NCBI RefSeq assembly: GCF_000143415.4
Contig: NW_003314376.1
Span: 467,271-531,270 of the forward strand
Source: Selaginella moellendorffii
Taxonomy: Eukaryota > Plantae > Lycopodiophyta
Direction: 5' to 3'
Length of the DNA stretch: 64,000 nucleotides
Shown: positions 1-64,000 of the stretch, piece after piece
Numbering within the stretch: the stretch's first letter is position 1
Layout: the number at the start of each line of letters is the position of its first letter
Notes under the pieces: model-generated
Told to the model about the DNA's origin: nothing
Seen by the model: only the letters and a program-made list of their open reading frames with translations
Database searches by the model: none
Program-made: the position numbers and the translations under genes

Positions 1-303
1 GCAGTGACAGATCTTTGAGTCAAGATGACAATTAACTTCTGTGTGGACAATGTGAATTTATCCAGAAAGACACTGGAAGTTGTATAACTCCACGTGCTGG
101 TAGTACTAGCAGAATCTGAAATCCTATTGGTCAGGCTGTTTAATTGTCGATTTAATCTCACAGGCGGTCGTCGCGGACGGCTCTGAAACTAGTGATCAGA
201 GCGAGCCAGGAAGAAAGTATCCCCTGGTTCGTCATCAGTATAGGAAGCAAAAGAAATCTGTTCCCTTAGTTAGCTACTGCTCCTGTACTTGTACTGCTCG
301 ATC

Positions 304-2870
304 ATGCCTCGCGTCAATCCTGTTAGATCGTCCAGGGTAGCACCTGCATGCATCTGGCATTGACGCGCCGCCGCAACCCAATCGCCGCCGCCCGTCGGCC
401 CATATGCATCGCATCAAGTCGAATGAGTTGCTGGAGGTACTTGCAAAGGGATTCCGGATTGATCCAGATTCTTTGATCTGCGACGCGCCCACGGCCCCGG
501 ATCAATCGCACTATCAAGAACGTGCGACGCGGGCCTTCGGCACGCAAGGGCAAATCTTCAGCTTCTCCATGGACGGCACCCAAGCTGATCCCGCGCCCAT
601 GGATTGAGTTGACCATCCAGAGCTACCCGCAGCAGCTGATGATCCGGCCGCATTGACATTGCCCCCGATAGCTTCAGCAGCGTCGTGGGCGCTAAGAACA
701 AAGCGACGTCGTCTGGCACCGCCATCACCAGCGATGGCAGCGCAAAGCCCTGAATTTACAGATGCGTCTTCACCATCGGCTTGTATCCAAGAATCAAGAT
801 GAGGAACCGAGGAGCTCGGGCTCTTCAAGCGATGGTGAGCGATGGTGATCATCCAATGATCGCCGTGGAGACCACTCGGTCTAAGACGAAGCGACCTCCA
901 AGTGGCAGATCGAGCTCCAACATCATCAAAAGTTCTAGTTGTCCAGGCAAGAAGAAACGAGCAGGAAGAGGAAGCCAGATACACTAAAAAGACACGTTGG
1001 AATCTCGTTCTATAAGCGAATCCAGCGGTGTGAGATTAACCTTTTCTTCAAAAGGAAGATTTTAGATTTGTCACCGTTTTCTTGGTGATGGAAAACAAGC
1101 AAATATATGCAGCACCGAGGAAGCCGGAGCCAGGTTAGTTTGCTATTCTTTTTTTTTTCTTTTTCTTTTCTAAAATGTTTATCCTGTGTAGGATCTATGA
1201 CTGAGATTATATCAAGTTCCGTGGCCAAAACTGCCCAAACTTCCCCTACTCGGACTACACTGATAAGATCCCCCATATAAACATTTCCACCAAAATTCTT
1301 TGGAAAGATCTAACACTTCCATTTTCTTTGCAGTGGCTCAATCTGTCTGACAAAGTACATGCTACGTAACATGAGTCCCGGCGAGTCATTCCTCTGGTTT
1401 ACACCCGAACTTCTTGGAGATGACGCTGGCTCTCCATGCACGAGGCAGACTTGGCCTCGAGGTTCAAACTTCTATCGTCTCAAAAGGTCAGAAAGTCTTT
1501 TGAAGGTAACTAGTAAGCCTTATCCCTCTAAACCTGACCATCTAGGATGTGAAATACAACGTTGCCTGATCTGAAGGCAACAATATAATCCAGAGCCAAC
1601 ACTCAAGCTTTTAATTCCAACACTCTGGTTTTTATGTCTTTTCTCTGCTGGTTTGCTTCGAGTGTCTCTTGTCAAGATGGCGCTTCGGGACCAGCTAGTG
1701 CCGTGGAATTAAAGTTCCAGGCTTACGGCGAGGAGGCCACGCTCGGGTGCTGATTGCGGCCCAGTATGGCGTCACCGTGTCGCCCCGACCCGCGACGAGA
1801 TCGAGGAGTTCGTCGTGGGAGTGGAGGAGAAGGATGACAGCAGCAAGCGTTTTGTAGACAAGTAAGCACGCTCCCCCTTTTCTGTTGCCTGGCTGCCGCT
1901 CTTACTTGGTTTGTTTCTCTGGTGCTTACTTGGTTTTTTTCTGTTTACGTGTTCGGTTGTGCTTGACGTGCGTGCTTGCTCTCCGCAACGCAGGTACAAT
2001 TTTGATGTTTTCAACGACGTTCCCCTGTCTGGTCGTTTCGAATGGGTACAGTTCCACCCTCGTTGCTCCTAAATTATTCGGACGCTACTCGCTACGATGC
2101 GCTGCTGCAAGAAGAAAACTGGAGAAAAGGAAAGAGCAGGAAAAAAAAACCGTCTTGTTAGACTAGAGAGAGAGAGAGAGCTCCTAGAGAAGACCATGCA
2201 TTGACACAGTCATGTAACAGACTAATGCCATCATGATATATAGAAAAAAGATGAGAAGTAAGGCAAGCAAGAAAAAGAGATGTCATACTCATACCTTCAT
2301 CCACCTTTGAGCCAGTTGATTCTTTGCCATCATTGTTTTGTTTTTCTTTTCCTCTGGACTCTCATACGATTCGACTCGGTGAGTCTTTCATTATACGTTC
2401 CAAGAGATGAACTTCGATATTTCGCTTGCTTGTTTTGTTTTTGTTTTGCATTTCCAGGGTCATGTAAGACACAAGAGGAGGTCAAGAAAAACTCAAACCT
2501 CACTCGCTAATTACTAAGAATCTAACACATTGTTTCAACAGGACCTATGACAGAGCAGTCATTAGATTCTTTGGCAAGGCTAAAGCAGACATGCCTCAGG
2601 TGATTTGTTTGTATTTCCTGATTGAGATACTGAGACGATATTGCAGTGGATCACTTTTAGCAAGGTAGATTTTATTTCCTACATACGCAGTCGAGCAGGA
2701 AAAGGAAGTTCAAAGTACATACAGCTCCAAGAGCTGTATACGATAGGAAGGTGAAGGAGAGGAGGATTGATGATTGTGTGGTAAACGAAGCAATGCCACA
2801 CTGCATAGATGAGAAGACGATCGGTGACTGTATAGTAAACGAAAGGATGCCACACGAAATAACTTGAAGC
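304..2870 (+). pseudogene. Decayed copy A of the double-AP2 gene, interrupted by a KRP fragment
   Basis: Colinear with 26404-28401: atgcctcgcgtcaatcc at 304, atcaagttccgtggccaaaactgcccaaac at ~1210, atgctacgtaacatgagt at ~1359, aggaagttcaaagtacatacagctc at ~2700. Many deletions, frameshifts and a lost splice donor. Confidence 0.9.
1713..2072 (+). pseudogene. KRP: 3' fragment (last two exons) of an ICK/KRP cyclin-dependent kinase inhibitor gene
   Basis: Splicing 1713-1861 to 1994-2072 (GT..AG) gives PTRDEIEEFVVGVEEKDDSSKRFVDK/YNFDVFNDVPLSGRFEWVQFHPRCS*. This matches the KRP C-terminal consensus (EEFF...F.EKYNFD...D.PL.GR[YF]EW). In-frame TAA at 1710 and no 5' exons. Confidence 0.85.
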
Positions 2871-5800
2871 ATATAAGAGGAATGGGGTGCAATGGATGAG
2901 TCGAATTTGAAGACATTTAGCATGCCAAACTCTCATATGTCATTGTCTATGAATAAATCCTCAAAATTAGCATGAGAACAAAGAGAGTATATGCCACTTC
3001 AGTATACAAGTATCCTTAAAACATAATCACACTCTTGACCTAAGAATACATACTTCTTCAAGCTTCTCATCAGCAGATTTGAGTGTCGACTGTAAAGCAG
3101 CTGTGAAGAAGGGTGTTCAGCTGCAGAAACTGGATCACTCTGCCTCGCAAACCCGGTGAGATGAAGCAGTGAGACACTGTCATTGGGTTCACGCCGAAGG
3201 CTTGGCAATCGTACAGTACATAATATAGCATTCATGGCTTTGTTTGTGCATAACATTTGTGGATTTGCTTTTACATCTACAGTGAATTTCTAACCCTTTG
3301 GCTCTATTGTGCAATCTAGATTTGGACTTGCTCACAAATCCTAGGAAGTATCATGTTTGTCGGTACAATTGAGTTTTTTAGTTTGGAAGTATGTGTCATG
3401 AATTGCAGAACTTTTTCTATCGATTGTTTTGTCTGTTTATGGTGTTGGATAACTGATTAAGTTAGTTGCGTGCTGAGAAATAATCTTGCTTAAACCATAT
3501 AGCTTGGTCTATAACTACATGTTCTTTGTTGTAGGTTGTTTATTCTTGCAATGAACGTCTCGGCAATAGTTGCTGTAGTAGAGTTTGTCTACTCAAGTCC
3601 CGTCCTCAAAGCAAAGGCATTTCTAACGTCCAGAATTTATAATTTTGTTTTTTCTTCCATAAGATAACAGAAGGCCATAACTGAACTGCTAATCCGGCCA
3701 CCAGCCTCTCATTCTTACAGTACTCGACAACGCACTTTTCAAAGAGATCTGGCCCGAGCAGCAGGACAAAGCTCTGGACGATCTAAACACCTGTGTCCCA
3801 GTCCACTACTTCAACAACAGAGAAGTCAGTGAGTATGCTGAGCATTGACTCCACCTCAACAAGGAGGCACTTTTGGCAACGAGTTCATGGGAAAGGGATG
3901 ACCATAGGCTTCTCAAGTTGCTACCTATCCCAGAGCAGCTTTCTAAGCTCGCTATTTGCCAGGCAAAAGGGGATCAAATCTTTTTCATTTCCATGTTTCA
4001 TTTTAGCATGTACAGTCCATTTCCAGCAAACTTTTGATTGAGAAAGCTCTACAGCGACCTCGACTTGCTGCTGCTGGCCATGATCAAGGAGTGCCAAGAT
4101 CTAGCGAGAAACAATAGAGGCCAGACCCATGACTTACTGGGGCTGGAAACTCTTCTTTCGACGATTGGTCCGTGATGGAGGAGTGCAAGACCACCTACGT
4201 TGCTGGCCACAAGATGATGGCAACTCCCCTCACCTGGTCCGTGATGGTTTTGCATATTGCTTTCAAGTTCAAGATTTGTTTTTCCTGGCTAGATCAACAT
4301 AATTATGGCTTTGGAGCTGTTTGAGAGGATGAGCTATGGACAATATAGCTAGAACAATAGGGTTCTATGTCAAGAAGCATATTGTGCAATTCCTAGAAAG
4401 GATTAAACAGACTCTGGCATACATGATAAAATGCTATCAATGTATGAAAAGTGTAAAGACAGAACTCGCCCACCAGCTCTGAATATCTTGAACCAATCGG
4501 GAGTGATTGCGCCACTGCATCCTTGATAAAAAAAAAAAAAAACAGTCTTCAAATTAGAAAGGTGAATGTGTGCCACTTACTTAACAGTAGCAGCCAGCTC
4601 CAGCGAAGGAAATGGGCACTTGTCAAGCTCGTAACCACACAAGGAACCGACTCTTAGACTGCAAAAATCCCCAAATCTTCTGTTAGCGAGCTGAGAACTG
4701 GAGGATTCGGGCTGGAGAAGTCGGCCTTACATCCTCCACCGCTGCTACACAACTGCCGTAGCTCAACGACAAACCCCAATATATATATAATTCATGTTTT
4801 GTGCACGGTGAGACTATTTACTCCCGCATGCTAGGTGAGACTATGCTGTGCCAACTATAAGAAGAGGCTGTCGTCGGCACCGAGCTCTGTGTCGCCCCTG
4901 AGGATTCCGTCCGAAGGGCGCCATATACCATTTTGAGCATACGAGTTTTGTCAAAATGTTACTCCAAATGTGACTATTGAGAAGCAAGAATTTTTTAGAG
5001 AGATTATATTTCTACTTACAAACGAATTTGATTAGAGATATACAGCAAAGTGATTGATTTTCACAAGAGGAACGGATACAACAGGAGTGAGAACCATCAC
5101 ATTAGAAGAGATGCAGCACTCAAAGTCAATTGCAGAACTTATTCTAGAATTCTTCTCCGAGGCCTCATTTTCGATGCAAGTAGATGCCATCGTAGAATTC
5201 TTCATACCTATTTTCAACCTCTGAAAAACATGGCTCTTGCAAGTCTAACATTATATACTCTGGTGGTAAACAAGGTCTCTCCATAGCAGAATTTTAACAA
5301 ACAGGATGGATTGATAACTGATCTACCTGAAACAAAGTGTTGTCTCTCATAGTATGTCTATGAGCAAGCTTATATTTTAATGCAAGTAGCTGGCATAGTA
5401 AAATTCTTAATTTTGAGTTAGATTAAGCTCCCTTAGTTGTGTGTGTTGCTTACCTAATTAAACAACTCAAAAGTTTGTGTGTTTTGGAGACGGTAACTAC
5501 GATGGAGATCTGGTGAGGAGGAGCTTCTGCAGTGATCCGATCTTCGCACTGTGATGTTCGTCTGTTCGCTGAGGTTAGAGCCTCGCTGCGCTACCGTGAT
5601 TAAACAACTCTGAAGTTTGTGTGCTTGGACACCTTGGACGGAACAGATATGAAAGGTTGAGAATGATTACAACATTAAATTAGAAGAGAAGCAGCAATTG
5701 TGGAACTTATCTTCTCAGGCAACATGAAGAGTATAAGTTAATCATCTTGCATAAAGAAAGAAATAATGAGGGAGCAAGATGATAAACTTACACTCTTTGG

Positions 5801-6448
5801 AGAAGAAAAGTTATACAATTGTTAATCATACTCAACTTCTTTATCTTCTCCTTTTATAATAATCTACTTGGTGACCCAAGACAAAATTAACTGTCAATCT
5901 GTGACAGAACACTAAGGCCAGTACTAAACACTAGTGGTGTCTCCCCGAGCTCACATTCTATTTGTCATACATTCCAGTGGCACTGAAAGCCATGGTGCGT
6001 ATGTTTTAATGGGAGTGTACGTCAAAGGCCCCGATGGTGAAACGAGAGTGCTGAAAAACATGACCTCTCTATCAGAGCCAGGAAAAAAATATCCCGTGGT
6101 CGTTTCCTGTATAAGAGTCTTGCACCTGTGAGAGTGAGAGAGATCTGTAGCTCGCTCGAGAACAAAATTGAGAGAGAACGAAAGAGAGTGAGAGATGGTC
6201 TTCTTCTTCACTTTCTTTCCGGCGGCTTTCCTGATTTGCTTTGCTTTGATCCTTCGCCCTAGCTAGAACTTTGGCGTGGTGTGCGCAAGCTCGTGTTTCC
6301 AGTATAGGAAGGAAAAAAAATCTCTTATACAGTGGGCTTTAGTTCCTTCTCTTTTCGACTTGTGGTTCGTGGCCCCGTTTCCAGTACATGAAATCTCTTA
6401 TAAGTTCCTTGGTTTCTCTGGTTCTCTTTCGTCTTGTTTTGGTCGATC

Positions 6449-8045
6449 ATGCCTCGCGTCAATAATTCTGTTAGATCGTCCAGGGTAGCACCTGCACCTG
6501 CACCTGCCTCTGGCATTGCGGTGCCGCCGTACCCAATCGCCGCCGCCCGTTGGCCCATATCCATCACATCGAGTCGAATGAGTTGCTCGCTATGGAGGTA
6601 CTTGCGAAGGGAGTCCGGATTGATCCGGATTCTAGTGAGCGCCCACGGCCCCGAATCAAGAACACACTATCAAGAACATGCGGCGTGGGTGTTCGGTGTG
6701 CAAGGGTAAACCTTCAGCTTCTCCAAGGTCGGAACCAGCTCGCCACCAAGCTCTGGTCTTTCCAGCAGATCCCGCACCCATGGATGAAGTTGACCATACA
6801 GTGCTAGCCGCCGACGTGCGCACGGAGATACACTAAAAAGACGTTGGAGTCTCGTTCTACAAGCGAATCCAGCGGTGGGAGATTCACCTTTGGTGAGTAT
6901 GTTCTTCAAAAGAAGATTTTAGATTTGTCACGCTGATTTTCTCGTTTTCTTGGTGATCAGGGGAAACAAGCAAATGTATGTTGGTTCATGCAGCACTGAG
7001 CCAGGTTAATTTGTTTATCTTCTTCTTTTTCTATCTTTATAAGATGTTTAATGACAGTGACCGAGCTTACATCAAGTTCCGTGGCCAAAACTGCCAAAAC
7101 TTGGACGAGATCCCCCACGTACGATCATATTAACATTTCCATCAAAGTGATCTAACACTTGGGTGTTTTCTGCAGTGGATCAATCTGTCTGACAAAGAAT
7201 TCATCTTCATGCTACGTAACATGAATCGCGGTGAGTCATTGCTCTGATTTACACCCGAACTTCTTGGAGGTGACGCTGGCTCTCCATGCACGACGGAGAC
7301 TCTGCCTCGAGCATCAATCTATCGCGGAGTCTACCGTCTCAAAAAGTCAGAAAGTCAAGAATTCTCTTGGGCACGTAAGTAACCCTTATCCCTCTAAACC
7401 TGACCATGTAACTACCTGGATGTGAGACACAACGTTGCCTGGATTTCACTTTTCAAAGCCAACGCAAGCTTTCGATTCTAACACTTTGTTTTTCATATTT
7501 GGTGTAGGCTGGACTCTCGTACATTTCGACTGGGTGAGTCTTTCATTATATGTTCCAAGAGCTGAAGTTTGATATTTCGTTTTTGTTTGATTGTTTTTGT
7601 TTTGCATTTCCAGGGTCATGTAAGACACAAGAGGAGGCAGCAAGGTTCAAGAAAAACTCAAACCTCACTCGCTAATTATTAAGAATCTAAAACACAAGAG
7701 CTATGACTGAGCGGTCATTAAATTCTTTGGGAAGGCTAAAGCACTCAACTTCGCATATGAAGACTACATGGATGAGATGCCTTAGGTGATTTTTTTTGCA
7801 TGTCCTGATTGAGAAACTAAAACGATATTACAGTGGATCACTTTGAGCAAGGAAGATTTTATTTCCTACATACTGCACACTTGAGCAAGAAAAGGAAGGT
7901 AAAGGTACATACAGCTCAAAGAGCTGTATACCATAGGAAGGTGAAAGAGAGAAGGATTAATGATTGTGTGGTAAACGAAGCAATGCCACACTACATAGAT
8001 GAGAAGAGGATCGGTGATTCTGTGGTGAATGAAGGTTGGGCTTAA
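6449..8045 (+). pseudogene. Decayed copy B of the double-AP2 gene
   Basis: Colinear with 26404-28401, including upstream homology (~6070-6440 vs ~26260-26400). Large exon-1 deletion; premature stops (tatgactga ~7705, atgccttag ~7778). Confidence 0.9.
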
Positions 8046-8639
8046 GGAAGTACCAAGCATATTAGAGGAATGAACGCTGTAGGAGTTTAATTTGGAGAAA
8101 GACACTTTGGAAAGACACGTAGACTGCCAAACTCTCATATGTCATTGTCCATGAATAAATCCTAGCATGAGAAGTCTACAAGAAGCGGCTATGTCACAAA
8201 GAGAGGGATGCTTGACGCCCAAGAATACATCCGCGTAGACTTCAACACTTGCAGCATTTTGCAGCGACGATGTTAAACCATTGAACTTGTGGCTTGGAAA
8301 TCTGCGTAGTACTCAACGTGTCTCTCGAGATGTGGTTGATGATATGATCTGACTCTCTCTTTTTTCTTTCTACCAGGTGTATACGCTGCTTGTTCCACGT
8401 GGGAACTCCCGGTAGCATGTTAACTATCCTCTTCTCACGCAAAGATTCCAAACTAAATTTACGACTTTTTCCAGAGTTCTTCAGGTAAAGGTGTTCCCAT
8501 TTTCCTGGACCAGCTTTTTGATGGTTACAGGAAATGGTGTTTGAAAGTGGTTCTCCAGCCCGAGCCAAGCAGAAAGAATCGTCTAATGAGAGTTCCAGAA
8601 AAAAAACGGCTTGGCTGCCATAAGAGAGCCTTGTACAGG

Positions 8640-9175
8640 AGGAACTCCTTTTTGACGAACCGATCTTTGTATCTGTGCTTACACTTTCAGTTCAGACGCT
8701 GGCTACTCTGAATTTTCAGATTTGTCCCAAAACCAGCAGTATGGACGCGGGATCTCGTCACCATCATAACTTTCGTTAAGTCTGGTCGTTTTTGAAGCCA
8801 GCGACAAGATCACGGAGCTCGCGTTTCCTCCCTTCCAATCGAATCACACCCCGGGGGTCTTCACCATATCGCTCAGTCGCACTTTCTATGACATGAATAA
8901 ATCCCAAGTTTGCGACTTTGGTCTCCATGAATCCCAGACTTCGATCTTGTGTTCTTCCCTCACACCAGAACTAATGCTGCAATGGCTGGGAGTTAGCTCT
9001 AGGATGCGATGAGCGGCTCGTTTTCCAACGTGCAGATTGTTGGATTCGAGCACACCGTCCTCCACAACGCCAATTCCGGCTGGAACGGCATACATCCTCG
9101 GCCTCCTCAAGCGGCTGAGCATATCTGAGATCACTATATTTTGCTCGAAAGTTGGCCGCTTGCCAACGTGGTGCT
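8640..9175 (-). pseudogene. Inverted decayed copy of the PPR-A 3' end (E domain) plus adjoining PPR-B relic
   Basis: ORF 8886-9308 contains RPTFEQNIVISDMLSR and HVGKRAAHRILELTPS, matching the PPR-A C-terminus. 8640-8900 is the reverse complement of ~14080-14330. Confidence 0.85.
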
Positions 9176-9199
9176 GGCTGTACTCATGCCCAAATTTGA

Positions 9200-10620
9200 G
9201 AATCAGCCAATTAATGTGCATTCTTACATGAAAGAACCCAGTGGAATCATTTGCCTTGCACTTGCCCAAATCCACTGGAGAGGAAAAATGTTTGGGTCCA
9301 GTGTACAAAGAATGATGTCACTTTTGCTGTATTGGCTCTAGTTTTACCTTTCCTATTAGATATGACCCCAAGGATCAGATTTATGCCCATATGCTCCATT
9401 TAAGTTCAAGAATATCTCCATAATCGTATAGCCTTTTTGCCTAGAATGGGCTTAAAAGGATGACTAAGTTAAGTTTAGTCAATTGGTGGAGCAGTGGCGC
9501 AGAGGGCTTGAGGGTGGCTGGGTGGTGATCTGCTTTGTATCAATGTGGTAATTCTTCCTTAAGTTCTAATATTAGAGGATTGAGTTTGAGAATTTGCGAG
9601 TTTGTTGCTATGGATTCTACAGGGCAAGCTGCTAATCAATCATTTACGGAGGCTTGGACAATAGATAAGGTAGTACTAGAATTCTTCAACAACAATATCA
9701 AGGTTGACATGCCTTTGGCAGACATGTATAGATGCATTAAGAAGATGGGAGAATTCTTGAGATGGCTAGAGTTGTATCACAAATCAAGCTTAGATTCCTG
9801 AGTATATGGCACTGATGTCCCTGTAAATGAGGCATTCAGCTAGCTACAGAAGACTTTTGTAATTGATCTAGGTTCAAAAATTGTTAGAAGAGGATATTGA
9901 TCCTTGTGGAGGTGGTGCTTAGTGGACTTGCCTTTTGAACTAACACACCACTGTTGGCAAGGGACTTTTAGCGTCATAAAATGAATTTGAGTTTAAGTAG
10001 GAATTTGCTATGATGCTTCTCATGCATAATGTAATCTTCACTACTTGAAGCAAGACAATTTAAGCCTGGAAAAGTATATTGAGAAGTTTGGGATGTTGTT
10101 GAGTAATGTGCCCAATGATTATACTAAGGGTTTGAGAAGTTTGGAATGTTATTGAATCATGTACCCAATAATTATACTGAGGAGCTCAGAAAGATCACTT
10201 TGTGGACAGCTTGCACAACAATGGGATGTGAGATCATTTGAAAACTTAACAAAGTCTTTAGAATGTTTTTTGAACAAACTTAGAACATAGTGGATAAGGG
10301 TGATACACATCCTTAGGACAAGGGTGCCAAACATGGGAGGAGCCCCTCCTGAGACGAGACTAGTGGCGGCAGTGAAAGGTAAATTCATTTGAAGTCTTGT
10401 GTGGAAAGTGGTGGTGGCAATAGTGGTCAAGGCAATGGAAAGAAGCCTTGGATTACCAAGCAAATGTATAACTATTGGAGTTTGCCTCAATTTGGTGCCG
10501 CTCTTGCACAAGAGTAGTGAGCACGAAATAGATGATTGACCATCCAGCAGCCAACAACACATGGATGGACGACCACACCCACACGGCACAAGTGTGGTGA
10601 GGAAGGTCATTGGAAGGTAG
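9200..10620. mobile_element. Unrelated insertion, probably a degenerate retroelement
   Basis: Interrupts the AP2/PPR homology on both sides; stop-riddled ORF remnants; no diagnostic domain recognised. Confidence 0.35.
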
Positions 10621-10639
10621 ATTGTCCTAGAATAAACCT

Positions 10640-11140
10640 TCAATTCTAACATTGTGGTTTTCATCTTTGGTGCAGGCTGGACTCTCGTACAGTTTGACTG
10701 GGTGAGTCGTTCATTATTTATTCCAAGAGCTGAACTTTGATATTTCATTTTTGTTTGTTTTGTTTTTGTTTTGCATTTCATTTGGGGTGATATATGACAG
10801 AAGACATTATTTCGACAGGAGCTATGATCCAGTGGTGATCAGATTCTTCAGCAATGCTAAAGCACTCGACTTTGCATATGAAGACTACACCGATGAGATA
10901 CCACAGGTTCTTTTGTTTGCATGTCCTGATCGAGAAACTAAGACGATTTTACAGTGGACCACTTTGAGCAAGGAAGAGTTTATTTCGTAGATACAGAATT
11001 CTGCACAGTCGAGCAAGAAAAGGAAGTTCGAGGTACATACAGCTCTAAAAGCTGTATACGATAGGAAGGTGAAGAAGTGGAGGATTACTGATTGTGTGGT
11101 AAACGAAGCAATGCCACACTATATTGGTGAAGAGGATATA
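10640..11140 (+). pseudogene. Copy C: 3' half (second AP2 domain and tail) of the AP2 gene
   Basis: SYDPVVIRFFSNAKALDFAYEDYTDEIPQ and WTTLSKEEFIS*; the 26-nt microexon is retained, the 31-nt exon is damaged and the 5' half is missing. Confidence 0.85.
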
Positions 11141-11309
11141 GTGAACGCTGTGCAATGGACGAGTTGAATTTGGACACACTAGCTCCCATTTTCCTGGACC
11201 AGCTTTTCGATGGCTTACAGGAAATGGTGCTTGCAAGAGCCCGAGCCAAGCCAATAAGGAAGAAAGAGTTCCACCAAAAAAATTAAAATAGAGGGCATTC
11301 TCTGTGTGA

Positions 11310-14078
11310 ATGAAGCGATCTTTCATCCGAGCTATGCATTTCTCGGCATCATCCTCGAACCATGTTTTTGATCTGGAGAGAGCAGTGGAGCGAATCTCGA
11401 GCCAAGAGAGCTGCCCAATTGTGTCCGACTACGCCCCTCTCCTCCGCCAGTGCTCCAAGCAAAGATCCCTCCACTCGGGAAGGCGGCTCCACGCGCAAAT
11501 CCTCCGCCACCGCCTCGATCGCCACACTCTCCTCTGCAATCTTCTCGTCCAGATGTATGGCAGATGCGGCTGTCTCGACGAGGCCAGATCCATCTTCGAC
11601 AAGACCCCGGAGAGGAACCTCTTCTCGTGGAGCATCATGATCGCAGCATATGCCCAGAACGGGCATCCCACTTTTGCGCTTGCGGTGTACCGGGAGATGC
11701 TCCAGCGATCCATCCACGCAATAGACAGCACTACGTACGTGAGCGCGCTCAGCGCTTGCTCGGCGCTGGGCGATCTAGAAACGGGTAAATCCATCCACGA
11801 ACGAATCCTCTCCAGCAAACTCGAGATTGACGCTTTTCTGGGCACAGCACTGATCAGCATGTACTCCAAGTGTGGATGCCTGGAGGAAGCTCACGAGTGC
11901 TTTGATTGCGTTCTTCGCAAGGATATCGTAGTGTGGAACGCAATTATTGCGGCATTTGCCCAGAACGGGCATCCGCAGCGCGCGCTAAACTTCTTCCATG
12001 CGATCCCGCGGGGTGAGCTCCAGCCCAACAATCTCACGCTGGTAAGCGCACTGGATGCGTGCTCGGATCTGGCAGCGCTGGAGGAGGGCAGGAAGATCCA
12101 CGCGCTGATCGAATCGTCGCCAGAGCTGACGCTGGGTGGGAGCATGGGGAATGCGCTCGTCAATCTCTACGGCAAATGCGGGAGGGTGATCGATGCGAGG
12201 GCCGTGTTTGATGCTCTCCGCCCGAGAACTGTGGTGTCGTGGACATCCATGATCGCGGCCTACGCGCAAAATGGGCACAGCGATCAAGCGCTGGAGCTGT
12301 TTCAGCGGATGGACATGGCGCCCAATGGCGTGACGCTCTTGAGCGTGCTCCAGGCCTGCGTGGGAAGGCTCGATCGGCTGCGCGAGATCCATGCCACGGC
12401 GGAGTCGCGAGGATTGGCCAGGGATCTCTCGGTGGCAAACACGCTCATTGATGTCTACGGCAAGTGCGAGGACGTGGATGGAGCGAGGGCGGTGTTTGAT
12501 TCCATCCCGATCAAGAACGTTGTCTCCTGGAACGCGATGATCGCAGCCTACGCGCACAATTGGCGTACCAATCCCGCAGTAGAGCTGTTCCATCGCATGG
12601 ATTTGGAAGGGGCAATGCCCAACGCGATCACCTTCGTCACTGTTCTAGGCGCATGCCCTCCTTCTTCCATATGGAATCAGAATCAGAATATCCCAGAGAA
12701 TCAGAATCTGGATCTGAATATTCAAGGAAATCAGAATATGCGGAAGATTCGTGGGTTTTCCCTCGCGCTGGGCGCCCAGATCCACGAGAGGATCGTCGCG
12801 TCCGGGCTCCAATCCGATGTGATCGTCGCGACCGCGGTGCTGACCATGTATGGGCGATGCCAGCGGCTGGATGTGGCGGAGCGCGTCTTCCTGGAGATGG
12901 GCGGCGCCAAGAACGCCGTGTCGTGGAACGCGCTCATCAACGCCTGCGTCGAGAATGGCGAGTGCGATGCGGCCTTGCGGCTGTTTTTCAGGATGATGAG
13001 CGAGCCCTCCGTCCAGCCCAATGGCCTCACTTTCGTGGCGGCGCTCGAGGCGTCTTCGGCGCTGGGCGATCTGGCCACCGGCAAAGCTATCCACGAGAGA
13101 ATCGTCGATCTGGCGATGGACGCCGAGACCGTGGTGACCAACGCACTGATAACGATGTATGGAAGATGCGGCAGCCTGAGCGATGCTAGAAAGGTTCTCG
13201 AGTCAAGCTCGTCGAGAGATGTAGTGTCGTGGAATGCGATGATCGCAGCATATGCCCGGAATGGGCATCACAAGGAGGTACTAGATCTATACTGGGCAAT
13301 GCTGCTCGAAGGATACAGGCCCGTGGAGGCCACTTTTCTTCCACTCCTCGACGCCTGCTGCTGCCTCCGAGATGTCGAGTCCGAGCACCGCAAAGGCTCT
13401 CACGCAGGGAAAACGATCCACGCACACATACGGCTCGCTGGCTTCGATGGCTCCCCGCTGCTCGACTCGGCGCTCGTCAACATGTATGGCAAGGTCGGAA
13501 ACCTCGACTCCGCCATGGTGGTGTTTACGCAAATGCGGGAGCGAGACGCCATCACTTGGACTGCTATGATCTCATCGTACGCCCAGCACGGGCATAGCAG
13601 GCAAGCACTCTCACTTTTTAGTTCCATGCTGCTCGACGGCATTGCCACCGATGCTGTGACGCTCGCCTGTGTAAGTTCGGCGTGCAGCCACTCGGGAGAC
13701 GTGAAGCTCGGGTGGGACTACTTCGTGTCGAGTGTGCGCGACTTTGGCGAGCGGCCAACTTTCGAGCACTATGTGGTGATGTCGGATATGCTCAGCCGAG
13801 CTGGGAGGCTCCAGGAGGCCGAAGATTTGCTGAGAAGTATGCCGTTCCAGCCGGACTTGGTGTCGTGGAGGACGCTGCTCAGTGCGTGCTCGAATCACAA
13901 CAATCCTCACGTTGGAAAACGAGCCGCCGATCGTATCCTAGAGCTGAGTCCCAGCGATCCTGCAGCATTGGTTTTGCTGTCCAACATATACTCGGCCGCA
14001 GGGATGAGTGATGAGGCCGAGAAGTTGAGGCGAGAACACAAGATCGGGGTTTGGAATTCGATTTGTCAATGTCATTAA
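11310..14078 (+). CDS. PPR-A: PLS-class pentatricopeptide repeat protein with E domain, no DYW (922 aa, intronless)
   Basis: Repeated P-L-S triplets (VSWNAMIAAYAQNGH, PNxxTFVxxLxAC, NALVNMYGKCG) and terminal E motifs (MPFQPDLVSWRTLLSAC, LVLLSNIYSAAG). Probable organellar RNA-editing factor (inference). Confidence 0.95.
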   Translation: MKRSFIRAMHFSASSSNHVFDLERAVERISSQESCPIVSDYAPLLRQCSKQRSLHSGRRLHAQILRHRLDRHTLLCNLLVQMYGRCGCLDEARSIFDKTPERNLFSWSIMIAAYAQNGHPTFALAVYREMLQRSIHAIDSTTYVSALSACSALGDLETGKSIHERILSSKLEIDAFLGTALISMYSKCGCLEEAHECFDCVLRKDIVVWNAIIAAFAQNGHPQRALNFFHAIPRGELQPNNLTLVSALDACSDLAALEEGRKIHALIESSPELTLGGSMGNALVNLYGKCGRVIDARAVFDALRPRTVVSWTSMIAAYAQNGHSDQALELFQRMDMAPNGVTLLSVLQACVGRLDRLREIHATAESRGLARDLSVANTLIDVYGKCEDVDGARAVFDSIPIKNVVSWNAMIAAYAHNWRTNPAVELFHRMDLEGAMPNAITFVTVLGACPPSSIWNQNQNIPENQNLDLNIQGNQNMRKIRGFSLALGAQIHERIVASGLQSDVIVATAVLTMYGRCQRLDVAERVFLEMGGAKNAVSWNALINACVENGECDAALRLFFRMMSEPSVQPNGLTFVAALEASSALGDLATGKAIHERIVDLAMDAETVVTNALITMYGRCGSLSDARKVLESSSSRDVVSWNAMIAAYARNGHHKEVLDLYWAMLLEGYRPVEATFLPLLDACCCLRDVESEHRKGSHAGKTIHAHIRLAGFDGSPLLDSALVNMYGKVGNLDSAMVVFTQMRERDAITWTAMISSYAQHGHSRQALSLFSSMLLDGIATDAVTLACVSSACSHSGDVKLGWDYFVSSVRDFGERPTFEHYVVMSDMLSRAGRLQEAEDLLRSMPFQPDLVSWRTLLSACSNHNNPHVGKRAADRILELSPSDPAALVLLSNIYSAAGMSDEAEKLRREHKIGVWNSICQCH

Positions 14079-14079
14079 A

Positions 14080-14330
14080 AGCGCGTTTGCGGAGCAGGGA
14101 ATGAAGACTCCCCCGCGATCGTAAGGAGTAAACACGAGCTTCGTGATCTTGTCGCTTGGCTTCGAAAACAGATCGAGAATAATGGTGATGAGATCTCGCG
14201 TCCCAGGAGATCGATCATTATCCATACTGCTGGTTTGTGAGGACAAATTCGAAATCCAGAGTAGCCAGCGGTCTACACTTGAAGTGTTCAGCACAGAAAC
14301 AATTCGTCAGGAGGGAGTTGGAGCTTCTTG
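14080..14330 (-). pseudogene. Relic of the PPR-B 3' end
   Basis: Colinear with 30001-30300 (gcgcgtttgc..agcaggga, cgtcccaggagatcgatcat, tccatactgctggtt) with deletions. Confidence 0.8.
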
Positions 14331-16986
14331 GAGCAAGCATCGAATGAACCGATGCCCATTTCGCTGTGTCATCCTTAGACGTTTTCATATGCCCACACAT
14401 TGTGCCAACTGTGACTATCCCGTTTGCATGCATACAGACTTTCAAATGTGGCATTGGTAAATTAGCTCCATTCAACCAACTTAAAGTAGGTGGTAGATTC
14501 CAATTGTAGATTGTATTCATTCTAATTACTAGACTTTAAAAATTAGCTTAGCAATTTATGGAAAAAAAATCTATTTTGGAGTTATCTAATCTAGATTGAG
14601 GATTTCCTTTTTAAGGGTTTGGTCATTCATCCTTATATATTCTAAAAAGAAAATATATTTTTGAATCTTATGAAATATATAAATATATATTGTGAGTTAA
14701 ATATGGAAATGGAATACAAAAATATGCCCAAAAACCCTAATTTATATATAGAAAGGAATAATTCAGATTAAAATCAATCTAAGACTATATGGCATTATAA
14801 CTATACATTTAGACCTCACATCATCAGAATGATGGAAAACAATTAGGATTCTTTGGTAAATGGGCTGGGATCTAGAGGAACATTAAGAAGAGACATCAAT
14901 GGATTTGTAAATGGTATCAATTGTTCTTTATCCCAAATGTTTTAACTGTTGCACATGTGTAAATTCTAGAGGATTAACTTATTGAATGTCATGCCAAACT
15001 TTATAAATTGCAGTCCAACTTGCTATAACACTTGATATGGTCTCTTCCACTAAACAAAAAACCTTTAGACAAACCATATATTGTAAGATTGGGAAAATAA
15101 ATTAACATTAAATCATCCATTTTGTATTCTACAAATGGATGATGATGAGAGTTATAGTGATGTTGTTGTCCCATTTGTATGCAACCCAAGTGTTTAATAG
15201 ACTCCATTAGGAAAAGTAGAAGAATATTTGTCAAATACAAATTTTAGGACTTAATATCGTTAGCTCATAGCAATCACAAAGATAAACTTAGCTCAGTATT
15301 TGATCATGACTATATAGGAGTTTATATAGTGAAGCATTAACATAACTCTATACCCTTGTGATATACATATATTGAAGAGATAACAAATAACTATCCCAAT
15401 CTAAATGTTAAAGGTTCACATACTTTGTTATCATCTCTTTGAAAGTTCGGTTAAAACATGAAATGTCCCAGCCATAAATGTAGAATCATTATTTAAGAGA
15501 ATCCACTTAAACAAGAATGTTAGAACACCATTTGATTGAGAAGGAAATATCGAACAATACTAGTAAAAGCATTAACTTCCACCTAGTGAGTCAAGTAATC
15601 AGAAACAATAATGACATATTCATTATCAGCAGTCAACCATGAAAAATGCCCCATAAGATCACCAACTCAAACGGATGGAAAATTACAATTAACTTTAACT
15701 GTTCTTCCCCAACATAAGGGGGAGTATTACAAACTTGGCACCAAATGCAGTTATTCATATACCAAATAAAATCATATTACATCTCCGGTTAATAAAAAGA
15801 TCTACATAATTTCTTAATCACATGACAATATTTTATATGCCCACATAGAATAGAAGAATCATGATAGGCATAGAGAAAGTGTTGAATAAAGTTTGAAGGC
15901 ACCCCCAACCATAAATGATCATTAGGATCAATCCCTATAAAATAAAGAAGGTTATCTTCAAGGCGATATGAAAAATATAAATGCCGAAATGGCAAGTCAT
16001 CAATAAATGATACAGGATTCTCCAATCCATCATAAAACTTTTGGATCCACAACTTAACTTTTTGAGCTTCATGAACTTTTTCAAGAAAAGGTAAATTTTG
16101 CTCCACACCTTGTGGACACTAAATATCAAGTATAACAACCATTGACGACACAAAACCCTTGTTCAAACAGTCCATTAATGATAAAACAATAAGTTCATTA
16201 GGAATAAGAGAAGAGAGCGAAGAAGGGAGATGAGTTCAAGAAAAGGCATTAATATTAACCATAAAACTCTTGGGTAATGAACAACTCCAAAATTATATAT
16301 TTAAAATTTTAGAGCTCACTTTATTTAAACCAAATAGCATCACTAAAAACTCATACAAAGTAAATAGTGTACTAAAAGTAATTTTAGAAACATCTTTTCT
16401 TGCCATTAGCATTTGCCAATATCTAAAAATAAAATCTAACTTAATAAACTAATGATTTCTCCCCAAATGATTTAGGAGATCAACAATATGAAGAAGAGGG
16501 TATATATTTAAGATAGTCACCTTGTTTAATGAATAATAGTTAATATAGAAGTGAATGCTTCAATTAGGCTTTGTTATAAGATGAGGTTCACACATCTAAG
16601 GACTCCATGGATAACACCCTTTCTTAACATTTTTTTGACGTTTGTGTGTAAAATCTTGATCTTCTTTGATGACTAAGACAAAACAAAAGTTTTGATTGGA
16701 GAAGTATCCCTAGTTGGGATAAAATGACATGTTGCAATCTTAGCCTCAAATAACATGTCAAAGTTGAAGAGATTAACATACTCTTTCTTGAGTTGATCCA
16801 TCGCTGCGATATAAAGACCATTGGAAAGATCTAGAGAGGGAATAAAAGAGCAAGATGGAAACACAGTAAGAATAATAAAGAGAAAAAAGTGATGGAAGTA
16901 AAGGTAGAAGTAGAGGAACAAAAAGGAATAGAAGTGAGAGGAATGTATAAAAAACTAAAGAGAATAACTCAAAAGACAATTTATAA

Positions 16987-17530
16987 AAGTTCAAATATAA
17001 AAGGAAAAAGCCTATGAATAAGAGTGCACCCCCTTTTCCAGTTGATTAAAAGTCTTGGGATATTTAGGGTTAAGTGTCCATAGGTTTAAATAATATTAGG
17101 TTGGATGACCTCTCGTGAAGTCCAAATCCAAAAACTTACATTTGGTATTATAGTGGTTTCGGGTCCAATTTTGTCGGTTGGCTTAAGGAAATCATACCAT
17201 ATATTGATTGATATCTGGCAAGTTTAGTTTGCTTCAGTTGGGCTCGACCCAAGGGGTAGGGTGTTGAGAGCAGGGTCTCAGAAGAGTTGTGGCTCTTAGT
17301 TTTCATTCACGAAAGTATGAACTTGCAGGGAAGCGTGATAGATTATAAGCAACTAAAGGGAATAACTCAAGAGATGATCTATATGGGTTTAAATATAGAA
17401 GAAAAGGGCCTATGAATAAAAGTGCATTCTTTTTTTCAATCGGTTAAAGATCTTAGGATACATAGGGTTAAACGTCCCTGGGTTTGAATAATACTGGATT
17501 GGGTGATCTTTCGAGATGTCTAAATCTAAG
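16987..17530 (+). repeat. ~145-bp dispersed repeat, two copies here (~16987-17135, ~17387-17530) and a third at ~52574-52740
   Basis: Shared aaatata..cctatgaataaaagtgca..cttggg..agggttaa..ggtttgaata..gaagtccaaat; probably LTR-derived. Confidence 0.7.
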
Positions 17531-17924
17531 AACTTAATAAATATGAGGAAGTATGAGACAAGAGGGAGAGAGACAAGATCTCTTATTATTCTCTCTATAT
17601 TAGTTAATATAAGCTTGAATTTATCTTCTATTGCTCAACTTGTTGCCACACATTGCCATCTATAGTTGCGTTACACAATAAAGGCAATTTTCATTCTTAA
17701 TAGCAACAATTATACATATGTATGTACACAAAATGAGGCAAACTTAGCTATGCATATGGGAGATCTCAAGTTTGAATTTCAATTGTTTCGGGTGGTGCTA
17801 AGTCAAGCTTTTGACCTCATCCTTAGTATGGATTGGTTGTAGTGCAATTATGCCAACTGTGATTTTGAAATAAAAATGAGCTCAAAAAGTAAACACTGAA
17901 TGAATTGTACAAACAACTAATTTT

Positions 17925-18790
17925 TCCATTTTACTTTAACCACTTAACCACACCTTTGACCATTTGAAGGCCCTTCGTCCTTGAGTGGTCATCTTTTAAC
18001 CACACCTTAGCACCCTTTGACCATTTGAAGAAGTCTCATTCACAACCTTCATAAATCTTATTCCTGATTTGGGGACATAATATTCCCATAAATGACATCT
18101 ATGCCACTTAACCTTTGCACTTAGTCCAAATGCTCCATATGTCAAATCTCATGATTGACATTTAAAAGTACCACTAATATATCAACCCATTATGTTAAGG
18201 CCATGCCCATTCACCCTTATTATATCGGTAATCCAAGATCATCTATATCACAGTCCCGTCTCTCAAAGACTAGGCCCTCTGTCCCTGAGTGGTCATCTTT
18301 TAACCACACCTTAGCACCCTTAAGATGCCTAGAGATATAGAGAACATCCTTCCCCAATGTCCCTTCTTTAGTCCCCACCAACTCCTTGTAAGCAATTAAA
18401 TTTTTCTATTTTACTTTAGCTTCTTAACCACGCCTTTGACTACTTAGAGGAGTCTTACTTATGAACTCCATAAGTCTTATTCCTGACTTGGGGGTATACT
18501 AGCCCGATAAATGGCATCTATGCCATTCAGCCTTTGCACTTGGTCTAAGTGCTCCATATGTCTAATCTCATAACTAACACCCAAAAGTACCACCAACATA
18601 TCAGGCCTACCCTAAAGTTATGTCCATTTATCCTTGTCACATCAGTAATCCAAGACTACCTACATCACAGTCCCGTCTCTTAAAGACTGAGCTATCTGTT
18701 CATGAGTGGTCATCCCTAACCACACCTTAGCACCTTTAGGATGCCCAAAAATATAGAGAATACCCTTCCCCAATATCCTTTCTTCCATTC
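17925..18790 (+). repeat. Two ~450-bp diverged tandem units, with an inverted relic at ~45420-45750
   Basis: Repeated ttttactt..ttaaccac, tcttattcctga.ttgggg, cctttgcactt.gtc, gagtggtcatc..taaccacaccttagcacc. Confidence 0.7.
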
Positions 18791-18839
18791 CCCCCAAGTC
18801 CCTTTCCTTCCACAGATGTGCTTGTCAACACTACCATTA

Positions 18840-20940
18840 GATCAAGGCCCAAATGCCCAACCACTAAGTCCTATTAACCTTTGGGACTTCCAATTGTATC
18901 CTTGGTCACTACACCAAAGGACTACTCCTTTTCCTTTCTATAGTTTGGGACTTTGGGATGATATTTTAAAACACCATGGCCCTATACAAACTTCATAGGT
19001 ACTCTCCCCACCTTTTGCCCTTAGGTGCCTTAGCCATATGGCTAGAGTGAGGTTCTAATGAGCCATGCCAAGTATCAAAGTAGGTAGTGCTACCTATATT
19101 TGGATTGAGAGCAATGACCATTAGATCTCTCGAGGGAGTTAAAGTTGGCTCTTGAACACTTCATCAAACTACCTCGCTTGTCTGTCTGTATTTACTTTAG
19201 CTTTGAACTCTTCAATAGTTATATCATCACTCAATACATAGGTATAGCATTCCTTGGTCACATTGGCTTTTCCTACCCAAATTGGCTCCATTAGAGTCCT
19301 CCCCTTATTATACTTTTGGAGCTCACAAAACCCCCTAGGGTCTAGAAGACAATCGTTTTGGGCTTTCACCCTCGGACTCAAACTTGGACTCGAACTTGGA
19401 CTTGAACTTGAACTTAGACTCAGTCTCGGTCTTGGACTCAGTCTTAGTCTTGGTCTCGGTCTCAATTTCGGTCTCAATCTTGGAGTCGATCTCAAACTCT
19501 ATCTCAGGTCCATTTCGGACTCTATCTCAAGTCCATCTTAGACTCCATCTCGGGTCTATCTCGGGTCCATATTAGACTCCATCTCAGACTTCCATCTTGG
19601 GTCTATCTCGGACTCCATCTCAGGTCTATCTCGGGTCCATCTCACACTCCTTCTCAGACTCCATCTCGGATTTCGTTTTGAACTTCTTTTTAGACTCCAC
19701 CTCGGACTCCTTGGGTCCCATCTCGAACTCGTTCTGATACTTTTATGTATCATGACACTCACTATGTGTTAGTTCTTTTCGTGTCCCTTTCTAAAGACTC
19801 ATTCATCAATTTCTTCATGCTCATTCCTTGAGCATTTTGTTCAGAGTTCCACTCCCACTCTCGACTTTCCAAGTTAAAATTTTTGGTCCAAACATGTTAC
19901 CCTTGTTAGACTTTTGTTTTGACCACTACCATATGGCACTTTTTCAGCTCCACTCTGAGGTCTTAGGGATTTGTTTCTCCCTCTCCATCTATAGTCGTAC
20001 TTGCCAACACCACTAGTGGGTCAAGGCTTGAAGGCTTGACCACTAAGTCCCATTGACTTTTAAGACTTCCTCACCATGTGACCATATCCTTAGTCACACT
20101 ACACAAGAGAATTGCTCCTATTTCTCTTTAAGTCTAGGACTTTGGGATAATATTTTTAAACACTGTGGCCCTAAATGGTACTCTCCCCACCTTCTGCCTT
20201 TGGGTGCCCTAACCATGTGGCTAAAGCAAGGTTTTGATGAACTATATTAGGTATCCAAATAGATAATGCCACCCACACTTTGATTGGGAGCATCAATCAT
20301 TTTATCTCCCAGGGGAGCTAGAGCTAACTCTTGAACACTTCACCAAGTTACCCCAATTGACTGTCCGTGTTTACTCTAGCCTAGGACTCCTCAATGGTTA
20401 TATCATTACCCACCACATGGGTATAGCCTTCCTTGGTCACACTATCCTTTCCTGGCCAAACTAACCTTTCCCAGCCAAATTGGCTCCACTAGAGTTTTCC
20501 CCCCTACTATACTTTTGGAGCTCACCAAACCCCCTAGGGTTTGGGAGACAATCATTTTGGGCTTTCACCCTCGAACTTAGACTTAAACTTGGCCCTAGTC
20601 TTAGTTTCGGTCTCAATCCCCATCTTAGACTCCTTCTTAGGTTCATCTTAGATCCATCTCAGACTCCTTCTCGAACATCTTCTCAAACTCCTTCTCAAGT
20701 TCATCTTGGGTCCATCTTGGACTTTATCTTAGACTCCATTTTGGGTTTTTTTCTAGTGACTTGTTTATTGATCACTTTATGCTCATTCTTTGAGCACTTC
20801 GTTAGAAATTCCACTTTTGCTCTTAACTTTTTGAGTTGGAGTTTTTGGTCCAAACATGTTATGTTTATTGGACTTCCACTTCAACCACTACCATATAGCA
20901 ACCTTTTGGCTCCATTTTGAGGCTTAGGGATTTGTCTCTC
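18840..20940 (-). mobile_element. Two tandem ~1.1-kb copies of a retroelement gag-like region with internal 6-12-bp repeats
   Basis: 18840-19990 and 20020-20940 are colinear (both encode SRVKAQNDCL..PRGF.ELQKY). ctcagactccat/ggtccatct arrays at 19370-19730 and 20570-20740. Confidence 0.6.
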
Positions 20941-22299
20941 ATAACTTCACCACCCATAAATAAAGTTTGATATCCTCATCAAACGATAAACTTTTTTGTC
21001 AAATAATCTCACCATAGATTACCATTTTCATCTTTAGCACCAAGCTAATATTCATTAAAGAATACTTATCAAAAGACCTTCCACTACTTGTGTAACTCCT
21101 TGTTTCCTAGAAGAATCTTTGTGTTAAAACCTTCAATTACAATAACACCAATAAAACAATGTTGATGTTAAAGCCTCCACCTAAAAAATGGAGGACACAA
21201 ATCCGAAAAACACCAACAATGCCAATACATGTGGCTAATTTCATCATATGCTCAATAGTGAATATCATGGCCACAACCACATCCTCACATTTGTCTTTGA
21301 AGTGGAAGAGGCAATATATTATAACATTGTGTCAATCAAAAAATATCATTAAGGTGACTAAAGTAAGTGTATATACAAGTCCTATAATTTCTTAATGAAG
21401 TGTTAGCATAACATTCTCAACTTAGTTCACTCTAACATATTTTACTCTACACAAAGTAAAAGGCTCTAGAGGCAAATGCTAAATTGCATCACTAACTTAG
21501 ATAGCCTTTGACTAAGATGATTCAATTGTTAACATGTCCAAATATACACTTGAAGACATCAGGAGAATATTTCAATCTACACAAGTGGCTACGCTCAAAC
21601 CATTGTACCATTGCAATGCCATTCCTTATATACATATGGGAAACTCATGTAAACACCGAGTATCATCCCAAAAATGATAGGTAATAATCATTATAAAGTG
21701 ATCAAACTAATTATACATAATCCTCGAGATTCCCACAAAAGAACTTTGGTTAGATGCGAGAATTGATAGTAATAACAAAAGGAGTTATACCACACACTAT
21801 GAATGCCACCATCAATTTAGTTTAATTGTTCAACTACAACCATATAGCATCAAGCAATTGCAATAAGTACTACTCCAAAATCAAAGGAGGAAGAGGTTAT
21901 TGCTCTACCATGAAGATGAATAAAAAAGAAAAAAGAAAATGAAAAAAGCTAAGGAAAGTGATATTTAAACAATGTAAAAGCTAAATCTAAACTAAAATCC
22001 CAAATCTAAACACTCTTTAAAGATAATCAAAGTTGTCCCTCACCTCCGCCAATGTGAGTGCATTGAATATAAAAATAGAATATAGAAATGTGTATATCAA
22101 TTAGCCCAAAAACAGTAGCTTATATATATGAGTAAGTGGTCAGGCTTGAAACCAATTTGAGAGCTATCAAAATTCCACTACACTACTATTAATATACAGC
22201 ATCATACTTATACACTTGGACCTCACAACTTAAATTTGAATGAATTAAATTTTATTGAATTTAAAATAAAGACCCTAGTATAGACTTTTATCAAATGAT

Positions 22300-24400
22300 G
22301 ATTTGGATTCACTTTCAAATGCCTTTTATCGATACAATCTTGGATGTTATCATAGGAATTCATAAATGGGTTTTAGTGGATTCAAAACCATCCTCTAAAT
22401 TAGTTGACACCCTAGAAACTTTATATATAAAACCTTTGTATATAAAGTTCTTCTTTTTGGACTTGTGAATGCTCTCTCCACTTTCCAGGGTCTCATCAAC
22501 TTTGCTTCCACAACTTAATGTTGCATTCAATACTGATTTACATCAATAAATTTGATTGCCACTAGCTTGCTTCATCTTTGGTAAATCTTTGAGTGTTGTC
22601 ATCTCTACTCAATCCAACTCATTCCAGCAAACTATTAGTTCATGGTTCTAGAAGGTAGATTGCTTGGACATGTGATTTCTCAATAAACAATCACAATGTC
22701 ACATTCTAAGGTCCAATAGATCATGGCAAAGGCAATACCAACCAATGTCTAGCAAGTTTGCCAATTCTTGGGAGGCTTTATATTCTTTAGGCAATTCCTA
22801 AATGGATATACATCTCTCTTGTTTGATCTCTACAAAAGCTTCTTCATATTGGGGCCATCAGAGTGGGATAGAGACTTCCATCTTTATAGTCTCTCTCTTG
22901 GATAGAGCATGTGGGATAGCATTGTATCAATAGGATTATGATAACAAACTTTATGCCATTTACTTCACTAGACACTAGAACTCCCTTGGATTGAGATGGA
23001 TTAGCATGTGGGCTTTGTAGTGTATGCTTTCCAATGGCTTTTCCACTACTTGCTTACTCATTATATGGCACTTCATGTGCATTTACATACCCAATGATTT
23101 ACTTGCTGCACAATCCAAGGTAAACACAGTTGCTGGAGTATGACTTGGTTGAGAAAGGAAAAGTCTTTTATCCAAAAAATCTTGTGTTTGTGTTACCTGG
23201 AATGAAGTAAATTGATGACTAGCAGCTTGAATAGCCTTTTCAAGATGAGGTGCTCAACTACATTAGCCATGAATAACCATGGTATTCTGACATCATTGCA
23301 ACACTCAAAGCTCAATTGTTTGAGAACAATTTGGCATCAAATCAGCATCATCTTCAAAAGGCAGCTGGTTATATTCTTCTTGTCCGACATCTTTACAAGA
23401 GATATAGTGACAGTATACTACTACAATACATTATAATAGAGGAGTTCCCTGCAATTATCACAAATTGCCACTCATGTAGTGGCTATCTTTCATCACTTCT
23501 CTTTGCAAAGCACATCCTTCAAGTAGGGTATTTCTGATTTACTCTTTTTTGCAATATCAAGTCCTTTTTTCTAGTATTTTCTGCCATGATAGAAGTTCCA
23601 ACAAAATCGGTGTGATTGCTGTTATCCATTGGTTCCCATCAATCCAAAAGGTCCATTCACTTAATGAGGATTGGATTTTGTGGGACCATTTCCACAAGTG
23701 CAAAACCACCATCTTCATATCATCGCAGCCATGGATTATTGCATGAAGTGGTCTCAGTGATCTCGGCCAATCAAAAAGCCATAATGAACTTCATCTATGA
23801 CTTATGTTGTAAACTTTGGAGTGCCTTGCATCATTGTCTCTACAGTTCATGGGGAATATTTTTGAGAAGCTCAGCATCAGACACATAAAAGCAAGTGCAT
23901 ATTATCCATAATGCAATGGCCAAGTAAAGTCTACCAACAAGGTTCTCAAAGCCATGCTCTAGAGTATGGTTGGTGAGAATCCTCACTTGTAGCCATTTCA
24001 TCTCCAAGCACTATAGCATTTTAGAACCACATACTGATCAACATTGAGCACCTACCAATCTCTCTCTTGACTACTATGGTTGATCCAAGGACAGCTCCTC
24101 TTGCAAAGGCACAACTCCAGCATTGGCATGATCAGCTCCTCCAGCTCAAAGAACTTTGCCAAGATGCTACTGTGATGAACCAGCTCTGTTAGAGGCATAT
24201 GGAACTTTGTGTTGCAAAGCAATGTGAGACAAAGTTTGGCTCTTCTTTAAAGAGGCAAGTTGGAGGCACTATGGATTGGACCATTCTGCCATGGGTGAAA
24301 ACTCCTATTAGACCATGGTGGGCGAGCTATTTCCAAACCTCAAGGAATGGCTTGCACTTGAGGCATGACTACTTTTGATGCCTCTTTTTGGTGCTTTTTT
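22300..24400 (+). mobile_element. Degenerate gypsy pol remnant (RT to integrase)
   Basis: Decayed motifs: tttggacttgtgaatgct (FGLVNA) ~22456, ttgcttggacatgtgatt (LLGHVI) ~22660, aatggccaagtaaagtctaccaacaaggtt (NGQVKSTNKV) ~23915. Confidence 0.65.
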
Positions 24401-26403
24401 CTTTACTAATATTGTTGTGTTAAGCTTAGGCAAATTTTTTAATGGAACCCTAGCACTGTGTTGTCACACTTGTGTCCACTGATAACTAGATGATCACCAG
24501 GTATGTTAAGTTTGGAATTTAAATATTGCATAGTCCATTGCTTGACGTTAAGAGCAGAACCTTGGAGTTGGCATGTTTCCTATTCTTGCTTATTCATCTT
24601 GTACATGGCTCTTTGAGAAATATTTCATCCATGAGTAGCTTCAAGTGCTTTTGGAATTTCTTGCTCACACCCAGTCCTAGAATGGATAAATGATACTTGT
24701 AAAGTGATATCAAATGATTAGAATTTTCTAGCATACATTTAGAAATTTCACATAATCTAAAAATGCTCTGCAGTATAGAAAAAAAAGTGATTACTGCCAT
24801 ACCACAAAAAAACACAATGATACAAAATTGCAAAGTGATTTTCTAGAATGAAGCTGCCAGAGAATAAGTTTACTCTCAGGTCATGGCTTGTTTATGACTT
24901 TGTATTTGTTTTGGAGTTTCGGATGGTGCATGCTTGATCCACTCTTTGTGGTCATCTTGTTATCTTTAGACATATTCTGGTTTGTGGCATTGGGATGGCC
25001 CAGTGGAGAGTGCTATATATATATATATGTGGAGATCGATATATTTCCTTGATCCATGTTTGATACATAGACCAATGCAAAACAGGTAAGGACAGGATGG
25101 CTCAGCATCTTAGTGTAAGGCCTTCAGATCCTCAAGGATCTTGTCTTGCATCTTTTACTGAGCTAACCCGGTCAAAGCTTCACTAAGAGAGTCTAAGCTG
25201 GCATAATGACATTGGGAGTAGCCGTCATGCTAACATGTCCTACTCAACCTTCTCGGTTGGCAAATAACATACTTCTGCTTTGCACCTTACACTGGCTTCA
25301 AACCTTGGATGAAAGCTGCAGTGATAGGCTTTTAGCATAACTTATGACCAATAATTATATCCAGGAATATGCCTAGCATCAATGGTCAAAACTGCGGATA
25401 TACACAATGTAATGGGGCTTTAGCTTTTCACATCGTTTGTTCCACAATGGAAGGGCACAGGCGGGAGTAATACTGTGTATTCTTGACTCCAGACTACTGA
25501 TGACTGGTATGGCGGGTTTGGTATGCTGGTTTTGTTTGTGGGCTTGTTCACAAGACAAGAACCATGTATATCATGATCTATTTTCAAGGCTGGTTCATCT
25601 AAGTCTCTACTCCAAATTCTAAATGCTTATTATGATGGTCTAGTCAACAAATCATGCCCAAAACTATGCCAAACTCCAAACATGGTCTTAGTAGGCAGAT
25701 GTGGTATAAACTCAGAATAATCTTACTAGTGCAAGAGTGATATCAAACCTTGAACGTAAAGAACTTGTGTTCTTAAGGTCTCTCCTTCACACCCTCTCTA
25801 ACTTCCTTTTGGAAGGTACCAGTTAAGCTGTGAAAATCAGATGTTTGTATGTACACATCAAATGTCGCAGTTAACTCCGTTCAGCCAAGCACAATATTTC
25901 CCAGAGGCAGGTGGTCGATTCTGATTGAGGTCTTTCATGCATGCTGCGGATTTGTTGGGCATGGTCACATGCTCAAGGCCCAGATTTCTTGATGGCATAT
26001 GACCATTTGTTGGGGCGGGCGGGCGAGGGGAGGGAAGAGCAGCGATAAATCTTCTCTCGCTTGCGCAAGACGTATGCGGTCACGCGTACGGACTACTCTC
26101 TATTTTCGTATATGTATGAATGCGAATCCAGCGGCCCTGAAAACCAGGGTGCGTACGTTTTAATGGGGCTGCGTGGCCGCATGTCAAAGGCGGTCGTCGT
26201 GGGCGGCCCCGATACGGTAGCCGGGTAGCGTAAACGAGAGCTGGCGGGCTCGAAGAAACAAATAACCTCTCTATCAGAGCCAGGAAGACAATATCCCGTG
26301 GTTCGTGGTCTCTGAGTATAAGAAAGGGAAGAAAATCTCTTATACTGTACAGCGCTCCCTTGGTTTCTCTGGTTCCTTCTCTTTCGATTTGTTTTGCTCG
26401 GTC

Positions 26404-28401
26404 ATGCCTCGCTCCAATCCTGTTCGATCGTCCAGGGCAGCACGGCCACCGCAACCCAGTTGCCGCCGCCCGCCGGTCCGTATGCATCGTGCCGAGTCCT
26501 CGTCGAATGAACTACTGGCAGTGGAGGTACTTGCGAGGGGATTCCAGCTTGCTCCAGGAGATTTCACGGCCCCGGATCAAGATCCCAACATCAAGGACAC
26601 GCGGCGCGGGCGTTCGGCGCGCAAGGGTAGATCTCCATCGTCGTCACCCCTCTCTCCACCTGATCTGGCAGCTATCGATGATCATGATCTAGCAGCTCCT
26701 TCTCTTGATGATGGTGCTGATCTTGCAGCCACATTGACAATGTCCCCGGTGGCTTCAGCAGCGTCCCGGGCGCCAAGAACAAAGCGACGTCGTCTAGCGA
26801 TGGATTCGCAAAGCTCTGGATTTTCGGATATCCCTTCATCATCGGCTACTGTATTCAAAAATCAAGATGAGAGCTCGAGTGCTTCAAGCGATGGTGTGCC
26901 GGGTGTTGACGATCATCCAATGACCGAGGAGAAGCCCACCTCCATTGCCACACGGGCCGCAGCTTTGAAGACCAAGCGACCTCCAAGTGGCTGCTCGAGC
27001 TCTAAGGTCAAACGGTCCAATTGTGTGAAGAAGAAGAAGACCACGGTTTCCAAGCAAGAAGAAACGAGCAGGAAGAGGAAGCCACCAACGTGCGCGAGGA
27101 GATATGCTAAAAAGACGTCCCGCTACGTTGGAGTCTCGTACTACAAGCGAATCAAACGGTGGGAGACGCACATTTGGTGAGTATGTTATTCTTTTCCTTC
27201 TTTTCTTCAAAAGGAAGCAACCACGCTGATTTTTCTTGAAGGGGTACAAGGAAAAGCAAGCAGATATACGTCGGTTCATGCAGTAACGAGGAAGCTGGAG
27301 CCAGGTTTTCATCTTCTTTTTTCTTTTCTTTGTGGCGCTTATGAAGTTTAAGATGTTAATCACAGGATCTATGACCGAGCTTACATCAAGTTCCGTGGCA
27401 AAAGCTGCCCAAACTTTCCCTACTCGGACTACGTGCACGAGATACCCCAGGCATGATCATATTAACATTTCTACCGAAAGTTTGGAAAGATCTAACGCTT
27501 AAATTTTCTCTGCAGTGGATCAATCTGCCTGACAAGGACTTCATCAACATGCTACGTAACATGAGTCGTGGCGAGTCGTTGGTCTGGTTTGCACCGGAGC
27601 TGCTTGAAAGTGGCGCTGGCTCTCCATTCACGAGGGAGGCTCGGCCTCGGGCATCAAAATATCGCGGAGTCTATCTTCTCAAAGGTCGAAAGGTCCCTTG
27701 GACGGCTTCCATAACGTAAGTAGCCTCATCCCTCTAAACCTCTTTCTTTTCTTTGAGACACCATCTAGCTATCTGGATGTGAAACACAACGATGCTTTGT
27801 GTGAAACATGACCAACACCCAAGCTTTCGGCCATCACCATTCTAACATTATGGTTTTCATCTTTGATGCAGGCTGGACTCTCGTGCAATTCGACTGGGTG
27901 AGTTTTCCAAGAGCTGATTTCTTTTTTTATTGTTTGTGTTTTTTTTCTTTTGCATATCCAGGGTCATATGAGACACAAGAGGAGGCAGCAAGGTTCGAGA
28001 AAAACTAAAACCTCAATCGCTAATTACTAAATATAACACATTGTTTCGACAGGAACTATGACCGAGCAGCTATTAGATTCTTTGGCAAGGCTAAAGCACT
28101 CAACTTCGCATATGAAGACTACACTCATGAGATGCCACAGGTAATTTTGTTTTCATGTCCTGATTGTAAAACTAAGACGATATTACAGTGGGTCACTTTG
28201 AGCAAGGAAGAGTTCATTTACTACATACGGAATTCTGCACAGTCGAGCAAGAAAAGGAAGTTCAAAGTACATACAGCTCAAAGAGCTGTATACGATAGGA
28301 AGGCCAAACAAAAGGGGATTGATGTTTGTGAGGTAAACGAAGCACTCCCACACTATTTAGATGAGAAGGGGATAGGTGTGGTAAACGAAGACACAATATA
28401 G
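26404..28401 (+). CDS. AP2-subfamily transcription factor with two AP2 domains (492 aa, 8 exons)
   Basis: Exons 26404-27176, 27242-27304, 27366-27450, 27516-27715, 27872-27897, 27962-27992, 28053-28140, 28189-28401 sum to 1479 nt and are open. Domain 1: SRYVGVSYYKRIKRWETHIW..QIYVG..EEAGARIYDRAYIKFRG. Domain 2: SKYRGVYLLK..WTASITLDSRAIRLGSYETQEEAARNYDRAAIRFFG..LNF. Intron 3 needs a GC donor. Confidence 0.88.
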
Positions 28402-28659
28402 ATCTTGGGCTTGAGGAAGCACCAACCATATCAGAATCGCATTCAAAGGGAGGCAAAGAGAAAGAGCATCGTTTCCTGGAGAGATTTTATATCCGCGTGG
28501 ACTTCAATGCTTTGCCCGGGTTGGGCATCTGGACAGCATATGCATATTAAAACGTTTAGAAGCGAGATACAAGCTCTTGGGCATCGAGATGCTTGCTCGA
28601 AGCGGGTGCCACAGGCTCCCTCCTGACGAACCGAGCGACTAGATCATGAGGCTCGAATC

Positions 28660-29700
28660 ACTCCCGCACCGTATTCCCTGCTTGCAAACATGCTTTTGAT
28701 GACATACACAAATCCCAAACCGCGATCTTGTGTTCGTCCATCAACTTCTCGGCCTCATCACTCATTCCCGCGGCCGAGTAGATGCTGGACAGCAAAGCTA
28801 ATGCCGGAGGATTGCTGGGACTGAGGTCTAGGATGGGCAGCTCGTGGGGATTGTTGTGATTCGAGCACACACTGAGCAACGACACCGAGTTCGGCTGGAA
28901 CGGCATACTTAGCAAATTCTCGGCCTCTTCGAGCCTCCCAGCTCGGCTGAGCGTATCCGAGATCACCACACAGTGCTCGAAAGTTGGCCGCTCGCCAAAG
29001 GGGAGCGCCATAACATCGGTGGGGATGCCGTCCAGCAGCATGGAACTGAAGGGAGAGGTAGAGTGCTTACTTATGCCCGTGCTGGGCATACGAGGAGATC
29101 ATGGCAGTCCAGATGATGGCTGTCTCGCTCCCGCATTTGTGTAAACACCAACGTGGTGGAGAACTTGCCAGGCAAAACAATCCACGCACACAGGCTTCGA
29201 TGGCTCCCTGCTGCTCGACTCGGCACTCATCAACATGTATGGCTCCGTAGAGCTTTCGCGGTGCTCGGACACGAGCTCCACGGGCCTGTATCCCTCGAGC
29301 AGCATCGCCAAGTCGATCTAGCACCTTCTTGTGACCCGGCATCATCGTATTCCACGACACCCATCTCTCAACGAGCTTGAGTCGAGAACCTTCCAGGCTG
29401 CCGCATTTTCCATACATAGCGTTGGTCACCACAGTCTCCGCGTCCACGGGCCGGTGGCGAGATCGCACAGCGAAGAAGACGCCTCGACGGAGGCTCGCTC
29501 ATCATCCTGAAAAAGAACCGTAGGGCCGCATCGCACTCGCCATTCTCGACGCAGGCGTTGATGAGCGACCGCCATCTCCAGGACGTCGCGATCTGGATTC
29601 CGCATATTCCAGATGTTTATGATTTATGATTTCTTGGGATATTCGGATTCTGCACATGACCATGTTCAGTTTCTGATCGGATTGAACACCGGCCTCGCTC
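28660..29700 (-). pseudogene. Inverted, heavily deleted copy of the PPR-A 3' half
   Basis: ERPTFEHCVVISDTLSRAGRLEEAENLLSMPFQP, DAETVVTNAMYGKCGSL and an NQ-insert homolog at ~29600-29650; frameshifted. Confidence 0.88.
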
Positions 29701-29988
29701 CATCGACTCGCCGTAGACTTCGATGAGGGAGATTTGGAATTCTTCACGGTCAAGAAAGGTTTGCAAAGTCTGAAGTACTTGCGAATTTTCCAACAGACAA
29801 GAGAAGGGAGCAAAGCTATGGTCTTTTTTTCCATTTCTCTTGTACACTCTATTTTCTCCTTTCAAAGAGTTGTTTATAATAGGAAGGTGGTAAACAAAGG
29901 AACGGCAGACTTTATAACACATGTATATACATTTAGTGACGCTGCTCAAAGATCGGTGCGTGCTCAAAGAATACAAGATCGAAGCCAT

Positions 29989-31722
29989 CTATGTGATCGA
30001 GAGCGCGTTTGCGAGCAGGGAATACGGTGAAGACTCCCCGGGGTGTGATTCGATCGCAAGGGAGGAAACGCGAGCTTCGTGGTCTTCACGCTGGCTTCGA
30101 AACGAGTTCATGAGAGAGGCCCAGACTTCCACACCCGGAACGAAAGGCATGTTGGTGACAAGATCTCGAGCCCCTCCAATGTAGCCCGAGCGTCCCAGGA
30201 GATCGATCATGCATCCATACTGCTGGTTCGTGGGGATAAATCCGTAATCCAGAATTATGGAGCAGAAGTAGTAGCAGCCAGCCTCTACATTCCCGGCATG
30301 GCTGCAAGCAATCAGCACAGAAACAAAGCTCGGTTCGGCAGGAGTAAGTCCCTCCTGCTGCATTGTCTCGTATAGGTTTTGGGCTCTTTCATGATAGCCG
30401 TTACGAGCATGCATCGAAAGAACTGATGCCCAAGAGCTTGCATCTCGCTGTGGCATCGTCACAAAAGTTTTCATGGCTGAAAACACATGCCCATTTTGGG
30501 CATATGCTGCAAGCATGGTGTTCCAAGAAACGTGTGTACGAGAAAACCCACAATAGAATAGTTCTTCGGCCTCTCTAACACGCCCGTTATTTGAGTACGC
30601 TTCCAGCATTGCATTGAACGTAGCGGAATCTCGGTTCTCACGCAAAAGATCAAAGACAATCTTAGACTCCTGCAGATGCCCAATGGTGGCATATGCTGAA
30701 AGCATTGAAGTCCACGCCATAGAATCTCTCCTAGGCATAGAATCGAAAAGCTCTCGAGCTTTGCACAAATTTTCGTGGCGTATATATACATCAAGTATCG
30801 CCCCCCAGGAAACTATGTCTCTCTCTGGCATGGAATCGAATAGCTCCTTTGCCTCCCCCGCCAAATCACGTTCCAGTGACGAAGATGAAGCATAGGCAGA
30901 CACCATCGCATTCCAGGAAACAAGATTCCAGGCAGCCATCTCAAAATAAAAAAGATCTCTCGCAAATTCGATGTGGCCGGCAAGAGCAGCCCATGAGAGC
31001 ATTGCAGTCCACGACACAAGATCATATGCCGGCATCAAGCGATAGAGCTCCATGGCTGATTTGAGATCGCCGCCACTCGCAAATGCGTTGATCATCGAGG
31101 TCCATGACACCATATCCTTGGCAGGCATCCAATCAAACAGCGCCTTTGCTTCGTTGATCCACCGGCGATCTACACTTAGCTGTGAAGAAGCAGATCTCGA
31201 GTTTCCGTAAGCCGAGAGCATGGAGTTCCATGAGACGAGGTTGTGACCCGGCATTCGATTGAAGATCTCGCGAGCTTGGTCAACATGCCCCGACCGGGCA
31301 TACGCCGCAAGCATCGTCGTCCAGGAGATCACATTTTTTTTCGGGAAGCGATCAAAGAAATAAGAGGCAAAAGCAAGGTTTCCTACTTGTATGGCTGCCG
31401 CCAGTATCGTGTTCCACTGCGCCAGATCCCAGTCAGGCATTGCATCAAACACGGCAATGGCCAGATCAAAATGCCCGTTGCGGGCATACGCCCCCAGTAG
31501 CAGGTTCCACGAGAAGGCGTCCTTGAGCACGATCGAATCGAAGGCGGCACGGGCGCCCTCCACGCTGCCGTGCTTCCCATACATGTGGACGAAGAGATTC
31601 ACAACAAAGGTCTCGTCCTTTGCAGGAATTCTCTTTTGTAGCTGCTGCTCAAGGAAACTTTGGTGAATCTTCTCCACTTCGCAGAGAGCCTGGCACGATC
31701 GAATGAGCTCACTCCATTGCAT
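29989..31722 (-). CDS. PPR-B: PLS/E PPR protein dominated by tandem short (S/SS) motifs (577 aa, intronless)
   Basis: ~31-aa repeats FDxMPxxxxVSWxxMLxAYAxxG, terminal P2-L2-S2 (YGCMIDLLGRSG) and truncated E (MPFVPGVEVWASL..SPYSLLAN). Confidence 0.93.
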   Translation of the reverse strand: MQWSELIRSCQALCEVEKIHQSFLEQQLQKRIPAKDETFVVNLFVHMYGKHGSVEGARAAFDSIVLKDAFSWNLLLGAYARNGHFDLAIAVFDAMPDWDLAQWNTILAAAIQVGNLAFASYFFDRFPKKNVISWTTMLAAYARSGHVDQAREIFNRMPGHNLVSWNSMLSAYGNSRSASSQLSVDRRWINEAKALFDWMPAKDMVSWTSMINAFASGGDLKSAMELYRLMPAYDLVSWTAMLSWAALAGHIEFARDLFYFEMAAWNLVSWNAMVSAYASSSSLERDLAGEAKELFDSMPERDIVSWGAILDVYIRHENLCKARELFDSMPRRDSMAWTSMLSAYATIGHLQESKIVFDLLRENRDSATFNAMLEAYSNNGRVREAEELFYCGFSRTHVSWNTMLAAYAQNGHVFSAMKTFVTMPQRDASSWASVLSMHARNGYHERAQNLYETMQQEGLTPAEPSFVSVLIACSHAGNVEAGCYYFCSIILDYGFIPTNQQYGCMIDLLGRSGYIGGARDLVTNMPFVPGVEVWASLMNSFRSQREDHEARVSSLAIESHPGESSPYSLLANALSIT

Positions 31723-32276
31723 AATTCCAAGCGGCTATTCTACATGCAATGAAGTTTTGTGTTATAAACACCATGCTCGCCAAAAGGTGAAGGAACGGAT
31801 TAACAACTTTAATTTTGTTTGGCTCAAGGAAGTTTAAACCCACCAAGTCTAGTGTGCAAGAAGGAAGCACTGAATAACTAGCTGCTCGTTAAGATGAGTA
31901 TTTCAGTCACAGCATTTAAATTTCTTCTACACAATGCTTGGGAGGATTGTTGGAAGTACCACTTCTTCTACATTTTCAGCTGATATAGACCTAGTTTGAC
32001 TGAAATTTAACTGCTCCATTAGCGTGCCATGAATATTCTCTTTTTAAAAAATTTTAATGATATTTTCAAGTATGTTTCACAAATTAGCAAAGCTAGTCAG
32101 ACACCGTCCCTCCCATGCTTGACGTTGCCAGCAAATGCAGCCCCTTAGGCACAACGAGTTATGCATTCATCCAAGTGACGTGCTTCACTTGGGGTGTCAC
32201 TACAATCAACTTGGGCATCTGGTGCGAGGACCAAATCCCTCACCCCAGGATTCCCGGTTGTTTCCGATCGCCCGTC

Positions 32277-32900
32277 TCAAATCCCTGTGCGGAGCATCCT
32301 ATGACACCCAGAGCGGCACCCTGACCGTGGCCAGGGACTTCGAGGACTAGAGCACCCTCGTCGCCAGGCATTTTGTCTATCCTCGAGTGCCGCCATGCTA
32401 TAAAAATCCCACCTCCAGGCCCGTTCGACAGAGAACGTCGCCAGCAGCAGCGATCCATCAAGCAATGCCCGCGTCACAATGTGACACTGCGCTTGGTCGC
32501 GAATGAAGCTCCAAACGACGCCGTCCGAGCACCACACCACAAGATTGTAATCCCAGGGAGGGGACGAAGAACCAGTGGCGATGAGGCGGACCCTGGCATG
32601 TCACCAGAGCTCAGGTAGACGAAGAGCCTCCTCACCTGTGTGCGAGAAAGAGGTGTTTGTTGAGACACGGCGCACAGCAAGTCCTTCTCCTCCTCGAAAT
32701 GTCCTGGATGCGGAGAAGAGCCAGGCGCTGTTCCTGCTCCGGAAGCCGAGAAAGGCAATGGGCTTAAGAAAGAGGCTGCTATCCCCAAGGAGAAAAACAA
32801 AATAATATAACGAGACAAGCTTATTAAAGCTAGAATCATAAGTAATCTTGATTCTGCCTTGGTGCGAAAGCAACCCATCTATCGAAAAAACAGCGGCCAT
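32277..32900 (-). pseudogene. GC-rich reading frame of unknown family broken by one in-frame TGA
   Basis: ORFs 32601-32900 and 32277-32540 are in the same frame, separated only by the TGA at 32601-32603. No motif recognised. Confidence 0.3.
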
Positions 32901-34439
32901 CCTCTTCTGACAAGATTCCCAGTGGAGATTCTACCACAACCTGACACTGTAACTAATTATCTTTGCCACTTACTAAGTGCTCAATAGGTGTCGTTGTCTA
33001 CGCATGGATCATCCTCATGCGTCCAGGATGGTAGCCATCTTCCCAGTTCTTCATTACGAACAATCCACTCCTCTTTCTCTACATCCATAGTCTATCTGTC
33101 CCACTGGTGCCCATAGTCACCAATTTGACTCCGACTCTCCCATTTCTGAGTTCATGAGTCATAGACAAAGGTAGCCTGGATCAAAAGCCTGAAACATTTT
33201 GAATTCCTTACCCATGGATTGAGCAACACCCAGTAGAATGCTGGAGCGGGTGCCAGGGAAGCCACACTGAAGGCACCTCATTGGCCAAGAACCTTTACAC
33301 AACCCCACCCCCCAAAGGCCACAAGCACTCACACATGGGACACTGCTCAAAGAGTTTCACAATTGAATCACTGATCAAGTAACACTTTGATAGATGCTAC
33401 ACGTGCTTGCTACTAAAGTAGTGGGCACAAGAAGCCCACAGGGTGAGGCACACAAAAGAAGCCATTGAAGCACTAATGATGGGACCTTGGTAAGTGAGCC
33501 AACTTTTGTTTGCATGAGAAGCAGAGTTAGGCACTGCTTGAGAACCTCCATTTCCACCCATCATCAAGTAAAAAAGTCCCTCATGTTTTTGAGATAACAC
33601 AAGTCCGAGTCTGATCTTGAGTGTGAGTAAGAGCCCAAGTCCCTTTTAGCTATTTGTCCAAGTCTGATTTTGACCTCAATTGTGAGTAAGAGCCCAAATC
33701 CGAGCACAAGCCTGAGTAAAAGCCCAAAAGTTTCTGTTCAAGCCCAACTTCAAGCTCAAGTTTGACCAGCTGAGCCAAAATTCCAACAAGGAGTGCACTT
33801 GAGGTTTGACTTTAGCTGCCAACACTTCATCCCCCATTATCCTTGAGTTTATAGCTTACCACATTTAAGTAAACAAGTGCTTTGGACTTTCACCACGTAT
33901 CCACGTCAGAACTTGAACCCAAGTTCGAAATAAAGCCCAACCCTAAATCCAACATAGTGCATAAAAGGTGGAGCCTAAGAGCCCATGTATGAGCTGGAAC
34001 TCCAGTAACATTTTCAAGTGCTGCAAAGTCCACATCCCACATGTGGCAGAGTCAGAATCTGCAATAGTGATTTTGATTAGCAAAGTTGCCAATATCAATT
34101 GCTTTGCTGTTGGATTGCAAACGTAGACGTTAGAAGCAAAGACTCTATATACATGTATAATTGGCATTTTTCGGGCAGTAGAATCGCATCTAGCGTGTTG
34201 AGTCCACTCAATCAGCGCAGCTAGAGGGGTGTGCAAGCGCTGGAGAAGCAAGCTCTGCGACTCATTCTTAAAACACTGGATCCTCATGGGCAGCGATGAC
34301 CATCTAGCCTCAAGGTTTTTCTAAGAATATTCTTGCAAATTGGTAAACAAAGTGTGGCATGAGCGTCCTTGTTTGCTGTTGAGTAAAATTCAAATGAGTT
34401 GGTTGTTGGTGACAACCAAGAAACTTTAAAAGCTCCAGT

Positions 34440-34760
34440 AGCTTCATTGTCAACGACCAATACCTTCGCCTATGAAAACGCATTAATCTTTGGAAAAGAA
34501 AAGCTCGACTAGAGCTGCAACTTTTGCAACTTGTTTCTCCATCGCCACTGCTGCAATGCTTGCTGTGCTTCTCATACATTTGGACGAAGAGATTCACAAC
34601 AAAGGTCTCGTCCTTTGCCGGAGTTAACTTTTCTCGCTGCTGCTGCTGCTGCTGCTCGAGCAAACTTTGAGGAATCCTCTCCACGAACCTGGCACGACCG
34701 GATGAGCTCAGTCCACAGCCTATTTCCAAGCGGATATTTCCAAAACGGATTTTGTTCCGC
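34440..34760. pseudogene. Chimeric relic: ABCB 5' fragment (+) joined to a PPR-B N-terminal fragment (-)
   Basis: 34440-34568 matches 34975-35165 (acgaccaatac, cctatgaaaacgca, tctccatcgccactgc.gcaatgcttgctg). 34570-34740 matches 31575-31740 (PAKDETFVVNLFV). Confidence 0.8.
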
Positions 34761-34870
34761 ACGATAATTCGCTCTCTGTTGCTCGAAAGAAATTGTATCT
34801 GTGAGTGGGAATCGAATCGTGATGAGTTTTCAGTGGTTTAAAAGAGATATTTGGTCTTACCTCGGAAGTC

Positions 34871-37800
34871 ATGGCTGGCACGAGCTTGTTTCGCGCAGCA
34901 ACTACTCTCGACGCCACCTTGATGATTCTTGGAACCATTGCTGCTACCGCTAATGGCCTCGCGTTGCCGGCCATTCTCATTGTCGCAAGCCTTGTTTACG
35001 ACCAATACGGGCGATCAGAATCATCACCTATGAAAACGCATCCCAAGGAATTCGTAAGTTTAATCTTTCCTTAAGACAAAGCTCGAATACTGACCAGGCT
35101 AGAGCTGGATCTTTGGCAACAGGCTCAGAGGTATCTCTCCATCGCCACTGCCGCAATGCTTGCTGCGTATCTCAGTGAGTTTCTCAGTATCGTATACTTC
35201 AAAGACGATCAATCTACCTGAGTTTTTGGCAGATGTGAGCTGCTGGAGTTGCACTGCCGACCGGCAAGTTCGAAAGCTTCGACTGATGTATATGAGCTCG
35301 CTACTTAGCCAAAGCGTTGGCGATGTTGACAACTCTACTGCGAACGTGATAGACAACGTTACCAGCAATCTGGTGTTGGTCCAGAAAGCAATCGGAGAGA
35401 AGGTAACATCTCTACGCTTTTCTCTTCTTCACGGAATTGTTGCAGATCGGGAACATTATCTACAGCGTTGCATTTTTTCTTGGAGGCTACCTGGTAGCAG
35501 TAGTGTTGATATGGAGGATTTCTCTACTTCTGCTGCCTTGCACGCCGCTGCTCATATTACCGAGTGTTCTCTATGCAAGGATTGTGCGAAAGTGCTCCCA
35601 GAAGAGATTATCTTCCCAGAAAGAAGGTGGAACAATAGTCAAGCAGGCAATCTCCAACATAAGAGTGGCGTACGCTTTTACCAGCGAGAAGAGAACACTG
35701 CAGATGTATTCCAGCTCTCTGGAGAAAGTGGCCGAGATCGAGAGAGTAGAAAGCCTGGCAAAAGGAGTGACTGTAGGCCTCAACGGTATCTCGTTGATGA
35801 TCTGGGCTCTTTTGATGTGGTACGGGAGCAAGCTGGTTGCTGAAAACCATGGTACTGGAGCTCAAATTCTTGTTGTCGGGGTTGGTTTTATAATCTCCTC
35901 CGCGTAAGTTTTGACGTCTATTCTCTCCCATGACGTTCGCGTTGAGCGTGATGCAGGCAGCTTCAAACTGCAATAAGCGACAGCAAAGGACTTATTGAGG
36001 GCCAAAACGCGATGAAAGACATTCTTCAAGCCATAGAACGCTCACCTTTCAAGCAATGCCAAGGACGGGCGGGACTGGAGCTTAGAACTGTTGAAGGTCA
36101 CATAGCCTTCAAAAGTGTCAGCTTCTCATATCCATCCAGGCCCACGCAGCTCGCGCTTGAAGTCCTCACGCTAGATATTCCAGCTGGTAAGCGGCTGGAA
36201 TTCCCTCATCTTCAATCTGCATGAAAAACATTGCAGGTAAGGTTACCGCTCTTGTGGGAAGAAGCGGATCGGGAAAGTCTACAGTCATTGCGCTCCTAGA
36301 GCGATTTTATCATCCAACCGCAGGTGAAATCACTCTGGATGGTGTGTGCATCAGAAGTCTTGACTTAAACTGGTGGAGGTGTCGGATTGGACTGGTAAGC
36401 CAGGAGCCTACACTGTTATCCTCTTCCATCAGGCAAAACATTCTATATGGAAACGAGAGAGCCAGTATGGCAGACATTATTGCTGCTGCGAAGCTAGCCG
36501 ATGCACACGACTTCATCCAAAGACTACCTAATGGATACGACACGCAGGTATGTTGTGATCGACATCCACCTCACATGCAAGGCAAGACGTCTTGCAGGTT
36601 GGTGAACTGGGAATGCAAATCTCAGGGGGTCAGAAACAGCGTATTGCAATCGCACGAGCCATCGTGAGGAAACCACGCATCATGCTGCTAGACGAAGCTA
36701 CGAGCGCACTCGACAACGAGTCCGAGAGAGTTGTCCAGGAAGCTCTAGACAACGCATGCAAGGACGTCACAACAGTAACAATCTCGCACAGGCTCAAGTC
36801 AATCCAAAATGCACACTACGTCGCTGTCATGGATGGTGGGAAGGTGCTCGAGGCAGGAAGACAGCAGGAATTGCTTTCCAGAAGGGATGGGATCTACGCA
36901 GGCATAGTAAAAAACGTGAACAGGAGCGATACAGACCTTGGCGTGCTGTATAACGGGTTCGAGCATCTGACATACGGAAAAAACATTTCAGAAGGTACGG
37001 AGCAAGAAAAAAAAGCCGCACCTTCAAGCGTCAAAGGCACTCCTCCAGCACAAAAACAAGGGTGCTCGACTTTCCTGCAGATACTCAGTTTGAATAGCCC
37101 AGAGTGGAAACATGGATGCATGATAGTAGTCAGTGCGACACTGACCGGATTCATTACTCCAGCGAATGGCGTACTAAATGGAGTCACAGTTGCAGCCTTC
37201 TACAGCCAAACCTCCCAGGAGCTGAAGCACACAGTGAGATTCGCATGCGGATTATATATCTTGGCCTCTGTGGCACTTTTCATCGCAAACTTCAACCTGC
37301 ATTACCGAGCTGGAGTCACTGGAGCAGCACTAACGATGAGAATACGACGTGCAATGCTAGCTAAGATATTTCAGCAGGAGGTGGGATGGTTTGAGAAGGA
37401 TGGAAACTCAAGCGGACAAATCTACAACCGCCTAGGAAATGATGCGAAAATCGTGAGTGGCTGACTGACCTGCTTGCTTTGCAACTTTTCTCACTGTTGT
37501 CCTGGTTGACAGGTCGGAGAACTCTTTTGGGACCGTGGCCAGTCGCTGGTACAGGTGATCACAACAGTTGTCTTTTGCATGAGCTTCAGCTTTTGCCTGT
37601 CGTGGAAGCTAGCAGTTGTCGCCTCCGTCCCTCAACTTCTGATCGCCGGTGCTTTCTACGCCAGAAGCAGGAGCCTCATCGGACTGATGCGTCACATTGC
37701 TGCAGAGCACAAGAGAGTTAGTGATCTAGCCAATGATGCAGCCTCACAACAGAAAACAATCACGGCCTACTGCTTGCAAGACACGGTTTTAAAAGAAATC

Positions 37801-38908
37801 AAGGCCACCTCAGCGAGAACTCTGGCTGCATCTCAAGTTGCAGGGTTTCTCTACGGCTTCTGCTTCTTTGCACTCTACAACTTCTATGCCCTCTGCATCT
37901 GGTATGGAGGAACACTACTGGTAGCAAGAAGAATAACCTTCCAGAATTTTGTGATCTGCTACAGCGCTCTGGTGTCCGCCGGGCGAGCACTAGCAGAGAC
38001 CGCAGCAGCAACTCCAGCAGTGGCTCATGGCTTGACAGCAAAAGCATCGGTCCTCGAGATACTCAACAAGAAAACAACAGTTTCCGACGTAGAAATGTCT
38101 GGAAACGAAGACAACATGCGAGGCGAGGTGGAGTTTCGCGACGTCAGCTTTACGTATCCCTCGAGCATGGAAATACTGGTGTTAAAGAACTTCAGCATTA
38201 AAGTGGACGCAGGCCAGACTGCAGCATTGGTTGGAAGGAGCGGGACGGGAAAATCGACAGTCATAGCTCTGCTGGAGAGATTCTACGAACCAATAGCAGG
38301 CACAATTCTCCTAGACGGCAAAGACATCAGGAGCATCCACGTTCACACGCTCAGGAAACAAATGGCACTGGTAAACCAGGAGCCAGCTTTGTTCGCGATG
38401 AGCATCAGAGACAACATAGCGTATGGCCTAGACAACGCGACGGACGCGGAGATCATCGAAGCAGCAAGCGTAGCAAACGCACACACATTCATCAGGTACC
38501 AAAGAACTCTCCAAGAAAACTCTCTAAAGATGGATGCATGGCAGTGCTCTCCCGGAGGGATACGAAACAAATGCCGGCGAAGGAGGCGTCCTTCTCTCCG
38601 GAGGACAAAAGCAACGCATAGCAATCGCTCGAGCCGTGATAAAAAAGCCAGCGATTCTTCTCCTGGACGAAGCAACAAGCGCTCTCGACGGTGAGTCCGA
38701 GCGCACCGTCCAGCAAGCCCTGGACAAGATCGTGCACGGCAGCACGGCAAAGACGACGATCATCGTCGTCGCTCACAGGCTCTCGACGATCCAACACGCA
38801 GATCTCATCGCAGTGATGGAGAATGGCGGGGTTTCGGAACAGGGCAAGCATCAAGAGCTCCTGGCCAAGAATGGCCGATATTTCGCTCTGATCCACTCTC
38901 AGCTCTAG
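34871..38908 (+). CDS. ABCB: Full-size ABCB (MDR/P-glycoprotein) transporter, TMD-NBD-TMD-NBD (1201 aa, 9 exons)
   Basis: Exons 34871-35053, 35123-35174, 35233-35402, 35446-35903, 35957-36186, 36237-36547, 36598-37452, 37513-38495, 38545-38908 total 3606 nt, all GT-AG. Walker A GRSGSGKS / GRSGTGKS, signature [IL]SGGQKQR and Walker [11 protein letters not shown] each occur twice. Confidence 0.95.
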
Positions 38909-38951
38909 CAATCGAGGAGACGATCGATCCAGACGTACCTAGACATGCTAG

Positions 38952-38987
38952 CGCCTTGCCGCCTTGCCGCCTTGCCGCCTTGCCGCC
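38952..38987 (+). repeat. (CGCCTTGC)n 8-mer repeat between the convergent ABCB and CLE-like stops
   Basis: cgccttgccgccttgccgccttgccgccttgccgcc. Confidence 0.85.
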
Positions 38988-39068
38988 ATAAACCCTAAGT
39001 AGCTACATTGTGATAGAGATTGATACATATCATCGTTACTCGTTAGGGAGCTATATACTTCTTCCATT

Positions 39069-39508
39069 CTATCGAGCGTGAGGCTTCCAGCACGAAGACA
39101 TCTCTTTGACATGCGACGAGTAGGGATCCTCGGGACCATTTGGAACGTCTCGATCTGGCTTGGCGACCACCGCCGGAGGATCATTCGATGATGGAGCGGT
39201 CTGGAAGTCTCTCCCGCCGCAGCCGCTCGTCCTGTGCTTCATCCGGTACTGCTCCGGATCGTCAGGGCCGGATGGAGTCTCTCTTTCGGGATTGGAAACC
39301 ATCTTCCTCGACTGGACTGGTCCTGCACCAAGAGAGAACAGCCACACCCGTTAGTATCTCGGATCATCTCGAGAAAAAATCGAATTTTTTTCTTCTTTTT
39401 TTGCTCTGGAACGAACGAACCTCCTCCAAGGCAGCGAGTCATGAGTGGAAAAAGCAGGAGGAGGATGATAGCCACAACACGGTGGCTGCTTTTGGCGGAT
39501 GGAGTCAT
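39069..39508 (-). CDS. Secreted CLE-like precursor with two elongated CLE-variant motifs (113 aa, 2 exons)
   Basis: Exon 39508-39421 encodes a signal peptide (MTPSAKSSHRVVAIILLLLFPLMTRCLGG). Phase-1 GT-AG intron, then exon 39322-39069 with SRKMV, RETPSGPDDPEQY and RDVPNGPEDPYSSH. Confidence 0.75.
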
Positions 39509-40124
39509 GGCTTTGGCAGTGATGATGGCCAAAGAAACAGCACAGGAGCTAGCTTAATGATTCGAAGCACAGCACAAGTTACACAGAGCAACGCATCATT
39601 CACACCTCCAAGCACAGCGTCACAGAGAAAAAAAAAAGTTAAAAAGAATCACAGAAAATGGAGGAGCAGAATCATACAACTCTACACTTAAAAACCACTC
39701 AACTCTCGTCCAACGATCGACAAAGATCTCTCTAGAACACAAGCAGACCTCAACAAAACGGCCCTTTGCCACTCCCACTCCACAAAGATCCCGCAAGAAC
39801 ACGCCGTATAAATACCCGAGCGACGATGAGACCTTTGCTCGAGGTACTAATCCGTGCTTGGTTTCTTCGTTTCTTCCTCTTTCGTGTCTTGTCTTGTCCA
39901 TCTTTTTAACACACACTTACACACACACACACAGCGCACAAAGCCTTTTGTTTCCAATTCCAACACGGCCAGACAGACACACACAGAAAGATGGAACACA
40001 GCTTTTGCATTCATTCCTGATTTGAGAGCTCTCTCGTTTAACGCATGAGGGATGGATTTAACGGAACGAATTGGGCAATCAAAGCACAGAATCGTTGGAA
40101 GAATAGAAGGAGTCACAGACAAAA

Positions 40125-40168
40125 TGGTGGCGGTGGTGGCGGTGGCGGCGGTGGCGGTGGCGGTGGCG
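40125..40168 (+). repeat. (GGT/GGC)n trinucleotide repeat
   Basis: ggtggcggtggtggcggtggcggcggtggcggtggcggtggc. Confidence 0.85.
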
Positions 40169-41059
40169 AAGTTTTGGTGGTGGCGAGCAACGTAGCAGCT
40201 TTCCAGGCAGACAAAACTTACAGGAAAGAAAAGCTCGCTCCTGCAGAGGAGACAAGCCTCCACAGATTCCAAATGATTCCTGCCCGGAGCTTGCGAGCCT
40301 GCTTGGCTTGGATACAAAAAATCCCACTCGCATCCCACTATAACAAAAAAAAAACCAGTAACGATCAAAGAAGAACATTTCATGGCTTGTGGAAAGCCTA
40401 CAAAAGCAAGACAACCAACTTGTTTTTTTCTAATGTTGTGTCGTGTGGCTTCTTTTGGAGAATCAATGTCTCTCGTAGATTCTACTGCGGAAACTCCTTG
40501 TTTAATCCCCGCAATGTTTTTCTGTGAGGCAATGGCATGGAATCTCTGGGGCGAGGAGATCGATGCGTGCTGTCTGTCTGCCTGTCTCTCTGTGTCGAGT
40601 TGCTTGCATTATGCTCGAGATCCATGGCGTTGCTCGCTGTGAATTCTTGCGAAGAACAAACCTTTGCTCCCGGACTTGTTGATGGGTGTTTCTATGATTT
40701 TCGTGGAAACACTAGTAAACAATGGGGAATTTGAAAGCACAATCCAAGGATTCCCTATGATTGAGCTCACGTTCCACCCGTCTTTATCACTTGGACTGTT
40801 CAACAGCCAAAGTTTCTTCCATATTCCAAAGTTCTCTTGCATCTTTCTTGTCGATTTTTGGTACTGTAGAACTACCAACAATGTCGTGACATAAGCTGGT
40901 GCTATATTGTAATTTTTCAAAAGTCATTATATACATATTTCAGAAGTTCCAAAATTGATTTTTTCTTTTCTTTTTTTTCTTTCGAATCTTCTTTTGCCTG
41001 GCATATTCCCAAAATGTAAAGGACGAGAAAAAAACGGAGAATGAAGCTCGTTTTTTTTT

Positions 41060-41653
41060 TCAGTTCAAATCGGGAATGAGCATGGATGGAGGCGTCGACC
41101 TGTGATGTAAAGGATCAGGGCCCCCAGGAACATATCGATCCGGGTGGTCGATTTGATGAACTTCGCGAACTTCACTGGATCGATTCACATTCACAAGTTT
41201 GCGATCATCACCCCCGTGGTGATTCTCAATTGCTACCGCTGCTGCTGCTGCTGCTGCTGCTTGGTACTCGAGCATCTTTCTTCCCACAAGCTGATTGCTC
41301 TCCGGGTGATCCCTGCGTGGTCGCGGTGGGATCCTCTGGCAAGAAGAACTCGTTAGAGTCTCCAAGAGAAGGAAGAAAACTTTCAAATGCTTTCACAAAC
41401 CTGCTGGTGGCGGAATCGCGTCCGGAAATTTGGCACATTTCTTGGGAAAGAAACGCAGCCGGGACAGGGGCGTGTCACCGCCAGCAGCTTCCGAGCCGAG
41501 ATCCCCCGAGAATCGAAATCTAGAAACCACCAAAAACCAATCAATCAAGCACGAGATGACCCAAAAGAGCACACCTGTAGTGACCAAGAGGTAGAAACAA
41601 CACACGAAAGCCATCCAGAACAGAGCGCTGTGGATCATCGCAGCGCGCGACAT
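41060..41653 (-). CDS. CLE: CLAVATA3/ESR-related (CLE) peptide precursor (157 aa, 3 exons)
   Basis: Exons 41653-41575, 41519-41401, 41335-41060 with GT-AG introns of 55 and 65 nt. Hydrophobic N-terminus, ARKLL and GRKML motifs, canonical dodecapeptide RYVPGGPDPLHH at 41137-41102. Confidence 0.92.
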
Positions 41654-41811
41654 GGACGATCGATCCAGAAAAACCAGAAGAGGAAAAGGAATGATCGATC
41701 AAGAAAAACAGAGAAGCTCCAGTACTTTTGAGTCAGTCTTGGCCAGTCCACTCTCCCTTCTTCTTCTTCGACTTAACAAGCATGACCAAATCTATGGAGC
41801 AATCTAACAGG

Positions 41812-41819
41812 CTTTATAG
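41812..41819 (-). promoter_or_regulatory. Candidate TATA box of the CLE gene
   Basis: CTATAAAG on the minus strand ~160 bp upstream of the ATG, followed by a GA-rich leader. Confidence 0.45.
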
Positions 41820-42759
41820 TAAAACACTGGAATTTGGGAACTCGTGACGAATACAAGGAAATAATTAAAATAAATACCCCAACTAATTCACTTTAAAAGC
41901 CTTTTTTTTTCCTTTAAACTGAATGTAAGATTAGGAAGGAACTGATTACCGACCGATATAGTTGGTCTAGATTAGTTCGAGTCCTATCAACCACACGCTC
42001 CAATCCATCATTCCAAGGGTTTTTAGTATTTCCAATTGCAGGGTGGCGGCAACTTAAGAGCCCTAAATCGGTGCATGCATGGTGGCGGTGACGAGACATT
42101 CCCTCATTTGGGGTGTGCGTGCCACCAGAGTTGATTTCCAAATGTGGCAACCCCCGGGTGCATCATTTGTACACTCCATGGTACATGGAGTATTTTTACT
42201 ATGTCCAAGGTTCACACATTCCAGGCTTTAATAGCTTGGGTGCTAATATGATGGCCGCGAATATGTGTCCGGCCGTAAAGGAATAATTTCCATATCCGAA
42301 AATATCAATCCTATTACGCCTCATCATTTCCGTCCCTGGAATAATCACCCTTGATCACGGGAAGAAGAATCGGAGAATTTCTCGTTAGTCTTGCTCTGAT
42401 ACAAAGCTGCCAAGGCATAAAAGAATCCAATCAATCAGTTCTCTCAGAGAAAAGCTCTCGAGTCTCTCTCGCGCGCACAAATACGTACCTGTCGATTCTT
42501 TGGAACGGTGAAAACTTATCTGATTGTTGTTCTTTATTGAGTAGCGTTCTTGAACAAAAGTACTTCACTCTATTGTCCGGTGAGTTGCCCTTTGACGTAA
42601 GCATGATCAACTCTAAAGCACGAATCTTTCCATAAAGAAGGGATATAAATCATCACAGATGTGAGTGAGAGAGAGAGAGAGAGAGAGATATTCCAAATGT
42701 TTAAGCTTTCTGTGTGCTCAACAGCTAAGGATGGATTAGTATCAATACTTACAGTTTCT

Positions 42760-44130
42760 GGAACACGATACTGGTTAGGAAACCTTGTTTGGCGTCTACT
42801 CTCTTTGATCGCTTCCCGGAAAGGAATGTGATCTCCTGGACGACGATGCTCGCAGCGTATGCCATATTGACAAAACTCGCGAGATCTTCAATTCAATGCC
42901 GGGTCAGTCATGGAACTCCATGATATCGGCTTACGGAAAGCCAAGTCTAGATCGTAGGCGCTTTTGGGTTGGATGCACGGAACGCGATCTCAGATCGGCC
43001 ATGGAGCTCTATCACTTGATGCCGGCATATGATCTTGTGTCGTGGACTGCAATGCTCTCATGGCGTGCTCTTGCCGGGGAATGCGATGCTGTCTGCCTAA
43101 TCTTCGCCACTTGAACGGGTCGATTCCATGCCAGAAGCATTGTTTCCTGGGGGGCGATGATTGAAAGCCATGAATTTTTTTAAAGATTCTATGCGAGATT
43201 CTATGGCGTGGCCTCCAATGCTTACAGCATATGCCCGGTTTGGGCATCTTCAAGTGGCAAAGATCATTTTTGATGTTTTGCATGAGAAGGGACGCAATGC
43301 AATGCTGGAAGCGTACTCAAATAACGAACGTGTTGGCGAGGCCGAGGAATTATTTTTTGTGGGTTTGCTCGTACACACCTTTCTTGGTTGCAGCATATGC
43401 CCTATATGGGTACGATGCCGCAGCGAGATGTTCGATGCTTGCTCGTAACGGCTACCATAAACTCTAGGAGATAATGCAGCAGCCTGTTGAGTCGAGCTTT
43501 GCTTCCGTGCTGAATGCTTGCAGCCACGCCAGGAATGTAGAGGGTGGCATGACTCTGGATTACGGATTTATCCCCACGAACCAGCAGTATGGGCCTACGT
43601 TGGAGGTACCAAGAATGCTTTCGTTCCGGGTGGAAGTGATCCGGCGAAGCTCGTGTTTCTTCCTTTGCGATCGCCCCGGGGAGTTCACCATATTCCCTGC
43701 TTGCAAACGCGTTCTCGATCACATAGACGAATCCCTCGATTTTGTGTTCTTTGAGCACGCACTGAAGCGTCCTCCACGACACGACGTGTATATATAAGTG
43801 TGTATTTATATGGTTGTAACATCTATATAGTCTGCCTTTCCTTTGTTTACAGCATCAATCTTTGACCTTTCTATATAGCTGTATGTACTAAGGCGAGCTC
43901 AATATTGAGAGGAATACAGCTTCTGCGAACTCCAGGAGACTTTCAAATGTGGCAGAACTCCCTTTTGCAAACTTTTTCTGACCGTGAAAAATTCTCTTCC
44001 TCTTGTGAGGACGTGATGATCACAGCCTACACTGAATCACGCGGTGGAGCATGGATAACTTTCATCTATGGAATCAGAATCCAAATATCCCACAGAGTCG
44101 GTATCTGCATCTGAATATTCTAGAAAATGG
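42760..44130 (+). pseudogene. Inverted decayed duplicate of PPR-B plus spacer and PPR-A relic (mirror of ~29600-31400)
   Basis: DLRSAMELYHLMPAYDLVSWTAMLSW, RDSMAWPPMLTAYA and LDYGFIPTNQQYG. 43760-44000 is the reverse complement of 29735-29975; NQ-insert relic at ~44070-44120. Confidence 0.9.
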
Positions 44131-44249
44131 AATCGGCTGCCATATTCGTCAAGGAAGAACGATATATATCAATCTCTAGGCCTAGACTCCATCACAATGT
44201 TATTTAGGATTTATGGCGGCACTGCGGCAAGGCGCTAGCAACCCTAGTT

Positions 44250-44920
44250 ACGTTTTCCTCCTCGATTGCTAGAGCTGAGAGTGGATCGGAGCGAAGTATC
44301 AGCCATTGGGCAGTAGCTCTTGTGACTGCGATGAGATCTCCGGCCGGATCGTCAACAACGATTGTCGTCCAGGGCTTGCGAGACGGCGGACTCGGACTCA
44401 CCATCGAGAGCTTGTTGAGAAGAATCGTGGCTTTTTTTATCACTGCTCAAGAGCTTGCTTTTATCCTCTCGAGAGAAGGATGGCCCCCTTCGCCAGCATT
44501 TGTTTCGTATCCCTCTGGTAAAGCACTGCCATGCATCCTTCTTTCTTTGTTACCTGATAAATGTGCGTTTGCCTTGTCTTCCATACGATCTCTCATGCTC
44601 ATTGCAAACAAAGCTGGTTCCTGGTTTACCAGTGCCATTTGTTTCCTGAGCGCATTTCCATGCTCGAGAGATACGCAAAGCTGACGTTGCAAAACTCCAC
44701 CTCGCCTCACATGTCTTCGTTTCCAGACATTTCTATGTCTAAAACTGCAGTTTTCTTCTTGAGTATCTTGAGGACCGATGCTTTTGCTGTCAAGCCATGA
44801 GCCACTGCTGGGGTTGCTGCTGTGGTCAGTGCTCACTCCACAGACACCAGAACGCTGTAGCAGATAAAAAAAATGCTAAAAGGTTATTCTTCTTGCTACC
44901 CATAGAAGTTCTAGAGTGCA
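44250..44920 (-). pseudogene. Inverted decayed copy of the ABCB 3' end (~37870-38920)
   Basis: [39 protein letters not shown] and IKKATILL; last intron retained; many deletions. Confidence 0.9.
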
Positions 44921-45399
44921 AAGCTGTACATGGGCTCCTTTGAATTTTTTTTATAATATGTTTTATAATTATTTTTATATAAGAATATATACTATTATTT
45001 TTTTTGGGTTTGTTTTAATCCAAAAGGAGATGGAATGGTTAATGCTTCAAATCCAAATATGAGTGGCATTATCTACTTAGATATTTTGTATCACTTATTG
45101 AAACTTTACTCTAATCATGTGGCTAGGGTACTTTAGTGATGGAAGGTCATGAGACTTGTGTTGGTTGCTGTGTTTTGAAATGTTATTTTAAAATCCTTAA
45201 TAGTGGAAAGAAAAAAAATGGTCCTTTTACTTGGTAATGGGTATAGTGATAGTGGAAAGAAGAAGGATGGTCCTTTTACTTGGTAATAAGTATTGGTGAT
45301 TAATGGAATTTAGTGGATGGGCCTTTAAGCCCTAACTCAATATAAACACTATTGTGAATAAAGAAAGACTTGGTGGGGATCAAAAAAGAAGTATTAAAG

Positions 45400-46950
45400 A
45401 ATGGTGTTCACCTATATCTTAGGACATCATAAGAGTGGTTATAAAATGACCACACCTAAAATGGATGGTTTGGTTCTGGAGAGACAAGTTTGTTATATGG
45501 GTGGTTTTATATTACTAATGAGATAATGAGAATAAATAAAGCTTTAGCATAAAAGGTTGGGATATTAGTAATACCTTTGGGTGTTTGCAACTAGATTTGG
45601 ACATATAAAACACTTCGACCAAGTGCAAATGTAATGTGGCCTTTGGGACTTAGCAAGTACCTTAAGATAGAATGAGAACTTATGAAGGTTATAAGTGAAA
45701 CTCCTCTAAATGGATGAAAATGTAGTTAAGTGACTAAGGTAAAATAAAAATTTAATCACTTACATAATGTTGATATTCTTTCTTAAGATCTTTTTTTTTC
45801 TTCTCTCTTTTCTCTTGTTTCTAAAGGGCCTATTGTTTCACCATCAGTAGATTTTTTGGATGAGAATTTTGTACCATTAATGGTTACCATATTTGATGCT
45901 AATAACAATAAGATGTAAAGTTGGATTTACCTTCTTTAAATGAATGAGCTATAGATCAAAAACTTCTTAATGAGTTTAACAATTTTGCATCACTTTTTAA
46001 TAACTTGTCATTTTGGCATTTACATTCTTAATATCTCCTTAAGAACAACTTTTTTTTTTACTTTATGGAGATTAATTCTAATGACCATTTACAATTAGTA
46101 ATATTTTTAATCTTTATTCCACACTTCCTCCATATTTACTATAACTCCTATTTTAGGTAGGTATATAGGATATTGTCATATGACTGAAAAGTTATGCAAG
46201 TCTTTCTATAGGCTAGAAATATGATATAATATCATTTAATATGTGCATAGTTGCATTCAGTGCTAAGTTTGTAAAACTTTCCTTTGTATTGCGGAAGAAT
46301 AATTGAAGTCAATTGTAGTTTTCCATTTATTTGAGATGGTGGGGTTTGATCTTTTCAATAGTTGACTATTAACAATGAGTATGCCATTATTATTTTTAAC
46401 TGCTTAACTTAATAGTTTTACTAGTGTGTTTGGGAATGCTATAAGATATTTCTTCCTCAATTGAAATATGGTGTTTTAACATATAATTTTCACCCTTTAC
46501 TTTATGATGTTTTACCATAGAATAACCATAGAGTGGAAGTTTGGACATGTGGGCCAAGGGTAGCTAATCGAAGCATGGAACGACTCTTGAGCATATAACC
46601 TAAAGAGAAAAAAGATAAAAGTATGAAGTAACTTTGGAATAGTTCTAGAGTATCTAACATCCTATTGTTAGAACCAACATGTAAAATAGAGTTAAATGGA
46701 GTTTGACACCATTTCAGCATACTAGTAGTTTAATGCGAGGACATAAGTACATCACCAACTATATGGTATGGAACTTGGGTTTAAACTCAAGTTAGACATA
46801 AAACAAAGGTAAACACATAAGTAGGAAGTAGACTATACTTTAGGTTGATCAGCCATATCCAACCTTATTATAAATTTGGAACCCACCCCTTATATGTAGC
46901 ATGCTTTGGGCTTTCATACTAGGAGTTAGTTTTTGGAACAATTATAAAAA
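45400..46950 (+). mobile_element. Degenerate gypsy integrase-region relic, inverted relative to ~15300-16300 and ~18000-18700
   Basis: tgtgcatagttgcattcagtgctaagtttgtaa (~46243) resembles the reverse complement of ~15728-15760; AT-rich and stop-riddled. Confidence 0.55.
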
Positions 46951-48799
46951 CTTACTAAATATAGAATGATGTTAGATTGCAAATCTACAGTCTAAGTACA
47001 CTTGAAATATTTATTAACTCCACTAACATAAGAGGGTTTGATAAAGAGTCTAGCAATATCAATTTTGCCATCATAGCAATAAAAGAATATAAAAAAAGAC
47101 TCACCAATAAGTAATATTGATACCCGCAGTCTCATTCACAACAGTCTTTGAGTGCAGGCCACTCTTGAGCTCATGAGCTAAGAAGTTGAGCTCACGAGTT
47201 GAGTTCAAATTTTAATTGTAATTTAATACAAATTATAAACTTAAATATTAAGGTTGTGGCAAACCTAATAATTTCACAACTCTCTACAAATTATATAGAT
47301 AAAAATGTTCTAAAGAAATATTCTTGTTCTAACAATTTAAATATTAATTATATGCCATAATAGGGATGTTTGTTAGAACATAAAATAAGATATTTGCAGA
47401 AAAAGTATTCTTGTCACTTCCTTAAATCTATACTCTATACTTTCTGGCTAGTAAATATCAAGTTTGTCAAAATTTAAAAATTATTAAATTTTAAAAAAAA
47501 ATTATATAAGACCATATAACCATTTGAAAGGAAAAAACCAACTGTTGATGTAATCTTGTTGTATATAAAATAGAGACTTAGTTTTTCTCTTGAATACATT
47601 TTTAAGGGGTTTGCTATAGTATAGTATTTAGAATTTATAAATCTTCACTTGCACTTTTATTCTAAGAGAGGGAAATATATATAAACATCAGTAGGTTCTA
47701 TTGGTAATTTTAACTTTTGCAATCTTTCTTCCCAGAGTGGTAATTCAAGGGCTAAAAGTTGCAATAGTCGTCCCATTGCACAACACAATCAAACCATACA
47801 AGAAAAAAAAAAAAGGATAGTGAAGATAGTGATTAAGAGTTGGAAATAAATATAATGACAAAGGGTGCATCAAATTGAGTAAAAAAGAATGCTCTTATAT
47901 TTATTTTAGGAAATTGCAATTTTGTGACTTTCAAGAAATGCCTTATATGTTTTTTGGCTTTCAGTGGAAACAATGGCAATGATCAATATGATGGTATATA
48001 TGCTCTCACAACACACCCAAAAGACTACCATGAAATATTTTTTGAGATGCTAAAGACAGAAATTGAGATACATAAGTACTATGGGCAATATTGTGAAAAG
48101 AACACTTGCAAGTATATAAAATGAAAAGTGAAATGAAAAAATGTTTTTTATTAATTATATAGAGTATAATAGAATAAAAATTAATAATCTTGGAAGATCT
48201 AGTTAACTCCAAAAGTCTTCTGCAACTTAGCGAAAGTAAGGCTTGCTTAATATATATAAATATCCACTTTAGGATCTTAGTGTAATATGTTGATGAAGAT
48301 GTAATACATATACTTGCAAAGAGCATATGCTTTTTCATGTTCCTCACACTTCATGAAATCTAAACATGTGCAAAAAAGAAAGTCTTAAATGATGATTGTA
48401 TACTCTTCACCTTTTATTTTGATTATGTACTCCTTTGCAAGCGTAATGATGTACTGTATGGAGAGAATCTCACACTTAAGCATTTGAGCCAAGTTTATTT
48501 TACCATGCTTTTATTTGGAGACAGTATTAATAAATTTAACTACCTTACCTTTTTTTTTCTTGACTTTCTATGTATCTTTGTGGGAATAGTCTTGGTTTTG
48601 TTACTTATGTCTTCAACTTTCCTCTCAAGATTGAAATTAGATTTCTCAAAGTTTTCAATATCATCTGAGATGAGTGTGGCCCTATTAACAACTAACCATT
48701 CTTTAGGTATCACATTAGGTTTAGTCACTATAATGTCCTCCTTCCATGTGGCCTGAAGTGGCCTAAAGACATTATAGTGACTAAAGGCCACTTCATAAT

Positions 48800-51700
48800 G
48801 GCAAAATACTTGAGATTTTTGTGATCTGTCCAGACCGTTGTTTGATGGCCCGCCCCCTCCAAGAAACGACGCCACTCTCCAACAGAATCCACGATGGCAA
48901 GGAGCTCCTTGTCGTGGATTTCGTATTTGATCTCCGTAGGTTGGAATTTCCGAGAATGGAAAGTGACTGGGTGAAATTTTTGATCCGCTCCGAGTTGAGA
49001 CAGCATAGCATCGATGGCAAAGTCGGAGGTGTCAGCCTCGATGAAGAAAGGTTGTGAGGGATCAGCGTGAATCAAAACAAGAGTAGAACTGAAGGCCGCC
49101 TTGAGTGTGTTGAAGGCTTGCTGGGCAATAGCAAACCAAGAGAAGGGAACATCTTTGCGAGTGAGATGTGCGAGAGGAAGGACAATGTCAAAGTAGTGAT
49201 CAATGAATTTGCGGTAGAAGTTGGCAAAGCCAAGGAAAACCTAAACGTCTGACATTGATTGTGGAGGCTCCCATTCAAGAATAGTCTTGACTTTGGTAGG
49301 ATCCATCGTGATACCCTCAGGAGTGACAATGTACCCAAGGAACTCCACAGACTCCTGATCAAAGGAACATTTCTCAAGCTTCGCATATAGGCTATGTTCC
49401 CGCAGCTTCGCTAGCACCTTGCACACATGCTCGTCATGCTCCTCCTAAGTTTTTGAGTAGATGAGGATGTCATCAAGGTAGACAATCACTATCTGATCAA
49501 GAAACTCCCGAAAGACATCATTTGCCATGTGTTGGAAAACTGCTAGAGCATTTGTCAAGCCAAATGGCATGACAGTGTACTCAAAATGGCCATAGTGGGT
49601 TCGGAACGCAGTCTTCCATTCATCACCAAGCTGGATCCAGATTAGATTGTATGCTCCACGGAGGTCGATTTTGGTGAAGAAGCGAGCATTGCCAAGGCGT
49701 TCCAATAGGTCCGAGATCAGGGGTAGTGGATAATGGTTCTGAACAGTTACCTTGTTCAAATCTCGGTAGTTGATGATTAGCCACAAACTCCCATCCTTCT
49801 TCTTGACAAAGAAGACAAGTGCTCCAGCCAGGGACTCCAAATGTTGAATATACCCCGAGGCAAGGTTCTCATCCATGTACTCTTTGAGGGCCTTAAGCTC
49901 GGACGGGGATAACCCGTAGATAGGCCCCCACAAAGGTGACGTTCCTTCTTGTAACTCAATGGGACAGTCATAAGGCCGATGAACAGGTAGTACACTAGCT
50001 TTTTTCTTGTCAAACACATCCCCAAAATCATGATACTTCTTAAGAAGACTAACAAGAGAAACATGCAAAGCAAAAAGGAAAATAGATTCTTCATGAAGGA
50101 GTTTTTTCATAGTGATTCTGGAGATAGAAGGAGGTGTACAACTAAATGGAATGATGATACGAGGATACTATCCAGTGTAAGATGGAAGAGAGGAAAAAGA
50201 AGAGGGTGAAAACTTCATAGAGTTAGGAACAAAACCCCGATTTGAGTTTAGGGAACTTTTCTTGATTCGGACTCGATGAACAGCAGAAGAAGCCGTGGGA
50301 GATGGTGATGTGGTTGAGACGAGCCATAATTTCTTCCAATAGATCTGAAGTTGATGTAGTTGGAACCAAGGAAAGCCAAGCATCACAAAGGAGGACTTGC
50401 TGTTGATGACGTTGAAGGCAATATCGATGATGGTGGACCCGATGTGTACTCGAACGGGTAACGTTTCCCTAATTCCAGAAGATAGAGACACAAAATGCCC
50501 GCTAATGCCTTCAACCCTCAGATCCCATATGGTAGGAGAAAGAGGAACGTGAAGTCGGGTAGCAAAGTCCGTGTCCATGAAGCAGGAAGTTGCACCCGAG
50601 TCCAGTAGTGCCAGAGCCTTGAGTCCTAATTGTCCAATGAAAGAAAGGAGACATAGGATGCGGAAGTTGCAGGAATTGGTGGTGGCTTTGATAAAAGGTG
50701 GTGAGGAGCTTGATAAAGAAGAAAAGTGATTTTTATTCGGGGAGTCCAAACAGACAACTCCTACTCTATTTGGACAGTGTCATTTCCCGATTGTAACAGA
50801 GGTGGACTTTGAGGCAGAGTGAACTCAAGTAGTCGGGGAAGCTTCTTGGGACACACAGTTGCTTTGTGATTAGGATCAGCACAGTAGAGGCAAAGATTAT
50901 GAGATATTCGACGTTGCTTCTCAGCAGGACTCAATTTCCCTCTAATGAGTCGGGGAGTACCAGAAATATCCATCAGGACCGGAGCAGTAGGTTCAGGAGT
51001 ATGCCCCGAAGACTCAAGCTAGGATTCTTGAGTCTGGGACGGGAAAATGGCAGCGCGGCGACTTTCCTGATGACATTCAAAGAGACGATTGTCACATCGA
51101 ACAACTTTGTTGATGGCGTCTGATAGATCCGTGGGATCCTCTATGGTGAGCAACAAATCCTTGACACTATTATTGAGGCTAAAATGAAATTGATCAATCA
51201 AGGCCCACTCATCCCACTGAGTGTCCAAAGCAAGGAGTTGGAACTTTGCAGCATAGATCAATGCAGGATGAGACCCTTAAGAGAGACGTCTCATCTTTGT
51301 GGTGGCAACTCAAACCCGATCTGTGTCGCCAAAACATACTTCAAGCTTCTCTTTGAACAATTGAAGATCCATCAGCTCCGGAACCACGACCCCTTTCATG
51401 CTCTTTTCCAAGAGAGGAGAAAACTATGACAAAGCTACACCTTTGAGCAACGTCCTAATTGCGCCGATTTGAGACTCAAGAGTGGGGTACCGCTGATGTT
51501 GAAGTGCGAAGATCAGCTCTATCTAGTTCAGGAATCCGCGAAGCTCCGAATGCTTGCTTAAAAATTTTGCCGGGAAACTCACTTTCAGTTCAAGAACCTT
51601 GCTGGATCCTTGAGCCGAAAGTGAAGCAAGCTCCTACTGCATGCGAAGAAGGGTCACCTTCAGCTCAGTATTCTCAGACTGGATTTTTGCAAGGACTTTG

Positions 51701-52244
51701 GCAAAGAAATCAGGATGGCTTGGAGACTCCATCAGCAAAGAAGAAAGAAAAAGGGGGAAAAAAGACAAAGGCAGTCAAACAATCAAAACGAGTTAAAGTA
51801 AAAAATGAAAAAAACACAATCTGAATCAAACTGTCAAAACCCTCAACAAGATCAAAACTGAAAAATGCAGAAGACAAAGAGAAAAGTTAGTGGAAACGAA
51901 GAAAAAGCCTTAGACTGGCGTTGATTCAGATTGTGGAAAAATGGTACAAGGCTAACCTATATATATTATAGGTTGATGAAGCTCCACCACTTTTGGATCG
52001 AGGACGGCCTAAATATAGCTAAGGTCGAGGAGGCACCACATCATCATCAGGAATGTGGCTCGAGACTTAGGAATCGTACGGGAAATCAGAGAGTGAGGAA
52101 TAGGGAAGTGTCTCGAGAGTCAGGAATAAGGAAGTGTCTCGAGAGTCAGGAATAGAGAAGTATCTCAAGAGTCAGGAATGTGGTCTGTAAGTCAGGAATC
52201 CGGCGAGAGTCAGGAATGTGGCAAAAATTGGGGGATTCCTGACA
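48800..52244 (-). mobile_element. 3'-truncated Ty3/gypsy LTR retrotransposon of Tf1/sushi/Tcn1 type (5' LTR, gag, PR, RT, RNase H; integrase missing)
   Basis: Zn knuckle CLYCADPNHKATVC, protease ALLDSGAT, RT KIDLRGAYNL..GDEWKTAFRT..MPFGLTNA..YLDDILIYS, RNase H EADTSD..YEIHDKELLAIV..TDHKNLKYF. A few stops and frameshifts. Confidence 0.93.
51832..52244 (-). repeat. 5' LTR (413 bp) of the gypsy element
   Basis: Termini TGTCA...TGACA, TATA-rich box at ~51958-51970, and U3 tandem gagagtcaggaat repeats at ~52060-52220. Confidence 0.8.
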
Positions 52245-52739
52245 GTGCATAATGATTTGCATCACATGTCATTTTATAAAGTTTTGATGGATTAGCAATG
52301 CATTAGAGCCTTACTCCATAACTATTTCAATTCTACAAAACTATCCTTTTATGGCTTCTTCCACTTAAATAACACATTTTTATGCTACAAACTTGCATTA
52401 GAAATGTCAATAATAACTAGCCATACTAAAAATATTATGTAACTCGATCACTAAAGTTAGTGTATGCTAACTTTCTATCACAACCACCTTCCTTAAATTT
52501 GTCTTAACACCCTTAAATGTTATACTACTCCACTATAAGCAACCAAAGAGAACAACTTGAAAAGCGATCCATGAAGTTCAAATATAGAGGGAAAGGGTCC
52601 ATAAATAAAAGTGCACCCTTTTTTACAATTAGTTAAGGGTCTTGGGGTAGTTGGGGTTAAGCGTGCTTGGGTTTGAATAGTATTGAGCTGGGTGACTTTC
52701 TGAGAAGTCCAAATTTAAGAGGTTACATCCACCTTTAAC

Positions 52740-54400
52740 TTTGCAAATTTATATTTGCATTTCTTCATATAAGGTTTGTGACAATATAACTTATGCTCCA
52801 TATAATTGCTTAAAATAAGAATATCATTCAAAAAAATCTCCACAAACTCGTGAAGATAATACCTAAACACCTCCATCATCAACAAAGTAAATATGGCTGG
52901 TGCATTCCTCAAATCAAATGGCATAATTATGAATTTAAAATGTTTAAAGCTCATATTGAATACCATCTTGGAAATATATATGTCATTTATTGCAATTTGA
53001 TGATATCCACTCTTTATATTAGTCTTGATAAACATTTGGGCTTCATCAAACTTGTCTAAAGTATCATCCATATGTGGTATTAGTATGTTATCCTTCACTA
53101 TTTTTTTATTCAAAGTATATATTGAGCCATCCTTCTTTACAAGCAAAACCAATGTGCCAAAAAAAGATATACTTAACTAAATAAATCTAAACTCAAGTAA
53201 TTGAAATGCTAAATAGAGGTTGTTGCACCTTTTATCATTAAGGCATACTCTTCAATAAACTTTGCTAAAACAAAGTTGTCAACACTCTTACTATCTAATA
53301 AACTTTCACTAGACCACCACAAAACACACTCTTCAGCATTAAAGTTAATGCAAAAGTGTGTTTAACCTCTATTTTATTCCATATAGACAAGTAAGGATTA
53401 AAAATCTCTTCATTCAACTAGAACAATCTTCTTTATCATCCTCATGTTGCAAAGTTTTGCAACTCTCCAACTTACCATCACTAGAAGATTAATAATTTTT
53501 CTTACTCTACTATTTGTTCTTCAGTTATGGATAATAAGCTTTGTAGTGTTCAATCTCACCACAATAGTGTATAATTCTTTACAAAGAACTTTAGTTTTTT
53601 TGACCCCTTCACATCCAAAGTAGCCATCACAAATTTCAACTTATGATATTTGTTCTTATCTTTGTATTCACAACAATCATCATAATGATTCTTGACTAAA
53701 GGACTCCTCAAATGCTTGTGAGACCTATGCTTATCATTGTCAAGTCTATTAAAGAGCGCCTGTAAAGTTTTTATAGGTTGGGAGTAATGCAAATCTAATC
53801 AAGCAAGTAAGGTTCTTAATAGTGTTATTTTCCCTTGCTGAAAATGTCAAAGTTCCCTGTGAGCATTCTTTATGTTATAGTGAGGGGTAAAACATAAATA
53901 ATAAGCAACCTTAAACTCATCTATAGTAGACACTACTGATTTCTTGTTTGCAATATGAAACTCCTCAAGTTAATTCCACCATCAAAGACTTGCATCACAC
54001 AAACCTTTAAAATAGCCATTAACATCTGGAGTTCCTCTACCAACCAAGAACTTCTTCATATTAGCTAACCAAGCTAAACATTTGTTCACACCATTATCAC
54101 TGGAAAAAGTTGAAATCTTGAGTTAATCCACCAAGAAAGTTTTACTTGGATCACCATCACTACTAGCTTCAAGTCCCTCAACACACTTGTTAGCCATTAT
54201 GCCATACATTGCCTTTTGCATGTTTTGTTGATTTTTATTGAAGGTTCCTAGTTTATGAATAACATCATAGATAGTCTAAACCTTTGTAACTCTATCAACA
54301 TCACCATTAACACTACTATCAACAATAAAATTCCAACATTCATCTTGGTTAACCATTGCAACCAACTCCTTTAATACTAATGTTATAATCTTGTGCTAAA
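52740..54400 (-). mobile_element. Older degenerate gypsy gag-RT remnant
   Basis: ORF 52715-53152: LLVKKDGS..KSGYHQI..FIIMPFDLRNAPAIF..FLNDILI (catalytic YxDD decayed). Confidence 0.8.
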
Positions 54401-54659
54401 TAACAAAGGCAAAGAGGTCAACTAGACTATGTTATACCTTTTTTTAAGGTTCCTCACCACTCAACCACCCCAAGTTACCTCAAAAGCTCCACCACACCAC
54501 CACTCAATTGTGAGCCCCTTAAGTTAAAGAAAAGATGATGGAAACTTCAACTTATAGTCAAGCATAAAAATCTCTAAACTTTAATAGCTGTTAGGCAACA
54601 ATATAAATTTAGGGTAAAGCATTTTTTTTCAATAACTATTATTTAGGAAGTCAACTATT

Positions 54660-55350
54660 TTATTGATATATGGCACATATTTTAATTATAAAATTATTCA
54701 AAAGTTGGCAACTCAACAGCTAGTTGATGGTTTAAATACTACTCCATCACCCCTTATATTTAAGCCATCTACTATTGAAAGTAAGCAACAATATCTTCCA
54801 TTTCTAAAGGTGGCAACATATCAAGGTGAAAGTCTTGGTCATTTTGGCCTTTGTGAGGCTGAGATAAAGTTGACATTAGAAGTCATATATTATCACCTTC
54901 ATAGACAACTGTTGTCAAATTTTTAACAGGGAAAACTGAGGCTTTGTATGAGTTTAAACTTTATTGTGCCAAAGCTTTCAAGTATTTTCACTCAGATGGT
55001 TGTGAAGAGTATATGTTACAAGCTTTTCTGAATTATTAGATCAAACACTAATTCACTATAGTTTATACTCCACAGTACAATGAAGTAGGTGAGCATATGA
55101 ATTGAACTTATTGAGACTAGATGTACTATGCCTTATGTTGCTAGATTGCCTAAAAGTTTCTAAACTCTACAACACTATGTTCTTACTACTGCCGTAAAAG
55201 GATCAACCCTCTCTGTCAATTTCGTTGTATTGCCTATGCTAGTAAACTTTGGCTCAAGTTTGATTCAAAAATACAAAAGTCTATTTTAATGAGATATAGT
55301 TTTGATATTAAAAATTATTTCTTAAGCTAAATATTATTTTCAATGAGTAA
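54660..55350 (+). mobile_element. Degenerate Ty1/copia integrase remnant
   Basis: cactcagatggttgtgaagagtat (HSDGCEEY, cf. RSDxGGEY) and tatactccacagtacaatgaagta (YTPQYNEV, cf. YTPQQNGV). Confidence 0.6.
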
Positions 55351-55366
55351 CATGTTTCTAAGAGTT

Positions 55367-55501
55367 GATATTTCTGGTCAACTATAGTCAACAGAGTCTG
55401 CATCTGAGGATGCAATTGATGATGATTCATCACAATTGTGATGAATCAATGAATTTTGACTCTGTTGACTATAGTTGACCAGCAATATCACCATCAATTG
55501 C
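55367..55501. repeat. Fold-back inverted repeat with a central 26-bp perfect palindrome
   Basis: 55367-55398 vs 55458-55489 are 31/32 complementary; TGATTCATCACAATTGTGATGAATCA at 55423-55448. Confidence 0.9.
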
Positions 55502-55888
55502 CACACACACCACATCTTCAAGGAGCACAACTCCATGTTATGACATCAACTACCAACTCAGTAGTCCATGCCATATGAACATATTGCACCAAATCCCTAT
55601 CTCCCCAAGGAATGGTAGGAAGTTGTTATCAGAGGTGGTCATATTATCTACAGTTGCAAAGGACATGGAAAACATCCTCAACTTGGGAAAAGTTGCAAAC
55701 TTGGCAAAGGTGAAGATAAACTCAAAGCCCATCTCAACATAGGTGGTGCTTATCACATCTGTATGTGGCAACATTGACCTTAGACCAACTCGGCCATCTC
55801 AACTTCTTGTTTAATATTAATCTCGTGCCAACTTTCACGTAAATTTATTCATCGTGACAAAATTTGTAACAAAGATACAAAGATCTTG

Positions 55889-56537
55889 TCATGGAAAGCT
55901 TGTGTCAATCCTGTGATGGATGGGTTTGCGACCAGTCGGAGCGTTTCTCTCCGGCTCAACATTTATCATCTCGTTCTTGTCACCACGATTGATCGCGAGC
56001 GTGTGCGGAAATACCGATCCCTCACCAGCAGAGAGGGAATCCGGGAACAAAGATGGAGCTGGATGCCCGTTCCTGATCATCGCTTTCTGGCAGGCCAAAG
56101 ACGAGGAGAGCTCTTGAGGCGGTGGAGGAGTGGGACCAGCGAAGCCATTGTAATGGGGATCACAGTAATCATCAAACATGGGACCGATGCTTTGTGGAGC
56201 CGGAGACGCACCGATTTGCCCCGCGTCGTCCTTCGCAATGCTGCCCTGGTACTGCTTTGGGTCGGATACGGTGCCGCTTGGAACTTCTCTTGGCTCATGC
56301 TTCACAAGCTCAGCGCCGGTTTGAAACAACTTTCTGGGCACTCCTCGCTCCTGATGGAGGCAAAATCGTTTAACACAGAGCCATTCCCTGGTTAGAAGAC
56401 AGAAAAGAGAGATTTATCATTGAAAGCCTTGCCTTGGGACCAAGAAGAGAGCGATCGAGCGATGCAGTCGCAGTGGAAGCGGTCGCAATAGAAGCGCCCA
56501 GAAGCAGCATTGAGACGATACTGACAATCGTGAACAT
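55889..56537 (-). CDS. Secreted multi-motif CLE-like precursor (188 aa, 2 exons, GC-AG intron)
   Basis: Exon 56537-56433 encodes MFTIVSIVSMLLLGASIATA..GPK; donor AG|GCAAG; in-phase acceptor at 56351. Exon 56350-55889 carries PRKLF, REVPSGTVSDPKQY, DYCDPHYN and C-terminal RNAPTGRKPIHH. Confidence 0.75.
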
Positions 56538-57341
56538 CTTTCTCCGGCCATGATCATCAGAAAGAGAATGAGAAGGAAAAAAAATCTCTCTAGCAAGCGG
56601 TGTTTAGCATGGCTGCTTGGAGAAAAGCCACTTGTGTGTGCTTCACGTCGATTATCTTCGACCATGGATTGATCTCAGTCGCTCAGGATAGTTTGGGAGA
56701 GCTCAAGATCTGATGAACAACATGCTATTTCTCCCTCATGAGGCTCCAGCCAGAAGCTCCGTCGCCATATCCTTAGAGCAATGTTGTCCAAATTGCTATT
56801 ACTGTAGGGATTCACGACATTAAATACTCTCCGTTTGCTTCGGGGTTTGGATCTTGCCCTAAGAAATCAGCATAAAGTTGACAAAGAATTCTTGAGTTCA
56901 GACTTGAATGCGCGTTCTGAATGCTGCCTGGGTTGTCCAGTCCAATTGCGCGTTCTGACATGTGGATAATGCTCCAGCGATATCAACGTGCATGCTACCG
57001 CTTTACAAATGTACTTCCAATGGATCCTAAGTTATATCTCAACCAGAACACGATCCATATAAAGAAGGATACAATAGAATTATGAAATCAAAGTTCTCTC
57101 CCGAGTACAAATCAATCATGGAGCTACCCAAAGTCCACTCAAATCACAATGCAGCTAAGTATGTACCAAGAACATAGAAAAGTGCAAGTGTGTATGTGTG
57201 TCTAGTGTGCGTGAGGAGAGAGCAAAAATTGAATGATATACCTGAGAGGTGGTACCACCACCATCACCACCAAAGAGAATTTCCATTTCCATCCATCTCC
57301 TCCCTGTGATCCATCCCCAAAATCTCCAAAAGAATCGGACA

Positions 57342-58067
57342 CTACCAAAGAAGAGCAAAGCCCACAATCGAGCTCCCTAGCAGCAGTGTCGAGGCAAGAA
57401 TTCGAGGAGCGCTGGATTGGTCCGAGGCAGATCCAGGCGACCTGGTGGATGCGGGAGTGGCAGCCGCGAGACCGGGAGCCGGGGCAAGGATCGGTGCTGG
57501 AGCCACTGGAACTGGCGCTGGAGCTGGGACCGTGCCTGGCGGAGGAGCTGGGGTGGGAGCTTGCGGAAGAACTCCATTGGGAGTGAGTGGCTTGTCCACC
57601 TCCACAATGCTGAGGTTGTAGCCGATCTGCTTGACGCTCTTGACGATGGTGGTGTTGGATCCGGACATGACGATGTCGAGGCCGGCCTTGGTGTTGGTGA
57701 GATTGGCCGTGCCGTCCTGCCCGGGGGCCTTGCCGGTGGTCTGGTAGAGCGACGTGATCTGCTGATCCTCGTTCTTCACGGCGGGATTGATGTATGTGAG
57801 GAAGATGTGGACGCGGATGATGTCGATGAGCTGCTTCTCAGTGGCGGTCTGGCCCAGGCTGCCGCGGAGCTGATCGATCTTGGAGTTGGGAATAACAGCG
57901 ACGGTGATGGAGTTTCTGGTGTTGACGTCGCTGGCGAGGCCGGATTTCGTGAGCAAATCGTTGAACTCGGAGTAGTCGGGTTCTTTCTGGAGCTCCTCGG
58001 TGACGTTGAATGCCGCGGCGGTGGCCGCGACGGCGAGGAGAAGCGCCATAGCTAGCGGGATCTTCAT
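57342..58067 (-). CDS. FLA: Fasciclin-like arabinogalactan protein (one FAS1 domain, AP-rich region, GPI signal; 241 aa)
   Basis: Signal peptide, FNVTEEL..YSEFNDLL, H1-like ITVAVIPN, H2-like SIVEVDKPL, PAPAP glycomodule and hydrophobic C-terminus. Confidence 0.92.
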   Translation of the reverse strand: MKIPLAMALLLAVAATAAAFNVTEELQKEPDYSEFNDLLTKSGLASDVNTRNSITVAVIPNSKIDQLRGSLGQTATEKQLIDIIRVHIFLTYINPAVKNEDQQITSLYQTTGKAPGQDGTANLTNTKAGLDIVMSGSNTTIVKSVKQIGYNLSIVEVDKPLTPNGVLPQAPTPAPPPGTVPAPAPVPVAPAPILAPAPGLAAATPASTRSPGSASDQSSAPRILASTLLLGSSIVGFALLW

Positions 58068-58631
58068 CTTGCCGAAATCTGGGAAAAAGAAGAGCGCGGG
58101 GGTGAGAAATCCTCGAAATCTGGCCGGGGAATCACGAAATCTAAGCTACATTCTGGCTAGAACGCTGGAAGGGCTCCAGATCTAACCTGCATTGCTTGCA
58201 ATGCAGGAGATTTGGAGGGATTTCCCAACAGCGAGAGATTACCAGATACAAGGAGACCGGAATATCGATCGATGCGCGCCGCGGAGCCGAAGAGATCCAA
58301 GTGAAGCGATAGTGCAACCCCTGCTCCTGGCTATTAAAACCCCCAAGCTCAAGAACACACGCCCTAGAAATAATAAAGTAAAGCCGACGTGTCAATTACG
58401 CTGCCGACGTGGAGGCCGTTTGCCCTGGCACGTCAGCGAATATTCGCGAATGTGTGGTGGGACGTCCACTTTGTAACCACCTAACGCTGGTGAGAATTTT
58501 TTCTCACTGGGCCAGGCTGGCATATGTTAGCTGGTCGTGACACATCCGCACGCCATTTCGACTGGGGCCCTTATATGGCGCCCTCACATTCTTTGGAGTG
58601 TCCATTCCATCCACCGGCCGCCGGGGTGAAA

Positions 58632-58682
58632 GGTATCGAACCGCGGACCTCTTTGCCTGGCCGGGGGATCGAGCCCGTGACC
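58632..58682 (-). promoter_or_regulatory. Two tRNA B-box-like motifs in the FLA/CCCH divergent promoter
   Basis: Minus strand GGTCACGGGCTCGATCCCC and AGAGGTCCGCGGTTCGATACC; no A-box or cloverleaf. Confidence 0.45.
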
Positions 58683-58860
58683 GGATCGAGAATCGACGGG
58701 CGGATGTGGTGGTGGAATCGGACGGCGATGTGGTGTGCCAGGTCACGCGCGTACTGCTCAATGCTGAGTGGAGACAAGCTGCGGGAGAGGGAGGAGGCCT
58801 AGGTAGAGGAGAGACTATGGCGGAGCACACGAGAGGTTCTAGGGTTTGATTTATTCGGGA

Positions 58861-61206
58861 ATGGCGACGGCGAATGGCGATGCGTCGACGCTAGCGGCGG
58901 CGGCGGCGGCGGCGGCCCCGGGCGCCATCGCCCCGGCCAGCGCCGAGGATGTGGCGCTCAAGAAGAACACGGATTGCGTCTACTTCCTGGCATCGCCGCT
59001 CACTTGCAAGAAGGTATTGCGATCGATCGGGGCGAGAGTAGAGGCTTTCTGCAGTTAGGGTTTAGTGTTTTTCTGGCTGCTGGCTGGCAGCAGCCAGATC
59101 TGCCGAGCTCGAGCTGACAGGCAGCGCGTGATTTGTTTTTGCAGGGGGAAGAATGCGAGTTTAGACACAGTGAGACTGCGAGGATCAACCCCCGCGACTG
59201 CTGGTACTGGGTATCGGGGAGCTGCTTGAATCGGGATTGTCCATTTAGGCATCCGGTAAGAACTGTAGAGCTCTTGGCATCATAGCTTTAAGTGATTTTG
59301 TCCTTGTTGTTCTCTCCAGCCTTTGGAAGCTGGAAATCCGACTCCTGGACAGCAGCAGCCCGCGAGCAACAAAGGACGAACGCCGTGCTACTTTTTCATC
59401 CAAGGATACTGTGCGAAAGGCGATCGATGTCCCTTCTTGCACGGTGTTCCTAAGCTGACCACGACTGCTCCTCCAGAGCTCGAAGTTCCTCCAAGGTCGG
59501 AAGCTGCCATTCCATCTAAGCCGTCTTTGACAGCACAAAAGCCATCGGTGGACATACAACTGCAGGCAATAGCAGCAGTGCCGGAAGCGAGGCCAGCGCC
59601 ACCTTCTCAAGTTGCAAAGCCAGCGGCAGTTTTTCAGCTTGCAAAGCCAGCGGCAGCAGCTACTCAGGTTGCAAAGCCGGCAGCTTCTCAGGTTGCGAAG
59701 CCAGCACCACCACCGCAAATAGCGAAGCCGGTTGTGAAGCCATCACCGCCAGCTCAAGTTGCGAAGCCAGCACCATCTCATGTTGATCGGTCCACTGGCT
59801 ATACCCCGGCAGAGAATGTTGATCGATACACGAGAGAGCCTACTGGTTACACTCCGGCAGAGAATGGCAACGGTGTAGCAGGCAGATCGAGAAGCGTTGC
59901 AGCTGAGCCGGAAGAGAGCGCGGAGCCTGTGTCGAGTACGCACGAGGACGATGATCTTCTCATGACGACTTCAAGAGCAGAGAATGGCACTCGAGACCCG
60001 GAAGAACGTTGGGAAGAGTCTTCGCCTGGGTTTGATGTGCTCGTAGACGACGGGCCAGAGGAGTCGGAGTTCCTCCACGGGAACAATGACGAAACAGGCG
60101 ATCGTTTCGACGACGACTACGAGTTTCAGTACTCCGAGATGTACAACCAGACTGGCGGATTCGAGTCGGGACCTCCACTATACGAGCGTGAAAGCTATGA
60201 TCGCATCCGGCATGAGAACGGGAGGTTCGAGCAGGGGGAGTACACTGACTACGACGCTCCCTACGACCGGATGGACTTCGATCGTCCGCCGCTGCTGGAC
60301 AACCCGGAGCGTGATTATTTCCGACAAACAAGACAAGTTCGGACACAGTCCATCAAGGAGAGGCTACGGTTCAACCATCAAGACCCACGGCCGTTTCTCG
60401 ACAATGGTGATCTGCGAAACGTTCTCGAGCGGCGGCGGAGGCTGGATGTTTACCCGGGTCGAGAAGGCGATGACAGGTTTCCCAGGGAGTTTACAGACCG
60501 GGAGAGGCATCGCGACGACTTTTCCAGGGGTCGGGAGCGCGACAGGGCTCAGAACTACTTCCACCAGGCTAGACTTAACAGCAGCAGCGGCAGGAGATCA
60601 TCGAGGGAGAGAAGTAACGAGCGCTTCCACCACCGGCATCCTCCTCCCGACGCTTTCATGTACAGGGGTGGTGGTCAGATCGATCGTAGGCCTGTGAAGG
60701 ATGCATCTCCTCCGGGCTACGAGGCGAGGAACTTTGGCCTGGGCTTCAGCCGAAGAACAGGCGGGGAGGAGCCATCGGACTTCGCGGCACCGAAGAGCCT
60801 GGCTCAGATCCGGGCCGAGAAGAGGAAGCTCGACGGGGAGGAGGTGGCGATGGTGAGCTCCTCCAAGCGCAGCTACATCTCCAGGGAGTCGAAGTTCCAT
60901 GGCGGCGAGCTCAACGGTGGCGGGGACGATGGTGATCAACACTTTGAAGGTCCCAAGCCGCTCCACGAGATTCTCAAGGACAAGCGCAGGGAGGAATTCT
61001 CGCAGCTCCGGCGCCATGACGAGAGCGTGATCGTGGCGAGCGATGAGCGAGAAGAGCGAGACAGCCGCGCCAATGGAGTGGCCAACCATCATGTACACGC
61101 TGACAAGATCACTACTACCACCGTGACTGCTCGAGAGGAGAGTGACGATGACGAAGACGATGACGACGACGATTTCGCGAAGAAGCTAGGCGGATACTTC
61201 TCGTAA
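58861..61206 (+). CDS. CCCH zinc-finger protein, C3H17-like (3 CCCH fingers; 716 aa, 3 exons)
   Basis: Exons 58861-59013, 59145-59255, 59320-61206. KNTDCVYFLASPLTCKKGEECEFRH, RDCWYWVSGSCLNRDCPFRH, PCYFFIQGYCAKGDRCPFLH; also ESSPGFDVLVDD, FAAPKSLAQI, FEGPKPL and DDFAKKLG motifs. Confidence 0.93.
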
Positions 61207-61348
61207 CTCTGATTTCTCTGATCGATCGAACAAAAAGGTCTGGATTGACACTTCGATGCGATCCTCTTCCTCTAATGGCTCTAAGCTAGCCACTGTTTTC
61301 TCAAGTTCCTGTTTAGACAGGACCCCGTCCTTGACGATGAACAGGCGG

Positions 61349-61992
61349 CTAGAAATCTTCCCGAGTTTTACCAGTGCTTGATGACAGTGGCTCCACTGGC
61401 AATCGCTCGCAAGTGCATATCTCGATCATGAATCCATCGGGGTCGTGGAAGAAGATCTGCTCCACTTCGATCCCTCGCTCCTGGACGATGCGTTTCTCGT
61501 ATTTGATCCCAGCGTCTCCCAGCCTCTTCTGGACGAGAGCTAGATCCTCGCACTGGACAATGTGGATGGATTGTTACAAGAGAAGAGATTTTCTTTTTTT
61601 CTTTCGCGTACCTGGAAGGAGATGTGATCGTCGCGAGGATTGATTGAGTGTTCTTGCGGAGGCCCCGCATTTTCTTGCTGGAGCAAATGGATTCCAATAC
61701 CATAGTTGTACAACCTGGACGATCAATCCGTAGCGAAAAAAATCGATAGCGCAATCGATACAGAGTGGGAAAAGAGGGAGGAGGGATGCTCTTACCAGGC
61801 GCCGCGGACCTCGAGAGCGTTCGGGCGCTTGACGGGCACGAACCCTAATACATCGACGTAGAACTTGAGCGATTCTTGGATGTCGCGGCAGTTGCGCGAG
61901 AGATGATTCACGGAGGAGAGCGGCAGCGGCTGTGGATTCTGGAGCGATTCCGCGCCGCCGCCGCCATGGGCGCTGCTCGCGTTTTGGATCAT
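61349..61992 (-). CDS. Glyoxalase-I-like / VOC-family protein (167 aa, 3 exons)
   Basis: Exons 61992-61796, 61714-61612, 61552-61349. SVNHLSRNC..SLKFYVDVLGF..GAWLYNYGIGIHLLQ..INPRDDHISFQC..QIFFHDPDGFMIEIC. Confidence 0.92.
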
Positions 61993-62203
61993 AGGAAACG
62001 AATGAAGGGAAACAAAAAGAGCGTACGCTTCCGGGCAGAGAGAAACCCAACGTTGATATAACAAGTGGCGGCGGAGATCCACGTGTCTGACACGTGTCCA
62101 CTTACCGACTCATTGCTAGATTGTGATCTCCTTGCTGCTGCCGGGGTTTGAACCGGCGACCTTGTTGTCCTAGGGATTAGGGTTTGCGGGAAGAAGGGAA
62201 GAA
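61993..62203. promoter_or_regulatory. 211-bp bidirectional intergenic region with paired G-box/ABRE, B-box-like motif and telo-box
   Basis: CACGTGTC at 62080 and 62091; minus-strand AGGTCGCCGGTTCAAACCCCGGC at ~62140-62162; TTAGGGTTT at ~62177. Confidence 0.6.
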
Positions 62204-63283
62204 ATGGCGGTGCTGGTAGCGAAGAGGACGAGCGCGGATGTGGAGATGGCGCACGGCTTCAAGGAGCATGCGACATGGAGCCCCTACGAGAACAATGGCG
62301 GGTGAGTGATCTTGGATCGCGCTTTGCTTCCTGTGGCGAGATTATCACGGATTTTCGCAGGACTTGCGTCGCGATTGCTGGATCGGATTATTGCATCGTC
62401 GCAGCTGACACGAGATTGTCGCTTGGCTACAGCATACTGACCAGAGGCCATTCTAAGCTGTTTAAGCTGTAAGTTTTTCTTTAGTGACTTTGGAAACAAA
62501 ATGTGATTTTTCTTTCCTGTCTTTCGCAGCTCAGACACTGCGGTCATGGCTTCCTCTGGCTTCCAGGCGGATGTGAGAACTCTGCAAAAGAATCTAGAAG
62601 CCCGGCAAAAGGTTCGATCCTCTTTGTTTCCGGATTTTCGCCTTAGACCGCTGTTTTTTATTTGCTTCTCTTGAAACAGGGTTACTACCATCAGCACGGG
62701 AAACCAATGTCTTGCCCAGCGATGGCGCAGCTCCTGTCGAACACCCTCTATTACAAACGCTTCTTTCCATACTACAGTTTCAACGTTCTTGGTGGTCTAG
62801 ACACCGAAGGTACGTGTGGAAGAGAGCATCAAAGTCTAAATCTTTGTGGAGGCTTGTAGGCAAGGGATGCGTCTACACTTATGACGCTGTTGGTTCTTAC
62901 GAGCGGACAGGATATAGTACCCAGGGAAGCGGTGCAGAGTTGATAATGCCGATTCTGGATAACCAGCTCAAGTCTGCCAGTCCTCTCCTTTATCCTCCAA
63001 GGGTGACAAATCCTTTGCGATTCATTCTTCTCTGTTGCTGACTGCCGGGAGCTTACAGGAAACGGCAACGCCCCTTACGGAACAAGAGGCTCTGGAAATT
63101 GTCAAGGACACTTTCGCTTCGGCTACCGAGCGCCAGATCTACACCGTTCGTATTGCTTTTTCTGTGTATCGAGCTTGAAACTCAACGCAAACGTGTGTGG
63201 TGTTGCAGGGAGATGGACTCGAGATTGTGGTCATCAACAAGGATGGAATACACAAGGAGTATTTAGACCTCAAGAAAGACTAG
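62204..63283 (+). CDS. PBF1: 20S proteasome subunit beta-6 (beta type-1; 240 aa, 7 exons)
   Basis: Exons 62204-62301, 62361-62468, 62530-62611, 62680-62809, 62860-63002, 63059-63145, 63209-63283. [48 protein letters not shown] and a terminal LKKD*. Confidence 0.96.
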
Positions 63284-64000
63284 GCACTCTCTTTGCAGGA
63301 GCTATGTATAACTTCGATTCTTATGGACAATTGTTTCATTTCCTCTCGTTCTCTCTCATCAGATTGATCACACTGAAAGAAAAGTAAAATCTTATGATCG
63401 CAGCTCCATGTTGGGCAGCTGAGAAAATTGGTAGTGGTTTATACTAGTGCCTAAAGTGTCCCGTGCCTCTTAAGACTTCGTATCATTTTAGTAAGTCCAT
63501 TGTTCATCTTATAAATGCCTTCTTCAAGACTATTTTATGAATGCGACAAGATCACTCGGGAGTGTTGACACATGCACTGGTCAATCCACCGTAATTCCTG
63601 AGTGTGAACTTCTCATGGTTTCTTTTGGAGAACTTCATTTCTCGGTTCCAATTCTCAGTACCTTTGATATCTTTCTATCGACTTTGTGAATGAATGTGGA
63701 CCACCTTCCCTTTGAGAGCAATAAAATATAGTGCATAGAATTTTGCTGCCCATCTTGAATGTCAAGAAACCTTGAAACATAGTTTGAAACGCTTGTGCAA
63801 ATCCGATATCATTTTACGATTCTAAAGATCAAATATACAAAATCTTTCACAGTTAATTAGAGCATTCTTTAAGGTAATCAATAAAAGTGCGTTTATTTTG
63901 AAATTAGTTTTTGCTAAGCTGGAAATTAATTTATCAGCCATTTTCATCTTCGTTATGAGAAAGTATACTAAACGCTTGACCGGATCCGTGTACAGTCTAT

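What the first reader, a model, noticed from the sequence alone, without database searches (positions are those of the whole stretch)
39069..56537. Co-oriented cluster of three peptide-hormone precursors: one canonical CLE and two multi-motif precursors sharing an elongated CLE variant
Seen: three minus-strand genes (39069-39508, 41060-41653, 55889-56537). Each has a signal-peptide exon and an RK[LM]x motif (RKMV; RKLL/RKML; RKLF). Their CLE-type motifs are mostly preceded by xP[DE] (HPD, NPE, KPD, EPE). Two genes share RE[TV]PSG-x(2-3)-DP[EK]QY (RETPSGPDDPEQY; REVPSGTVSDPKQY). Known: CLE peptides are 12-13 aa, RxVPxGPDPxH[HN], and multi-CLE precursors exist but usually repeat canonical motifs. 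Inference: local duplication produced a subfamily of longer, Tyr-terminated CLE-derived ligands, possibly a lineage-specific signalling system; ~11 kb of retroelement debris later split the cluster. The raw ORF track misses all three spliced models.
Basis: partly seen in the sequence, partly recalled or inferred. Interest (0 to 1): 0.88.

Follow-up and report, generated by a model that had tools for sequence, protein, structure and literature searches.

The report
Spikemoss CLE cluster with variant motifs
In the spikemoss Selaginella moellendorffii, the known CLE hormone gene SmCLE5 lies between two overlooked relatives of another known CLE gene, SmCLE7; all three relatives share a CLE-like motif one residue longer than normal, one of the two new genes is transcribed and spliced as predicted, the other may be decaying, and no activity has been shown for the variant motifs.

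Summary
The window is the last 64 kb of S. moellendorffii scaffold GL377680.1.

- **Gene 2 (41060-41653)** is the catalogued SmCLE5 (Sm411648, RYVPGGPDPLHH).
- **Gene 1 (39069-39508)** is NCBI's "uncharacterized protein" LOC112342690. RNA confirms its intron and both SmCLE5 introns.
- **Gene 3 (55889-56537)** is not annotated as a gene. It needs a GC-AG intron that I could not test. Its terminal CLE-like motif loses R1 and G6 in the other haplotype.

The main new result is that the elongated motifs are not confined to this cluster. SmCLE7, on another scaffold, carries both of them (RLIPSGPSDPKQY and REVPTGPEDPF), followed by a conserved Cys, upstream of its canonical CLE. Gene 1 matches the N-terminal half of SmCLE7 and has no CLE. 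Gene 3 keeps motif A, but motif B and the terminal CLE have decayed.

Motif residues are invariant across these old paralogs (35-43% identity overall). No relative turned up outside this species.

I rate this a new variant of a known kind, of moderate interest.

First readers of this scan noted the same genes in overlapping windows and the other haplotype. They also noted similar multi-motif CLE precursors elsewhere in this genome.

The parts
39421..39508 (-). Gene 1 (LOC112342690) exon 1: signal-peptide exon MTPSAKSSHRVVAIILLLLFPLMTRCLGG, followed by a phase-1 donor
   Evidence: The spliced product is identical to NCBI XP_024520632.1 (P0005).
39323..39420 (-). Gene 1 intron, 98 nt, GT-AG
   Evidence: the joint 39321/39420 is seen in 2 contigs of X1, one X4 contig (depth 382), 1 read of X21 and 5 reads of X22.
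39069..39322 (-). Gene 1 exon 2 coding part. It holds RKMV, motif A RETPSGPDDPEQY (39246-39284), a Cys, motif B RDVPNGPEDPYSS (39114-39152), CW-KPH and the stop codon. There is no canonical CLE.
   Evidence: Homology to SmCLE7: BLASTP E 3e-12, library-wide phmmer E 7.5e-4.
37000..39068 (-). Gene 1 3' UTR and long-isoform exons (39068-38939, 37699-37468, 37294-37145, 37073 and below), antisense to the last exons of an ABCB transporter. The short isoform ends near 38577.
   Evidence: joints 38939>37699 (10 and 15 reads), 37468>37294 and 37145>37073. The X4 contig spans 38577-39645. Pfam ABC_tran/ABC_membrane hit the + strand.
41060..41653 (-). Gene 2 = SmCLE5 / Sm411648, 158 aa. Exons 41653-41575, 41519-41401 and 41335-41060. 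Canonical CLE RYVPGGPDPLHH at 41102-41137.
   Evidence: joints 41335/41401 and 41519/41575. Zhang et al. 2020 supplement gives the same 158-aa protein. SmCLE5 motif list.
56433..56537 (-). Gene 3 putative exon 1: signal-peptide-like MFTIVSIVSMLLLGASIATASTATASLDRSLLGPK
   Evidence: No RNA test was possible and no gene is called here.
56351..56432 (-). Gene 3 putative intron, 82 nt, GC-AG (AAG|GCAAGG ... CATCAG|GA), phase 0. A weak GT at 56440/39 would instead give phase 1 and a stop after 13 codons.
   Evidence: and direct reading. The donor is identical in the other haplotype. Not tested with reads.
55889..56350 (-). Gene 3 exon 2. It holds RKLF, motif A REVPSGTVSDPKQY (56249-56290), a PSY-like DYCDPHYN (56147-56170), a degenerate motif B region with Cys, and a terminal CLE-like RNAPTGRKPIHH (55913-55948).
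   Evidence: The other haplotype reads GNAPTRRKPIHH.
41900..55800 (.). Spacer. It holds PPR pseudogene pieces (42896-43445), an ABC-transporter fragment (about 44300-44900), LTR-retroelement protease, RT and RNase H (48731-50749), and a second RT piece (52718-53152).
   Evidence: The spacer is collinear in the other haplotype, with a comparable spacer of about 15 kb.

Best explanation
The stretch is an old, co-oriented cluster of CLE-family peptide-precursor genes in Selaginella moellendorffii.

**What each gene is**
- The middle gene is the ordinary R-type CLE gene SmCLE5.
- The two outer genes belong to the SmCLE7 subfamily. The full SmCLE7 precursor reads: signal peptide, phase-1 intron, RK[LM], motif A (R-x-x-P-S-G-x(2-3)-D-P-x-Q-Y), Cys, motif B (R-[DE]-V-P-x-G-P-E-D-P-[FY]), x(7-8)-C-W..KPH, a Ser-rich linker, and a canonical C-terminal CLE.
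- Gene 1 is a truncated paralog that keeps only A, B and the Cys/KPH tail. It is transcribed, spliced and has an intact reading frame in both haplotypes.
- Gene 3 keeps A. Its B motif and terminal CLE have decayed, and it may be on the way to becoming a pseudogene.

**Origin of motifs A and B**
A and B are internal duplicates of the CLE unit. They keep the P-[DE]-R lead-in and the R-x-x-P-x-G core. They have gained one residue before D-P and lost the His-His/Asn tail.

**Inferred mechanism (not shown)**
- The precursors enter the secretory pathway and are cut N-terminal to the Arg, as CLE precursors are.
- SmCLE5 would give a normal dodecapeptide for CLV1/BAM-type receptors.
- A and B would be released as 13-14-residue peptides, or as one Cys-bridged fragment. 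Without the C-terminal H-[HN] anchor they would not dock in the canonical CLE pocket. They would therefore act on something else, or modulate processing.

**Why I think A and B have a function of their own**
Their residues are kept in three paralogs that have otherwise diverged. Gene 1 also persists without any CLE motif.
For: Shown:
- Organism and loci. L003 equals window 64000-46675 at 100% identity.
- Gene 2 is Sm411648/SmCLE5.
- Spliced transcripts exist for genes 1 and 2.
- The spliced gene 1 product equals XP_024520632.1.
- The only library-wide relative of the gene 1 protein among 1.84 billion representatives is SmCLE7 (E 7.5e-4). Pairwise E is 3e-12 over 91 residues.
- Gene 3 exon 2 matches both ends of SmCLE7, with E 6e-5 at motif A and 4e-5 at the terminal CLE.
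- A collinear alignment of the paralogs has invariant R, P, S, G, D, P, Q, Y in motif A, plus an invariant Cys and His.
- Conserved motif residues use different synonymous codons in the paralogs. This fits an old split with constraint.
- Genes 1, 2 and SmCLE7 share a phase-1 intron just after the signal peptide.
- The motifs occur far above chance.

Inferred: secretion, the cleavage sites, peptide release, and failure to bind canonical CLE receptors. The last point rests on established knowledge that the C-terminal His/Asn of CLE peptides anchors them in the receptor, as in the PXY-TDIF structure paper listed (PMC4856767).
Against: - No relative was found outside S. moellendorffii, so long-term conservation rests on paralogs alone.
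- Haplotype comparison is close to neutral. Gene 1 has 4 nonsynonymous and 2 synonymous differences. Gene 3 exon 2 has pN/pS of about 0.7.
- One gene 1 difference falls inside motif A (T to A), although at a variable position.
- Gene 3 has no transcript evidence, no annotation of its own, an unusual GC donor, and an intron phase that differs from its paralogs.
- AlphaFold gives no structure (pLDDT 56).
- There are no peptidomic or bioassay data.
- In run X4, SmCLE5 is present only as an intron-retaining contig.
Confidence: 0.55

Rival explanations
1. Motifs A and B are not signals. They form a pro-region of SmCLE7-type precursors, for example a processing or sorting determinant, or a small disulfide-held spacer, that serves only the terminal CLE peptide. 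Gene 1 (lacking the CLE) and gene 3 (with a decaying CLE) would then be expressed relics of partial duplication with no function of their own.
For: - Gene 3's terminal CLE loses R1 and G6 in the other haplotype, and its C-terminal half has pN/pS of about 0.74.
- Gene 1 differs between haplotypes by 4 nonsynonymous and 2 synonymous changes.
- Oelkers et al. [quoted passage not shown]
- Two Cys are present in every mature region.
Against: - Gene 1 keeps 9 of 11 motif B residues and the motif A invariants, while the sequence between the motifs has diverged from SmCLE7 beyond recognition. A relic would not be expected to do that.
- Its reading frame is intact in both haplotypes, and it is well represented in RNA (contig depth 382 in X4).
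Confidence: 0.3
2. One reading: a locally born, lineage-specific signalling system of longer, Tyr-terminated CLE-derived ligands with a receptor of their own.
For: - The motif family is real, above chance, and shared by three paralogs.
- Gene 1 encodes only variant motifs and is expressed.
- No hit was found outside the species.
Against: - The module also sits in SmCLE7 on another scaffold, so it was not born in this cluster.
- Only motif A ends in Tyr. Motif B does not.
- The Tyr is in Q-Y rather than the D-Y context that the Furumizu et al. 2021 review describes for the sulfated peptides RGF, CIF, PSK and PSY.
- There is no receptor, peptide or activity evidence.
Confidence: 0.2
3. Gene 3 is a composite precursor that joins CLE-type motifs with a PSY-like sulfotyrosine peptide (DDYCDPHYNGFAGPTPPPP). 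This reading comes from other first-reader notes.
For: - DY..P..N matches the start of PSY1, DYGDPSANPKHDP, as quoted.
- It lies in a secreted-type precursor and is followed by a Pro-rich tail.
- It is unchanged between haplotypes.
Against: - The pattern is expected 0.185 times per window by chance (P = 0.165).
- In the paralog alignment this stretch falls in the spacer/motif B region of SmCLE7.
- It has a Cys at position 3 and lacks the His at position 11.
- Gene 3 itself lacks transcript evidence.
Confidence: 0.08

Closest known systems
SmCLE7 (BAH56538.1; NCBI XP_024543134.1, named 'flocculation protein FLO11-like, partial'), S. moellendorffii scaffold GL377618.1
   Same: It has a signal-peptide exon followed by a phase-1 intron, SRKLL, motif A RLIPSGPSDPKQYQNSI, a Cys, motif B REVPTGPEDPF, and ACW..KPH. 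Gene 1 aligns over 91 residues (E 3e-12). Gene 3 aligns at motif A and at the terminal CLE.
   Different: SmCLE7 also has a Ser-rich repeat linker and an intact canonical CLE, RQVPSGADPIHH. Gene 1 stops just after KPH. In gene 3, motif B and the CLE are degenerate. SmCLE7 lies on a different scaffold.
SmCLE5 (Sm411648), an R-type CLE of S. moellendorffii
   Same: Gene 2 is this gene: the same 158-aa protein with haplotype-level differences, and the motif RYVPGGPDPLHH.
   Different: None. It is a catalogued member.
Multi-CLE-domain precursors (rice CLE75/76, wheat CLE30/31, Medicago CLE68; Oelkers et al. 2008, PMC2254619)
   Same: Several CLE-type units sit in one secreted precursor, each with its own conserved lead-in.
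   Different: In those proteins the repeats are near-identical canonical 12-mers at regular spacing of about 30 residues. Here the internal units are a distinct, longer type without the H-[HN] end. Gene 1 has no canonical unit at all.
IDA/IDL and PIP/PIPL peptides (related Pro-rich, post-translationally modified peptide families recognised by LRR-RLK subfamily XI receptors)
   Same: They share a Pro-rich P-S-G-P-S-like core. SmCLE7 motif A contains SGPS. The Marchantia IDA peptide EVPPQGPSPIHN is quoted.
   Different: IDA and PIP peptides end in H-N or G-H. Motifs A and B end in Q-Y or in [FY]. I ran no alignment or profile test against these families, so this is a resemblance only.

Membership tests
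CLE (CLV3/ESR-related) precursor family | N-terminal secretion signal | tested here: met
   Each first exon has a hydrophobic core (Kyte-Doolittle 10-residue maxima of 2.7-3.7) and small residues before the junction. SignalP itself was not available. Gene 3's exon 1 depends on an untested GC-AG splice.
CLE (CLV3/ESR-related) precursor family | A 12-13-residue CLE domain near the C-terminus: R/H-x-x-P-x-G-P-[DN]-P-x-H-[HN] | tested here: met
   This row is for gene 2 only: RYVPGGPDPLHH at 41102-41137, listed as SmCLE5.
CLE (CLV3/ESR-related) precursor family | The same CLE domain, in gene 1 | tested here: not met
   No 12-mer fits the pattern. Both motifs have an extra residue (GP[DE]DP) and end in QY or YSS rather than H-[HN]. 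Gene 1 is related to a CLE precursor but is not a CLE by motif definition.
CLE (CLV3/ESR-related) precursor family | The same CLE domain, in gene 3 | tested here: inconclusive
   RNAPTGRKPIHH keeps R1, P4, G6, P9, H11 and H12 but has R-K in place of P7-D8. The other haplotype reads GNAPTRRKPIHH, which loses R1 and G6.
CLE (CLV3/ESR-related) precursor family | Peptide activity through CLV1/BAM/PXY-type LRR receptor kinases | not testable with these tools
SmCLE7-type subfamily (defined here) | Collinear RK[LM], motif A, Cys, motif B, C-[WQ] and a conserved His downstream (K-P-H in SmCLE7 and gene 1, N-G-H in gene 3) | tested here: met
   Gene 1 meets all elements. Gene 3 meets RK, A, Cys and C-Q..H, with a degenerate B.
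PSY (sulfated tyrosine peptide) family | D-Y-x-D-P-x-x-N-x-x-H-x-P core in a secreted precursor, conserved among relatives | tested here: inconclusive
   DYCDPHYN is present in gene 3. The loose pattern DY..P..N is not above chance (P = 0.165). His 11 is absent, and the paralogs have nothing comparable at this position.

The most novel reading that the evidence does not exclude
Motifs A and B of the SmCLE7 subfamily are bioactive secreted peptides. They would form a new ligand type that arose from CLE by a one-residue insertion and loss of the His/Asn anchor, and would be read by a receptor other than the canonical CLE receptors. Gene 1 would then be a dedicated precursor for them. That would capture one peptide-hormone family budding off from another inside a single precursor.
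Probability: 0.2. Interest if true: 0.7.

Novelty: new variant of a known kind. Interest (0 to 1): 0.45.

Why it matters
How plant peptide-hormone families (CLE, IDA, PIP and others) arose from one another is an open question. Most surveys score only the canonical 12-mer. They therefore miss internal variant units and genes such as gene 1 that have lost the canonical unit.

This locus together with SmCLE7 gives a concrete, testable series within one genome:
- a full precursor (A + B + CLE);
- a variant-only precursor (A + B) that is expressed;
- a decaying copy.

If A or B peptides are active, this would show neofunctionalisation of a duplicated CLE unit. If they are not, it documents a conserved pro-region of unknown role.

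There is also practical annotation value:
- SmCLE7 is misnamed FLO11-like.
- Gene 1 is unnamed.
- Gene 3 is missing, or fused to a neighbouring fasciclin gene in old models.

Tried and rejected
- **Pfam:** scanning the exon translations gave nothing relevant.
- **Gene 3 exon 2 against 5.8 billion proteins:** no hit within the length band. The only record containing it is an old chimeric model, P0010, found by way of the neighbouring fasciclin gene.
- **Exact look-ups:** the window's 241-aa fasciclin protein and P0009 are not on record.
- **Literature:** motif strings (GPSDPKQY, GPEDPF, SGPDDP, GPEDPY, SDPKQY, DPEQY, PSGPDDPEQY, VPNGPEDP) occur in none of the 8.4 million full texts. They also do not occur in the supplements of Zhang 2020 or Whitewoods 2018. 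Supplements of Furumizu 2021 and of the fern CLAVATA paper are not held. Goad et al. 2017 is not held. Miwa et al. 2009 was not read.
- **AlphaFold:** the gene 1 protein with a 6-row alignment gave pLDDT 56, pTM 0.19, and only the signal helix. This is uninformative.
- **ARAGORN:** no tRNA in 38000-58000.
- **The 121-aa call upstream of SmCLE5 in the other haplotype:** it is antisense to PPR pseudogene pieces and is not a peptide gene.
- **Chance origin of the motifs:** rejected.
- **Haplotype dN/dS as a selection test:** too few differences to decide.
- Gene 1's joined product was used only as the database record P0005/P0001. Gene 3's joined product was never built.

Full report
**Identity of the DNA.** Gene 1's second exon is 96% identical to an NCBI protein of Selaginella moellendorffii. 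The neighbouring fasciclin gene led to scaffold GL377680.1, whose last 17.3 kb equal window 64000-46675 at 100%. The window is therefore the terminal 64 kb of that scaffold. The second haplotype in the same assembly (GL377580.1; loci L001 and L004) is collinear with the window at 94-96% identity, with a gap in my coverage between about 46987 and 52244, where only a few hundred bases match.

**The observation.**
- Gene 1: exon 1 39508-39421 (MTPSAKSSHRVVAIILLLLFPLMTRCLGG), intron 39420-39323, exon 2 39322-39069. Exon 2 holds RKMV, NPE-RETPSGPDDPEQY and KPD-RDVPNGPEDPYSS.
- Gene 2: three exons (41653-41575, 41519-41401, 41335-41060), ending in HPD-RYVPGGPDPLHH.
- Gene 3: exon 1 56537-56433 and exon 2 56350-55889. 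It holds RKLF, HEP-REVPSGTVSDPKQY and EPE-RNAPTGRKPIHH.

In 200 local Markov shuffles of the window, R..P.G.{1,3}DP was expected 0.17 times and occurs 4 times. R..P.G..P.H[HN] was expected 0.005 times and occurs twice. All hits are on the minus strand inside these models.

**Transcripts.** I laid two RNA-like contig sets from different studies and two stranded RNA-seq runs on window 37000-42900.
- The gene 1 intron (98 nt, GT-AG) is skipped in contigs of both studies (depth 382 in X4) and in 1 and 5 raw reads.
- Both SmCLE5 introns (65 and 55 nt) are skipped in an X1 contig and in single raw reads.
- In X4, SmCLE5 appears only as an unspliced contig (40992-41698, depth 268). That form would stop before the CLE motif.
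- Read direction and CT..AC joints place all of this RNA on the minus strand.

**What is already known.**
- Gene 2 is catalogued. The supplement of Zhang et al. 2020 (PMC7552357) lists Sm411648, 158 aa, motif RYVPGGPDPLHH, with the same three-exon protein apart from haplotype differences. The SmCLE1-15 motif list reproduced by Whitewoods et al. 2018 (PMC6089843) gives that motif as SmCLE5.
- Gene 1's spliced product is exactly NCBI XP_024520632.1, "uncharacterized protein LOC112342690". The other haplotype's copy is XP_024531451.1. It is in neither CLE list.
- Gene 3 has no gene call on this scaffold and no protein match. In the other haplotype an old JGI model (SELMODRAFT_441324) fuses the fasciclin gene to part of its exon 2.

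**The key new result.** A phmmer search of the gene 1 protein against 1.84 billion representatives found one relative only (E 7.5e-4). Its cluster contains BAH56538.1, "CLAVATA3/endosperm surrounding region 7", which is SmCLE7. It is encoded on another scaffold, GL377618.1.

After its signal peptide, SmCLE7 reads as follows:
- SRKLL;
- QPE-RLIPSGPSDPKQYQNSI;
- a Cys;
- LE-REVPTGPEDPFQRLKDFVACW....KPH;
- Ser-rich repeats;
- QPE-RQVPSGADPIHH.

Both elongated motif types therefore sit inside a catalogued CLE precursor, upstream of its canonical CLE.

Gene 1 aligns with the N-terminal half of SmCLE7 over 91 residues (E 3e-12). Gene 3 aligns at motif A (E 6e-5) and at the terminal CLE (E 4e-5). In the joint alignment, the invariant columns are RK, the R, P, S, G, D, P, Q, Y of motif A, a few Pro and Gly in the motif B region, one Cys and one His. 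Overall identity to SmCLE7 is only 35-43%.

Several conserved motif residues use different synonymous codons in the paralogs. This is what an old duplication with constraint on those residues would leave. Genes 1, 2 and SmCLE7 all have a phase-1 GT-AG intron directly after the signal peptide.

**Origin of the variant motifs.**
- A, B and the canonical CLE units all follow P-[DE]-R (E-P-R for gene 3's motif A, L-E-R for SmCLE7's motif B). All start R-x-x-P-x-G.
- A and B differ from CLE by one extra residue before D-P (GP-D-DP, GP-E-DP, GP-S-DP; gene 3's motif A has T-V-S-DP).
- They also lack the H-[HN] end.

Internal duplication of the CLE unit followed by divergence is the simplest reading. 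Known multi-CLE precursors repeat near-identical canonical units at regular spacing (Oelkers et al. 2008), so this architecture is a variant of that theme.

**Status of gene 3.**
- Its frame is kept only if the donor AAG|GCAAGG (GC at 56432/31) is used, which gives a phase-0 intron.
- A nearby poor GT at 56440/39 would give the ancestral phase 1, but the product would stop after 13 codons (and direct reading).
- Between haplotypes the first 74 codons of exon 2 show no change. This part includes motif A and the PSY-like stretch.
- The last 79 codons carry 7 nonsynonymous and 3 synonymous differences (pN/pS about 0.74).
- These include R1 to G and G6 to R in the terminal CLE-like motif.
- The reading frame stays open in both haplotypes.

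I put the chance that gene 3 is a functional gene at about 0.4.

**Selection between haplotypes.** Non-coding divergence in this region is about 1-4%, and about 2% over the longer stretches. Gene 1 has 4 nonsynonymous differences (L27V, V32I, M37L, and T45A, which makes RETPSG into REAPSG) and 2 synonymous ones. SmCLE5 has 2 nonsynonymous and 3 synonymous differences in exons 1-2. Exon 3 differs by one extra codon, and I did not count its point differences. These numbers are too small to show or exclude constraint.

**Spacer.** Between SmCLE5 and gene 3 lie PPR pseudogene pieces, a fragment copied from the neighbouring ABC transporter, and LTR-retroelement protease, RT and RNase H ORFs. The other haplotype has a comparable spacer of about 15 kb. 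The insertions therefore predate the split of the haplotypes. Their order relative to the gene duplications cannot be told.

**Mechanism.**
- Shown: the homology, the gene architecture, and transcription and splicing of genes 1 and 2.
- Inferred: secretion, cleavage before Arg, and release of A and B. Also inferred is their unsuitability for the canonical CLE pocket, because they lack the C-terminal His/Asn anchor.

Gene 1 persists with intact A and B motifs but no CLE unit. This favours an independent role for A and B over a pure pro-region role, and I give the independent-role reading about 0.55.

**Limits.**
- There was no search of other lycophyte genomes.
- SignalP was not available.
- AlphaFold gave no confident model.

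**Verdict.** This is a real, partly known CLE cluster. It contains a conserved, previously undescribed variant-motif module shared with SmCLE7, undescribed as far as the searchable literature shows. I rate it a new variant of a known kind, with interest 0.45.

Noticed in passing
window 37000-39322, minus strand: The gene 1 mRNA has a long isoform that splices from 38939 to 37699, then 37468 to 37294 and 37145 to 37073, and continues below 37018. It runs antisense across the last exons of the plus-strand ABCB transporter. In X21 and X22 these joints have more reads (10-16) than the gene 1 coding intron (1-5). The short isoform ends near 38577.
   Followed up: partly
window 40992-41698: Run X4 holds SmCLE5 only as an unspliced contig (depth 268), while X1 holds the spliced form. 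Retaining both introns would end the reading frame before the CLE motif.
   Followed up: no
window 55889-58067 and L004 10001-12507: Old JGI models are chimeric. SELMODRAFT_441324 (352 aa) fuses the fasciclin-like gene to part of gene 3 exon 2. SELMODRAFT_448310 (301 aa) extends the fasciclin gene with an unrelated tail. The NCBI model of 241 aa matches the plain ORF 57342-58067.
   Followed up: yes
L002 9878-10708 (GL377618.1): SmCLE7 is named 'flocculation protein FLO11-like, partial' by NCBI, probably because of its Ser-rich repeats. A complete signal-peptide exon (L002 9878-9953) and a 72-nt phase-1 intron are visible upstream of the partial model.
   Followed up: partly
window 56147-56170: A PSY-like DYCDPHYN lies in gene 3 and is identical in both haplotypes. 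The loose pattern is not above chance in this window (expected 0.185, P = 0.165).
   Followed up: partly
window 38659-38690: About 13 plus-strand-RNA reads per run match only these 32 bases, carry A>C at 38677, and continue into unrelated sequence on both sides. They probably come from another expressed ABC-ATPase gene rather than from this locus.
   Followed up: no
window 44300-44900 and 37920-38174: A fragment of the ABC transporter is duplicated in inverse orientation inside the spacer, at about 86% identity. Broken PPR ORFs lie next to it at 42896-43800.
   Followed up: partly
window 38945-38990: A short GGCGGCAAG-type repeat lies in the gene 1 3' UTR. The X4 contig lacks 8 bases here, which is a strain or allele length difference.
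   Followed up: no
window about 55770-55805, minus strand: The sequence GATGGCCGAGTTGGTCTAAGG resembles the 5' half of a tRNA-Ser/Leu just downstream of gene 3. ARAGORN calls no tRNA, so it may be a tRNA-derived fragment or a SINE head.
   Followed up: partly
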